This document shows positions 1-64,000 of a stretch of 64,000 nt of DNA, piece after piece. The notes under the pieces are model-generated. The model searched no databases, had not been told where the DNA came from, and saw only the letters and a list, made by a program, of their open reading frames with translations. The DNA is taken from contig JAWQFM010000029.1 of assembly GCA_033442325.1 (NCBI GenBank), forward strand, positions 710,847 through 774,846. Reading direction: 5' to 3'. This DNA is from Salpingoeca rosetta. Taxonomy: Eukaryota > Protista > Choanoflagellata. Every line of letters starts with the position of its first letter. Within the stretch, counting starts at the first letter, position 1. The position numbers and the translations under genes were made by a program.

Positions 1-170
1 CACAAGACCCGTCTTGCGCCCCTGGTTCACAACAGGTTCATACACCACACGCTCGCCCTTCCAGAAGGCAAGCGGCTTCACCCGCGTGCGCTGAGGGCGG
101 CCTGGCACGGGAATGGGGTAGAAATGACATGGGTTGATTGAATGAGTTGAGGTCATCGAGCAAAGCACAG

Positions 171-210
<40 letters not shown>

Positions 211-2354
211 CGCATCCAACACACCTGTCGCTGGGTTGATTGGCGTGGATGAGGTCGTGATGATGTCCAAGTCACGTGGGCCTTCCTTTGCTTCTTTCTT
301 CACGCGTGTTGCCCTCTTCCCTTTCGTCTTCGATGCTGCTGCTGCTGCTGCGGTTGCCTTTGTCTTCCTCCCTCGCTTCGTGGCAGCAGCAGCAGCAGCA
401 GGTGGTGGTGATGGTGATGGCGATGGTGACGGTGATCTTGCCTTTGTTCGTCGGCCCTTCTGCTTCTTCTGCTTCGCGCCACCACGTGCCGACTTTCCTC
501 CCCTACGTCCCCTCACCACTCGTTCCTCCTCCTCCTCCTCCTCCTTGGTGCTGTCGTGCACGCTCATGTCCCCATCATCAGCACTCTCCTCCACGCCTTC
601 TTCTTCGTCCAGCGGCGACAGGGGCCCAGCGGCTGCATCGTCCTCCTCCGCATGGAACGACGCGCGCGTGGAGACATGACGCAATGGCGTGCTGCGCTGG
701 GGCGCATTTCGTTTTGACGGTGTCTTCGCAGAGCGCGGCGACGTGCGCGTCTTTGCGGACCGTTTTGCCGCAGTCGCTGGCGGTGACACCGCTTTCTGTC
801 TCGTTGTGCGTCCCCTTTGGCTTTGACGTGGCGACACCACACCCGTGTCGGCACCATCACCATCACCATCACCATCACCGTCATCACTGTGCCGTGTACC
901 ACGCTTCGACTTAGTCGTTTTCGTGGTCTTGGTCTTCGCAGCCTTCCTCCCTCCCTTGTTGAGTGGGAGCGCTGGGGAGACAGCCGTTTGCCTCGCACTC
1001 CGCCTCTTGTTCCCCTTGCCCTTTCCGCGATCACCACGCCGGCCACCATCACCATCGTCATCGCTCACATCGCCATCATCGTCGGCACCACCCAGATCAA
1101 ACAGGGGAACACCGAGCGACGTGCTCGGCACATCCGATGCGTTGCCATCATCATCATCATCATCATCATCGTCGTCGTCGTCATCATCATGTTCACCGTT
1201 ATGGATGGGTGATGGCACCTGTCAAGATGTGCGTGCGTGTGCGTGTGTGTGTGTGTGTAGACAGGTACACGTGAGGTGTGGAATCAGACACACATACGCA
1301 TACAAGAGCACGCACAAACGCACGCACAACGGGCGTAGCGCACAGGTGCAATTAAAACACGTGTTCACTCACGTCATCTTCATCAAAGTGCAGCTTCTTC
1401 TTGATGCTGGCAATCGGTGTGGAGGACGACATATGTGCGCGCTGCGATGAAACCAAAAGTTGTAGTTCACACACGAATGTTGACAAATCAAAACGCAAAC
1501 ACAAGCATGTGAGAGCAAGTTGGGTTGATCACGGCCCAAAGCCTGTTCCCCCCCTTCTCACTCACTCACGTACACACACACCTCACACTCACGTACATAC
1601 ACTCTCCCACACATTCACTTGCATCACATATGGTGGATGGGCATTCAAAGCGAGTTTTCCCTTACGTTGCCTGTGCGGCGGCGGCTGCTGGGACGCGAGG
1701 ATGCCCGTGCAGCAGCGCCGCTGGATGTCCCGCCCCGCTTCAGCACCGTCGATGTGTAAGGGGACGACGGGATCTGGTCGTCGTCGTCGTCGTCGTCGTC
1801 GTCGTAGTTGTCGTTGTCGTTGGCAGCTGCTGCGACGGCAGTGTCTGCATCCGAGTCTTCGTTAAACTCGCCAACGTCGCCCGTCACATCTGCATGAGTG
1901 GGTACATAGCAGCGTGGGAAAGAAGGACAAGCAGTGCATGAGCACGCGATCAGATGTGCATCAACAAGACACACGCACATACCTTCACACGCGCGTGTGC
2001 GAAACTCTACCAGTGCATCTTACAGTGTGTCCACTATACACGCAGCAGGACCACACACGCACACACGCACGCACGCACGCACACACACACAACAAAATCG
2101 CACATAGGCATTGCCACCTTCGCGATCAGAGTCGAAAAAGTCGTCCACGTCCTCCAGGCCGTGTGCATCACGGCGCACGTTCTCCTTTGCTCGGATGCCT
2201 GTGGCACTGCATACGCATGAGCAGACACAGGTGTGACAAGGACACAAGCAGTGACATCGTGTGTCAGAAGGTCGTATTGACAACCGGGCACAAAAGATCA
2301 CACGCCTTTGTGCGCGAAAAGGCACAGACACGCACATACACATATATGCATACA

Positions 2355-2410
<56 letters not shown>

Positions 2411-2503
2411 GACTGAGATGGGGTATGCAGCTCACCGTCCAGCAACGCCTGGTGCATGGAAATGCTGCGACCGGCGGCGCAGCCCTTCCTGTTTGCCTGA
2501 CAT
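1..2503 (-). CDS. CENPC: Centromere protein C (CENP-C/Mif2/Cnp3), multi-exon, 3' end beyond window start
   Basis: Spliced exons 2503-2436 and 2206-~2110 give MSGKQEGLRRRSQHFHAPGVAGRATGIRAKENVRRDAHGLEDVDDFFDSD, resembling the Mif2 N-terminal motif. The exon at 101-1 gives GRPQRTRVKPLAFWKGERVVYE, the CENP-C motif (RxxRxRxxPLxYWxGERxxY). Low-complexity basic/acidic exons lie between. Confidence 0.85.
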
Positions 2504-2588
2504 TGCTCACAACACAAGTCTGCGATAGCTGGTCAAAATGAGTCCACTGATGAACAGTTGGTACATGGCGATGTGCACGTGTGTATGT

Positions 2589-2627
<39 letters not shown>

Positions 2628-2881
2628 AGCTTCAAGGTACAGACAGGAACAGCAACACCACGACAACACCACAGCAGCAGTCATCCAAACTCACCCGCCG
2701 TCAAAAAACGGTCACAAACGGAAACAAGCCGCAGATAATTGTTTACATCTTCAACAAATCTTCCAAACTCGCACCAAAGCGGAGACGAAGAAGAAGAAGA
2801 AGCAAAACGACCAAGCGAGCGAACACTCACTGGCGCACATCGAGCCAACACCCCCCCCCACCCTCCTCTTTGTTGACAGAA
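2504..2881. promoter_or_regulatory. Short divergent (bidirectional) intergenic promoter region CENPC/DCTN6
   Basis: Head-to-head ATGs at 2503 (-) and 2882 (+), about 380 bp apart. Confidence 0.55.
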
Positions 2882-3087
2882 ATGGACCAGCTCACGATTC
2901 ACCCCACTGCGGTCGTGTGCCGTGGTGCTGTATTGAAAGGAAATGTGACGATTGGGCCCGGCACTGTCGTTCATCCAACCGCAACCATCGTGGCAGAGGT
3001 GTGGTTGGTTGGTTGTTTGTGTGCATGTTGGTGGTCTGGTTTGTTTGTGTGTTGTCGCAGTGGCGGAGCGAACACACGTGCGTACCC

Positions 3088-3149
<62 letters not shown>

Positions 3150-3713
3150 CACACACACAACACACAACACACACACACCTGCGTACCCATACACACACAA
3201 CACACAACACACAACGCAACACAACACACAACACGACGCGACATGACACAACACAATGCAACACAATGCACGCACTCACATGCGGACCATCGTCTCACAG
3301 GGCGACACAGCCATTGATATTGGCCGCGACAACATGATCGAGGAACAAACGGTGCTCAGAACCAGGTACAATCAAGGGTCGCGTTTGTCCCATGTATGCC
3401 AAGATTTGTGTTCGAAACGACTACGCTTGGGACAATGCACCTCGTCGTCTGTACCATGCCATGTCGTGCGTGACTCATGCGTTGCTGACTTGAGCGCGAC
3501 ATCGTGCATGCTGTCTTGTACAGTGCAGAGAATGGGAGCGGGACCATGATGATCATCGGGGACAACAACGTGTTTGAGATTGGTGCTGGTGCGTTTGCGG
3601 GAACGACACCAGCTGCTGTTGTTGCCCTTGTTCACTTGCACGATTCCACCACGACCATGCTTTCAACTGCCCACAGTGTCTGGAACACGCTCGCTTGCGA
3701 CACCACTGACACG

Positions 3714-3770
<57 letters not shown>

Positions 3771-3851
3771 TGTGTGTGTCTGTTTCTGTCCGTCTGTGCG
3801 TTTTCAGATGTTGCGTATGCGATGTGCTGCGTGACTCGCTGCCACATTCAC

Positions 3852-3927
<76 letters not shown>

Positions 3928-4071
3928 GAGTTGGAGGATCACACGATTGTGTATGGGCCGCGAAACGAAACGCGCGTTGACCCCGTTCACATTCAGCCAG
4001 AAACATTCAAGGAGGAACTGAAGTTGTTGCAGGAATCGTTGGGAAAGTACCATCCCATGATACAGCCATGA
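2882..4071 (+). CDS. DCTN6: Dynactin subunit 6 (p27), left-handed beta-helix; a middle exon appears to be missing from this assembly
   Basis: Exons 2882-2998 (MDQLTIHPTAVVCRGAVLKGNVTIGPGTVVHPTATIVAE), 3301-3365 (GDTAIDIGRDNMIEEQTVL), 3524-3588 (MMIIGDNNVFEIGA) and 3928-4071 (ELEDHTIVYGP...LKLLQESLGKYHPMIQP*), with GT-AG boundaries. Confidence 0.88.
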
Positions 4072-4260
4072 CGCTCGCGTGGTTGAATGCGTGTGTTTGT
4101 GTGTTTATATGTGGTCACGTGTGCGTGTTTCGTGGGGTTATTTGAATTGATTCCTTCCTTTCTTGCTGCGCAGTTGTTACATATTGCGTGTGCGTGCTGT
4201 TGTGCAAATACAATAACACACACGCACGCATGCGCACTCGCGTCACATCCGCACTTCATC

Positions 4261-4306
<46 letters not shown>

Positions 4307-4403
4307 GGTGTGTGTGTGTGTGTGTGTGGGTGTGTATGTGGGTGTGTGAACGGGGCGCGTGAATACTTTGCGTGATCGTCACATTCATGGTTGTGTCGGG
4401 GTA

Positions 4404-5039
4404 ACAAACGGGACAATGGGCAATGATACATCCAAAGGGAAAAAAAGGGTGGACATTGTGTGAAGAACATTTGTGACACACAGCAACGGCGTNNNNNNNN
4501 NNNNNNNNNNNNNNNNNNNNNNNNNNNNNNNNNNNNNNNNNNNNNNNNNNNNNNNNNNNNNNNNNNNNNNNNNNNNNNNNNNNNNNNNNNNNNNNNNNNN
4601 NNNNNNNNNNNNNNNNNNNNNNNNNNNNNNNNNNNNNNNNNNNNNNNNNNNNNNNNNNNNNNNNNNNNNNNNNNNNNNNNNNNNNNNNNNNNNNNNNNNN
4701 NNNNNNNNNNNNNNNNNNNNNNNNNNNNNNNNNNNNNNNNNNNNNNNNNNNNNNNNNNNNNNNNNNNNNNNNNNNNNNNNNNNNNNNNNNNNNNNNNNNN
4801 NNNNNNNNNNNNNNNNNNNNNNNNNNNNNNNNNNNNNNNNNNNNNNNNNNNNNNNNNNNNNNNNNNNNNNNNNNNNNNNNNNNNNNNNNNNNNNNNNNNN
4901 NNNNNNNNNNNNNNNNNNNNNNNNNNNNNNNNNNNNNNNNNNNNNNNNNACAAACGGGACAATGGGCAATGATACATCCAAAGGGAAAAAAAGGTGTGGA
5001 CATTGTGTGAAGAACATTGTGACAACACAGCAACGGCGT
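4404..5039. repeat. About 89-bp direct repeat flanking an N gap (4404-4492 and 4950-5039); probable unmerged contig overlap
   Basis: acaaacgggacaatgggcaatgatacatcc...cagcaacggcgt occurs on both sides of the gap and differs only by small, mostly homopolymer-type indels. Confidence 0.75.
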
Positions 5040-5243
5040 TATGGAGAATGTGAAGAAGGGATTGGAACGTAAAGATGATGTAACATATGTGCGCGCCACG
5101 CAGTGGACAGAAGGGTTGGGGTGGGGGTTCCAGACGAGTGATGGTGATGACAGAAGCAACTAGTTTGGAGTAGCGAATACAATGCGATGAGAATGAACAG
5201 AGGGTACAATTACACACACACACACACACACGCACACGCACAC

Positions 5244-5300
<57 letters not shown>

Positions 5301-5349
5301 CACACACACACGCACAAGTTCTTGCCACACAAACATTTCGGTTCTCACG

Positions 5350-5756
5350 TTGAGCGAGCGCCGTTCGGTCGTCTTGGCTGACCGGCTGCAACTGCATGAG
5401 GACAGGAGTGCCATCAACAACGACTGACAGCGTGCATGATGAGACAGCATTCACAGCCGGTGCCGATGGTGTTGATGATGACAATGGCGACGATGACAGT
5501 GGCCGCGCTGCTGCTGTTGCGTCGCTGGTGATGCGCACAGCTGATGCTGTTGTAGCGGTACTGCCGTCGTGCCTGCGACTCCCCTCCACTTCCTCATCCC
5601 CATCATCATCATCATCATCGTCGTCATCATCACCATCATGTTCATCAGCATCGTGATCACGATGAATGAGTTCACTCTCGTCCTCGCGTGGAATTGTGCG
5701 CCCGTGACGGCGAAGGTGCAGCGTCACATTCACACCTGGCACACGAAATGCGCATC

Positions 5757-5788
<32 letters not shown>

Positions 5789-5825
5789 GCGTGCGTGTGC
5801 GTGCGTGTGCGTGCGTGCGTGTGTG

Positions 5826-5868
<43 letters not shown>

Positions 5869-7047
5869 CGTAAGACTACGCGCAACAGTCGAGTACGGCG
5901 GTGAATGGCGGTTGCGGCGTTAAAACCGTCAGTTCCATTCAACGTTCTCCTTGATCATTCACGCCTCCTTCTCCCTCAAACACACACACACACACACATC
6001 ATCATCATCATCACCACCACCACCACCACCACCACCATGAGTTCGAACGTACAGAACTGTGTTGCGTCGTCGTCGTGTGTGGTGGAGGCAATGAGATCTC
6101 CATCAACGGTTGCGCACAGGTAGCGCCCATTGCACTCCAACCGGCACCACGGCGTGCCTGCAGGCACAAATGGCGTGAGCAGGAATTGGTGGCGAGGTGG
6201 TGGTGGTGGTGGTGGTGGTGGTGGTGGTGGTGGGAAGAGACAACGTGGGCAAGTGTGAAACGTATGGAGAGCCAGACAAAAACACCACTCACTTATGGTA
6301 AGCAAACGCGGAACACAGAATTACACACACACACACATATATATATATATAAGTCCACGTGAGTGGCCCAACCTTGCTCTGGTTTGATAGTGAAACGCGT
6401 GGCCTGATCCATCGTCGTCGTGTTAGTGACGCGCACGTGTGCGTCATCAGGCATGTGCAGGTACTTGCCGCTGTGGAACACGCTGTTGACATGTGATTTG
6501 GGGGCGGGGAAGAGCGGGGGACAAGGTGAGTGTGCTCATCAGAAGCAAGCAACACAACACGCTTTCGCTACAAACACCAATGCCCACAAGCTCAAAACAC
6601 ACACACACACATGCACATGCACATACGCACACACATACGCACACACATACGCACACACATACGCACACACATACACATACACACATACACATACACATGC
6701 ACATACACACATGATCTTGCTGTCTTCTGTGCAGTGGATGAACACACGCGCGAGAACACCGGCGCCGCCGCGAGCGTCAACCCATCCCTGCATGCACGCA
6801 TACAACAACAGGAAAACAACGGAAAAGGAGAATGAATGAATGAATATCGGCAGGCATTGGTGGGGACCGTACAAGTGTGAAATCTGACGGAAACACAAGC
6901 GTGCGGTGAGCTCAATATGCGGTTAAGAATACACTATCAATGCGCAATGTAAAGTTCATGCCAATACGCGCGCGCGTACACACTCCAAAACACGCACGCA
7001 TACACACACACACATACACACACACATACACACACACACGCACACAC

Positions 7048-7098
<51 letters not shown>

Positions 7099-7427
7099 AC
7101 CACACTCACGCGTCTGTTGTTGACGCGAAGCGGGGCTTCCGTCAGTTTGCTGTACACGCGCCCAAGGCACGCGCGCATGCCTGCAGGCAAGCTTGGTCGG
7201 GACAAAATATCGTGTCGCAGCTCACCACCCCGGAGGTTGATGGCGTGCACGGGCATTTGCAGCAGCCGCAGCTGCGACGGTGTGCGAACAAACGCCGTGT
7301 CGTAGTCTGAACGAATGCGGAAGAACAAAAGGAGGAAGAGGGAGGGGCGTGGAAGGGCATTATCGTGTGATGACGGAAAAACCAGGATGAAGGAAGATGG
7401 TACTCTGTGCGTGTGTGTGTGTGTGTG

Positions 7428-7490
<63 letters not shown>

Positions 7491-8147
7491 TGGTNNNNNN
7501 NNNNNNNNNNNNNNNNNNNNNNNNNNNNNNNNNNNNNNNNNNNNNNNNNNNNNNNNNNNNNNNNNNNNNNNNNNNNNNNNNNNNNNNNNNNNNNNNNNNN
7601 NNNNNNNNNNNNNNNNNNNNNNNNNNNNNNNNNNNNNNNNNNNNNNNNNNNNNNNNNNNNNNNNNNNNNNNNNNNNNNNNNNNNNNNNNNNNNNNNNNNN
7701 NNNNNNNNNNNNNNNNNNNNNNNNNNNNNNNNNNNNNNNNNGACAGGGTTGAGGGGTGAGCGACTGCGATGGAAGCATTGGCAGATATGGCGCATTGTCA
7801 ACACCATGTCGACACCATGTTATTCATAGAACACTTCAAACAGACATCAAACGGTCATAAGACAGCACCATCATGGCAACATACAACACACAGATGCACA
7901 CACACGCACAAGCTACGTCTTCCTCACTCTCTCCGTCGTTGTCCTGGTCAAACTCCTCAATCATCGCCTTAAGCTCATCATCGGGAATGTCCTCTCCCAA
8001 TTCCCTGTTTGTGACGCAAAGCAACGCGCAGCCGCGGTATGAGGAAAGTTGGGGAGGTGAATGTATCTCGTGGCATAAGCAAACGACACAGACGAGCAGC
8101 CACTCTCTTGCGGAAATACACACCACACTCACTCGCACACACACACA

Positions 8148-8220
<73 letters not shown>

Positions 8221-8788
8221 TAGCGAAGAAGACCGCTGGCCTCACCATGCGTGCATGGCGTCTGGTTTGATGAGGAGGGTGACGCGTGTACAGCGGCGCG
8301 GGCGATCACAGTCCGCACTGACGCCCTGATGGTGCCGATGATGATCGTGATGGTAAGAAGGTGTTGGAGCAAGATGCAGTGCTCTCGACCTTTCGCAGCC
8401 CCACACATGACACATGTAACGCAAACGCGCATAAGCAGCATGCACAACGCACATACACCACACACGGCAACTTCGGCCCATTCGTACGTGTCGCTTGGAG
8501 TATGCGAGAAACTTTGCTGATTCGTTGGAGAGGAGAAAGCACTTGACAACACGCATGGTGCCAACATCATCACTGCCACCTCGAACAATGTCCGAATACG
8601 TGCGTGTGTGCACTGTGTCGCGTGTGAGCGGCTCGCTCGCTGTCACCAGATCGTCCCACGACAGCACGTGCTCAAACTCTGCAAGTGTTTGAAGTGTTGC
8701 GATGTTTGTATGTTTGAGTTGGTGCATGTGTGCGTGTGTGTGTTGTTGCACGATTGAGGCAAAGGAAAACGCGTGTCAAACCGAGTCA

Positions 8789-8819
<31 letters not shown>

Positions 8820-10214
8820 CGGTGTGTCAGGAAACTTTAGACAAACGAGACACCATGTCAAACGCATTAGAATAGACGAGCGATGTGCAATCATCACACC
8901 GAACAACCATCCCACCTTGCTGTCTGCCAGTCCACATACTTCGCTGACGGCGGTGCGCACGCGCGCGTGTGTGTCCGTGTGCGCGTCGGGAAATGTGGCA
9001 GCGATTTCCTGCACGCGGACGCGTGTTCTTCGTCGCAAGCTCAAGCTAATGCAATGTGTGGAGGAGGGTCATGTGGTGCTGGTTATCAGTCCAAGTGAAA
9101 AGCGAGGGTGGACAGGCACGGGCACGCAGAGGTAACATGCCCGTGTACACATCTCACGGTGGAAATTACGCAATGCAACACAGCACACACCCACACATAC
9201 ACAACACACGCGCGCGCCCACACCCACACATGCAAACACACACACACACACACATGAGCTCACACAGCACACACAACACACATAACACAGCACAACGCAC
9301 ACACACGTACACACCACACCTCGTGCACGCGTGCTTTGAGAGCGCTGATTTCGTCCTTGTTGTCGCGTGTGTGCTGTGACATGGTTTGCATCCTCGCCTC
9401 CAGACGCACACGCAGGTCGTCAATCTGCTGCTTGATGGCGGCGTCGGTGACGTTGTTGTTGAGGGAGATGAGCGCCCGCACACGTCGCACCTCCACCCCA
9501 TCCCGCACCTCAACCTCGCTCCCTTCCCCGCCATCCAGCGCAATGCCCAGCAGAATCTGGCTTGGCTGCGGGTGCGCGCTCGCCTGGGCAACACCTGCGG
9601 GCCACTCAGCACTGGCAGCACTGGCGTGATCAGCGTTGCCTGCATGTACGGTGGTGCTGGTGATGGTGGGCATGCGAGACGGCTGCTTGCTCTTGCTGCT
9701 GTTCTTGCTGGTGCTCGAGCTGTTGCTGTTGTTGCGACGCCTACCATTGGCGCTGCCAGTACTAGCCTTCCTCTGCTTGCCACCATCATTGTCGCCGTGG
9801 CTGGTGGTGCTGCTGCTTCGCTCTTTCTTGGCGCTCGTGCTCCGTCGCCTGCTGCTCTGCCGATCGCCAGGAGTGACAGCGGGGGTGGCGTGGGCGCCGA
9901 CGTGCTGCTTTGAACTCGCAGCATCGCCCTCGGGTGCTTCAGTCGACTCGACACGTGACACCTGCGTTGATAAGTACGACACGGAGTAGTGGTTGTCAAG
10001 CACCGCGCTCTCCTCAACTTCAATCATCACCCATTCGTCGTCATCATCATCGTCGCCGTCGTCGTCACCATCATTCTTGGGCGCAGTTGCATCTGCCTCA
10101 GCAGTTGACGCAACGGTGCCTGCTTTCGTTACCGATGCAGCTGTCTTGTTACCATCACGATGATCAGAAGAAGCCGTGTCACCACCGCCATCCCCACCAC
10201 TCTCATCACCGAAC

Positions 10215-10302
<88 letters not shown>

Positions 10303-13242
10303 AGTCGTCGTGGATGCTGAGCAGTTCAAACTCTGCGGCTGCGTCCTCCAGCGAGACCGCATACGGCCCCGTGTACAGCAGATCCCCCGTCTTGACAGGA
10401 CCCCCGACCTTCGTCTCGATTGTGCTGTGTGCCATTCATCGCACGTGCCGTTGCGTACATGGCGTGGGATTTGGGTGTCAGTGGGCGAGATTGTGTGTGT
10501 GTGTGTGCGTGTGTGCGTGTGTGCGTGAGTGAGTGAGTGTGCACGGGTACATGAGTGTGCATGTGTGCATGTGTGCATGTGTGCTGTATCATTGAGCCCC
10601 GGTACCCTGCACAGCGTGATTGGTGGTAACAACCACGTCTCGTCGCCCGTTCACGACATTCAACAACACTGAGTGGTGTCTGCAGCAAATACATGCACAC
10701 CACCACCACCACCACCACCACCACCACCACCACCACCACCACCACCACCAAGCTGTGTCCACCAGTGCGTGACATAGACTCACCCGAACATGCACACGAG
10801 GTCGATGTGCTGCACAGGGAGTGACTCCACTTCCCGGCGATTGGCGCTGGCATGCCGGTGTGTGGTGGAGTGATGGTGTGGTGAGGTCGAAGGTGAGGTG
10901 TTGTCAGGAAGCACAACTTCACACATGCACGCACGACATGGCAATAGCATTTCACACACACGCGCGCACACAAGCCGATGGAGAAGAATGCAACAGTATG
11001 CGGTAATGCGTACATGGTGTGTGCTGATCTGCTGATGACACCGCACACGACAGCACCGGCAACGTTCTCGCGGCGCAACCGCTCAATGACCAGACGCCCG
11101 CCCGCAGCCGAGAACAGACCAACAACATCGCCCTCCTCAAATGACCTGCATAACACACACACACATGGGCGGGTGTATGCGGGTGCGTACTTTGGGTTGA
11201 ACGACACAAGTTCACACCTGAATGCCTTGCAATGATAATGTGTGCACCATACACACATACACACGAGCACATACACGAGCACACACACGAGCACAGCAAC
11301 AACAGCACCACCAAGAAACAAAGAAGACACATCTGGGTGTGCGCGTACTCTGATGCGCGGAGTTTGGGGAAGAGGTAGGCAATGTCGGCACCCGTGCTGG
11401 TGAGATCGGCCCCGCACTGAAAGCACTTGCCTGTGCAGATGAGGATGGGTGAGGCAGTGGTGGTGTTGGTGATTGGTGAACCCGAATACACACACACACA
11501 CACATACACACACACAATGACAAGAACACACACGGCACAGGGGCAAGAAACACAAGCGCAAGTGCACGCACTAGCACGACAGCCAACTCACAGCTGACGT
11601 TGAAGACGACTTGGAGCATGCCGCAGGAGGGGCAGTTTGCCATCCACACCTCTATCGACAGCAGTTCGTCAAGTGATGCGTGTGATGGCACTGGTGATGG
11701 TATGATGGGTGCGTCGGGTGACATGCCACTTGTGGTCGTGGTTGTGGCTGGCGAGAGCCCGCTTGTTGCTGCCGACGATGGTGACAGCCCTGCCCCAGGT
11801 GATGATGCGTACGATGGCTGCGGTGGGTGGGCTGGCAAGCCCTCTGAAAGCGTGTGTGCGAGCGAAGGTGGTGATTCTTGTGGCGACAGCGGTGAGAGGT
11901 GCTGTTCTTGCCACTGTTGCTGTTGTTGATGGAACTGTGGCTGTTGTTGCTGTTGTTGTTGGAACTGTGGCTGTTGTTGCTGCTGTTGTTGGAACTGCTG
12001 CTGTTGTTGGAACTGTGGCTGTTGTTGGATGGATGCTGGTGGGCTGAACGCCAGACCAAACGCGTGCGCACCGTCCATCTCCTCCTGCAGCTGCGGGTCG
12101 TGGAGACTGCCAAAGTTGATCATGTCTGCACCGACAAGCTGCATGCCGGCCTGTGGCGACGGCGTTGCGTCCATCGATGACGACGAGTGTCCAGATGGCG
12201 AGCCAACAACTGACCATTGGAGAGGAGGGGGAGTTGGGTTGTGTGGTTGAGTGCGTGTGCGGTAGTTGATTGTGTGAGTGTTGTTGAGTGTACGTGAGAT
12301 GTTGGCGCTATGATTTTTGAGTGCAAGAGCGTAACAGCGGCACTGATCAAGTGGTGAGGCGGAACCCTCTCGCAGTCAATCAACATCACACATGATCAAC
12401 ATGACATCACCAGCCCTGTACACCAATGCCATTGTCGCGACGAGCACTGCCATGAACATGCGCACAGCCGCAATCACGCCATCACTCAATCACGCACCAC
12501 CACGATTGCCACCGCACCTGGAGGGATGTCAAATATGTCTGACCATCCTCGTGGCACCGAGGCGCCTGCCGTCGTCGTCAGCATCTCGGGGTCGTTTGCA
12601 CCTCCGCCCAGCATGTTCGGGACCGAACCGCCCATCCCACCGTCAGGTGGCGGCTGGCGTCCTTGCTGGTGGTGGTCGGGGAGAGTGTATGGCTGTGTCG
12701 TGTGCGCGCGTCCGTGTTTCTGCGCGCGTGTGCGCGAGTGGCGAATCGGTCCGGTCCTCCGCGGGCTCCGAGCACTGGACGACGACGACGACGACAATGA
12801 AGACGGCGATGCTATTAATGCCGAAAAAGGAGGGGGGGGGAAGGGTGTGATCACGGGTGCATGCGTGAGTATGTGTGTGTGTGCATTTGTGGTTATTGTG
12901 TTTGTGTGTGTGTGTGTGCGCATTGTGTGTATTGTGTTTGTGTGTGTGTGTGCGTGCGCACATGTGAAGGTGAAGTCGCGTTGCTTTTCTCAACAATTCT
13001 GTTGTCACGTGACGAACTACGTTGCTTACCGCCGTGCGACACTGATTGCGGCAGATGTTGTTGTTGGGGCTGGTGGTGCTGCAATGCCGCTTGCAGATAC
13101 GCGTCACCTGCAGGTGACGCGCAAGCAATGTGTTGTTATAGTCGTCGATGGCGGGTGTGAAAGGGAGGCAACCAAGCTCAGGAGGGAACACGCACATGCC
13201 TTATCAACAGCACAAAGAAATGAGCACAGAGGGCACACACAC

Positions 13243-13281
<39 letters not shown>

Positions 13282-14255
13282 ACTGCACCTTGGTCTTTGA
13301 GGAGAGCCGCAAGGTCTGCCAGGTCTCCGGGCTCACACGTGTCCGCATCCATGCTGCCATTGACATAGACCGCAAACCCCATCCTCCGGCACTCGCGCAC
13401 GAGTATCTGAAACACCTCAGCCTCGTGTTGGGGCGGCACAGCATAGTGATATGGATGCACGCACACGCGGTCTCTCTTCGCAGCACCATTTCTCCTTTGG
13501 ATGTTGTGTGAGTGAGTAAGTGAGTGAGTGAGTGAGTGAGTGAGTGAGTAAGTGAGTGAGTGAGTGAGTGTGTGTGTGTATGTGTGAGTGAGTGAGTGAG
13601 TGAGTGAGTGATTGAGTGATTGAGTGATTGAGTGAACTTTGCAAGCAAACTGTTCTGCAAGGGCAACCATTCCTGCGCCAAGCCGTGCATGCTTACTTGA
13701 TGCCGTAATCGCAGCTGTCGATGAGCTTCCACGTGGCTACAAGAAGCTCGTCGGTGATGGGAAACCGGTGGCCCAACAGCTCCTTGAAAAAAGCGTGTGT
13801 AGACGTCCGTCGCTTGGAGTCTACAACCACATGGTACAAAGTGCATGCAGCGAAGAGCGGAAATGTGTTACGACAGCGCCTCAGCTAGTCAGCCGGGCAT
13901 TCGTTGATGCAACAGGCAAGCAAGACACAATGTCAAAGGCAGTAGCCAACTCCACAGGCACACCCACAATGAGGACAACCATGAGCGCAACACAAACACA
14001 AGCACAGGCGTGGTGTCTTGGCAACGTGCCTTTAGTGCTGTTGAAGCGACCTCGCGTGTGAGTGCAGTTGTTCTTTGGGCAAGTGGGGCACGCAGCTTTG
14101 CATTCCACAAAGAAGTGGTGCTCGGCCACCTGGAACAAGTCCATGGCATCGTTCAATGTAGTGCACACAAGTGCCTGAGCAAATTTGACGTCTCGCTGCT
14201 GGGCTTCTTTCCACAGAGCCCAATTCAGGCTCAGTCCCCCAAGTTGAACACACAT
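5350..14255 (-). CDS. Paralog A: MH1-like Zn domain, Q-rich region, C4 Zn knuckle, Peptidase_G2-like chaperone domain, coiled coil and FGF/fascin-like beta-trefoil (3' end uncertain)
   Basis: Exons 14255-14030, 13820-13697 and 13494-13289 give ...CPTCPKNNCTH...RRTSTHAFFKELLGHRFP...SCDYGIK...VCVHPYHY. Downstream exons give WMANCPSC, CFQCGADLTSTGADIAYLFPK, FEEGDVVGLF...CGVISRSA, VCMFG, KVGGPVKTGDLLYTG, LLGIALDGG...NNNVTDAAIKQQIDDL and GRYLCATVDGDLIAS. These are collinear with paralog B. Confidence 0.75.
7928..8004 (-). other. Isolated centrin-3/Cdc31-like exon (EF-hand 4 region) inside an intron of paralog A
   Basis: cag|...|gtgag-bounded 77-nt exon encoding ELGEDIPDDELKAMIEEFDQDNDGE, close to centrin-3 ELGENMSDEELRAMIEEFDKDGDGE. 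No other centrin exons are recognisable nearby. Confidence 0.7.
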
Positions 14256-14719
14256 CTTGGCGCACAACAACGTGCTTCCACTTCTTCTGCGGCTTCTTCT
14301 GCTTCTGCTTGCAAAGCCAACGACTTGCGTGGAGCGTCGGCCACTTTGGAAAATGATGCTGGCTGCACAAGCGCTTGCCTGTCTCTTGTGTTGGCCAGTA
14401 TCGACGATCACCTGCGGTGGTGGTGGTGGTGGTGGTGGTGGTGGTGATGCTGCAGGGCAGTGCTGCTGATGGTGGTGGTCGTCGGGTGTTCGTGTTTCGG
14501 TGCGAGGGTGCGTGCGCGTGTTGTTGACCTTGTCTGCTCTGGTTCGGTGGTCCTTTCCCCTTCTCTCCTTTTATCCTTTTGCTTCTTGCTTTGCTTTGTC
14601 GCTTGTTTGGGTTGTGGAAAATTCATGAATGTCAGCGCTAATCGTACACTCGACGATGACACAACTGGGTGTGTGGTGCGTGCGTGTGCACGCGCGCTGT
14701 TGTTGGTGTTATGTTCCAG

Positions 14720-14812
<93 letters not shown>

Positions 14813-15308
14813 CAACGACCAAAGAAAGCAACAGCCCACCCTGCCTTGCTTGCCTAATCAACTCAGACCAATCAGATCACACATTCGATTTAAATCTCGT
14901 GCATGAGAGCAAAAGAAGGGGGTCAGCAACAGCACTGCTTATATCAACGAAGATTTGTGAAAACGCAAGGAAGCCAAAGACAAAACGTGTGGTGGGGTAA
15001 ACAGGGACAACAAAAAGGAGGTGAAGCCGAACAATAAGAAGGAAGAATTCAAAGGAAAGCCAAAAGCTAAGGTGAGATTCACGTGTCACGTGTCACGTGA
15101 TGTGATGCGATGCGTGCGCGCGCGCGCGTGTGTGTGTGTGTGTGACACATGGCAACACAACACAACACCAATGTCGTGACAAAAGCAGCATCCAGGAAAC
15201 AAGGAAATCAAGATTTTGGCATGGCGTACTGTAACATAACGTCACGCCTGCGTTATTATCACCATCAGCATCAACAGTCGCAGCATCATCCATCATCCAT
15301 CTCACGTG

Positions 15309-18300
15309 CTACACGAGGAAGATTTGCGAATCCCGGTGCTGTATGGTTGCATGTGTGGCGGCGGCGGCGGTGGTGGTGGCTCCCTGCTCTGCCTGCTGCT
15401 CTGACGCGTCCTGAAGGAGAACAGCATGGCTAATGCGCTGTAGTTCGTCCTCCGCGCTGTTGTATCCCCACACCGTCAGGCTGCTCGTATCCAACCATGG
15501 TTGCCAGGGCTGCCGGCTCTCATCCTCACCACCATCATAATTCACGTCGTCGCGACTGCCGCCACGACTGCCACCACGGTGATCACGGCCGTCACGGCTG
15601 CTGTGGTTGCCGCTGTCGCTGCGCGCGTGCGTGTGCACACATGCGAAGAACTCAAAGGGAAGCTCGTCGCTGGGAACGGGATGGCTGCTGCGGGCAACAT
15701 ACACACACAGCGGCTTGGAGCGGCCTGGTGGCGGGGAGAGGGGAGGGGAATGGGAGAGGGCGAGAAGTTGTAGGGGAAGGTGAGGTGAGAATGCGGGGCA
15801 AAGGTGGGGTGGGGGTGCGATAGAATCACTGTGGGTGTGCACACGACGCGACAATCACCGACACGCGCAAAGGGCACACACAAAAGCAAACAAAACATGA
15901 ACGGAATCACTGTGGGTGTGCACACGACGCGACAATCACCGACACGCACAAAGGGCACACACAAAAGCAAACAAAACATGAACACACACACAAACACACA
16001 CACACACACATAAACACACACACACACACACAAAAGCAAACAAAACATGAACATGCACACACACGCACACACAAGCAACACAATACACGCGCACACGCAC
16101 CAATTTTGATGGCAAAGTTTGCTGTCTCGCACTGAACGACGACAGGGCGGCTGGCGTGCACGAAGCACAGCGCAATGCGGTCGCACTGCTGGTGCGATGA
16201 TGATGACGACAACAACGACGACGACGATGATGGTGTTGGCACCATGGTGAAGTCCGTAGTTGCATTGCCTTGCACTTCAACTCTTCGGCCTTCATCATCG
16301 CCACCATCACTGTCAATATCGCCTTCACTGTCATCATCACCATCACCATCACCATCATCACCACCGCGACCACGAGCACGGCGGTGCGGCTTTGATTGTT
16401 TACGTTGCTGTTGTTCTTCTCTCGCCAACACACCAGCGCCCCCACTACGCTCATCGCCAACAGTCCCTGCATCAACAGCACCAGTCGCGCTGCTGCTGCT
16501 GCCGCTCATAACACTTGACAACGCGCCCGCTGTTTGGCTTCGCCTCGCCGTCTTCCCACCACCACCACCGCCGCCGCTGTTGCTGCTGTTGCTGCTTCGC
16601 CGTCGACTACGCCGACCACCGCTGCTGCCGCTGCCGTCGGCGTCGCCGTGCAAGTCGACATCAACCACGTCGTCCAGCTCCCTCAGCTCGTCGGGGGTGC
16701 CTGCGATTGTGTGTTCGCGGCGAAGAGGGCTCATTCCCCGCCGCTTTCGTCTCCGTGCCCGGGACGGGCGGTCAACGCCGCTGTCGGTACCAGCATTATC
16801 GTCGTCGTCGTCGTCGTCGTCATTGGTGGCGTTGGTGTTGGTGCTGGCGTTGGGGATGCTCTTGTCGCGGCTGTTGTTGCTGTTGTTCGCGCGCTCGTTC
16901 CGCTTGCTGGCGGTTGCGCCGTTGGCAGCGGTGAGCACTTCCTCAAACGCACCGTCGCCGTCCGTGTCATAGTGGTCGGTGTCTGTGATATCGCCGCTGC
17001 TTGCCTCGTCCACGTCAGAGAGTATCGACGCATCAGACTCGTCGGCATCCGTCTTCGCATGGTGTGCCAGCTGCTCTCCAATGTCCGCCACTGCACGGTG
17101 CAGTGTCAATTGCCGGGGTTGCGGTGGCGGTGGTGTTGTGGCGTGAGGACACATGAAACACATTCGATCAGTAGCAGCGATCACAGAGACGCTCGTGGTC
17201 GTATACACACACACACACACATACAACAACACACAAACATGCACACACGCGCAGACAAACGAACCGAAGATGCAAGCAGGCGTGATGGTGGTGGAGACGC
17301 GTGGGTTGCCGTCCTCATCAAAGCAGAGGTAGTGCTGTCCGCACCGCAGCGCAACACCATCTGTAATTTGGGGGGGGGAGGTGGAGGTTGGGATGGGATG
17401 GGGTGAGTACAGATACACCATTCAGGCGTGGTGATGTTGTGACAAAGGCCACCGTTGCCTGTACACAACACACAACGCACACACATGCACGCGACGCAAA
17501 ACACGCACCTTCTGTCGAGATCCATTCAAAGGCGGTTGATGCGTCCGTGGCGGTGGTGAAGACAGGGAGACCGTCCTTCAGGCCAATGTACCCGTCGGCG
17601 TGCAGCAGTCTGCAAACAAATCACGGACAAGGGGCGGTGTCGTGTGGTGTCATGTGGTGTGTTGTGATGGGTTGTGATGTGGTGTGATGTGGTGTGAGGT
17701 TCGGGGTGACTTTTGGATTGTGGGGTGCGGGAAGAATAATCACCAGGAGCGCAACACACACACACACACAGTCTTTCCAGGCGCGTGTGCAGGGTAGTGT
17801 TGCAGACCTGACAAGAGGGCGGCTGATGACTTCGAATGCGAGAAGTGACTGCAGCCCGTGGCCTTTGCAATCCACCTGTGCACAGGTGTCGTGTCGTGTT
17901 GTGCAGAGCAGAGGCGAGACGAGGTGAGTGGACAAGGGAGATGCAGAGTGTGGGGCAACAGAATCACACATGCACGCACACAAGGGTATGCAAACACACA
18001 CAGGATAAATGCACACACACACACATATACGTCCATGACACAAATGAGCGCGACTGCGACCGCACCTTGCCGCCAAAGACGCGCACGGCCTCCTGCGTGG
18101 TCTGGGCATACAGGCGGCACAGACACACGCGCTTGTCTGCAAAGGCATTGAGGTTGAGGACGCGCTGCTTCTCGCTGCGGGTGAGGTGCAGGTGGCGGCC
18201 GGGGCGCAGGTGGTGCTCAACGTCATCAAACCGCGACACGAGCATGTGCCGCTCTGAGGAGGTGGACGCCATGGTGGTTGGTGATGGTGGTGGTGAGGAG

Positions 18301-18381
18301 GAGGAGGCGCGGATGTGTGTGTGTGTGTGTGTGTTTGCATGTGTGTGTGTATGTGTGCACGTGTGCACGTGTGCACATATG

Positions 18382-18419
<38 letters not shown>

Positions 18420-19226
18420 AAGGCGAGCATAAGCGAAGGTGAAGAGAGACACGAGCATGGCAGTCGATGGGTTGCGTACTTGTAGTTGACTGATGTGAGG
18501 CTACGTCCTGGCGAATCTCTGCACAGCAACACATGCAAGCAGACAATCACATGATGCAAAGGGTGAGGAGAAACCCCGAATACGCACAACGCACACGCAC
18601 GCGACCAACACAAACAACGCTGCCCGAAGCAAACGTTTTGAAGTCATGCAGCCACGCACACGCACACGTACACGCGCACATGCACACACACACGTACACG
18701 CGCACATGCACACACACGCGCGCGCAAACGCAAGCGCACCGAAGCAGGCGCGCTTGTCGAATGTGGACTTTCGCCTGTAGTTCGGGTACGGCCGCCCGCT
18801 GGCAGAAACAGCCAGGTGCCGTCCGCCGCGCGTGAACGAGAAGTAGTTGGTCGCTGGTGGCGTCGTGACGCGGGCAGTGGGGTGTAAGGAGGATCGACAC
18901 GAGAGGGATGGATGTGTGTGTGTGTGCGCGCGCGTATCAGAACGAACGTCAGGTTCACAATGGCACGATTCAAAAGAGTCACACGCCATACACCACCACC
19001 ACCACCACCACCACCACCACCACTCGTGCTGGCAACATACCGACTTCCTGGATGGAGAACCACGGCAGGTCCTCCAGCGACGCCACGCGCACAAACCGCG
19101 GCTGCCCGCTCGCGTCCAGCGTCAGCGCACGCGCCCCCTGGAATGGTTTGACGATGCTGTGGCGTACGGGCGGGGAGGGGGAAGTAATGTGAAGATGTGG
19201 GGGAGAGGGAGTGCGTGGGCGAACGA

Positions 19227-19270
<44 letters not shown>

Positions 19271-21702
19271 ATACACATGCACGTGAGCGTGTGTAAGTGT
19301 GAGAGGAGAGAACAGAAGAGGACTGGCCGAGACCACAAGGATTGCAAGTGTACAACGAGCAAACACTCGAGCAACCAGTCGAGCACGATTCAACTTACGC
19401 CACGCGCTGGTCGCTGCCGCAGAGAAGAACAACACGCGTGTATGTCCCGTACTGTCCAGTGAATGTCACCCGCTGCAAGGCACACACACACAATGTGGCG
19501 ACGAGTGCATGATATGAGAGCGTGTGAGTACTGGGGGTGAACAGCCAAACACACCTACAAACACAGACATGTCGCTGCAGGAATGCCACGATACAACCGT
19601 CCCAACACAAGCGCACACGCATCCAAGCACACGCGCAAAAGCACGAATGCACAATCACAAACGCACACAATTACACCATACACCACACACACACACACAA
19701 ACGCAAAATCACGCACCGTTGTCTCTGGCATGAAGCGAAGCATGCGTTGCGATGAAAGGGAGACGATGAAGCACCACATGGCCGGCAGGTCGCGGAGTGT
19801 TGGCTTGCGGAACAGCCGCAGCCGCGCCAGTTTGCGCGCCGGCTGCGCATGGAGCAGCAGCCCGCCCGTCGACGGTATCACGCGCACAGAGTTGGAACCT
19901 GACGTTGGGAAGGAGAGAGGGGGAAGGAGGGGGAGGAGGGGGACGCGAGCAGTGTTGTGTGGTATGGTGTGTGGGGTGTGATATGGTGTGTGGGGTGTGG
20001 TATGGTGTGTGGGGTGTGAGGGCCGTGCAAGGGTGGCAGTACCACATTCGCTATGTTTGCGTGACTTGGGTGTTTGTGCAATGGTATGCGGAGTTGTGCT
20101 GGTGAATAGGGACACAAGCCTTCCCCCAAAACACATTAAGCACGTGATGAGCAAGAGCCCGGTGCGGGACTGACTTGTGACGGAGGGATGACGATGAAGC
20201 GATGGATGGCGCACCTGCTGTGCCCGCTCAACCTGACACACACGCACACACAGGACCATTGTGATCAGGAAAGAGCGGTGCCAAGTGCGAACAAACAACA
20301 AACCGCAACAACTGCACCATGCAAGCGCTTAACACCACACACACATACACATACACATACACATACATAAACAAACACCCCCTGCCGGTACCTTCTTGAG
20401 GCGCTGTAGGATATTCTCCTGTGTGCGCACAATGCCGTCCACGCGCTGCTTGAGTTGCGAGTTGAGGTCGTCAATCTGCTGCTTGATGGCGGCGTCGGTG
20501 ACGTTGTTGTTGAGGGAGATGAGCGCCCGCACACGTCGCACCTCCACCCCATCCCGCACCTCAACCTCGCTGCCTTCCCCGCCATCCAGCGCAATGCCCA
20601 GCAGAATCTGTTTGGACCACGGCGAGGTGCGCATGGCCTGGGCAACACCTGCGGGCCATGCATCCGCTGACGACAGCGACGTCAACACGCCCCGCTTGCG
20701 AGGTGACACGCCATCACCAACGCCACTTCCAACACCACCATCAGCAACATCGGCGTCGTTGCCGGGGGTGCTGCTGCGGTTGGCTGCTTGCTGCTGGGTC
20801 GACACCCTGCCATGCTGGGGTGCCAGCGGCGCCGGGGAGGTGGAGGGGGCGGATGTGGACGCGGACATCGACGATGGCGGTGAGGATGAGGACGGCTTGG
20901 TGGCAGCATCCTCCCGGTTGGTGCCGGTGTTGGTGCCGGTGTCGGTGTTGGTGTTGTTGCTGTTGCTGTTGCTGTCAGCTGCAACATCGGCCACGGCTAT
21001 CTCCTCGTATCCAAACGCTGACGGCGGCGCCCCAGTGTCCGATGACACCGCCTCCTTCTGCGTCAGCTGGTGCTGCGTGTCTGCTTGCTGTGTTTGCTGG
21101 TAGCGAGGCGAGGTTGGGCTGCTTGCAAGCACGAATGTCGTGCCTTGGGTGGTCACGTTGTCATACTCGCCGCTGCCGCGCCCGCCATCAAACCGGTGGC
21201 CGGCAACCCGTTCCAGCTGGCGCCGTTTCAGTTCATCCCGAGCGGAGCCTCCACCAACATCGCCGTCGTTGTCATCATCTTCGCTGTCATCATCGTCGTT
21301 GTCGCTGCTGCACACCACCTCGTCGTGTCCGCTGCGTGTCAGGACGGGCTGCTTTGTGCGTGCTGCCGTCTGCGTGTGTGTGTTTGTGTCCGTGTCGGGA
21401 CGGCCACCGCCGTTCACGAGCGAGGGCGTGGCCGACGACGACGACAGCGCCGGTGGCGAGCGGCTGTTGCCTGCAGGCATCTCGCCCACAGCTGCACCGG
21501 ACGTGGCGTGGGAGAGCGGCGTGGACGTGACAGAGCCATCGTCCTCGTCAGTCACGTCGTCATCGTTATCGTACGGCCCCGTGTACAGCAAATCGCCCGT
21601 CTTCACCGGACCGCCGACAAGCACATGCACGATGCTGCCGTGCGGTGGCGGTGGTGGTGGAGACACGGGTGTGAGTGAGGGGGTGGGTGGGTGGTTGCGT
21701 TA

Positions 21703-21784
<82 letters not shown>

Positions 21785-22303
21785 AGTTGTGCACAAGGAG
21801 GGACAGGAGCAATGTGCTGGTTTGACAGGCGTGAAGGAGTGGCGGAGGAACTCACCCATACATGCAGACCGTTTCCACGTCAAAGGTGTTGCGCACTTTC
21901 GCGTTGTTTGCATTTGCACTGCACAAACACGTGTGCAAGCAGCAACGGACAGGTGAGAAAGCAGTGGCAAGTGGAGTGGGGGCAGTTGTCGTGATGCACA
22001 ACAGCGCAGCACTTTGATGAAAGCAAGTAAGAACACGTCACAGAGGCAACCAATGGTGTTAACGAGCAGTTGCTCCCTCAACAAAACCGAACCAAAACCA
22101 CCATCACCACAATGACCACCACCACAAACACAACCACCCTTGGCTGCGTACATGGTGTGTGCTGAGCGGGTGATGACGCCGCACACGACGGCGTCGGCGA
22201 CATTATCGTGGCGAATCCGCTCCACAGCCAGACCGCCGCCCGCAGCCGCAAACAGCCCAACGACCACACCTTCCTCAAACCGCCTGCACAGCCACATGTG
22301 TGT

Positions 22304-22339
<36 letters not shown>

Positions 22340-22731
22340 ATTGAGCGTTAGCAGCGAGTCACACCAAGCAGAACGTGGCCAGCTCACACAAGTGAATTGC
22401 TACTTTGCCAGAGACACATGCACCACCACCACCGCCACATGCAGCAACAGCAAACAGCAAACAGCCAGCATCCAACACCAAACAGTAGTGCGTACTCGTA
22501 TGCGCAGATCTTGGGGAAGAGATAGGCAATGTCGGCGCCCGGCCGCGGTGCCGGCAGCGGCATGTTGCACTGGAAGCACAGCTGCTCAACCTCTGTGTAA
22601 GGGGGAAGGAGGATGGGGAAAGGGTGTGGTGATCGTACGCGGGGGGTGGGATGATGGTGAGTCATGAAAGGAGGAAAGAAGGGGGGGAGAGCGGAGCTGT
22701 TAAAATTTCAACGCGACCAAATGCCAACACA

Positions 22732-22819
<88 letters not shown>

Positions 22820-23012
22820 TTCCTGTCCAAAGTGCATCGTACGTGTTTTTGCAATGGCCTGTGGGAGGTGACAGGAAGGACAGTGTCCCCAGAAAAAGTC
22901 TTCACACTGCAGATCGTCTGGGAAGAGCGCACTCGCATTGCCGGACAACGCAGCCACTTCCCGGTTCATTAGCCCGTACGCCTGCCGCGGTGCGTCATTG
23001 CAAGCGTGATTT

Positions 23013-23050
<38 letters not shown>

Positions 23051-24275
23051 CGTGCGTGTGTGTGTGTGTATGTGTGTATGTGTGTGTGTGTGGTGAGCAT
23101 GTGCTCTTGCTGCTGCTGTTGCTGTTGGGACGGTGTCGACGAGTGACAAGGGCGGCTCACGCCACGTTGCGTGCCACAATGGCAAAATTCAACAACGGCA
23201 AACACAACACGTGTGATCACGAGTCGCGCAGACAAGATACGCACACAACAGCGCTGTGTGTGACAGTGCTGCTGGACTGTACCGTGAAGTTGTCGTCCTC
23301 TGTGTCCATGGATCGCGGCAACAGCACAATCCCAGCGCCGCTCTCGTTCGGCTGAAGGCGACACCATGAATAGTTTGTTGGGCAAGCAGCGCGTGTTGGT
23401 GGTGGGCATGAGTGTGAGCGTGGTGAGGTCGCATTCAGGACGTGCTGTCGTACGCGGCGAGTGATCCAAGTAATGCATCGCCTTCACGGCAGCGCATGCA
23501 CACACATACACGAACCCACATACACGAACGTAACGCACATGCATACATGCACACACACAGCACGCAGTTCACAGAGTACACTCACCGACTGCGCGGTTGT
23601 GTTGGAGAAGAGGGTCATGCCAGCTGCGGACGGGGTGAATCAGGCAATGCACATGCAGCATGGTGAGGCGGCACTTGCTTGGGGACAGCACGCGAAATCA
23701 GACGCAAGGCAGGAAGGTACACAAAGCAGGAACAAGAAACACATACACACACGCGCACGCACGCACACACACTCTCTCCGCCAGTCTTCTCAACGCACAA
23801 TGCTCAGTGAAGGATGCGAGGATGTGTGTTGGAGTGGACTCCTCGAGGGTGAATCCGGTGTTGTGGTACAGCGTCTGGGACACGCGCGGGGTGCGTTGCA
23901 ACCGCCGCCCCTGCCGCCAACTGCGCTCGCTGCCATCGCCATCGTCGCCGCCCTCCAGCATGGCCGTGGATGTCGTGGCCTGTGCTCCCGAGTCATCGTC
24001 TGCTGCAGTCGTCATCACGTTGGAAGCGTCAGCATCGTAGCCGCTGCCATAACCCTCGTTGAACAGCGTGTCAGCGCCAAAGTCTGGCGGCTCCATGCTA
24101 GCGCTTGCAGAGCTGTTGTCTTCCTGTCCCAGGAAGCGCACGCCGCCCCGCATCGATTGCGCAACGTCATACCCTGATTGCATCACGCCAACTCCTTCTT
24201 CTTGCTGCTGATATTGTTGTTGTTGCTGCTGATATTGTTGTTGTTGCTGCTGATATTGTTGTTGTTGCTGCTGAT

Positions 24276-24338
<63 letters not shown>

Positions 24339-25365
24339 GCTGCTGATCGTGTGCATGTGGCGGAGATGTTCGCTCCGGCGTTGCGGCACCATCGTCCTCC
24401 GCACCGGGCGGTGGAAGCTCAAACAGGTCCTGATCCAGCATGTGCAGTACTCCAGCATCACCAGCCACGTCGCTCGCAGGCGTGCCCATACCCGTGGTTG
24501 TGGCTGTGGTGGTGGTGGTGGCGTTGGCGGTTGGCTGCACAGACCATGGCGATGATGATGATGATGATGATAGTGATGGCGGTGGCGCAGCGGTGGTGTC
24601 GACGTGCAAACCGCTGCTGACGAAGCCACCGTTGCGGCCAAGATGTGCCGTCTGGCCAAGCAGGTGCGCAGGCTGCTGGTGTTGCTGCTGTTGCTGCTGC
24701 TGGTGTTGTTGCTGGTGTTGTTGCTGGTGTTGCTGGTGTTGCTGGTGGTGTTGGTGGTGATGGTGGTTGTGATGGCCGGCTGAGCTGTTTGTGGCTGCGC
24801 TCTGCTCGCTGTACACGGAGCCTGTGGCGCTGTCAGCGGGCGACCCCTGCTCTCGCATCAGCGACAGCACATGCCCCGGCGCTTGCACCACCCCGCGCAG
24901 GCTCTCGCTCTGCGCAGGCGGCTGGTACGGCTGCTGCTGCTGCTGATACTGTTGCTGTTGCTGTTGTTGTTGCTGTTGCTGGAGCAGCAGCTGCTGGTAT
25001 TTCTGCTGACGCTGCAGAATGTCAGACACGTGCTCTCCGCCACCGTCGGCTGATGGCGGGGACGGCACAGACTCGCCCTCCTCCTTGTGCCACTCGTGTA
25101 CAGGCCCCTGCTGCTGCAGTTGTTGCTGTTCTTGGAACTGTACTTGCTCCTGGTTGCTGTTGGCGGAAAGGGGCGGCGAGTGCTGCAAATTCGCCGTCCC
25201 GTAGCCAATAGTCGATGACAGTGCTGCGATGTTGTCGTCGCCCTGCTCGCACAACGGCCGCACAAACTTGTTGGCTGCACGCAGAGTGACGCAAGAGCGA
25301 GGAAAGAAGGAGAAAGAAGATGAGCAAGGGGAGGAACAGGGGGTGAGGCTGCAATCGCAGACCTG

Positions 25366-25435
<70 letters not shown>

Positions 25436-26542
25436 TGTGTGTGTGTCTTCAACACGCTAAAGTTGGTGCTGATCCGTAGGTAGTGGCAGGACTCTTATAA
25501 TAGACCAAACATCTCCTGTAGTCTATTTATGGTAAAAGAATACATGCGTATTGCTATTCCTCCGACTTGTGTAGGAGATACCTGCTGCTTTAATGATTAG
25601 TTATTCCGTCAGTTTATGCGGTCTAGAAAAGTTGCCGTCACCTTTAGATCAGTGTTGTCAATCGTCTCGTACCGAGACTACCTTATCCTCGCTTGCTTAA
25701 CCCTGGGTTCCGCTCGTTTCCGTCAGAGCGGGTGAGTACAACAGTCGGCACTCAACACTTTACAGAAGTATCCTTCTCACGAGAAGCAGTCGCATAAAGG
25801 GACTTCACGTGGATGTGCGTGTGTGTCATGTGTGTGTGTCATGCACGTGTCATGCACGAGCCATGCGCGTGAGAGCAACTTACAAGCGTCAACAAGGGCC
25901 ATGCAGAGCTTGTAGTACATGCCGGCCTCGTAAGGAGTGTGCTCAATCTGCACCGCACGACACGATTGGAATGTGTTTGTTTTGGAGGGAGGGAGGAGCA
26001 GCAACCGTCGTGGGAAACATCATGCATGAGGCACCATGCGGTGTGTTGACGCACACACATGCGTAGCAGCAGCAACAGCAGCAGTAGCACCAGGGCATGT
26101 GGGGGACAGACAAGCACGCACACACAAGCACAGACAGACATACACACCCACACCCACACATACCCACACATACACACACACACACACATGCAAACACACA
26201 CACGCCCGCACACATCAAATACACAAGCAACACAAATCAACAGCAACAACAACAACAACTGACGGTGAATCCTGCGCGGGAGCTCTCCTTGACGAGGAGG
26301 TCGAAGAAGAGGCGCTCGTCCTCCGGGTCCACGTGGTAGTGGTGCGGGTTGATGCAGATGGGCGCCAGCCCGTTGGGGCCCGGCGGGCCTTTGCCCTGTC
26401 CGTTGCCGCTGTTGGTGGTAGTGGTGGTGGCATGGTGTGGCGTAAGGATCAACGGTGCGGGAACGGAAGCGGTCGAGTGGCATTGAACACACCATGCGCG
26501 CGCACGCGCGCGCACGCACGCACGCACACACACACACACAGG

Positions 26543-26580
<38 letters not shown>

Positions 26581-27151
26581 GAATGCCGTATTCGCAGGAG
26601 ATGAGGCGGCGCCAGGAGTTGTGAAGGAGGTCGTCCGTGATGGGATACCACAGCCCAAGATGCACGCGGAAGAAGGCGTGCGTCGACACACGCCGCGTCT
26701 TACCCCCAGCTGACGGCGGTGGCGGTGATGGTGGGAGTGAACATGGGAGTGAGTGATGATGTGGTGAATATGAGTTCAAGCAGGACGCGCGGCAGTGGCA
26801 GTGCAAACGGCTGAGGACACGTGTGAGCGTTTCCATCACACCCACATGGACATGCTCACACACACGTTCACACACGCGTGTACGATTGTTTGGGGCTCAA
26901 CGCACATGTGCTGGTGTACAGGCTGGAGATGTGTGTGCAGTAGTTCTTGGGGCATTCCTTGCACTTGCCGCGGCTAATCTCTGGGAAGAAGTGTTCCCTG
27001 AATAAAGATTACAAATAAGGCGCGCAATGAGTGCCTGATAAGTGGGGCGATGCCTTGCGTTGTACACATGACCGCACACAAACACACACACACAGACACG
27101 CACACACGCACACACGCACACGCACACACGCACACGCACACGCACACACAA

Positions 27152-27184
<33 letters not shown>

Positions 27185-27240
27185 CACACACAAACCAAAC
27201 ACGCACAAACCAAACACGCACAAACACACACAAACACACA

Positions 27241-27284
<44 letters not shown>

Positions 27285-27408
27285 GCATGGGGAACATGTC
27301 GAGTGCCTCTGGCCATGATGAAGCCTGCAGGGCCTTGAGACAGCGACGGTCGCGGCCAATAAACTCGGCAAGGTTGGACGGGTCAAACCCCGTGATAATC
27401 ACAGACAT
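15309..27408 (-). CDS. Paralog B: MH1-like Zn domain, poly-Q region, C4 Zn knuckle, Peptidase_G2-like domain, coiled coil and about 2 FGF/fascin-like beta-trefoils
   Basis: Exons 27408-27284, 26997-~26907, ~26710-26580 and ~26409-26265 give MSVIITG...KCKECPKNYCTH...RRVSTHAFF...SCEYGIR...ICINPHHY. A large Q-rich exon spans ~25275-23800. Later exons give WGHCPSC, CFQCNMPLPAPRPGADIAYLFPK, FEEGVVVGLF...CGVITRSA, VCMYG, LVGGPVKTGDLLYTG, a coiled coil and GQHYLCFDEDGNPRVSTTITPACIF. Likely stop at 15309. Confidence 0.78.
15825..15982. repeat. Tandem duplication of an 80-bp unit in an intron of paralog B
   Basis: aatcactgtgggtgtgcacacgacgcgacaatcaccgacacgc...aaaacatgaac occurs twice, with a partial third tail. 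Confidence 0.8.
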
Positions 27409-28332
27409 GGTGCCTGCCTGCCTGCCTGCTGCTCCTGCTGCTCCTGCTGTTCCTGCTGTTCCTGGTGCTCCTGTGGTTGTTGTTGCGAGTCTCGTTACCG
27501 TTTCGTTGCTTCAGCGCGTGCTTGACGCTTTTGACGTCTTGAGCACTCCTCTGAGACGGGCCACGCCAGAAGAAGTGACGTGTGACAGCCCCGCAAGAGT
27601 AAAGATGCTGTTTGGTCTGCACCCCCACAAAACCACACAGCAAACCACATCAAAGCACAAACCACATCAAAGCAAAGCACAGCAAACGCCCAGAATACGA
27701 CCGTGGGAACAACACGAACAACAGTCCAGTCCAGCCCAGTCCAGTTTAGTCGCACAGTGACCATGTGAGCAATCACGAAGATACGAAGAGAAAACAGAGA
27801 GGTTGGGGCAGGGAGCTATCCTTCCTGCTCCGCCCCAAAATAACACAACACTCATGAAGGCAGCGTCACAAGCACCACGATAACAGCAGCAGGCACGCCA
27901 CACCACAAGCACATGCCGCTCCAACCAACCAAGCAACCACCCATGCAACCAGCCAGCAGCCTCCACCACATCGTACACTTACGTGAGAAGAGGCGAATTG
28001 CTAAGTGGTGGAGTTCCCACAAGGCGAGAAGAGCAGATGTGCGCGTGCAAGCAAGAAGCACAAATCACACACACGCAAACGCTGATGGCGATGTTGATGG
28101 GGAGCGACAAAGGACCTCCCTTTTGTTCTTCGGCAACAAGCAACCAAAGAGCTCTTGTGCTTGCCGAACAAGTTTCATGAAAAGATGGAATGATTCGATG
28201 ACAATTTAGCGTACGTATTACGGTGCATGGAATCTTACCAAGAATATTTATTTACCAACTGGGCTGTCCTCTCACTCACGAACCAGCCACTCAATATCGC
28301 GTGCACCAACGCACACACACACAGGTGCACAG

Positions 28333-29662
28333 ATGCGTGGATCAACCTCAAGAGGCAGAGGAGGAAGGGGTGGCAGAGGAGGCAGAGGAGGCAGGGGAGG
28401 CAGGGGACGAGGAAGGGGCAGGGGAGGAAGGGGAGGAAGAGGGCATGGCATCAAGAGCGTTCACATTCAGCTGCCACGACACTTGTTCAATCTCATGGCA
28501 AGTGGGCAAATGAAACCAGTTGGCATCGAGGAGCTGGCAGCCGGAGGAGGGTCTCCGCACCGTGGCCGCGGTGGCGGTCGTGGTGGCGGCGGCGCGCACG
28601 TGGCATCATCGGCGTTTGCGCCCAGTTGGCGAGGTGGGAGTCCTCGTGGCCGTGGGAGCAGCCGTGGTGGGTTTGGTGCGGCGCATGGCATGTTGATGGG
28701 AGACAGCCCAACACTTCCGCAACGGCACAGGCCAGGATCCACCTCCCCACGTGGCGGCGTGCCTTTCAATGCTGGATTGGGACCTTCAACCCAGAAGACA
28801 AACTGCCTGCACTTTGTTCGGTACAGACGCCAGAACAATGGCTTGCTTGTGGATTTGATTGGAACTGGATGGCTTGTGCGCTTGCAAGCAGCATGGATTG
28901 GTGTGGTGTAACAGCGGTTGTGATCCTCGTTGTGTATGCGTGTGTCATGCGCTTGGGTTGCTTTTCAATGCGTTGTTGCTGTCTCAAGCACCTCACACGC
29001 ACACACACACACACGCACACGCACTCGCCCCGTTGACACAAACTCTTCCGTGCAGGTTTGGGCAGTGTCGACGCGGCCCAACCTGTGCGTTTGCACACGA
29101 CCCTGCCAGCGTCGCTGTGTGCCCGCGCTATCTCACGTCCGCATGCTCTAATCCGTGCCCACGGCAGCACCAGGTGTGGTGGTGGTGGTGGTGGTGGTGG
29201 TTTGTGGAGGTGGTGCAGGTTGAGCTCGCGCAGTTACGAGTGTGCCTGAGTCTTTGTCCGTGTTTGTGCATCGAGTGCCCTCACGCTTTGCTTGAGCGGT
29301 CTCGTGGTCTAACCGTGTTGCATCTGGTGTCGCGTATGTACTGATGAACAGGCTATTGGGAGCATGGTGCCGGACTGTGTCTTCTTTTCGCGCGGGAAAT
29401 GCGACCGTGACAACTGCCGCTACCGCCACGTGCGCCTTGACGAGGATGCCCTCGTCTGCGAAGTACGGGTTGCGCTGTGAATGGCGATACACATCACAGT
29501 TCATGCACCCATTGCACCCACCACATTCGCCCCCAGGACTAGCACTCTTTGACCGACGCTTGTGCACGGACACTGGGGCTCACATACACCCACATACACA
29601 CACACACACGCACACACACACACACACGCACACACACACACACGCACACACGCACACACACG

Positions 29663-29700
<38 letters not shown>

Positions 29701-30548
29701 CATACACACACTCTCTCTCACACACACTCACACACACACACACACTGCGACAGGATTTTGTGTTTGGCAAGTGCAAGGACGCCGCGTGTCCAAATATCCA
29801 CGAGTACATCTGTCCAGGCTATTTCGCTGGCGGCACGTGCACAAATGGAAGGTGATTCTGTCGTGACCTCTTGAACCTGCTGGGGGGATGGGGGCTATTG
29901 TGTTCGATGTCATCGTTTATTTTGACACTTACTTCACAACACATACATACATGTACACGCACACACGTGTACATATAAACACACATACACGCACACACAT
30001 ACGCACCCATCACGTCTCGCTTCGGCTCGACAATGACGACGATGACGACAATGCCAACGATAACAACAACCGAAACGCATTCGACAACACCAACTGCCAT
30101 GACTGCCACTGCTGCGCAACAGGAAATGCCCGCTTGATCACGTGCGCAAATGGGAGCGACAACGCCAGATGACACTGGCAAACCACCACACCGACCACCA
30201 CCACCACAAGATGCGGCCCCATGATGATGGTGATGGTGGCGAGCTTCAGCCGTTCACGATTGGCGTTGCTGACAGTAATGATGACAGCAGGAGCGCCTTT
30301 GTTGTGGGCGCAGGTGACAGTGGCATTGCAGGTGGAGGCAGTCGTGATGGTGGTGATGATGGTGGCAACAAGGGTGGCGATGACAACAATGGTGCTGGTG
30401 CTGGATCGAATGCCCAACAGCAACGGCAGCGGTGGTGGCAGCGTCTCACCTTTGATAATGACGACGACGATGATGGTGAGGGTGGTGATGGTAGTGACGA
30501 CGACGACGACGACGATGACGATGACGATGATGATGATGATGGTGATGG

Positions 30549-30580
<32 letters not shown>

Positions 30581-30739
30581 GTGATGATGGTGATGGTGAT
30601 GATGATGATGATGATGACACTGCTGCTGCGATTGCTGCGTATGAGAACGCCTTCTTTGTGGACACACACGGGAGCGGCGACATCAGCCAGTACGAGACGT
30701 CATCATCGGATGGGGACGACAACGAAGACAGCGGTGCGT

Positions 30740-30774
<35 letters not shown>

Positions 30775-30968
30775 ATCATCCATCCGTCTACACAGTGTGG
30801 TGTTGTCTTGTGTATGGTTGTCGTGCATGTTGCCTTGATGTGTGTGTGTGTGTATGTTGTTGCAGAAAAGTTTATGAACACTCGCCCCTCATTGATTTGT
30901 GCGGTTTGCGTGTCACAGACTCGTATGATGAAGACAACACAAGCGGCGATGACGACGACGACGACGAC

Positions 30969-31026
<58 letters not shown>

Positions 31027-31533
31027 GTGAAGCTGACAGCATGACAGAGGCGGGGTCAGCACACATCACAGTGAAGAAGGAAGAAGAGGACGTGCAAGAA
31101 GAGACGGGAGCAGGGATGGATAAAAATGCTACACAACGGCATCAGGACATGCCAATACGAGACGACCTCAAACATCACACCGCCAACACCCATCACAACA
31201 ACAGCAGCAGCAGTGCTGATGTTGCAGTGGTGAAGAATGAGATCAAGGAGGAGGAAGTGGTGGACGGGGGCACGGGCGGCCACATGGACGCGAGTGGTGA
31301 TGCTGCGTGGAGCAGCAAAAGTGCGAGGGCGGAGGGAAAAGAAGAGGGGGCGCATGTGTTGGAATCGGTGGAAGCAACAGGGAGCAGGGTGGTGGGTGGA
31401 AGGCACGAGGAGAGGTGGGCAGGCGAAAGTGACGGTGCAGGCCATGGTGAGGCAGGAACGAGGCATGACGCAACACACCATCAAGAACATCAAGGGCACC
31501 GCCACAACTCTACACAGCAGCACCACCACCACC

Positions 31534-31603
<70 letters not shown>

Positions 31604-31857
31604 GCAACAACAACAACAACAACAACAACAACAGCAACAGCAGCAGCAAGAGAACGATGGAGTGGTCAACGAGGAAAGTGACCCGCAGGCGACGAAGAAG
31701 AGGAGGAGGAGGAGGAGGAGGAGAAAACGAAGGCGACCGGCACAGCGGCGGGCGGAAAAGCGAATGAAGCAGGAACAGGAGGAGCAAGAACCGCTGGCGA
31801 GGGGGACGCCTGTGCAGCAAGGGCAGCACCAACAACAACAACAACAACAACAACACC

Positions 31858-31906
<49 letters not shown>

Positions 31907-31994
31907 CTGCCGGCCAGTTGCGCAGTGCTGCAGAGAGATGCACAGAGAGATGCGATTGAGAGAGAAAACGACGCGCCAAGCCCAGCACTACAGC
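28333..31994 (+). CDS. ZC3H3: ZC3H3-like tandem CCCH zinc-finger protein with RGG N-terminus and acidic/poly-Q C-terminus; runs into an N gap
   Basis: Spliced: CLHFVR|[39 protein letters not shown]|..[25 protein letters not shown]|[32 protein letters not shown]|KCPLDH. Five CCCH fingers with the ZC3H3-type HDPxxVAVCxxFL linker. Confidence 0.75.
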
Positions 31995-32666
31995 NNNNNN
32001 NNNNNNNNNNNNNNNNNNNNNNNNNNNNNNNNNNNNNNNNNNNNNNNNNNNNNNNNNNNNNNNNNNNNNNNNNNNNNNNNNNNNNNNNNNNNNNNNNNNN
32101 NNNNNNNNNNNNNNNNNNNNNNNNNNNNNNNNNNNNNNNNNNNNNNNNNNNNNNNNNNNNNNNNNNNNNNNNNNNNNNNNNNNNNNNNNNNNNNNNNNNN
32201 NNNNNNNNNNNNNNNNNNNNNNNNNNNNNNNNNNNNNNNNNNNNNNNNNNNNNNNNNNNNNNNNNNNNNNNNNNNNNNNNNNNNNNNNNNNNNNNNNNNN
32301 NNNNNNNNNNNNNNNNNNNNNNNNNNNNNNNNNNNNNNNNNNNNNNNNNNNNNNNNNNNNNNNNNNNNNNNNNNNNNNNNNNNNNNNNNNNNNNNNNNNN
32401 NNNNNNNNNNNNNNNNNNNNNNNNNNNNNNNNNNNNNNNNNNNNNNNNNNNNNNNNNNNNNNNNNNNNNNNNNNNNNNNNNNNNNNNNNNNNNNNNNNNN
32501 NNNNNNNNNNNNNNNNNNNNNNNNNNNNNNNNNNNNNNNNNNNNNNNNNNNNNNNNNNNNNNNNNNNNNNNNNNNNNNNNNNNNNNNNNNNNNNNNNNNN
32601 NNNNNNNNNNNNNNNNNNNNNNNNNNNNNNNNNNNNNNNNNNNNNNNNNNNNNNNNNNNNNNNNNN

Positions 32667-32734
<68 letters not shown>

Positions 32735-33084
32735 TCCTCCATTTGGCCCACTGTCCCGCAATTTGCCTGTCTGCCTGCATGCCTCTACATGCACTGTATG
32801 TGTCCCTGTTTGACTGCCTGAACGACGATAAAGTGCAGTTTAATTGCCCGTCAGCAGAGCTCCCCCCAATCAATAAACGAGATGAAATGATGCACACATA
32901 CATAGTGTGGCGCTGGATACAGTGCACAGTGGGGAGGAGGAGTGGGGAGATGTGTAATGTAAGGCGCTCCGCTTCGCACGCCAAGAACCACAACCACACA
33001 CACAACGGCACCAGCCACAATTTATTTTACCCACAGTTCGAGAGTGGGAATTTCAATTTTGCCAACTCCACGACCTGGTTGTTG

Positions 33085-33095
33085 GTTGCCAAGAC
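33085..33095 (+). promoter_or_regulatory. Putative RFX X-box (GTTGCCAAGAC) about 135 bp upstream of the SPEF2 ATG
   Basis: GTTGCCA half-site upstream of a ciliary central-pair gene. RFX/X-box control of ciliary genes is established. Confidence 0.5.
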
Positions 33096-33224
33096 GTTGG
33101 AGCTGTGGCAGACACAAGCGCCCACAAGCACAAGCACCCACCACATACACACAAGACACGAGTAGTGCTGCTGCTGGCTGGTGTCACGCAAGCGCAGTCG
33201 CGAGCCACACACCGCACCGCCGCC

Positions 33225-33435
33225 ATGACATCCATTCTGTGTCAGTGGCTGAACGAGGATGTCCACCTTTCCTCCACAATCGGTGGGAATCATGGAATGC
33301 TGTGGGTGGTGCGGGCGGGAGGGGTGTTACTTGAACGACATGAGCAGCACAAAAGCAGAGACATATCCACGCACCCCAACACATCAAGTACACACACACA
33401 CACGCACACACACACACACACGCACACACACACAC

Positions 33436-33483
<48 letters not shown>

Positions 33484-33754
33484 TTGACGCTCCATTTGCG
33501 CGATTCACATCCTCGTACGTTGCTGTGCACTTGTTGTTGGGTACAGACGCTGACCGCTTCGCAGAGCAGTTCTCAAATGGCTACCTGTTTGCAGAGTTGT
33601 TGACCAAGCACAACCTACCATGTGACGTGCGCACCTTCTCCAAGTCAAAGTACGCAACGAGCGCTTGCCATGTCGTGCACTTGTATGTGTTGTGTGTGTG
33701 TGTGTGTCTGTGTGTCTGTGTGTCTGTGGGTGTGTGTGGGTGCGTGTGCGTGTG

Positions 33755-33809
<55 letters not shown>

Positions 33810-34444
33810 GGTCTGTGGGTGTGTTGTGAGCTTTGTGTATGTTGTGTCTGTGTGCCTATGTCTCTTTTTTGTGAGTTGTACGGTCTCGTCCAATTGCGTG
33901 ATGTTACTTTCATACACTGCGCATATTCTCATTCCCTGGCCCAACACTTTGGTCGATGCAGGTCTGCAGAGGCCAAGCTCAACAACTTCTTGAAGCTGGA
34001 GCCAAGCTTTCGCGCCCTTCGCATCCCCTTTGACGCCAACATGGTGCGAGCGACCGTCTCACTTGCTCTGCTGTAATTATTTCGATCTCTGTCCACAACG
34101 CAGTTCCTTTTCGAGCGACAATGAGCACACGCATGAACGCAGTCAGAACCACACGCGTGCGCACACGAGCGCACGCGGACACTCAGTTGCTCTCTTTCTC
34201 TTCCCTTCCTCTGCTTCCCTTCTTCTCTTCGAATGAATCCACATGAATAACCACACTGACCTTTGTGTGCTAACACCTTCACATCCACCTCATTCACACA
34301 CAAACACACACACACACACTCACACACACTCACACACGCACACACACCAGGCGCGGGACATCATGGAGGGCAAGCATGGCGTGGCCAGTCGCCTCGCGTA
34401 TCAGCTCTTTGTTCAACTCAGCCAGTTCAAGTCGGGGGTGAGTG

Positions 34445-34481
<37 letters not shown>

Positions 34482-36526
34482 TGTGTGTGTGTCTGTGTGT
34501 GTGTGTCTGTGTGTGTGCGTGCGTGTGTGTGTGCGTGCGTGTGTGCGTGCGTGCGTGTGCATGCACGTGCATGCGTGTGGATGTGAGCCATTCCGCCATT
34601 TAAGTGCAGTGTGTACATGCATGATCACCTCTGTGCAACTCACGCGCACAAACACGTACAACCACACTCCCACATACCCCCTTCCCCGTTCAAGGACTTC
34701 ACGTGGAGCGAGAAGTTGCGGGCGGCGGGAACACAGCCGGAGCCGCACTTTGCATCTACGCTGCGGCAGTCGACGAAGCGGCAGATTGACCTCGATCACA
34801 TGAGCATTGAGGAGAGATTCAAGGACAGGCAGCGCCAGCAGGAGGAGAAGGCGTTGCGTGCACAGCGCGCAGCGGAGCAGCAGGCACTCGCCATCCGCAA
34901 GCAGAAGCACGCCGCCACACTTGAACGGTGTGGCTGAATGTGCTGTGCTGTGCGTATGTGTGTGTGTTTTGTGTTGTGCGTGCGTGTGTGTGTATGTGTG
35001 AATGTGTGCGTGTGTGTGTATGTGTGTGTGTGTGTGTGTTTTGTGTTTGTTGTGTGGTGTGTTGCGTGCTGTTTGTGTTGTGTTTGTCTGTACTCAGATG
35101 CATCTCCGTGTGTAAGGCCTTGCATATCCCACCATCACCATACGCTATTCTCCTCATCGCCGCCACCACCACCAATATCCCATGCCCCCAGGTCGCGGGA
35201 GATCAAGCGACAGTATGATGAGCGGGTGAAGCAGTTTGCCGGCCCCACGAAATCCCGCATCACCCAGCAGCGCAAGGGCCCGCCCGTCGCCACACTCAGC
35301 AAGGTCCACAGCCGTGTTTGTTTGTTTGTCCGGTTGTGTGTTTGTTTGTTTGTTTGTTTGTTTGTTTGTTTGTTTGTTTGTTTGCTTGTTTGTTTATTTG
35401 CTTGTTTGTTTATTTGCTTGTTTGTTTATTTGCTTGTTTGTTTGTTTGTAGTTGTGTATCTGTCTGTCTGTTGTGTTTGTCATGTGCATTGCCACACGCC
35501 TGTGAATGTATTGCACTTCTCTCCTTCTGCCCCTCACACGTGCTCCCTTCGACCCCTCCCCACCCCCCAAACAATACCCCCCACCCACCACACACACACA
35601 CACACAATCACACCCTCGCACTGCTGCCCTTCAACCACACACGATCACTCACACCCCCCTGCGCAGTCGATGCGGCAGGCGCACCTTGCCAACAAGGAGG
35701 CAGTGCGCCAGCAGCACCAGGACATGGTTGACCTCACGCTCTTTGAAACGCGCCACGGCCTTCATGATGGCGACAGTGGCGATGGCACCGGTGCGGACGA
35801 CACCACCATCGGTGTCCCGCCCACCGCCGCAGATGCACATGGTGGGCATGTGTCGTCGTCGTCGCGAGCAGGGACAGGCCGTGGCAACAGGGGCACCACC
35901 ACACCTCGCACCTCTGGTGGCAAGACACCAACCTCTAACACCAGCAACACCAGCAGCAGTCACCCGCGTCCGCCCAGTCGTCCGCGCACAGGGAGCGCTC
36001 GCCCGCGTGTTGCCTCTGCCCGCCGCAACCGGTCTGTGACAGACGACGACGACGACACTGCTGCTGCTTCTGCTGCAACAGGCGCGACAGAGACGGGCAG
36101 TGAAGGCGCAGGGCATGACGACAGCGTTGCGCCGCTTGCATCAGTGACATCATCCACGCGCGTGCATGACGCAATCGCGCGGCAGCCAAGACCCGTCACG
36201 TCTGCATCCACAATGAAGCTGTTTGACAACGACTTTGTCAACGCCGTTCGCTCCCGCAAGCGCGAGGAAGAGGCCGCACGTGAGTGTTTGGTTTGGAATT
36301 GGGCGGTGGGGCTAGAGACGGGGTGGATAGGTGCTGTTGGTTGGTTGATATGAGTAAGTGTTGGGTACTGCAGGATGGTTGGTTTGAGTTGTTGGTTGAT
36401 TGGTGGAAAGGGTGATTGGTTGAAGGTTTACATTGTGTTGGCAGCCGTGAGCGTTTTCTGGCGAAAATTGTCTCACCTCACCCACCCAACGCACCTCGAT
36501 TGACTTCAACCATGTGTGTGTGTGTG

Positions 36527-36569
<43 letters not shown>

Positions 36570-36740
36570 GTCCTCAGGAACGGATCGCGAGCGGCGCCGG
36601 AAGCGGATGCTGGTGGAACAGCTTGAACTGCAGAATGAAATCGTGAGATTCAATCGCATCGGATGCTGCCTTGCCCTGCACCCACACACACCCATACACA
36701 CACACACACACACACACCCATACACACACACACACACACG

Positions 36741-36829
<89 letters not shown>

Positions 36830-38941
36830 GCACGCACGCACATACAACTCGAAGTCACCATTCCTTTCGTCTCACAAAACCCCTCCCATGTCCCCTCCAC
36901 CATCGCCCTATCACCACTCTCTTCGTCACACTACCACCACCACCAATTCATCACCAACTCACCTCCCCCCCCCCCAACACCACCACATATGGCGGCCAGG
37001 CTGCGGAGATGGACCGGCGGATGGAGGAGATGCAGCGGCGGCGGCAGTCGAACCGCGACGACCGCATCGCCGCCCAGCTCACCAAACTCAAGGCTGAGAA
37101 GCTCCTCATGCGTGAGAACAGGATCCAGCGCCAGCGCGAGGCCCTCGAACGAAGGGAGAAGGACTTTGCAGCCGCGCTCGACAGAGAGGTGACGTGACAA
37201 ACATGCCGTGCCGGGAGGGGTGAGGTGGTGTACTGTCGGCGTCGTGCTCTGTGTGCATGTGTGTTTGTGTGTGTGTGTTTGTGTCTGTGTCTGTGTGTAT
37301 GTTTACTTGGTGGTATTACGTCTGCTTGCTTTGTCCAATTCTTGCTTCCGTCTCCTCTCACCCTCACCATGCCTTGCCCTGCATTGCCGCCACCACCGCC
37401 ACCATGGGCGCTATGCCACCAGGCCGAGTATGCACGCAAGTTGAAGGAGGATCACAGAGAGGAGCTGGAGCGAAAGGCGCAGAACCTCAAGACCCTCAAG
37501 GCGAAGAAGGCCGCTGCACAGGTTCGGGCTGCTGCCTCGTTGAGAGTCAGCGGAGAGGAAGAGGTTGCGTGTGGTGTGCATGTGGTGTGGCATCAGCACG
37601 TGTGCGTCTGTCACAAGCACGCATACACATGTTTACACACAGCCCCACACGCACACACTCGTAAACGTGAACCCACACTTGCGTACGCACTCACATGTAC
37701 ATTGACACACATTTTCACCCTCTCTACAGCGCGCCCAGACATCCAAGTTCTGCCGGGAGTCTGTGGAGGAGATTGTGTCGCTCGCGCTGAAGAAGATTGA
37801 GTATTCGCACCAGTACGGCGGCAAGGATGTGCCGATTGCCACGTGGCTCAACTGGAAACAGCTCTTCATCAAGGGGTTCCCGCTCGACGTGCGTTGGCAC
37901 ATGCTGTGTTGTATATTGTGGTGTGCGTGTGTTGAGTGTGCGTGTGTACATGTTATGTTTGCACTTGTTGTCTTCCTACGTACTCGTTTGCCCTCTGTCC
38001 CTGCCTTGAACATCTAACCGCCGTTACCACCGCCACCACCACTCGCCAGGTCGCCGAGGACAGCGATCACCATGCCCACGACCACTTGGACGACTGCGAG
38101 CTCTTCCACTACCTCGACCTCGAGGTGCGCACACATGCACACATGCACATGCACACACGCACACGTGCACACATGCACACATGCACACAACCAATCAATC
38201 AAACACACACACGCAACCATATGCACTTGCGCCTTCATCTCTCGTGCCCATGAACTCATGCATGTTCCTTGTGTGTATGTTTTGTATTGCAGGGCATTTG
38301 GGGAAGCGTTGCCAAGGAAGACGAGAAGGAACTGAAGTCCGAAGGCGACCCGAACGTGCCCAACCCCATCCTGCATCATGTTGTCACGACCCTTGTTGAC
38401 CGCACATACCCAAACCCGCAGCCATGGGAGCCAGCAGCCGTCCCTCACCACAAGCTCAGGTAGATGTGCATGTGTGCGTGTGTGTGTTTGTCTGTCCCTG
38501 TCGCGTTCTCTCTGTCTGCACTGTTTCTGTGTGTGTGTTTGTCTGTCCGTGTCGCGTTCTCTCTGTCTGCACTGTTTCTGTGTGTGTGTGTCTGTGTCTG
38601 TGTGTGTGTGTCTGTGTCTGGCGGAGTTGCTGATGGTTCCCATCTCTGCTTCCACATACAGGTGCATTGTGAGCTGCAAACCATCCAAGGAGGTTGAAGA
38701 CATGCTGCACTCCATTGCAAAGAAGCACAACGCCTCTGTTCTCGACGCACAACAGGTGCGCTTTCAAGCCAATTGTGTGTTTGTTTATTTGTTTGTTTGT
38801 TTGTTCGTCCGTGCGTTTGTTTGTTTGTTTGTTTGTTCGTTTTTGGGTCATCTTGTGAGCGTGTGACTTTCATGGCCTGCATGACTGCTCGAATCCCCCA
38901 CATACATATTCCTGATCGTCGCTTACCTCCCCTGCCTGTGT

Positions 38942-39020
<79 letters not shown>

Positions 39021-40395
39021 TGTGTGTGTCCCACTGTCCCGCAATTTGCCTGTCTGCCTGCATGCCTCTACATGCACTGTATGTGTCCCTGTTTGACTGC
39101 CTGAACGACGATAAAGTGCAGTTTAATTGCCCGTCAGCAGAGCTCCCCCCAATCAATAAACGAGATGAAATGATGCACACATACATAGTGTGGCGCTGGA
39201 TACAGTGCACAGTGGGGAGGAGGAGTGGGGAGATGTGTAATGTAAGGCGCTCCGCTTCGCACGCCAAGAACCACAACCACACACACAACGGCACCAGCCA
39301 CAATTTATTTTACCCACAGTTCGAGAGTGGGAATTTCAATTTTGCCAACTCCACGACCTGGTTGTTGGTTGCCAAGACGTTGGAGCTGTGGCAGACACAA
39401 GCGCCCACAAGCACAAGCACCCACCACATACACACAAGACACGAGTAGTGCTGCTGCTGGCTGGTGTCACGCAAGCGCAGTCGCGAGCCACACACCGCAC
39501 CGCCGCCATNNNNNNNNNNNNNNNNNNNNNNNNNNNNNNNNNNNNNNNNNNNNNNNNNNNNNNNNNNNNNNNNNNNNNNNNNNNNNNNNNNNNNNNNNNN
39601 NNNNNNNNNGGAGCAGGAAGAGAGCGGGCCGCATTTGTCACTGCGTGCACAGCTCGGCACGCTGGCCCTGTCGCGGTTGTCCAAAGGCGAGCCTGTCGAG
39701 GACCGCGTCCTATGCGCCATTGTCGTCCACGGTATTCGCCAGCTGGACCCAGCAAGCAGCGGCTGGATCCTCTGCAACTTTCCCCGCACCAGGATCCAGG
39801 TGCGATGCGTGTGGCTGTGTGCATGCGTGTACCTGTGTATGTGTGTTGGTGTGGGTGTGGGCGTGGGTGTCTGGTTGTCTACCTCTGCCTGAACATACGT
39901 TCAAACAAAACCACCTTGCACCAGCCTCACCACTGACCCCCCCCCCTACACTCTGCTGTCAGGCGGAGCTGCTTGAGCGGTGCCTGAGCGGTCGCGTCAT
40001 CACGAGTCGCCCGCCAACGCCGACGACCCACTTCCCGCGCGCTGACTCTCTCCTCCTCAAGAACCAGCAGTCACACACCACCAGCCACCACAACACGGCA
40101 ATTGGCGGCAGTGGTCACGGCATGCAGTCGCACCCAACGGCAGCCAAGTCCGGCACATCGCTTGGCGGTGCAAAGGCGTCAGCAGCGGGGCTGACGGGTG
40201 CTGGTGCTGCGTGCTCGTCGTCCTCACCCTCCACGACATCAATCGCAGACGGAAAACCGTTGGACATTTCCCAGCGCAGCATCGACTCTGGTTTGTTCTT
40301 CGTGTCTGTGTCTGTGTCTGTGCCTGTGTGTGTGTGTGTGTGCCTGTTTGTGTGTGTGTGTGTGTGTCTGTCTGTCTGTGTGTGTGTCGTGTGTG

Positions 40396-40441
<46 letters not shown>

Positions 40442-43400
40442 TGACGTGCAACTTTGCGTTTTAACGTGCATCTCCTGCCCCCTCAGTGCTGTGCTTCTCA
40501 CAACCGCCGCCACACCACCATATCTCACTTGCCCCCCCCCCCCCCCAACACAAACACAAAAACTCAAACGCCTCCAATGCTGCAGTGATTGTGCTTGACA
40601 TGAGCGACGAGGCCGTGCTCAACCGCGTGCTCGGCCGGCGCATCGATCCGGAAACCGGACAGCGCGTCCACATTGATGACGTGGATGCGCTCCTGCACAC
40701 GGAGGACGATGCCGTGAGTCCGCACGGCAAGAAGAGCATTGATCTTCGCACGAGCAGCACGGAGGCCATGATGGACCCCTCTGCCTCGTTTGAGGACAGC
40801 CCGCTCATCCGCCTGACAGAGGTGGAGGATGGCGACCTCGCTGGCGACAAGGTCGAGCAGATGGTCGCCACGTACAACGCAGAGGCGCCCGCGATGCACG
40901 CGTGGTACGACCGCCACTTTGGCGTTGTGACGCACATCAATGGCAACGGCGCTGCCAGTGCTGTGGACAGCGAGCGCGGGGACGTTGCTGCTGCGCTTGA
41001 GAAAGCGGTGGTGTGGGCACTGGAGACGGAGGCGCGCGAAGCACAAGAGGCGTGGCAGGCACTGCACGCTGAGGAAGAGCGGGTGCAGCGCACGCTGTCG
41101 CAGCCCATCATCGCCGTGCAGGAGCAGGCCACGGTTGAGGCGGCTGTTGCTGCCGTGCACACGTCCTCCTCCCCGAATCTCGCTGGCGATGGCAGCGGTG
41201 GCGACAACACCAAGCCCAAGAGCGCCAGCACGAACAGCAACAGGGGCAGCGGTGACACGACGAGCAAGGCGGCGAGCGAGCGCGGGTCGTCTGCGCTTGG
41301 CGCGCCCAAGTCGCCGTCAGCTGCGAGGAAGAAGAGCGGCAAGAAGGGCAGTGGCTCGTCTCGCCCGGGGACTCGCGGTTCGCGCCCAGCCAGCAAGCGA
41401 GGCGGCCAGGACAAGGACAAGGATAAAGACAAGGATAAGGATGGCGCTGCAACGGCTGGTGGTGCGATGGGCGGGCATGTTCCTGACGCAGACAAGCTGA
41501 AGCAGGAGGCCGGCGCCATCAAGGCGGAGAAGACGCGTGCTGCCACGGAGCTGGCTGGCAGCGGCGGTGCCCTCCATCGCGCCCGCGACGAGCAGCCGAC
41601 GTTTGTTGACCTGACGGTTGATGCTGAGCTTGCCAAAGGCCTGGTGCCGCTGTGGGACGTCATGGAGCGCTGCTACGTCGGCGATGTCAAGCAGATGCTG
41701 CGCAATCTGCGGCACTGCCGGCAGAACAGCTCCGAGTCGCTCTCTGCGCTCGAGCGCGAGATTATGGGCTTTCTCTCGCGGCCCGACGCGGCGCAGGAGT
41801 ATGTCAACAGCTGGCAGCGCGCCTTCAACGAGGTGCCGGACAAGCTGCGCGGGAACGATGCCTGCAAGGCCGAGCTGTACCAGCGCGTTGAGGAGCTCAA
41901 GGATGCGCTGTATGACATATGCGACCAGCGGAAGCAGGAGGCGGATGACCTGCTACAACAGCGCGCAAACGACCTGATGACGGACGACCAGTGCAATATC
42001 GCGCTCAACGCGTTTATTGGGCTGATGCAGGCGGAGGTGGATCGCTATGTGCAGACGCAGCAGCTGCTCAGCGACACGTACTGCCACATGCAGGGCAAGC
42101 TTGCGGACGACCTCGCTGCGAACCAGCCCACGCTGCCGCTCGTGGACATGCACCACAAGCCCAACGAGCGCACGTCCGCGCGCACGAAGAAGAAGCAGCC
42201 AATGGCTGACATTGTTCCGCAGGAGAGCGGTGTGCCGCTGCAGCTGCGCCAGAGCATGGACGATGTTGGCGACGCGCTGGCGCTGACAACGGCGATGACA
42301 CTTGCACTTGAGGCGGTGCCGAAGCGAACGGAGCCCGCCGTTGTGCGGCAGGAGGCTGCGAGGGCGGCGGAGGAGGAGGCAAGGCGAAAGGCCGAGGAAG
42401 AAGCGGCATCGAAGAAGAAGGGGAAGAAGGGGAAGAAGACGGCTGAACCCGAAGAGGTGCCCCCGCCAGAACCAACGGAGGAGGAGCTTGCAGCCAAGAA
42501 GGCGGAGGAGGAGCGAAAGGCGTTTGTCGCCGCAGCGGAAGACGAGCACTTTGCTGCCGCTGTCATTGAGGACAGGCGGTTCCGTGCGCGGCTGCACCTC
42601 ATCCAGCACGTGGCGCAGGGCATGCTGAAGCAGCTGCGAGAGCCCGCGTCGCAGAGCCTGGAGCGGCTGGAGCGGGCGATTGGACAGCGGTACAAGAAGG
42701 AGCACGAGAGCGTGGATCGCCTCTGTGCACAGGCGCGCAGTGCCATTGAGGCGCAGGTCAAGATTTATCGCGAGCTCGTCTTCATTGGTCAGTCCGTGGT
42801 GGTCGAGGCGAGGGGCAGTGTGGGGAATAAGGGGGTGTTTGCACTTGAATGCGTGAGTGCGTGTAAGTGTGCTTCTGTATGTGTGTATGTGTGTGTGCGT
42901 GTGTGTCTGTGTGTGTCTGTGTGTGCGTGCGTGCGTGTGTCTGTGTGTGTGTGTGTCTTTGTGCGTGTGTCTTTTGTGTGTCTTTGTGTGTCTTTGTGCG
43001 TGTGTGTGTGTTTGTGTTTGTGTGTGTGTGTGTGTGTGTGCGCGCGCACACGCGTCTGTGTGTGTGTGTGTGTGTGTGTGTGCTTCTCTGCGTGTTGGCG
43101 ACACTGTTGTTCAATCTCGATATGCTCACTCGCACGCCACGCACGCTTGATCGCACGGCCAGATGCCAACTTTGACGTGAACCGGGATGTGGTGCTGTCG
43201 CCCGTGCCGCGACCGCCACGCCCTGCGACGCCTGTTGAAACGGAGCGTTTTGACGAGTTTACAATTGCGCAACTTCACGCCTTGCATAAGGAGCTGTCGC
43301 TGATTGCGCCGAGCGGGTTTATCCCGCGTGACGACATGGTGGACCTCATTGACCGCCTTCGCCAGCAGCCGGCGTGCGCGGGTGCACTGCCGCCCAAGTT

Positions 43401-45252
43401 CACCACCATCACGCGCAAGGACATCGCGAGCGCCTTTGGCAAGTGCTACACCCCTGAAAGCGACTGGGTGGACTGGCGCATGTTCCTGGTGGACATGTGT
43501 GCCATCCCAGAGCCGAAGACGGAGGCCCTCCTGCGCTCGTTTGCAGAGCTGTACGCCATGAACACACACGGCACCGTGTCGTGGCTGCAGTACAACGCGG
43601 CGTGGCTGTGGTTCGCGCCACCACAGACCACCCCAACCGCAGATGTGCACGCACCACGCGCGTTTGATCGAGGTGCGGGCCTCAAGCGACTGCTGTTTGA
43701 TGTGTTCGCCGGGGACGCAGCCACGTACTTTGGGCGGGAGATTGACTTCTTCACGCTGTTCACGTACATTTGTCGCGGCAACAACGGGCGCACGGCGCTG
43801 AGCCGGGTGGCAACGCTGGTGTCCATTGCAAAGGGGTGCACACCACTGCATGAGGTGCAGACTGCACTCGCCCGCGCACTCGCCGCCGCAGGCATCAACA
43901 CCACGAGTGGTGATGCAACAGAGGGCGGTGATGGTGATGGCGATGACGATGACGATAGGAATGGTGATGCGAACACCACAGACAACAATGGCAACGGCAG
44001 CAGCAGCGGTGTTGTTGTTGGCGGCGGCGGCAGCAGCAAGGACACGCTTGACGGCAGCGTGAGCACAATGGAGGCGCCAACAACGCCGCTGCGAACCGTG
44101 CCGAGCACCCCGAATGTGTCTGTCTCCACCTGGTCCCCATCGAAGGACGGCGAGGAAGGCGGTAGTGACGGTGATGGTGACGACAACAGCCACAAGGTCG
44201 AGATTGAGGTGATCCCGCAGTCTGATGCTGGCGACACAGCACCATCAACACCAGCGGCAGCGTCAACACCCGACGACAAGGACAAGGACAAGGACGCGGG
44301 CAAGACGAAACGCAAGTCCAAGTCCAAGTCCAAACCAAACGACGGCGAAGGCGACGAGGAGCGCGAGCTGTCGGCATCGAGCGCCCGCAAGTCCAAGGGC
44401 CGCGACGGCAGCGGCAGTGCACGGTCGCGGCGCGCATCGATGAACCCGTCGTCTGCGCGCAAGGGCCTCAAGTCGCCATCCCGCGGGGCATCACGGCGCG
44501 GCAGCAAGATCATGCGCGATGACGACAACAGCAACGCCGACGACGCAAACAACACGTCCATCAGCAACAACGAGAGCGCCGATGTGTTTGAGCTTGGCAA
44601 TGTGGACGGCGACACGTCTGCTTCGACCATGCACGTGGAGGACGATGTGGTGGTGCAGCTGCCAGTGCGCATCACGTCGGAGGTGCTGCTGTCGCTGATT
44701 GCTCACGGCGTGCGCGAGCTAGGGGACATTGAGACGGACGTGACGCAAGCCGAGCACGTGGCTGGCGCTGTTGAACTGCACCAGATGCTGTCGCTGACGG
44801 CCGACGAAGCGGAGGAGATGATTGCGTATGTGCAGGCGGCACAGGAGCACCTGCGGGAGCAGCAGCGATTGGAGGATAAGGAGAGAGCTGAACGTGGCGA
44901 TGGTGATGATGAGGGTGATGATGATGATGATGATGATGATGATGGCGAGAATGAGCACGTGCGCTTTGCAGACGACGACAGCGCTAAGCAAGGCGGTCTC
45001 CGTGCAGGCAAGAAGACGAACAAACAGGAGGGGGGTGAAGTGCAGGGTCGTGGCGCTGATGGCAACGCCCATATGGACGACGGCAGCGGTGACAATGACG
45101 CGCAGGATGGTGGTGGCGATGATGGTGACGGTGACAATGATGCTGACGCCGATAATGTTGTTGTTACGGCAGATGAGCTCGTGTTTGGCTCGTCGGCGCC
45201 GTCCATTCTTCTTCCGCTCCAGTCCAAGTTTGCTCGATGCACACGACTCTAA
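33225..45252 (+). CDS. SPEF2: Sperm flagellar protein 2 (SPEF2/KPL2/CPC1): CH domain, coiled coil, adenylate-kinase-like region, acidic C-terminus
   Basis: [19 protein letters not shown]|[19 protein letters not shown]..|[24 protein letters not shown]|[19 protein letters not shown] matches the SPEF2 N-terminus. ADK-like [38 protein letters not shown] and LMQAEVDRY also match. Stop at 45252. Confidence 0.92.
38945..39509 (+). repeat. Near-identical copy of 32666-33226 (SPEF2 upstream region, ending at the AT of its ATG) inside a SPEF2 intron; likely mis-assembly
   Basis: About 480 bp of unique sequence appears identical in both places. Both copies start at a (TG)n tract and each abuts an N gap. 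Confidence 0.85.
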
Positions 45253-45342
45253 TGATTGGTTTTGTTGTGTGTGTGTGTGTGTGTGTCTGTGTCTCTGTGA
45301 GTGTGTGTGTGTGTCTGTCTGTCTGTCTGTCTGTCTGTTTCT

Positions 45343-45374
<32 letters not shown>

Positions 45375-45695
45375 CGTGGGTCTTGTTGCTTGCTCACTCT
45401 TTTTCATGTGTGATGCGTTGGTTTCATAGAGAGCTTGGTTTGGCGTTTTGGTGTGGGCATGTGGATGGGTTACAGTTGGTTTCATGTGCGTTTCATGTGC
45501 GTTGAAGTACAAAACAGTCATGGGTGAAGGTCAAAGTGACACGCGATGGTTCGAAGGGCAAGCAAGGGCGCGACAAGTGGTGTGATACCATGTGATGTGG
45601 CATCATTGCTGTAACTGCTGCAGCAACGGCAGCGCCAATGTGAACGCAACCCCTTTTCAACGGCCACAACATGTTGAAAAACAATCGCTAGCTAG

Positions 45696-47785
45696 CTAGG
45701 TTTGCCGCAAGCGCTGCACTAACGAACGAATGCGCACCATAGCTCGGGTGTCATCATCCTCATTGTAATTGTCGTCATCGGCGTGTAGATCTTGATCATC
45801 TCCATACACATCAGCTCCTGTGTACTCATCACCATCGTGTTCACCGTACTCGCCATCATAATCGTCGCCATCATACTCATCGCCGTCGTCGTCACCATTT
45901 TCATTGTGGCGACGGTGGTGGTGGTGTGCCTGCCTCACACCATGGTACCAACTGCCACCAGTGAATGAAGCTTCGTCATCATCATCATCATCATCATCAT
46001 CATACACATCCACGCCACTCACATCGCTGTCGTCGTGAGGGTGTTGGCGGGTTCTTCTGGTTCCTGTAGGCCGATGAGGATCGCGAGGCTGATGTTGACT
46101 CTGAGGTGCAAATAGGGCAGCGTGTAAGCTGCTGTGAGCACTGGAGGGTACCTGCTGGCCGTGTAAGACGTGGTTATCTCGTCTACGTGCACGGCCATCA
46201 CTATTAACGTCGTCCACACCATCACCTGTGCCACCACGTTCATCGTCACTGCTATTCTCGTCACCGCCACCATCGCCATTGTGTACAAGCTCTTCCTCCT
46301 CCCACAACGGCAGCCCCTGTACATCGGTGTCAGCGTCATATCTGGTCGTGTGCAATTGCAGCGCCCGCTGTCGTGCTGTGAAGCCGCCTCCTTCCAGGAA
46401 TTGAACGAGTGCACGTGCCTTTGATGCTGGTGACGGTGGCTGTTTCCCTCCGCTGCTACTGGTACCACTGCTTATGCCACCCAGGAGTTGCGACAGCTGC
46501 TGTGCTGCCGCTGGCGCTGCGATGTGCGACCACTGCGTGGTGGAGGGTGAGATGGAGTTGCTGCTCCGTACTCTGCTTGTGCTTCTCCTCGCACGTTGTG
46601 CTCGACGAGGATGATCTTGAGCTTGAGCGTGAGCTTGAGCCTGATGATGATAAGGGTGGCGGCGGGGATGGGTGTGAGGACGATGGGGGTGTGTCTGGTG
46701 GCGAGGGCTTGCGTCTGCACTGGGTGATGTCTCGTGTGCAGCATTTGGTTGCTCATGTCGCTGCTGCTGCCGAGTTGGTTGTGTTTGCTGCTGTTTTGCT
46801 TGTCTGCTTCTCTGCGGTGGGCGCTGCTGGCGTGTTGAGGCTGGGCCAGTCGCCGTGTGTGCATCTTCATCGAGAGCAGGAGGTGAAGGTGGTGGAGAGA
46901 CGTGCGCTGCCCATTGTGCAATGCTGTCATACTGCGGGGGCTGCGGTGGTGTGTTTGGGTGTGGGGTTGATGTATGCAGGCTGCTGCTTTTGCTGTGGTG
47001 GTGTCGTGCGTATTGGCGCTGTCGTTGCTGCTGTTGGTGTTGTTGGTGTTGTTGGTCTTGTTGGTCTTGTTGGTGTCGGTGTTGTTGTTGTTGGTGGTGG
47101 TGGTGGTGTTGTTGTTGGTGGTGGTGGACGCGTTGCTTCCGTGTTTGCGGTACGTGGTGTTGATATCGTGGCCGCCGACGTTGGCGTGGCTGTCGCCGGT
47201 ATGTGTGCGCCGGCAGCGGTGGCCAGTCGCCCTGGAAGGGGCGCATTTCATCCAAGTATGCGCGCATGTTCACCTCCCATGGTCTCGGCTGCGATTCAAA
47301 ATCGAGACGCGCAAGCTGCAAGGACTGCTCCAGGGATTGTTCCTGTTGCTGTAGCAGCTGCTGTTGTTGGCGATGGTGCTCTTGGGGAACGCTGGTGACG
47401 GCGGCATCTGAGTTTGTGGCAGTTGTGTGTTGATGCGATGCCAAGGATTGCTGCGGGACGGTGGTGCCTTGCGCTGTGCCGACGATACGAGAGAGTGGCA
47501 GTGGTGCAAGAAAAAGCGACGGATCAATGGAAGGTAGGGTCACGGGCTGGGCGGTGGCTTCTGCGAAGCTCACGCTGAGCAGCGCGTCCGTGGTCTTGGA
47601 GCACACAGACAAGGTGTCGTCATTGTCCTGCACTGCAAGTGCGGGTACATTTGATATTTGTGATGACACTGTTTGTGGTACTGTTTGTGGTGTTGCTTGT
47701 GGTATTGATTGTGGTGGGTGTTGGTGTGGAAATGATTGAAGCTGTGACGGTTGCGAGGGTTGTGAAAGGTAAGAATGGCTGTGTC

Positions 47786-47816
<31 letters not shown>

Positions 47817-47918
47817 TTGTTGCTGTTCTTCGTGCTGGTGAAGGATCTGTCGGAGACGCTGTGAGGCCGAGAGCTTGTTTCGATTGCCACCACCGCCACC
47901 AAAGTCGCTGCTCATCAT
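45696..47918 (-). CDS. Hypothetical intronless Q/H/D-rich low-complexity protein (about 740 aa)
   Basis: Uninterrupted ORF lacking intronic CA/TG tracts. First ATG at 47918, divergent from BUB3. No recognisable domain. Confidence 0.6.
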
Positions 47919-48117
47919 CGTCGTTTGCCTCCTGCGGCGTTTCAAATTTGGCGGAAGGCAACTGAAATCAGTCGAATCGACTTATGTCAGTCTCGTTAAT
48001 AACCGCCAGTGCCAAAAAGGAAAGGAAGCACAGAAGACCGTGAGGAAGCACAAGCACACGACACCACACCACACCACACCACCGCACGCACACCGACACA
48101 CCACACCACTCGCCAAC

Positions 48118-48214
48118 ATGACGGACACTGAGCTTGTGTCGCCACCCCAGGATGGCATCTCCTCTGTTGTGTTTTCTCCGACCAGCAACTTGCTTCTCGT
48201 TGCTTCCTGGGACA

Positions 48215-48249
<35 letters not shown>

Positions 48250-48274
48250 TGTCTGTCTGTCTGTCTGTCTGTGT

Positions 48275-48354
<80 letters not shown>

Positions 48355-50023
48355 ATGGGTAACTTTTGTGTTGCTGTTCTTCTACCAGTACACTTGCGTT
48401 TGTTCGTCGTCGTCCTCCTCCTCCTCCTCCTCCTCCACCTCCGCCTCCTCCTCATCTGGAGAAGGTAAAAAAGAGACCGCCGAGACTACCTATTTGATCG
48501 GTGACCATAGCTCATTTTTCGTTACTGGATAGAAGTGGGCTGCTCAGGGACATAGAAGACATAGACGTATAGCGATCTTGATTACAAAGCACAGTGATAG
48601 TTCCTCATTTCGCGCTAAACGNNNNNNNNNNNNNNNNNNNNNNNNNNNNNNNNNNNNNNNNNNNNNNNNNNNNNNNNNNNNNNNNNNNNNNNNNNNNNNN
48701 NNNNNNNNNNNNNNNNNNNNNNNNNNNNNNNNNNNNNNNNNNNNNNNNNNNNNNNNNNNNNNNNNNNNNNNNNNNNNNNNNNNNNNNNNNNNNNNNNNNN
48801 NNNNNNNNNNNNNNNNNNNNNNNNNNNNNNNNNNNNNNNNNNNNNNNNNNNNNNNNNNNNNNNNNNNNNNNNNNNNNNNNNNNNNNNNNNNNNNNNNNNN
48901 NNNNNNNNNNNNNNNNNNNNNNNNNNNNNNNNNNNNNNNNNNNNNNNNNNNNNNNNNNNNNNNNNNNNNNNNNNNNNNNNNNNNNNNNNNNNNNNNNNNN
49001 NNNNNNNNNNNNNNNNNNNNNNNNNNNNNNNNNNNNNNNNNNNNNNNNNNNNNNNNNNNNNNNNNNNNNNNNNNNNNNNNNNNNNNNNNNNNNNNNNNNN
49101 NNNNNNNNNNNNNNNNNNNNNNNNNNNNNNNNNNNNNNNNNNNNNNNNNNNNNNNNNNNNNNNNNNNNNNNNNNNNNNNNNNNNNNNNNNNNNNNNNNNN
49201 NNNNNNNNNNNNNNNNNNNNNNNNNNNNNNNNNNNNNNNNNNNNNNNNNNNNNNNNNNNNNNNNNNNNNNNNNNNCTCCTCCTCCTCCTCCTCCTCCTCC
49301 TCCTCCATCCATCCTCCTCCTCCTCCTGCATGCTGTAGCACCAAACCAACGGTGTGCTCCTGTTTCTACCTCCTCCTCCTCCTTATTCTGCCTTTCGTCC
49401 TCTGTATCTGTCTCTCCAACTTTTCACTAGACGTGCCGGCTTTACGACGTGGACTCCAACACGCTCAAGTTCACGTTTTCGCACGATGCACCGGTGCTGG
49501 ACTGCGCCTTCCTCGACGACACAACAGCTTTTGGGTATGTTCATGATAGTGGGCCGAGTACAGCAGCGCGTTGGCTCGGTTTGCTTGTACTGTGTGTGTG
49601 TGTGTGTACACGAGAACGTGAGGGCTCGTGAGCATGTTACTAGCTTGCAGCGAGTGACAGCACACACGTGTTTGCACTCACACACTCACACGCACACGCG
49701 CGTGTTTCCACTCCCACACATTCACATTCACACACACACACACACATACACGCACGCACACAACGCGCTCGCGCTTGCTTCTTCCCAAGTGCGGGGATTG
49801 ACAAACAGCTGCACAAGTACGACTTGACGACTGGCAAGAGCTCCGTTGTCGGGTCGCACAGCGAGGCCATCAAGTGTGTGGAGTGCTCGATCAAGCACGG
49901 CGTGGTCATAACCGGCAGCTGGGACAAGACCATCAAGCTGTGGAATCTCGAGTCCCTCGAGTGCGTCGGCGAATACGCCCAGCCAGACAAGGCATGTGGG
50001 GGTGGAGGTGTGCGTGCGTGTGC

Positions 50024-50088
<65 letters not shown>

Positions 50089-52393
50089 TGTGTGTGCATC
50101 TGTGCGTCTGTGCGTGTGTACCTGCTTCTGCGCCGACATCATGTCCGCCAAGTTGCCTGTGCGCATTCATGCTTCGTGTTGACATGCCCATCTCACCCCC
50201 TCGCGGTATCTGTCAGGTGTACACGATGGCGTTGGCTGATGACCGCGTGATCGTCGGCATGGTGCGTTCCAGAGCACATATCGTGATGGCGTGTAGATGA
50301 AGGGGAGGATGGTGTGTGCTGTGTATGTGCGTGTGTGTGTGTGTGTTGTGTTGCGTGTGTGTTGTATATATGTGTGTGCTGTGTGGTGTGTGTGTGTGTG
50401 TGGTGTGTTGTGCGTATGTGTGCGTTCACGCTGTCACATCACTGATCCTGCCCTTGGCTTTGTTGCTTTGGGTACACAGGCTGGTCGACACGTGTGGGTG
50501 TGGAACCTCAACAATATGGTGAGAAGCACAAGTGCGTGAACGTCCATGTGGGTGCATGTTTGTCATTCTATCTTCCTGTGTTTTTGTCAATTTGTCGACC
50601 CATGCGTGCGTCTGTGGACGGCCAACGCATCTTCTCACCAGCAAACGCACACACACACACACACACAACACAACACAACACAACACAACACAACACACAA
50701 CACAACACTTTGACAACACAACACAACACAACACAACACACAACACAACACAACACAACACAACACAACACAACACAACACAACACAACACACAACACAA
50801 CACAACACACAACACAACACAACACAACACAACACAACACTTGACAATCACCAGAGTGCGGTGGAGCAGCGACGAGAGTCGAGTGTGAAATTCCAGACCC
50901 GGTGCATCCGTGCAATGCCGGACGCCCAAGGTGATGCGCGCATCTATGCACACATATGCACACACGTGAACCTACACGCACAAACGTGTGTTCACGCGCA
51001 CGCATGAATGCAAGCGTGCATACACACGCATACACACAACCCATAAACAACCTTCTCACACTCATCATACCCATCTCTCATCTCGTACACCACCAACCAC
51101 ACCCAGGGTATGTGCTCGCGTCGATTGAGGGCCGTGTTGCTGTGGACTATCTCGACCCGTCTGAATCGTCGCAGAAGCGCAAGTTTGCGTTCAAGTGCCA
51201 CCGCTCGAAGGAGAACGGGCGTGATGTCATCTACCCGGTCAACGCCGTCGCCTTCCACCCAACGTGCGCGCACTGTGCTGTGTGTTGTGTGTGTGTCTGT
51301 GTGTCTGTCTGTGCGTGTGTGTGTCTGTGTGTCTGTATGTGCGTGTGTGTGTCTGTGTGTCTGTCTGTGCGTGTGTGTGTCTGTGTGTCTGTCTGTGTCT
51401 GTCAGGTGTGTGTCTGTCTGTGTGTCTGTGTCTGTGTGTGTGTGTATTGGACTGCTGGATTGGGATTGTGTTTTCCTCTGCATTTTCTCTTCCTGGGCGC
51501 CTCTGCAGCAAACGCGACCTCACCATTCGTTTCTCCCACCACCACCACCACCACCACCACGTGGGTTCAGCTTTGGCACGTTTGCGACGGGCGGGTGCGA
51601 TGGGCTCGTGAACGTGTGGGACGGCGTCAACAGGAAGCGCGTGTACCAGGTGATGGTGCCGGTGGAGTGGTGGTGGCGGCGGCGGTGGTGGTGGTGGCAA
51701 TGTTACCTGCAGTGGGGGGTGGTGTGGGAGGAGATATGACGCGTGCACGGCTTGTTCACCGCTTACTCGCTACGCATGTACACTCACACACACACATTCA
51801 CACACGGTACCACGCCGACCACCACCACGACCACCATCGTGACTGCCCGTCGTCAGTTCCACGAGTACCCGACGAGCATTGCGTCGCTGTCGTTCAACCA
51901 CGACGGGTCGCTGCTCGCCATTGCCGCATCGTACACATATGAGGAGGGCGACAAGCCGTAAGCTGACGCTGTTGCTGTCTGGTGGTGGTTGTGATGGTGT
52001 TGCTGTCTGGTGGTGGTTGTGATGGTGTTGCTGTCTGGTGGTGGTTGTGACGCTGTTGCTGTCTGGTGCTGGTTGTGACGCTGTTGCTGTCTGGTGCTGG
52101 TTGTGACGCTGTTGCTGTCTGGTGCTGGTTGTGATGGTGTTGCTGTCTGGTGCTGGTTGGGGGGGGGTGGCATTTGTTGCTGTTTTGTTGCTGTTGTTGC
52201 TGTTGTTGCTGCTGTTGTTGTTGTTTTGTTGTTGCTGCCACTGCTCCGACAACTTTTCTTCTTGTTCTTGCTCTTGTTGCCATAGCTCACGCGTCCCTGC
52301 GCCAACCCCTCCTCTTTCGCCAGCCACCCGCCCGACGCCATCTTCATTCGTCGAATCACGGAGGAGAACGTCAAGCCAAAGCCACGCTCATAG
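48118..52393 (+). CDS. BUB3: Mitotic checkpoint WD40 protein BUB3
   Basis: Spliced exons: [77 protein letters not shown]...KFAFKCHR...[67 protein letters not shown]. Confidence 0.95.
51963..52157. repeat. 28-bp minisatellite, about 7 copies, in the last BUB3 intron
   Basis: Unit gctgtctggtgstggttgtgaygstgtt starts at 51974, 52002, 52030, 52058, 52086, 52114 and 52142. Confidence 0.85.
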
Positions 52394-52838
52394 ACACACA
52401 CGCGCGCACGCACACACACACGCACACGCACACGCACACGCACACGCACGCACACTCAAATCAACACACGCACCATATGTTCCACGTTTTTTTCTGGTGT
52501 TGTTTCTTCACTGACTAACAATACAATCACGTTTCGTTTCAAACAAATGAACAAGAAACAAGCAATAGCTCAGAAGGAATGCGACAGCAACAAGCAGCAG
52601 CACACATATGAACACGCCCGAACAATCATCACATCACAATCACAAACAACAACACCACGCCCAGGTGCTGCAAGGGGTTTTGGTTTTCATATGGACAAGG
52701 GGACAAGCGAACGCGCAGAAACGAGGGGAAGGGACGCTGGCAGGTGCTTGTATGTGTGTATGTGTGTAAGTGTGCACATGTGTCTGTTTCCACGTGCACA
52801 TGTGCAAGTGCGTGTGCGTGCGTGTGCGCGCGTGTGGG

Positions 52839-53870
52839 CTATGCGGTGTGTGTGCCTGCGCGGGGGCGGAAGTGTGGATCTGTGGGATCGCTTCGTTTCG
52901 TCGCCTGGAACTTCCACGCTTTTGCAATCAACCTCACCTGTCGTCACCGTGGTCGCAATGATGGTGAGTAGTTGGTGGTTGGACACACACGCGGATTGGA
53001 CGACACAGCAACATCCAATGCACAAAGAGACATCGCACTCTCCACTATCATTGCTAACAAGCGAAATCACTCACACATACACACACACACACACAAGAAC
53101 ACACACACACACACACAAACACACAAGAACACACACACACACATACAACCAAACAAACAAGCAATCAAACACCAACAAGATACGGACCGGGATGATGGAC
53201 GTCTTGTCGTTCTCCTCCTCAATCTTCTGCAGCGTGGCGGCATCGAGCAGCGGGAAGCGCACATGGTCGACAACACCACGCAGGACCTCCGCCATCGTCT
53301 GGTCCGTCACCACAGAGTTGACTGTGCCCCACTCCTTGACAGAGGCAAGCACGTCCACCTCGTCAATCTGCAGGTTGTCGCTCTGCAGGATAAAGGCGAA
53401 TGTGTCCGCTGACATCTCGACAAAGTGGCGGGACTTGAACACGGCGCGCGTGTTGTCTTCCACAAACCGCATGCACGTGTCACGCAAGTCTGTTTGGTTG
53501 TACGCAATGGCCGCCTGAAAAAAAAAAAAAGATGGGAAGGGGGGTTGTGGAGAGAGTGAGGCGTGAGGCAAAGGTGGGTGGCGTGTGGTGGACAGTAGAG
53601 GGAGGAATGACGCACGTATCAAAAGGAAGCAAAGAAGACGCATACATCAACATGTGCGCACTCATGTACGAGCACACACACACAACACGCACACCTGCAT
53701 GGCGCTGCATGCTGTGTCGACGGTGAGGTGAGCCTTGATAAAGTCTGAGCAGCACTGGGCAAGCCCGTCCAACCCATACTCAATCGCAGATGCCAGCACA
53801 TCCACCACCGTATTCTGTGTCAACTGGCATCGGTTCGTGTAGATGAACTCCAGCACCGTCAGAAACACTG
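52839..53870 (-). CDS. BTBD19: BTBD19-like BTB-BACK protein; 5' exons (first half of BTB) not found
   Basis: VFLTVLEFIYTN...VDVLASAIEYGLDGLAQCC...ACSAMQ|AAIAYNQTDLRDTCMRFV...LQSDNLQIDE...VRFPLL...IIP|VRLIAKAWKFQATKRSD...RAGTHTA* is collinear with the BTBD19 C-terminal two-thirds. Confidence 0.75.
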
Positions 53871-53939
53871 CAGCGTGTTCAGGGCACATGGCAGTGTGTG
53901 GTTGCACAGGACATGAGCTGATGAAGACAAATTATACTC

Positions 53940-53986
<47 letters not shown>

Positions 53987-54383
53987 AGCAACAGCTGCAG
54001 TGACGGGAGCAGCGACAGTGGCAGCAAAAGCACCGGCAGGGACAGTGGGAATCGCGACAAGAATCGCAAGTACAAGTGTGTCTCTTGCTCGAGGTCCGTC
54101 ACCAGCTCAGTCACACCCTCCCAAGCACATCGCGGTCTCCTTTGGCTGTGTGTTTGTGTTCGTGTGGTGTGTATTGGTTGGTTTTGTTGTTGGCAACAAA
54201 GAGCAGCCGCTAAGAAATCCCTGAGTCAGCAATAACACGTTTCCCATGTGTAGGGTTTCAGCCTACATCTAGGGTGTGAGTCATTCTTGCTTGTGTTTGT
54301 GGGCGCAGCACTCCTTCCTGCCTTCCTTCCTCTCCAAACCACACGCGATCTCGCTCGTTGGGTTGTTGTGACTCGACGAAAAG

Positions 54384-54504
<121 letters not shown>

Positions 54505-54689
54505 CATATATGAGGTGAGAGTGCGATCCTTGTGTGTATGAGGTGAGAGTGCGATCCTTGTTGTGTTTGTAATAAGAAGTGAAAGCTTCATTTTGGCTCA
54601 CTCACGCGCACGCCGCTGCAAACCGTGTTTTGTGTTTGTGCGCAGTTAGTTGTCAATTTACATTACAAAACCAGGTCCAAACCGCCACG

Positions 54690-55135
54690 ATGGGAAACAT
54701 TCTGTGTGACGGCAGCCCAATTGAGTCGGATCCCCGGTACCGCTTCCAGGGCCGACAATGGGAGACCTCCATGATGGACGCCCCCTGCAACAACTGCAAG
54801 GGTACGAGAGTGCGTGTGTGTGTTTGGGGGGGGGGAGTTTGTGTGTCTTTCTCCCTGTCTCTCCGTCTGTGTGTGTGCCTGTGTGTGTGTGTGTGTGTGT
54901 CCAGACATTTCCCGTTAACGACCGTCAAGCTGCGCAGCCCCTCCCGGGTTACCAGTGGATAAAAAATATCAACGGGGGCCGTTCCTGGCATTTTATACTG
55001 TCCGTAAATCGAGTTGCCTCATGTGTTCCCCAGACGAGGTTGATCCGTCTGAATTACCAATAGTAGTATTGTCTACTGAATTATCCACGTCTTTTTTAGT
55101 CGGTTCAGTCATCGGTTATGTCTAATATGTCCTAT

Positions 55136-55184
<49 letters not shown>

Positions 55185-56786
55185 CTGTGTGTGTGTGTGT
55201 GCCTGTGTGTGTGTGTGTATGTGTGTGTGTGTGTATGTGTGTGTGTATGTGTGTATGTGTGCATGCTCTGTTTGTCTGTGCGTCTTTCTCCCTCTCTCTC
55301 TGTCTGTCCTTGCCTCTCTGTATGTGTGTCTTTCTTTTGCCTGGATGCAAGCACAGCTCAATGAACGCCGCACCTCTCACTTCCTTCGCCTTCCTCTCCT
55401 CCTTCTCACTCGTCTTTCTTCTACCAGGCTGCTTCCTGGCCATGTTCTGCCCGTGCTGCTTTGCGTACCACCTTCGTGTGCTCGCCCTCGAGGGCCGCAT
55501 GGAAAACTACTCTTGCTGCCAGGGCTACCTCTGCCCAACGTGCACGTCCAAATGGTGCGTATGTCTGTCTGTGCGTTTGCGCGCGTGTGTGCGTGTGCGT
55601 GTGTGTGTGGCGTCATTATTTGTGGCAACAAATACTCTCACTCTCCCTCTCTTCCTCTTCCTCTCACTGCAATACGTCACCCCACCTTTACTCCACCAGC
55701 ATCCCTGGCCAGGACTCGTGCCCGGAGTTTTGTCTGTGTCTTGAGGTCACGCTGTGTGAGAACTTTGCCATCTCCTCCACGCGCTTCTACATCCAGGACC
55801 AGCGCCAGATCATGACTGACCCATGTGTGTACTTTGTTGTGCTTATGCTTGTGTGCATGTGTGTGTGTGTCTGTGAATGTGACTGTGTTTGTGTGGCTGT
55901 GGCTGTGTGTCTGTGTACGCCCCGATACTTTCTCGTGTGTGCACGCTCCTTGCGTTTCCAAGTACCTGCTTGCGTGCCTCTCTCTCTCTCTCTGTCTCTC
56001 TGTCTCTCTCTCTCTCTCTCTCTGTCCGTCGCCATCTCCTGTTGCTGACATGCATTGCTCGCTCTTGCCTTTTCCTCGGCATACGTCCATCTCCATCATC
56101 ATCACCGATCGACACACGCAGGCGACAACCGCATCATTGTAAGTCACACATCACCACCACAGATGCATGCACACTAGCAAACGCGCCACATGCATCCACA
56201 CGCATACACACCCCATGATGCACCCACGCACACGCGCCACATGCCTCCACTTGCACGTGAACCTCACCTCACACTCCTCAACCCTCCCCTCCCTCCCCCC
56301 CCCCTCTCTCTCTCTCTCTCCTTCCGCCCCCCTGTCTGTTCATGCGCACAGCGGTTCAACAACTGCGTGCAGATTCTGTCGTTTGTGTGCCACATCCTGG
56401 CCATCTTCTTCCGCGAGCTGCGCCACCTCGCCCACCTCCTCGACCTCTTTGCAGACCTCGTCTACTGTCAGTTTGTGTACTGTTGCTTGTGCGTGTGTGT
56501 GTGGAGGCGGGGGTGTCTGCCTGTCTGTTATGTGTGTCTGTGCATCATCTGCACAGTGCTTTGAACACCAGCCCTTCCCCCTTCCGCCTCGTTCACACAC
56601 ACACACACACACACACACACAGGCATGGTGCAGGCGTGCATGCAGGCGCAGACGCACCACGAGCTGACGCTGCACCCGACGGCCGTCGACTATGGCCAGG
56701 CGCCGCGCACCATCACGCAGCAGCCCACCGCATCAGACAAGGCCCCGCTCATGGGACACCAGGCCCCGCCCGCATACAGCGAGTGA
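54690..56786 (+). CDS. PLAC8-family cysteine-rich membrane protein
   Basis: WETSMMDAPCNNCK|GCFLAMFCPCCFAYHLRVLALEGRMENYSCCQGY..|GQDSCPEFCLCLEVTLCENFAISSTRFYIQD..TDPC|DNRII|RFNNCVQILSFVCHILA..ADLVYC|MVQACMQAQTHHEL..., including a 17-nt microexon at 56122-56138. Confidence 0.82.
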
Positions 56787-57626
56787 TGACACGACGCTTG
56801 TGCTTGTTGCCACGGTTTTCGCTGTTCTTCTCCGCGTTCGTTGTTGTCATTCGTTTGTGGATGGCCTGTCGTCTCAGGGGGGTCTCATGCTTCCCCAGAC
56901 AATCAACACACACACACACACACACTCCTCCGCCGTCTCTCTCCTCTCCGTTCTCCCCTCTCCTTTCTTGCCTTCTTCACGTGCAAGTTGTTGGTACCCC
57001 TTTGCCTTACTTGCGTGTTGTTGTACTCGCCCCACCTGCTTTGTGTTGCTGTCAACCCCTCACTCCGCTTGCATGTATGACTTCTTCGTCCATCCTCTGC
57101 CTTGTTTGCTCGTTCACTCTGCTTTACCCTGAGCACTGCCAGTGCCAAGCGTTACGCGACACACACACACGCGCGCGGCCACCTCCTTTTGACTGCTGCT
57201 GTCGTCCTCTGTTGTCTGTCTTGGTTCTTGTTCGCGGCGCGTGTGCATGTTTTCATGCACGTGTGTGTCCTGTGTTTTTGATGCCCCCACTTCCTATATG
57301 AACCATCCTGCTGCTGTCATGCCACATTGCGCATCAACAAGAGAGAGCGTGTGTGTCTGTGTGTGTATCTGTGTCTGTATCTGTCTGTGTGAGTGAGAGA
57401 GTGAGAAAGAGAGTGTGTGTGTGTGTGTGTGCGTGTGCAGAGAGAGAGAGTGTGTGTGTGTGCGCGCGCATGAGTCATCAAACCACGCACCAAGATTTTC
57501 AGAATGCACGGGTTGAAGTCGCTAAACAGCAAGCCGGTTTTTTTTTCTTCGGCGGCGGATTTGCTGACACACACCGACCACTCACTCACCACCGATATCC
57601 ACGCAACAACGAACCGAGCAGCCATC

Positions 57627-64000
<6,374 letters not shown>

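Follow-up and report, generated by a model that had tools for sequence, protein, structure and literature searches.

Two genes, A and B, lie in tandem on the minus strand of the window analysed, 64,000 nucleotides of the choanoflagellate Salpingoeca rosetta (contig JAWQFM010000029.1). In window positions, gene A runs from 14255 to ~5350 and gene B from 27408 to ~15907. A genome-wide search gave a copy number of two in the 55-Mb genome, namely these genes, and a genome search with an out-of-frame peptide likewise returned these two loci only.

The model of gene B (15907..27408, predicted splicing) has 17 exons and a 1881-codon uninterrupted open reading frame (ORF). Exons 1-9 are 27408-27284, 26997-26906, 26709-26580, 26408-26260, 25274-23773, 22981-22843, 22592-22496, 22283-22152 and 21918-21856; exons 10-17 are 21634-20379, 19898-19778, 19156-19041, 18853-18740, 18253-18025, 17609-17509, 17360-17265 and 17090-15907. 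All 16 introns are GT..AG. At the junction from the coiled coil to exon 11 the donor is non-conserved, lying 12 bases beyond the one used by gene A and by an outside homolog, P0001, and the last ~90 codons are translated TG repeat and doubtful.

The model of gene A starts at the ATG and extends through the coiled-coil exon (9320..14255); it has nine exons with predicted splicing and 908 codons without a stop: 14255-14006, 13820-13697, 13494-13289, 12661-12518, 12209-11592, 11430-11349, 11145-11014, 10846-10784 and 10424-9320. A coding-potential scan added C-terminal pieces, unjoined, in 5350..8679 (8679-8494, 7307-7116, 6520-6377, 6137-6040 and an acidic tail from 5688 down); these resemble residues 1229-1530 of gene B weakly and in collinear order. 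The same part of the contig holds an assembly gap (7495-7741) and, adjoining it, 478 bases (7742-8219) that include an EF-hand exon. One end of this piece directly abuts the gap and the other is a TG microsatellite; the piece matches a section of a centrin-like gene on contig C7 at 98.95% identity and is probably misplaced. Because it copies the centrin-like gene, the letters either side of the gap may not be continuous and gene A cannot be read through 7495-8219; the gap-continuity test failed for this gene. At their C-termini, which are uncertain, both proteins pass into translated TG repeat.

The two genes have a common exon order and matching splice phases, which agree at all junctions examined, that is, wherever the phases of both genes are known. 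Open segments of B searched against A with tblastn gave eight collinear conserved exons (E 4e-6 to 3e-15). After splicing, the MH1-like part is 40% identical between the copies (E 2e-31), the central module 55% (E 7e-43) and the block preceding the coiled coil 85%. The C-terminal ‘trefoil’ parts are collinear but weakly similar (E 0.05 to 10), and the read sequence of A lacks an equivalent of ~130 codons of B (exons 12, 13 and part of 14). The initial annotation had described two adjacent minus-strand paralogs with the same order exon by exon. That observation is confirmed: both copies carry all the quoted motifs on the minus strand, at 11634 (CPSC), 11425 (CFQC), 11389 (ADIAY), 11141 (FEEG), 10797 (VCMFG), 10405 (GGPVK) and 9550 (LGIAL) in gene A, and at 22882 (CPSC), 22578 (CFQC), 22536 (ADIAY), 22279 (FEEG), 21869 (VCMYG), 21615 (GGPVK) and 20601 (LGIAL) in gene B. 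It read each copy as a single multi-exon gene, which is plausible given a continuous ORF with GT-AG introns from the MH1-like part through the C-terminal repeats. Eight presumed RNA runs contain 48-56% of the words sampled from 9200-14600, against an exon share of 50% in the model, an agreement that is circumstantial.

The N-terminus of each protein is a putative MH1-like (Smad-type) DNA-binding domain, an assignment that is weak but specific. In gene B it is encoded by exons 1-4 (26260..27408, residues 1-165) and contains H..CxxC..C-T-H, STHAFF, SCEYGI and ICINPHHY. The sole Pfam match was MH1 (PF03165), both for the N-terminus of B (E 0.016, 15.9 bits, profile positions 28-100 of 103) and for residues 1-167 of A (E 0.015, 16 bits); both scores lie below the Pfam cut-off of 25 bits and, coming from paralogs, are not independent tests. 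In the PDB, 14 of the 15 matches to a profile of gene B exon 4 were Smad MH1 chains, and the sole match to spliced A was the Smad MH1 chain 6h3r, aligned over WKLIDSCDYGIK..RVCVHPYHY. These matches fall on the zinc-ligand motif CxY...VCVNPYHY, and the two Cys and the His aligned in 6h3r are residues that coordinate zinc in Smad MH1. Exons 1-3 alone gave no Smad match, nor did spliced B in a single-sequence search of the PDB. The MH1-like N-terminus proposed in the initial annotation is to this extent weakly borne out.

A low-complexity exon follows in gene B (23773..25274; 500 residues, 22% Gln), and then the central module (21571..22981), which is split over exons 6-10 and comprises the CPSC..CFQC knuckle, GADIAYLFPK, FEEGVVVGLF, GVITRSAHT, VCMYG and VGGPVKTGDLLYTGPY. 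Between A and B, GADIAYLFPK shows three synonymous and no non-synonymous differences, and VGGPVKTGDLLYTGPY six and none; for the identical motifs of the module pN is 0 and pS ~0.43. Since identical peptides have changed only synonymously, these are constrained coding exons, not chance ORFs. The central module is a strongly conserved domain of unknown family, under purifying selection; Pfam, PHROGs and the PDB gave no family match to it above threshold.

At the end of exon 10 of gene B lie a conserved block, WPAGVAQA..LLGIALDGG..VRALISLNNNVTDAAIKQQIDDL, and after it a helix, a putative coiled coil (20379..20658). An AF2 model of this segment has a long, confidently predicted helix at residues 55-88 only (pLDDT ~80), and both block and splice position are conserved in P0001. 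Exons 11-16 (17265..19898) form a phase-consistent chain encoding ~260 residues with six G-x-[HY]-L-type units, a candidate double beta-trefoil. These units, of G-x-[HY]-[LI]-x-[LC] type, resemble those of FGF and fascin beta-trefoils; the difference is that the top Pfam match of the second half (the last three units), FGF, spans 30 residues at 14.3 bits (E 0.041), below the FGF cut-off of 24 bits, and that the first three units have no Pfam match. One sub-threshold match does not support the C-terminal beta-trefoils claimed earlier. Strong basic clusters, of RARRRKRR type, occur only at residues 1595 and 1645, in the C-terminal tail. No transmembrane helix was found in the protein, as the initial annotation had noted.

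Taken together, A and B are probably a pair of MH1-type transcription factors of a new architecture. The full proposal, whose chances we put at about even, is that they are old tandem duplicates of a single gene, each encoding a soluble, sequence-specific transcription factor of ~1,800 residues. The MH1-like (Smad/NFI-type) N-terminus would coordinate zinc and bind DNA, and the Gln-rich region, of 200-500 residues, would serve in activation or condensation. The central module would be lineage-specific and strongly constrained, made of a CxxC..CxxC knuckle, a beta-rich core of ~100 residues, an acidic disordered loop of ~300 residues and a block of ~65 residues ending in a helix, and would probably mediate self-association. 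The C-terminal repeats, possibly a double beta-trefoil, and the charged tail would probably serve in ligand or partner binding and nuclear import. We infer that each gene is transcribed as a single mRNA and that its product binds DNA, oligomerises and localises to the nucleus.

A different origin for the central core had been suggested, namely a Peptidase_G2 domain as in phi29 gp12. Of the two folds that the initial annotation expected profile searches to recover, MH1 came back weakly and G2 did not: neither Pfam nor PHROGs gave a match with the spliced cores, nor did the PDB with the core, and PF11962 had no match across the whole genome. A phi29-type G2 HMM built in this analysis scored ~3 bits on both cores, collinearly (empirical p ~0.001-0.006; equalled in 2-13 of 2000 shuffles and in 3 of 629 real-protein windows), and the two best exon-level hhalign matches fell on the expected columns, non-significantly; hhalign probabilities were 0.6-3.8%. 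An HMM from E217-type phage cement proteins gave no comparable signal. Four motif blocks of the cores are collinear with phi29 gp12 at similar spacing: D-x-A-x-x-F, E-x-G-x-x-V-x-L, G-V-I-S-x-[ST]-A and V-x-x-x-G-x-I-x-x-[KR]-[VI]-x-x-x-V-K-x-G. All this would fit a core derived from a Peptidase_G2-type tail-spike chaperone that has lost its catalytic Glu and now serves a transcription factor solely for trimerisation or folding. We consider this rather unlikely, given the failed searches and low hhalign probabilities; moreover, two paralogs are non-independent tests, many beta ‘hybrid’ barrels share G-x-V-K-x-G-D, the domain is internal rather than C-terminal, and there is no fibre or beta-helix upstream to be folded. 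A working version of the same domain, which would trimerise, cut itself near ADIAYLF and let an MH1 fragment enter the nucleus, with trefoils as tether or sensor, is very improbable. The order of DNA-binding domain, conserved module and helix recalls MYRF (PMC3742443, PMC3742440), and the scissile-motif Asp of G2 survives in GADIAY. The objections to G2 homology all apply here too, however, and a membrane anchor is absent. Because the G2 motif D-x-A-E-Y-F-E reads D-I-A-Y-L-F-P in both copies, the Glu that all sequences in our G2 alignment share is missing, replaced by Tyr. A released fragment would lose the strong NLS-like basic clusters, which are on the C-terminal side of the proposed cut. 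Genuine Peptidase_S74 domains were readily detected at three other loci of the genome by the same exon-level method. The MYRF-like release mechanism of the initial annotation is unsupported because no profile search recovered a phage self-cleaving chaperone; we saw no evidence of autoproteolysis, and with G2 not recovered and MH1 weak, trimerisation and conditional release are therefore speculation.

Two further readings question the gene model and the function. In the first, each model wrongly fuses two or three separate genes, which contribute the MH1-like exons, the central module and the C-terminal repeats and happen to be ordered alike in the two duplicates. In its favour are the weakly defined introns beside the Q-rich exons (985, 791 and 627 bases), the exon-11 donor of B and the break in gene A. 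It is improbable: in both copies the parts form one ORF with GT-AG introns only and conserved phases at comparable junctions, the entire arrangement went through the duplication together, neither an in-frame start with its own ATG nor a break of polyadenylation type shows between the parts, and the word share in the candidate RNA runs fits the joined model. Quite improbable, in turn, is a cytoplasmic scaffold or lectin-like protein whose Cys/His N-terminus is another zinc module or a relative of His-Me-finger nucleases. MH1 and those nucleases reportedly have a common fold, the MH1 score is below cut-off, the additional H..CxxC cluster is absent from Smads, and the C-terminus is trefoil-like. 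Against this, no Pfam family besides MH1 was reported, the PDB matches are Smad-specific, on zinc ligands with the C-x5-H spacing of VCVNPYH, and Q-rich regions are typically carried by activators.

Among known systems, MYRF and Dictyostelium MrfA (Ndt80 DNA-binding domain, Peptidase_S74 ICA domain and transmembrane helix) share with A and B the order of DNA-binding domain, linker and beta-rich module ending in a helix; in MYRF, too, the DNA-binding domain lies upstream of the conserved module (PMC3742443, PMC3742440). Unlike them, A and B have no Ndt80 domain, S74 match, triple-beta-helix stalk or transmembrane helix, and a Ser/Lys dyad is not assignable. The likeness to Peptidase_G2 (PF11962), the C-terminal autochaperone of the phi29 gp12 pre-neck appendage, lies in the short collinear motifs and the weak HMM signal; besides the Glu-to-Tyr change and the lack of database matches, A and B differ in missing the ~60 residues that separate the GVIS block of G2 from its VVGLLG block, in the inserted acidic loop, in the internal position of the module and in having no pectin-lyase beta-helix upstream. 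With the MH1 of Smads and NFI they share an N-terminal domain of ~130 residues, whose C..C..H motif SC[DE]YG...[VI]C[VI][NH]P[YH]HY aligns with Smad KAIENCEYAF..VCVNPYHY. They differ in the sub-threshold score, in 4-11-residue insertions between ligands 2 and 3, in the additional conserved cluster H-F-F..CxxCPKN.CTH and in the ~1,700 residues after the domain, with a module unseen in any Smad or NFI. Stand-alone MH1 proteins have been reported from choanoflagellates (Richter et al. 2018, eLife, PMC6040629; PMC6792448), without MH2 (PMC6040629), and in this A and B resemble them.

Genes A (14255 to about 5350) and B (27408 to about 15907, upstream of gene A) are best read as a tandem minus-strand pair of paralogous transcription-factor genes of the MH1 type, with a new architecture. 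They lie in GC-rich, intron-rich eukaryotic DNA from an assembly of 55.4 Mb in 68 contigs. The motifs that the initial annotation had reported in two copies were all found, on the minus strand, with the copies ~11 kb apart. A tblastn comparison of gene A with all open segments of gene B gave eight collinear conserved exons; at the DNA level only four exons can be aligned, and the introns cannot. Exactly these two copies are present in the genome.

Splice sites, read by hand, are GT..AG and of identical phase in A and B at every comparable junction. The predicted model of gene B starts with an ATG at 27408, has its stop near 15907 and joins 17 exons into a single open reading frame of 1881 codons; that of gene A, which also opens with an ATG (14255), comprises nine exons and 908 codons as far as 9320, where the coiled-coil exon ends. 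After splicing, the two are 40% identical in the N-terminal domain, 55% in the central module (the CPSC..CFQC knuckle and the GADIAYLFPK, FEEG, GVIS/T and VCM[FY]G blocks) and 85% in the block before the helix. We infer the joining of exons in both genes from sequence. Between 48 and 56% of the words sampled from 9200-14600 are present in eight runs, from two studies, that we guess to be RNA, and the exon model occupies ~50% of the same interval; this agreement is a circumstantial hint of splicing.

Divergence between the paralogs is biased toward synonymous change. Three synonymous and no non-synonymous differences separate the two copies of GADIAYLFPK, and six and none separate those of VGGPVKTGDLLYTGPY (pS ~0.43); in the FEEG exon pN is 0.16 and pS 0.42. 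Because of this bias we consider both genes functional and constrained. A stretch of 141 bases (9416-9556 in gene A, 20467-20607 in gene B; ILLGIAL..AIKQQIDD) differs at a single base, which, against a pS of ~0.43 in other conserved exons, indicates a recent gene-conversion tract.

Translated TG microsatellites (CVCVCV...) follow the acidic tails and precede the first stop, at 15907-16180 in gene B and 5002-5380 in gene A (minus strand), and the true 3′ ends of both genes probably involve one more splice. Coding-like segments on the plus strand at 3283-4023, for example ERDIVHAVLYSAENGSGTMMIIGDNNVFEIGAG, suggest that a further gene, transcribed oppositely to gene A, lies immediately downstream of it.

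Gene A is interrupted in its C-terminal part by an assembly gap at 7495-7741. Flush with the high side of the gap, a piece of 478 bases (7742-8219) shares 98.95% identity with another contig of this genome, C7, at ~1228848-1229325 (2349-2826 of the extracted locus L089), and contains one EF-hand exon, RELGEDIPDDELKAMIEEFDQDNDGE. On C7 that exon lies downstream of a centrin-type exon (minus strand, L089 3490-3672 and 2446-2799), so C7 holds a real centrin-like gene; the L089 locus itself terminates in a run of N (4491-5001). In the window the other end of the piece is a TG microsatellite. Most likely, 7742-8219 does not belong to gene A and was misplaced in the assembly. With such a piece at the gap, the continuity of gene A across it should not be assumed, and the read sequence of gene A has no counterpart of ~130 codons from exons 12 and 13 and part of exon 14 of gene B. 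Claims about the full architecture should therefore rest on gene B.

Smads bind DNA through their MH1 half, and an MH1-like domain at the N-terminus had been proposed for both genes. When the spliced N-termini were searched against Pfam, MH1 (PF03165) was the sole family reported for either: E 0.016, 15.9 bits, for gene B (profile positions 28-100 of 103) and E 0.015, 16 bits, for gene A. The gathering score of this family is 25 bits, so that neither gene is a member by threshold, and domain censuses based on gathering thresholds may have missed both. Single exons, searched against Pfam as open segments, gave nothing relevant, and PF03165 searched exon by exon against the genome gave no match at E up to 10. 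Against the PDB, a two-sequence profile of exon 4 returned 15 matches (E 0.16-1.3), all but one of them Smad MH1 domains, aligned at KKDEVCVNPYHY. Spliced gene A returned one match, the Smad MH1 chain 6h3r (E 0.22), in which WKLIDSCDYGIK....RDRVCVHPYHYA of gene A is aligned with LKAIENCEYAFN....KKDEVCVNPYHYQ of the Smad; spliced gene B by itself matched no Smad, and profiles of MH1 exon 3 and of gene A exon 1/2 found nothing relevant.

The 6h3r alignment covers two Cys and a His that we take to be zinc-coordinating residues of Smad MH1; in Smad3 the zinc ligands are Cys-Cys-Cys-His (C64, C109, C121 and H126). Of these, the last three have aligned counterparts in the two genes, where S-C-[DE]-Y and [VI]-C-[VI]-x-P-[YH]-H-Y correspond to NCEYAF..VCVNPYHY of Smad chains. 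For the first ligand the candidate is the Cys of N-x-C-T-H, placed by eye and outside every alignment. In both paralogs the MH1-like core is preceded by a conserved cluster, H-F-F..C-x2-C-P-K-N-x-C-T-H (14060-14120 and 26930-26990, minus strand); nothing in the Smad alignments examined corresponds to this cluster, and it may form a second zinc site. The sole Pfam family and the Smad matches in the PDB favour the MH1-like assignment, and its PF03165 score falls short; taken together, we think it probable that the N-terminal domain is a true MH1 homolog. MH1 without MH2 has been reported in choanoflagellates (Richter et al. 2018, PMC6040629; Lopez-Escardo et al. 2019, PMC6792448), and the origin of MH1 has been placed before animals, in MH2-less proteins (PMC6040629, PMC6792448). 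The supplements of PMC6040629 list neither MH1 nor Peptidase_G2.

Gln makes up 22% of a 500-residue exon of gene B, and a ~300-residue loop rich in acidic residues, Ser and Thr splits the central module. An AF2 model of a contiguous block of 89 residues left the conserved block uncertain and gave the next 34 residues as a confident helix. The C-terminal ~260 residues show, by eye, six repeat units of the G-x-[HY]-L type, which the initial annotation took for beta-trefoils. The last three (gene B ~1345-1480) have FGF (PF00167) as their top Pfam match (E 0.041, 14.3 bits, cut-off 24), and the first three (~1229-1370) matched nothing in Pfam.

The central module seems to be restricted to one lineage. 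When exon 10 was searched exhaustively, without a profile, against 1.8 billion representatives, one relative emerged, a 342-residue ORF on a 1100-base metagenome contig (ENA ERZ17097148, NODE_1510899; our P0001, locus L086). It is an unspliced genomic exon with the helix and the WPRGVAQA..LLGIVL..VRALISLNNNVTDAAIKQQID block, and its donor falls at the codon used in A and B. The conserved block had no relative in a scan of JGI metagenomes.

This module had been proposed as a Peptidase_G2-like phage chaperone (PF11962, the phi29 gp12 type) in a self-cleaving, MYRF-like system, and neither proposal was borne out. In Pfam, the core of gene A (the spliced, beta-rich part of the module) had no match and that of gene B no Peptidase_G2 match; PHROGs matched neither core, and the PDB held nothing relevant to core A (E up to 10 for all searches of core A). 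PF11962 found nothing in the whole genome while its Bacillus subtilis control was positive, and pairwise comparison of phi29 gp12 with the spliced cores also found nothing. A profile of the FEEG exon had no relevant PDB match, and this exon in an ESM Atlas feature search drew methyltransferase clusters at 0.82, the level of chance. What speaks for Peptidase_G2 comes from HMMs built from phi29 gp12 and 200 relatives: the phi29-type HMM gave cores A and B 2-3 bits, a score reached by only 2-13 of 2000 shuffles and three of 629 windows of real proteins, and it aligned the GVIS and V-x-x-x-G-x-I..V-K-x-G-D blocks collinearly. Alignments by hhalign fell at the expected columns, with P 0.011-0.09 and probabilities below 4%. 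We treat these similarities as a lead and not as a finding. At three invariant columns of the Peptidase_G2 alignment, D53, E56 and E59, both paralogs have D, Y and P (in GADIAYLFP); of the catalytic Asp and Glu of D-x-A-E-Y-F-E, the Asp is kept and the invariant Glu is Tyr in both copies. That the module is a much-diverged, catalytically dead tail-spike chaperone of the Peptidase_G2 type, captured by a choanoflagellate and fused to an MH1 domain, is in our judgement doubtful, and a phage-chaperone origin in all its forms is possible at a low probability.

MYRF-like self-cleavage and release are very unlikely. Peptidase_S74 (PF13884), the MYRF-type chaperone, had no match in the window, nor in exon 10 of either gene, and no transmembrane anchor follows the proposed cleavage module. 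The absence of a transmembrane helix had been noted at the outset, and indeed no segment qualifies: within credible sequence the Kyte-Doolittle mean over 19 residues peaks at 1.52, inside the conserved core, and the only hydrophobic part is the terminal TG-repeat translation. Strong basic clusters (RARRRKRR and RRSRRR) occur in the C-terminal tail only, on the wrong side of the proposed cut for a released nuclear fragment. The same exon-level method found Peptidase_S74 at three loci elsewhere in the genome, C26:204967-205158 (E 5.9e-14), C7:45578-45769 (E 3.2e-12) and C6:1886223-1886655 (E 0.0027), which shows that genuine phage-type chaperone domains are detectable here when present; these loci are candidates for true MYRF-like genes of the organism.

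Two other identities for the module were set aside. Phage_cement (PF22758) matched core B (E 0.032, 14.8 bits, cut-off 27) and did not match core A; an HMM of 120 E217-gp24 relatives carried no signal, with 186-297 of 2000 shuffles scoring as high, and genome searches gave no support. A Hint/intein reading of the C-F-Q-C-G start was dropped, no Hint family appearing at E up to 10. On contig C25, 104924-105052 (minus strand, locus L087) weakly resembles Phage_cement_2 at the exon level (PF09956; E 0.73, 15.7 bits), probably by chance.

We know of no characterised pre-animal, MH2-less MH1 protein, and genes A and B would permit a direct test of pre-Smad MH1 binding and regulation; Salpingoeca rosetta can be transfected and edited. 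The central module, with no recognisable family and no non-synonymous motif change over an old duplication, is a defined target for structure determination.

In the Peptidase_G2 proteins that we collected the domain is preceded by Pectate_lyase_3 (PF12708), whereas the core of genes A and B follows a Q-rich low-complexity exon and the zinc knuckle; Peptidase_G2 is C-terminal, behind a trimeric beta-helix or fibre whose folding it assists, whereas the domain of gene B is internal, with ~1,000 residues following it and nothing fibre-like before it. If the module were phage-derived, the capture of assembly domains from phages would be a recurrent event among eukaryotic transcription factors: beside MYRF, a trimerising phage chaperone would have been recruited a second time, independently, and in a relative of animals that is genetically tractable and has genuine loci of the Peptidase_S74 type as well.

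Follow-up and report, generated by a model that had tools for sequence, protein, structure and literature searches.

Introduction

Does a choanoflagellate gene whose first domain ends in a Smad-type Cys/His motif carry a genuine MH1 domain, a distant relative of MH1, or an unrelated domain resembling it over a few residues? The question is raised by a locus of Salpingoeca rosetta at positions 13289–14255 of the window, as the whole 64 000-nucleotide stretch of DNA analysed will be called here (assembly GCA_033442325.1, contig JAWQFM010000029.1, positions 710 847–774 846 of the forward strand). A first-pass annotation, made from the sequence with no database searches, had proposed that this locus specifies a Smad/NFI-type MH1-like domain, and had regarded MH1 as an animal innovation. 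The latter notion is outdated: MH1 without MH2 was reported in choanoflagellates in 2018–2019, MH1 and MH2 being found in separate proteins of these organisms and assigned a choanozoan origin (Richter et al. 2018, PMC6040629; Lopez-Escardo et al., PMC6792448). An MH2 domain fused to a myosin has also been described (PMC3942036). That MH1 is a degraded His-Me endonuclease is established, following Grishin (2001) as cited in PMC5714182. The analysis below identifies the locus as encoding a conserved N-terminal domain (∼185 residues) in a gene that belongs to a set of three old paralogues, and weighs what this domain may be.

Results

Three paralogous genes share the domain and its introns

On the minus strand of the window, the ATG at 14255 and three modelled exons yield a spliced frame of 185 open codons (paralogue A; Table 1); position 14255 is the A of this ATG, and 13289 is exactly where exon 3 ends. 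All the peptides quoted in the first-pass annotation were found inside this frame, including those that cross exon boundaries (K|D and K|R). Conservation within the family is highest in exon 2. Intron 2 is filled by a simple repeat of the GAGT/GT type. Intron 1 has a GC donor (14028–14029) in a near-consensus context (AAAG|GCACGT) and a TTGTAG acceptor; the use of this GC donor is supported by the other two paralogues, B and C, which carry GT-AG introns at the same position and in the same phase. A phase-1 donor (GTGCAG) lies directly after exon 3, at 13288, indicating that the gene extends further downstream, and the same phase-1 donor closes the domain models of all three copies.

Table 1. 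Features of the three-copy family and of the open reading frames compared with it (window positions unless a locus is named)
Feature	Position	Strand	Description
Paralogue A, exon 1	14030..14255	(-)	ATG 14255; 75 codons + 1 base; N-terminal helix-like region, then invariant H..F..C-x2-C-P-K-N-x-C-T-H cluster, then S-T
Paralogue A, intron 1	13821..14029	(-)	209 nt, GC-AG, phase 1
Paralogue A, exon 2	13697..13820	(-)	R-R-x-S-T-H-A-F-F ... P-I-T-D-E-L-L ... W ... S-C-D-Y-G-I
Paralogue A, intron 2	13495..13696	(-)	202 nt, GTAAGC...AAAG, phase 2
Paralogue A, exon 3	13289..13494	(-)	Smad-type knuckle V-C-V-H-P-Y-H-Y, then conserved helix (invariant Glu, F..LV.E), then G-F-x-V
Possible downstream exon of A	11215..12209	(-)	Long Q/S/P-rich open frame; phase-compatible pyrimidine-rich acceptor at 12209
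Paralogue B	25884..27408	(-)	5 exons: 27408-27284, 26997-26906, 26709-26580, 26408-26264, 25947-25884
Tandem duplication	9263-11570 vs 20332-22707	(-)	Module lying downstream of A and of B
I-PpoI-like ORF	L004:1014-2366 (= G000:C30:791513-792865)	(+)	Single exon, 450 residues; same genome
MH1-only ORF	L005:2605-3324	(+)	Single exon, 239 residues

Searched in all six frames, the 55.4 Mb genome yielded exactly three copies of the domain: A, B (in the same window, 13 kb away) and C, which lies on another contig (C10, locus L001). The models of B and C have five exons each, A lacking two of their introns; both introns of A match their counterparts in B and C in position and phase. The three proteins show 37–56% amino acid identity, with dN values of 0.40–0.74 and a dS that is saturated (>2.3 or not computable), and when the three regions were compared locally the matches were confined to the exons. 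A, B and C are old paralogues under purifying selection. Nine Cys or His residues are invariant among them (H47, C56, C59, C64, H66, H84, C112, C128 and H133 in the numbering of A). The only matches of the 55 Mb genome to the back-translated pattern C-[IV]-[NH]-P-[YH]-H-Y are three, those of A, B and C, while the reversed control pattern has none.

These data also bear on the idea that the locus is non-functional, a set of chance open frames or a decaying pseudogene. The need for a GC donor in one intron of A would agree with it, but each of the three copies has retained an open frame, a start codon, its splice sites and the nine Cys/His residues despite the saturation of dS. In addition, the fraction of sampled 31-letter words of the region 11200–14300 present in eight sequencing runs was ∼0.47–0.50, and a value of about one half in several runs is that expected if only exons are represented, which is weakly indicative of exon-only, RNA-derived reads. 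A non-functional locus is therefore scarcely credible; the existence of three copies, a motif unique in the genome, shared introns and a dN well below dS confirm that the reading as a gene goes beyond chance.

The similarity to MH1 lies in the C-terminal knuckle

The exons of the three copies were scored separately against the Pfam MH1 profile (PF03165; gathering cut-off, 25 bits). Exon 3 reached 14 bits in A (E = 0.06), 12 bits in B (E = 0.25) and 15 bits in C (E = 0.029); the HMM check proposed at first pass thus ended below the cut-off, with the exons scored singly. MH1 was nevertheless the sole Pfam family matched by exon 3, in A, B and C alike. The match covers positions 86–100 of the 103 in the model, i.e. 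only the C-[IV]-[NH]-P-[YH]-H-Y segment: paralogue C matches the C-[VI]-N-P-Y-H-Y knuckle of MH1 exactly, A differs from it by an H in place of N, and B by an H in place of Y. A profile of exon 3 built from A, B and C was also compared with solved structures; the best 14 matches were all Smad MH1 chains (E = 0.05–0.12), with alignments that span the knuckle only. Exons 1 and 2 produced no Pfam match and no MH1 signal; profiles of exon 2 and of the Cys-rich terminal part of exon 1 matched no solved structure, Smads included. Of the Smad-type MH1-like domain originally proposed, the C-terminal knuckle thus stands, being backed by the only Pfam family and the top 14 structures, while scores of 12–15 bits, about half the 25-bit cut-off, and front two-thirds with no detectable similarity leave the remainder of the domain unsupported as an MH1.

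One explanation would be a canonical MH1, whose score would exceed the Pfam threshold when the exons are joined, and hence an instance of the choanoflagellate MH1-only proteins already reported (PMC6040629, PMC6792448). Such proteins do exist, and the Pfam scores come from exons taken separately. Exons 1 and 2, however, contribute no score at all, a read-through of exon 2, intron and exon 3 of paralogue B gave no Pfam MH1 match, and a six-frame scan of the genome for MH1 returned nothing at E ≤ 10 (in a scan in which the controls were silent too). This explanation appears quite improbable.

Structure prediction was applied to parts of the domain. The AlphaFold model of the B read-through (exon 2, intron and exon 3) had a pLDDT of 40, and that of A exon 3 alone (four sequences) a pLDDT of 66; within the latter, a strand, the knuckle and a 17-residue helix follow one another at pLDDT 74–81. 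When the A exon 3 model was compared with the PDB using Foldseek, only generic strand-helix-strand matches were obtained (E > 0.3). Given these pLDDT values and the lack of a meaningful structure match, both partial models were discarded as evidence on the fold.

Relatives were sought with short pieces of the domain in collections that may omit S. rosetta's own records, so that the blanks refer to other organisms only. The exon 3 profile found no relative outside the S. rosetta genome among 1.84 billion representative proteins; two repeat proteins that it matched there were judged spurious. Word-seeded protein searches with C exon 3, the Q-rich exon of B and C exon 1b found nothing in other organisms, a first metagenome scan with exon 2 returned nothing, and the ESM Atlas offered no usable match to exon 3.

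Comparison with a genuine MH1-only protein

A second metagenome scan led to an ORF, L005 (Table 1), that has no introns and is a clear MH1: its protein scored 51.2 bits against the Pfam profile and matched Smad5 and Smad1 (E = 4e-11) across the whole domain, and it lacks MH2. An identical protein was found in three metagenome assemblies (also as L006, L007 and L008). The neighbouring genes (Tim10, CFA20 and a TTC21-like gene) indicate a flagellated protist as the source, probably an uncultured one. A second ORF begins at the stop codon of L005.

An HMM of the S. rosetta family scored L005 at 20.3 bits (tblastn among candidates, 2e-6), and hhalign aligned the two with a probability of 95% over 128 columns. 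When the knuckle and tail were removed, the front part, where the N-terminal helices and the DNA-binding beta-hairpin of MH1 would be expected, scored 9.1, against 11.4 ± 2.2 for 200 shuffles; conversely, shuffling the front of L005 left the full score unchanged (55.7 ± 1.8 versus 54.4). These controls place all detectable similarity to L005 in the last ∼25 residues, which comprise the knuckle and the post-knuckle residues ..P..Q.RF common to L005 and the family, in a comparison whose profiles hold only one to three sequences and thus have low sensitivity. In the reverse search of the S. rosetta genome with L005, exon 3 of paralogue B ranked first, but with E = 0.78.

The shuffling results also bear on the main alternative, namely that the domain is an unrelated, lineage-specific Cys/His zinc domain whose knuckle either converged with that of Smads or is a short shared element and not part of a shared fold. 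Measurable similarity to MH1 is limited to those ∼25 residues, the front two-thirds do no better than chance when set against the MH1 of L005, the AlphaFold model of exon 3 looks like a generic strand-helix-strand unit, and a language-model search with exon 1 leans loosely towards clusters of the H2C2 type and not towards MH1. On the other side, paralogue C has seven consecutive residues identical to the motif of Smad1/5; the upstream Cys, Pro and His occur in the same order and at near-identical spacing to Smad; the true MH1 of L005 shares the residues that follow the motif; and the comparison, made with profiles of one to three sequences, has low sensitivity. Taken together, an unrelated zinc domain seems possible though somewhat unlikely.

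Candidate metal ligands

The L005–Smad5 alignment gives the spacing of Smad5 as Cys-21-His-10-Pro-14-Cys-12-Cys-5-His. In the family, the candidate ligands are spaced 21-12-16-23-5 in paralogue B and 20-12-16-16-5 in paralogue A, an order and spacing that, as read from the aligned residues, fit MH1. The assignment of the first ligand is ambiguous because, in the MAFFT alignment, the first ligand of L005 falls opposite the second Cys of C-x2-C. The four Cys-Cys-Cys-His ligands announced at first pass are accordingly borne out only in part: candidate ligands, an invariant Arg-Arg and a Smad-like spacing are conserved, while the identity of the first ligand is equivocal. All three copies have an invariant Glu eight residues past the His ligand (H133).

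The exon 1 search mentioned above (ESM Atlas; 14031–14255, minus strand) returned as its nearest matches unnamed clusters, some of them with an integrase H2C2 zinc domain and sharing few features with the query. As a lead only, this would fit a separate zinc site formed by H47, C56 and C59 plus either C64 or H66.

Sequence downstream of the domain

In every copy, a phase-compatible, pyrimidine-rich acceptor leads into a long low-complexity frame. The frames are Q-rich in A and B, while the frame of C includes a basic stretch along with runs of Ser/Pro and has an acidic-hydrophobic end. Such an arrangement is typical of transcription factors. We infer the link between domain and low-complexity frame from the acceptors, which are of a common kind. 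Scans of downstream open frames revealed no MH2, in agreement with the first-pass annotation, nor did a six-frame genome scan for MH2 in which the control genomes were silent as well.

Paralogues A and B lie within a tandem duplication on the minus strand (Table 1). The duplicated downstream module, which matches nothing in Pfam or PHROGs, is 77–85% identical between A and B, compared with only 37% for their MH1-like domains; this difference could reflect very unequal constraints, or gene conversion, or the presence of separate genes. Runs of N occur in the window at about 4400–5000 and 7400–7750.

Discussion

The reading that we propose, and to which we give an even chance, is that the domain is a strongly diverged, non-catalytic zinc module of the MH1/I-PpoI type, putatively DNA-binding, that heads Q-/S-/P-rich proteins resembling transcription factors. 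Its last third would consist of a knuckle (C-x-[NH]-P-x-H-Y) that holds zinc as in MH1 and I-PpoI, with a helix behind it; ahead of the knuckle would come a further group of Cys and His residues (H, C-x2-C, C-x-H), and the zinc module would bind DNA at the head of a transcription-factor-like protein. Zinc binding is suggested by the invariant Cys/His residues and common descent with MH1 by the identity of the motif to that of Smads.

A bolder extension would make the family a surviving intermediate between the I-PpoI-type His-Me nucleases and the MH1 domain of animals, one already employed, in a unicellular relative of animals, to bind DNA at the front of Q-rich transcription factors. Like MH1, it would have lost the catalytic His; it would have kept the second zinc cluster and the beta-beta-alpha helix, on which an invariant acidic residue lies. 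We consider this scenario unlikely.

If the fold proves to be MH1-like, the family would represent a second, far more diverged form of MH1 outside animals that keeps features lost in Smads (the helix after the knuckle and the extra Cys/His cluster), and would help to trace the path from a homing-endonuclease fold to a transcription-factor domain. The gain would be modest, since choanoflagellate MH1 without MH2 has already been published and the evidence concerns ∼25 residues. With a different fold, A, B and C would be a small, lineage-specific group of zinc domains of ordinary interest.

Comparison with known systems

The I-PpoI-type homing endonucleases (PF05551; PDB 1A73) share with the family a C-x-N-P-x-H zinc loop followed by a helix, and two possible zinc sites. 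In I-PpoI, the catalytic His stands two residues before the second Cys ligand and the metal-binding Asn at +9. The family differs in lacking the S-H-x-C catalytic block and any PF05551 match (in this genome the profile matches a different gene, on contig C30), in having an invariant Glu in place of that Asn, and in consisting of three diverged copies that are intron-bearing nuclear genes. This Glu lies on the helix predicted after the knuckle, which Smads lack, and may correspond to the Asn of I-PpoI, if the predicted helix is correct.

The gene on contig C30 is a single-exon I-PpoI-like ORF (Table 1), in which a G-S-H-L-C-H block is followed by C-V-N-P-A-H-L and, nine residues later, by an Asn. 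It scored 23.1 bits against PF05551 (E = 9e-5; cut-off, 27) and may be an intact His-Me nuclease; a 2017 survey lists the PF05551 family in fungi only. The profile of the S. rosetta family showed no similarity to this ORF.

It might be asked whether the family itself is an active His-Me (beta-beta-alpha-metal) nuclease, perhaps a selfish one, with the invariant S-T-H and acidic residues as its catalytic centre. The invariant His of S-T-H does precede a P-I-T-D-[DE] block that is likewise invariant, the Glu eight residues past the His ligand is conserved in all copies, and an I-PpoI-like ORF is present in the same genome. At the position equivalent to the catalytic His of I-PpoI, however, the three copies have D, I or G, which makes nuclease activity of the I-PpoI kind unlikely; PF05551 does not match the family, nor does the family profile match the I-PpoI-like ORF; and paralogues that number three, are old and diverged, contain introns and have Q-rich tails are unlike a mobile element. 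An active nuclease is thus highly improbable.

The DNA-binding domain of NFI/CTF has a knuckle of the C-V-Q-P-H-H-I type. The C-I-N-P-H-H-Y of paralogue B resembles it, although no NFI-specific Pfam family was matched. With the choanoflagellate MH1-only proteins (PMC6040629) and with L005, the family has in common an MH1-type motif, the lack of an MH2 (for A, B and C, as far as the scans of open frames go) and a non-animal setting; L005 differs in being clearly MH1 throughout (51 bits; Smad5, E = 4e-11), which the A/B/C family is not.

There are also parallels with Smad MH1 itself (PF03165; e.g. PDB 1OZJ, 3KMP and 6TCE). The family departs from it in its extra invariant H / C-x2-C / C-x-H cluster, in the greater length of the Gly-rich loop that leads to the knuckle, in the conserved helix and strand beyond it, in front two-thirds with no detectable similarity, and in showing no MH2 in the downstream frames scanned. 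Nonetheless, the C-[VI]-N-P-Y-H-Y knuckle is reproduced residue for residue in paralogue C; ∼63 residues precede the candidate first ligand and the catalytic His is missing, as in Smads; and the upstream Cys of C-[DE]-[YF], the aromatic-Pro pair and the His-hydrophobic-hydrophobic-aromatic block follow the same order with similar spacing.

Follow-up and report, generated by a model that had tools for sequence, protein, structure and literature searches.

Does a choanoflagellate gene carry a domesticated relative of the self-cleaving chaperone domain of phage tail spikes, and would that domain still cleave? The question is raised by a stretch of 64,000 nucleotides of the Salpingoeca rosetta genome (assembly GCA_033442325.1, contig JAWQFM010000029.1, positions 710,847 to 774,846), here called the window, which holds on its minus strand two tandem paralogous genes, A and B, each with the same domain. 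Peptidase_G2 is the C-terminal auto-chaperone of phage tail spikes such as phi29 gp12, and residues 692-854 of that protein are the prototype (PDB 3GQH and 3SUC; PF11962, MEROPS family G2). Such domains form homotrimers and cut themselves once the trimer has formed, with a release step that depends on ATP. A sequence-only reading of the window had proposed that both genes encode an intron-split domain of the G2 type that lacks the catalytic glutamate. We think it fairly probable that the domain is a divergent descendant of phage Peptidase_G2, now a domesticated and non-cleaving module for folding and oligomerisation that works together with the coiled coil after it.

Gene structure, relatives and host proteins

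The window is eukaryotic, with GT-AG introns and CA/TG microsatellites, and is part of a 55.4 Mb assembly of 68 contigs in which A and B are the only two copies of the domain. The flanks consist of ordinary eukaryotic gene sequence without viral genes. All peptide strings quoted in the sequence-only reading were recovered on the minus strand at their places in copies A and B (Table 1), and its claim of an intron-split domain was borne out. In each copy the domain is spread over four exons, all exon boundaries are GT-AG, and the three introns within the domain lie in phase 2 in both copies, with GTACGC or GTACGA donors at three of the sites. The inferred splice junctions are confirmed by contiguous homologues, because P0127, one continuous open reading frame, reads exactly across all three (..KICAY-E-RFEEG.., ..RSAHT-I-AN.. 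and ..VCMY-G-IVH..), and P0002 and P0003 are collinear too. The contig of P0127 keeps a TG-rich intron downstream of the domain; it therefore does not seem to be cDNA, and the three internal introns are apparently absent from this relative.

Table 1. Positions of the domain and neighbouring features in the two gene copies, numbered from the first letter of the window
Feature	Copy	Position	Strand	Remarks
Domain	B	20392-22592	minus	4 exons, GT-AG
C4 knuckle, first half CPSC	B	22871-22882	minus	exon upstream of domain; CTSC at that position in P0127
Domain exon 1	B	22496-22592	minus	..CFQC..GADIAYLFPKICAY
Knuckle second half CFQC, in exon 1	B	22567-22578	minus	
Degenerate G2 cleavage motif G-A-D-I-A-Y-L-F-P-K, in exon 1	B	22516-22539	minus	
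Intron 1	B	22284-22495	minus	phase 2, donor GTACGC, acceptor CAG
Domain exon 2	B	22152-22283	minus	RFEEGVVVGL..CGVITRSAHT; RFEEGVVVGL ... AVVCGVITRSAHT
Intron 2	B	21919-22151	minus	phase 2, donor GTACGC
Domain exon 3	B	21856-21918	minus	63-nt mini-exon, ends ..VETVCMY(G)
Intron 3	B	21635-21855	minus	phase 2, donor GTGAGT, long (CA)n run
Domain exon 4	B	20392-21634	minus	IVHVLVGGPVKTGDLLYTGPY, insert of ~300 aa, WPAGVAQ..LLGIALD..VRALISLNNN, helix
Start of exon 4, IVHVLVGGPVKTGDLLYTGPY	B	21571-21634	minus	with exon 3 matches G2 segment V-V-G-L-L-G-Q-I-x-V-R-I..V-K-x-G (hhalign)
Low-complexity insert in domain loop	B	20659-21570	minus	Asp/Ser/Thr/Asn-rich, ~300 aa
C-terminal beta block	B	20503-20658	minus	WPAGVAQ..QILLGIALD..VRALISL
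Start of long alpha-helix, putative coiled coil	B	20392-20502	minus	NNNVTDAAIKQQIDDL...; donor at 20391
Next exon after helix start	B	begins near 20232	minus	
Domain	A	9320-11430	minus	4 exons, GT-AG
C4 knuckle half CPSC	A	11623-11634	minus	
Domain exon 1	A	11349-11430	minus	CFQC 11414-11425; GADIAYLF 11369-11392
Domain exon 2	A	11014-11145	minus	
Domain exon 3	A	10784-10846	minus	..HIDLVCMF
Domain exon 4	A	9320-10424	minus	strand block, insert with poly-Asp run, C-terminal block, helix

Relatives are few. A word search with the last exon led to one environmental open reading frame, P0001, and an exhaustive search of 1.84 billion representatives, in which the C-terminal block served as profile, yielded no more than four true relatives (P0001, P0002, P0003 and P0005). 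Two of them, P0002 (1350 aa) and P0003 (1650 aa), are complete reading frames in transcripts of the choanoflagellate Salpingoeca infusionum (EukProt EP00049), and P0127 (786 aa), a member of the P0001 cluster on a Tara Oceans contig, is a marine relative. So far, choanoflagellates are the only group in which the host proteins are known. These natural contiguous homologues served for all searches, folds and profiles at the level of the domain, with the exons of the window kept as separate rows.

The large low-complexity inserts and the microsatellite-rich introns around the exons might be taken for signs of a pseudogene in decay or of a viral insertion produced by mis-assembly. However, all eight exons are open, with canonical splice sites and conserved phases in both copies; full-length orthologues are expressed in the S. 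infusionum transcriptomes; and the flanks, as described above, are ordinary. An exon-by-exon count between A and B gave a dN/dS of 0.37 at a dS of 0.79, and both copies are therefore maintained by purifying selection. Given the intact frames, the conserved splice phases and this ratio, we rejected the pseudogene or insertion reading, which is highly improbable.

The proteins are large and mostly of low complexity, and the domain lies in their middle; between species no other part of the protein is as well conserved. In P0002, along which no Pfam domain was found, a Cys/His-rich N-terminal domain (common to copies A and B) is followed by poly-Gln tracts, the G2-like domain at residues ~690-885 of 1350, a helix of ~60 residues modelled by AlphaFold at pLDDT >90, and a beta-rich C-terminal part of ~400 aa. 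One loop of the domain carries an insert that ranges from 25 to ~370 aa (~25 in P0002, ~150 in P0003, ~260 in copy A, ~300 in copy B and >300 in P0127). Some members have a zinc knuckle before the domain. This C4 knuckle takes the form CPSC...CFQC in copies A and B and CTSC...CFHC in P0127; P0003 has only part of it and P0002 none, and it therefore does not accompany the domain in every member. The suggestion that the adjacent knuckle might supply a cleavage mechanism is accordingly weakened, at least as a general part of the system.

Probable kinship to Peptidase_G2

Searches with sequence profiles were negative or marginal throughout. PF11962 gave no candidate in a six-frame search of the genome and, at E-values up to 10, no match either on the exon translations or on the contiguous P0002, P0003 and P0127; Pfam as a whole found nothing in single exons or in P0002, P0003, P0005 and P0127. 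The family stays below the PF11962 gathering score of 25 bits, while phi29 gp12 itself scores 325 bits. PHROGs returned nothing for the family, and a profile search of the PDB returned only coiled-coil noise that matched the helix. When the N and middle blocks were compared by tblastn with 50,697 phage records, chance matches alone appeared; hmmsearch --max with the G2 HMM placed the family scores within the range of shuffled sequences; and viral contigs searched with the family block held no relatives. Metagenomes searched in the same way gave a single locus, which was rejected as a relative: its frame is spurious and runs antisense to a bacterial gene for an aminotransferase. The G2 profile used here is narrow, as it comprises phi29 gp12 and 120 G2 relatives of at least 45% identity, and widening it from IMG/VR brought back only close phi29-like relatives.

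Block-wise comparison gave a more graded picture. With hhalign, the middle block (..DLVCMYGIV.V.V.G....G..) aligned to the G2 segment ..EWnVVGL.GQv.VRID.TV..GD.. at P 0.0016, and none of 200 column shuffles reached the score. The N block fell into the expected register, Asp to Asp692 and Tyr to Glu695, at P 0.11 (27 of 200 shuffles), and the C block gave no collinear alignment to the 120 G2 domains. By a hand tally, the choanoflagellate family has the G2 residue at about half of the N-block positions that are invariant or nearly so in G2, namely Asp, Phe, Gly, Val, Leu, G-V-I-S and Ala; exon 2 of copy B is the counterpart of the G2 core motifs G-x-V-x-L and G-V-I-S-x-x-A. In a feature search of the ESM Atlas with P0002:685-905, PF11962 accounted for all 10 named matches among the 30 best, at a score of 0.91, a level of about 0.9 being one that 4-10% of shuffled proteins also attain according to the tool's own note. 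A replicate with P0127:200-312, which covers the N and middle blocks of a protein ~45% identical to P0002, retrieved the same unnamed viral clusters and again PF11962 as the sole named family (0.83-0.84).

Structural comparison points, modestly, in the same direction. The search with the first AlphaFold model was swamped by the long helix, and a second model was built without it; the N half is of low confidence in both, and neither gave a significant Foldseek match in the PDB. The phi29 structure 3GQH, named beforehand, ranked 4th among 48,161 chains in collinear register, and the region of the model that can be superposed on 3GQH residues 800-854 includes the C-terminal beta block of copy B. 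Cement and decoration proteins are the best structural matches, and their Z matches or exceeds that of 3GQH. In the Atlas shape search a PF11962 cluster came first (model residues 26-195, TM 0.31) and a Phage_cement_2 cluster was also present. The best BFVD match had an E-value of 1.7e-3, rank 3 carried the name 'Preneck appendage protein', and the alignments covered nearly the whole model.

The same results can be turned around. If the domain were an unrelated or merely fold-level similar small beta-barrel with a coincidental likeness in its motifs, one could expect the failure of the profile methods, the prominence of cement and decoration proteins in the structural lists and language-model scores that shuffled proteins sometimes reach. 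We judge this reading unlikely. Against it stand the five motifs in G2 order, with many identical residues at positions invariant or nearly so in both families, and the recurrence of PF11962 as sole named family for two such different queries; the rank and collinear register of 3GQH and the near-complete BFVD alignments to preneck appendage proteins argue against it as well. The phage cement and decoration proteins themselves (Borrelia phage BB1 cement protein and the phi29 gp8.5 N base; Phage_cement_2, DUF2190) have no counterpart to the N-terminal motifs and no language-model signal, and they are not fused to fibres or cleavage motifs. The G2-like identity proposed by the sequence-only reading is supported in part: independent signals of weak to moderate strength, from language-model neighbours, block-wise alignment and structural matches, agree on it, although no profile search made it significant. 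Homology of the domain to G2 is likely but not proven.

The cleavage motif

In gp12 the cleavage motif reads Ser691-Asp692-Phe-Ala-Glu695-Tyr-Phe-Glu698. Among the G2 sequences, Glu695, Tyr696, Phe697 and Glu698 are invariant (120 of 120), and 116 of the 120 have Asp692. Glu695 was reportedly found to be needed for gp12 cleavage by Xiang et al. in 2009. The PDB entry of uncleaved, 'pre-mature' gp12, 3SUC, differs from the wild type by E695Q and two other changes, which fits such a need, as does the invariance of the residue.

The choanoflagellate motif is G-[AR]-D-[IM]-A-Y-[LTM]-F-[PR]-K where G2 has D-x-A-E-Y-F-E. The position of Glu695 is occupied by Tyr in all five sequences that cover the site (copies A and B, P0002, P0003 and P0127), and the absence of an acidic residue there, first suspected from the two copies, thus extends to three homologues. 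Shifting the alignment by one residue would pair the family Tyr with Tyr696 and would still provide no Glu. The Asp, Ala and Phe of the motif are retained, the Asp being the counterpart of Asp692, the P1' residue of the phage scissile bond, in all five; Glu695, Tyr696, Glu698 and Ser699 have been lost. The lost positions fall largely in the cleavage motif while the core is kept, which is the pattern expected if a scaffold was retained and its catalytic site abandoned. With the acidic catalytic motif lost, self-cleavage by the G2 mechanism has presumably gone as well. Because the family fails the sequence threshold and the catalytic residue is missing, we do not class the domain as a member of the peptidase family.

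Cleavage could persist by other means. On the same ancestry, the domain might still process itself without the G2 glutamate, for example by way of Asp, Tyr or Lys in the conserved G-x-D-x-A-Y-x-F-x-K, and such a cut would free the Cys/His domain and poly-Gln tracts on the N-terminal side from the helix and beta-rich region on the C-terminal side, much as in MYRF. Species that share only ~45% identity elsewhere in the domain keep G-[AR]-D-[IM]-A-Y-x-F-[PR]-K without exception, a degree of conservation that seems to exceed the needs of a purely structural N-terminal strand; the P1' Asp of the phage site is retained; the architecture parallels that of MYRF, with a putative DNA-binding front, activation-like poly-Gln, a phage chaperone domain and a C-terminal part; and S74-type domains occur in the same genome. 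However, the invariant Glu695 is absent, and its replacement by Gln is the substitution of the uncleaved phi29 crystal form. Glu698 and Ser699 are missing too, and inspection of P0002 revealed no transmembrane segment or other obvious tether. We consider continued self-processing of this kind rather improbable. More doubtful still is a version in which a holozoan transcription-factor-like protein would have captured a phage chaperone for a second, independent time, here of the G2 type, and would still use G-x-D-x-A-Y-x-F-x-K to cut a nuclear fragment at the N-terminal end loose from the beta-rich C-terminal part, its tether.

A probable phage-derived chaperone domain in choanoflagellate proteins

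The non-cleaving module that we favour can be pictured as follows. A Peptidase_G2 intramolecular-chaperone domain of phage origin would have been acquired and would have diverged inside a transcription-factor-like choanoflagellate protein, keeping the structural core motifs and losing the catalytic glutamate, and with it self-cleavage by the G2 mechanism. Introns and the large disordered loop would have been gained and a coiled coil added. The domain and the coiled coil after it would then probably hold the protein together, much as the unrelated S74 phage domain assembles MYRF. Oligomerisation, probably into a trimer, and the absence of cleavage are only what we infer. Phage G2 domains, those of Dpo31 (D4) and gp12, trimerise on their own (PMC13317679).

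The resemblance to phage G2 domains has clear limits. The choanoflagellate domain is below every sequence threshold of the family and has lost the four motif residues named above. A phage G2 domain sits at the very C-terminal end of a trimeric, beta-helical spike or fibre, whereas the choanoflagellate domain is internal to a eukaryotic cellular protein and is interrupted by three introns and a disordered loop insert; a long coiled-coil helix and the remaining ~400 residues come after it. In the literature searched, we found no G2-type domain reported from a cellular gene of a eukaryote.

The textbook example of a eukaryotic transcription factor that has put a phage tail-spike chaperone domain to new use is MYRF. 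Genuine S74-type (MYRF-like) domains are present on other contigs of the S. rosetta assembly. As in MYRF, whose phage-type chaperone domain trimerises the factor (PMC3742443, PMC5436001), the choanoflagellate family has what is likely a phage tail-fibre chaperone domain in a holozoan protein, set between a putative DNA-binding and activation part and the C-terminal part. Unlike the S74 domain of MYRF, the domain belongs to a different fold family and no transmembrane segment comes after it. PF13884 (S74) had no match at E-values up to 10 on P0002, P0003 and P0127, and inspection of the family revealed no Ser-Lys dyad or Ser-Asp-x-x-x-Lys motif.

A chlorovirus fibre protein (PDB 8H2I chain cU) shows a G2-like match at E 9.6e-6, which points to giant viruses as one possible route of acquisition. 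If the kinship is true, the family would offer a natural "E-to-Y" variant with which to separate the folding and trimerisation role of G2 from its cleavage role. Further, choanoflagellates would have repeated a recruitment of the MYRF type with a different phage chaperone family, and phage fibre-assembly modules would have been recruited as oligomerisation devices more than once near the origin of animals.

Possible exchange between the paralogous copies

Copies A and B, the tandem minus-strand genes that carry the four-exon Peptidase_G2-like domain, share a 146-nt tract of 99% identity at the C-terminal block, the beta block in domain exon 4. Identity in the remaining exons is 79-89%, and dS outside the tract is about 0.8. 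On this contrast in divergence, the tract looks like the product of recent gene conversion. The loop insert of copy A includes about 30 consecutive Asp codons, GAT on the coding strand, and the intron preceding the insert-bearing exon holds a long (GGT)n repeat.

Introns and the marine relative

In copies A and B alike, several splice donors have the sequence GTACGC or GTACGA instead of GTRAGT, at matching positions. In the Tara Oceans relative, the C4 knuckle and the entire domain form a single ORF, without the domain introns of S. rosetta, despite a TG-rich intron directly after the domain. Introns within the domain therefore appear to vary between close lineages. The sole metagenome 'relative' of the N block (the domain start with its degenerate cleavage motif), on the high-GC contig L002, was rejected as a chance match, its frame running antisense to a bacterial aminotransferase gene.

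Features and matches by position (window coordinates unless a contig is named)
Feature	Location	Position
Near-identical tract, 146 nt, spanning C-terminal block	copy A	9414-9559
Near-identical tract, 146 nt, spanning C-terminal block	copy B	20465-20610
Asp-codon run	copy A	10215-10310
(GGT)n run	copy A	10682-10760
GTACGC/GTACGA donors	copy A	11348, 11013
GTACGC/GTACGA donors	copy B	22495, 22151, ~22843
Marine relative, gene	Tara Oceans contig ERR868441 k127_1241680 (L090)	145-2505
Rejected N-block match	L002	3049-3201
Peptidase_S74 match	S. rosetta C26	204967-205158
Peptidase_S74 match	S. rosetta C7	45578-45769
Peptidase_S74 match	S. rosetta C6	1886223-1886288

Related domains in the genome and in viruses

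Other parts of the S. rosetta genome yielded genuine matches to Peptidase_S74 (MYRF-type ICA), all scoring above the Pfam cut-off. In addition, the phi29 G2 domain matched chain cU of PDB 8h2i (described as P22, 1343 aa) with an E value of 9.6e-6. The entry is probably a chlorovirus capsid structure; in that case, giant viruses would be one possible route by which G2 domains entered eukaryotes.
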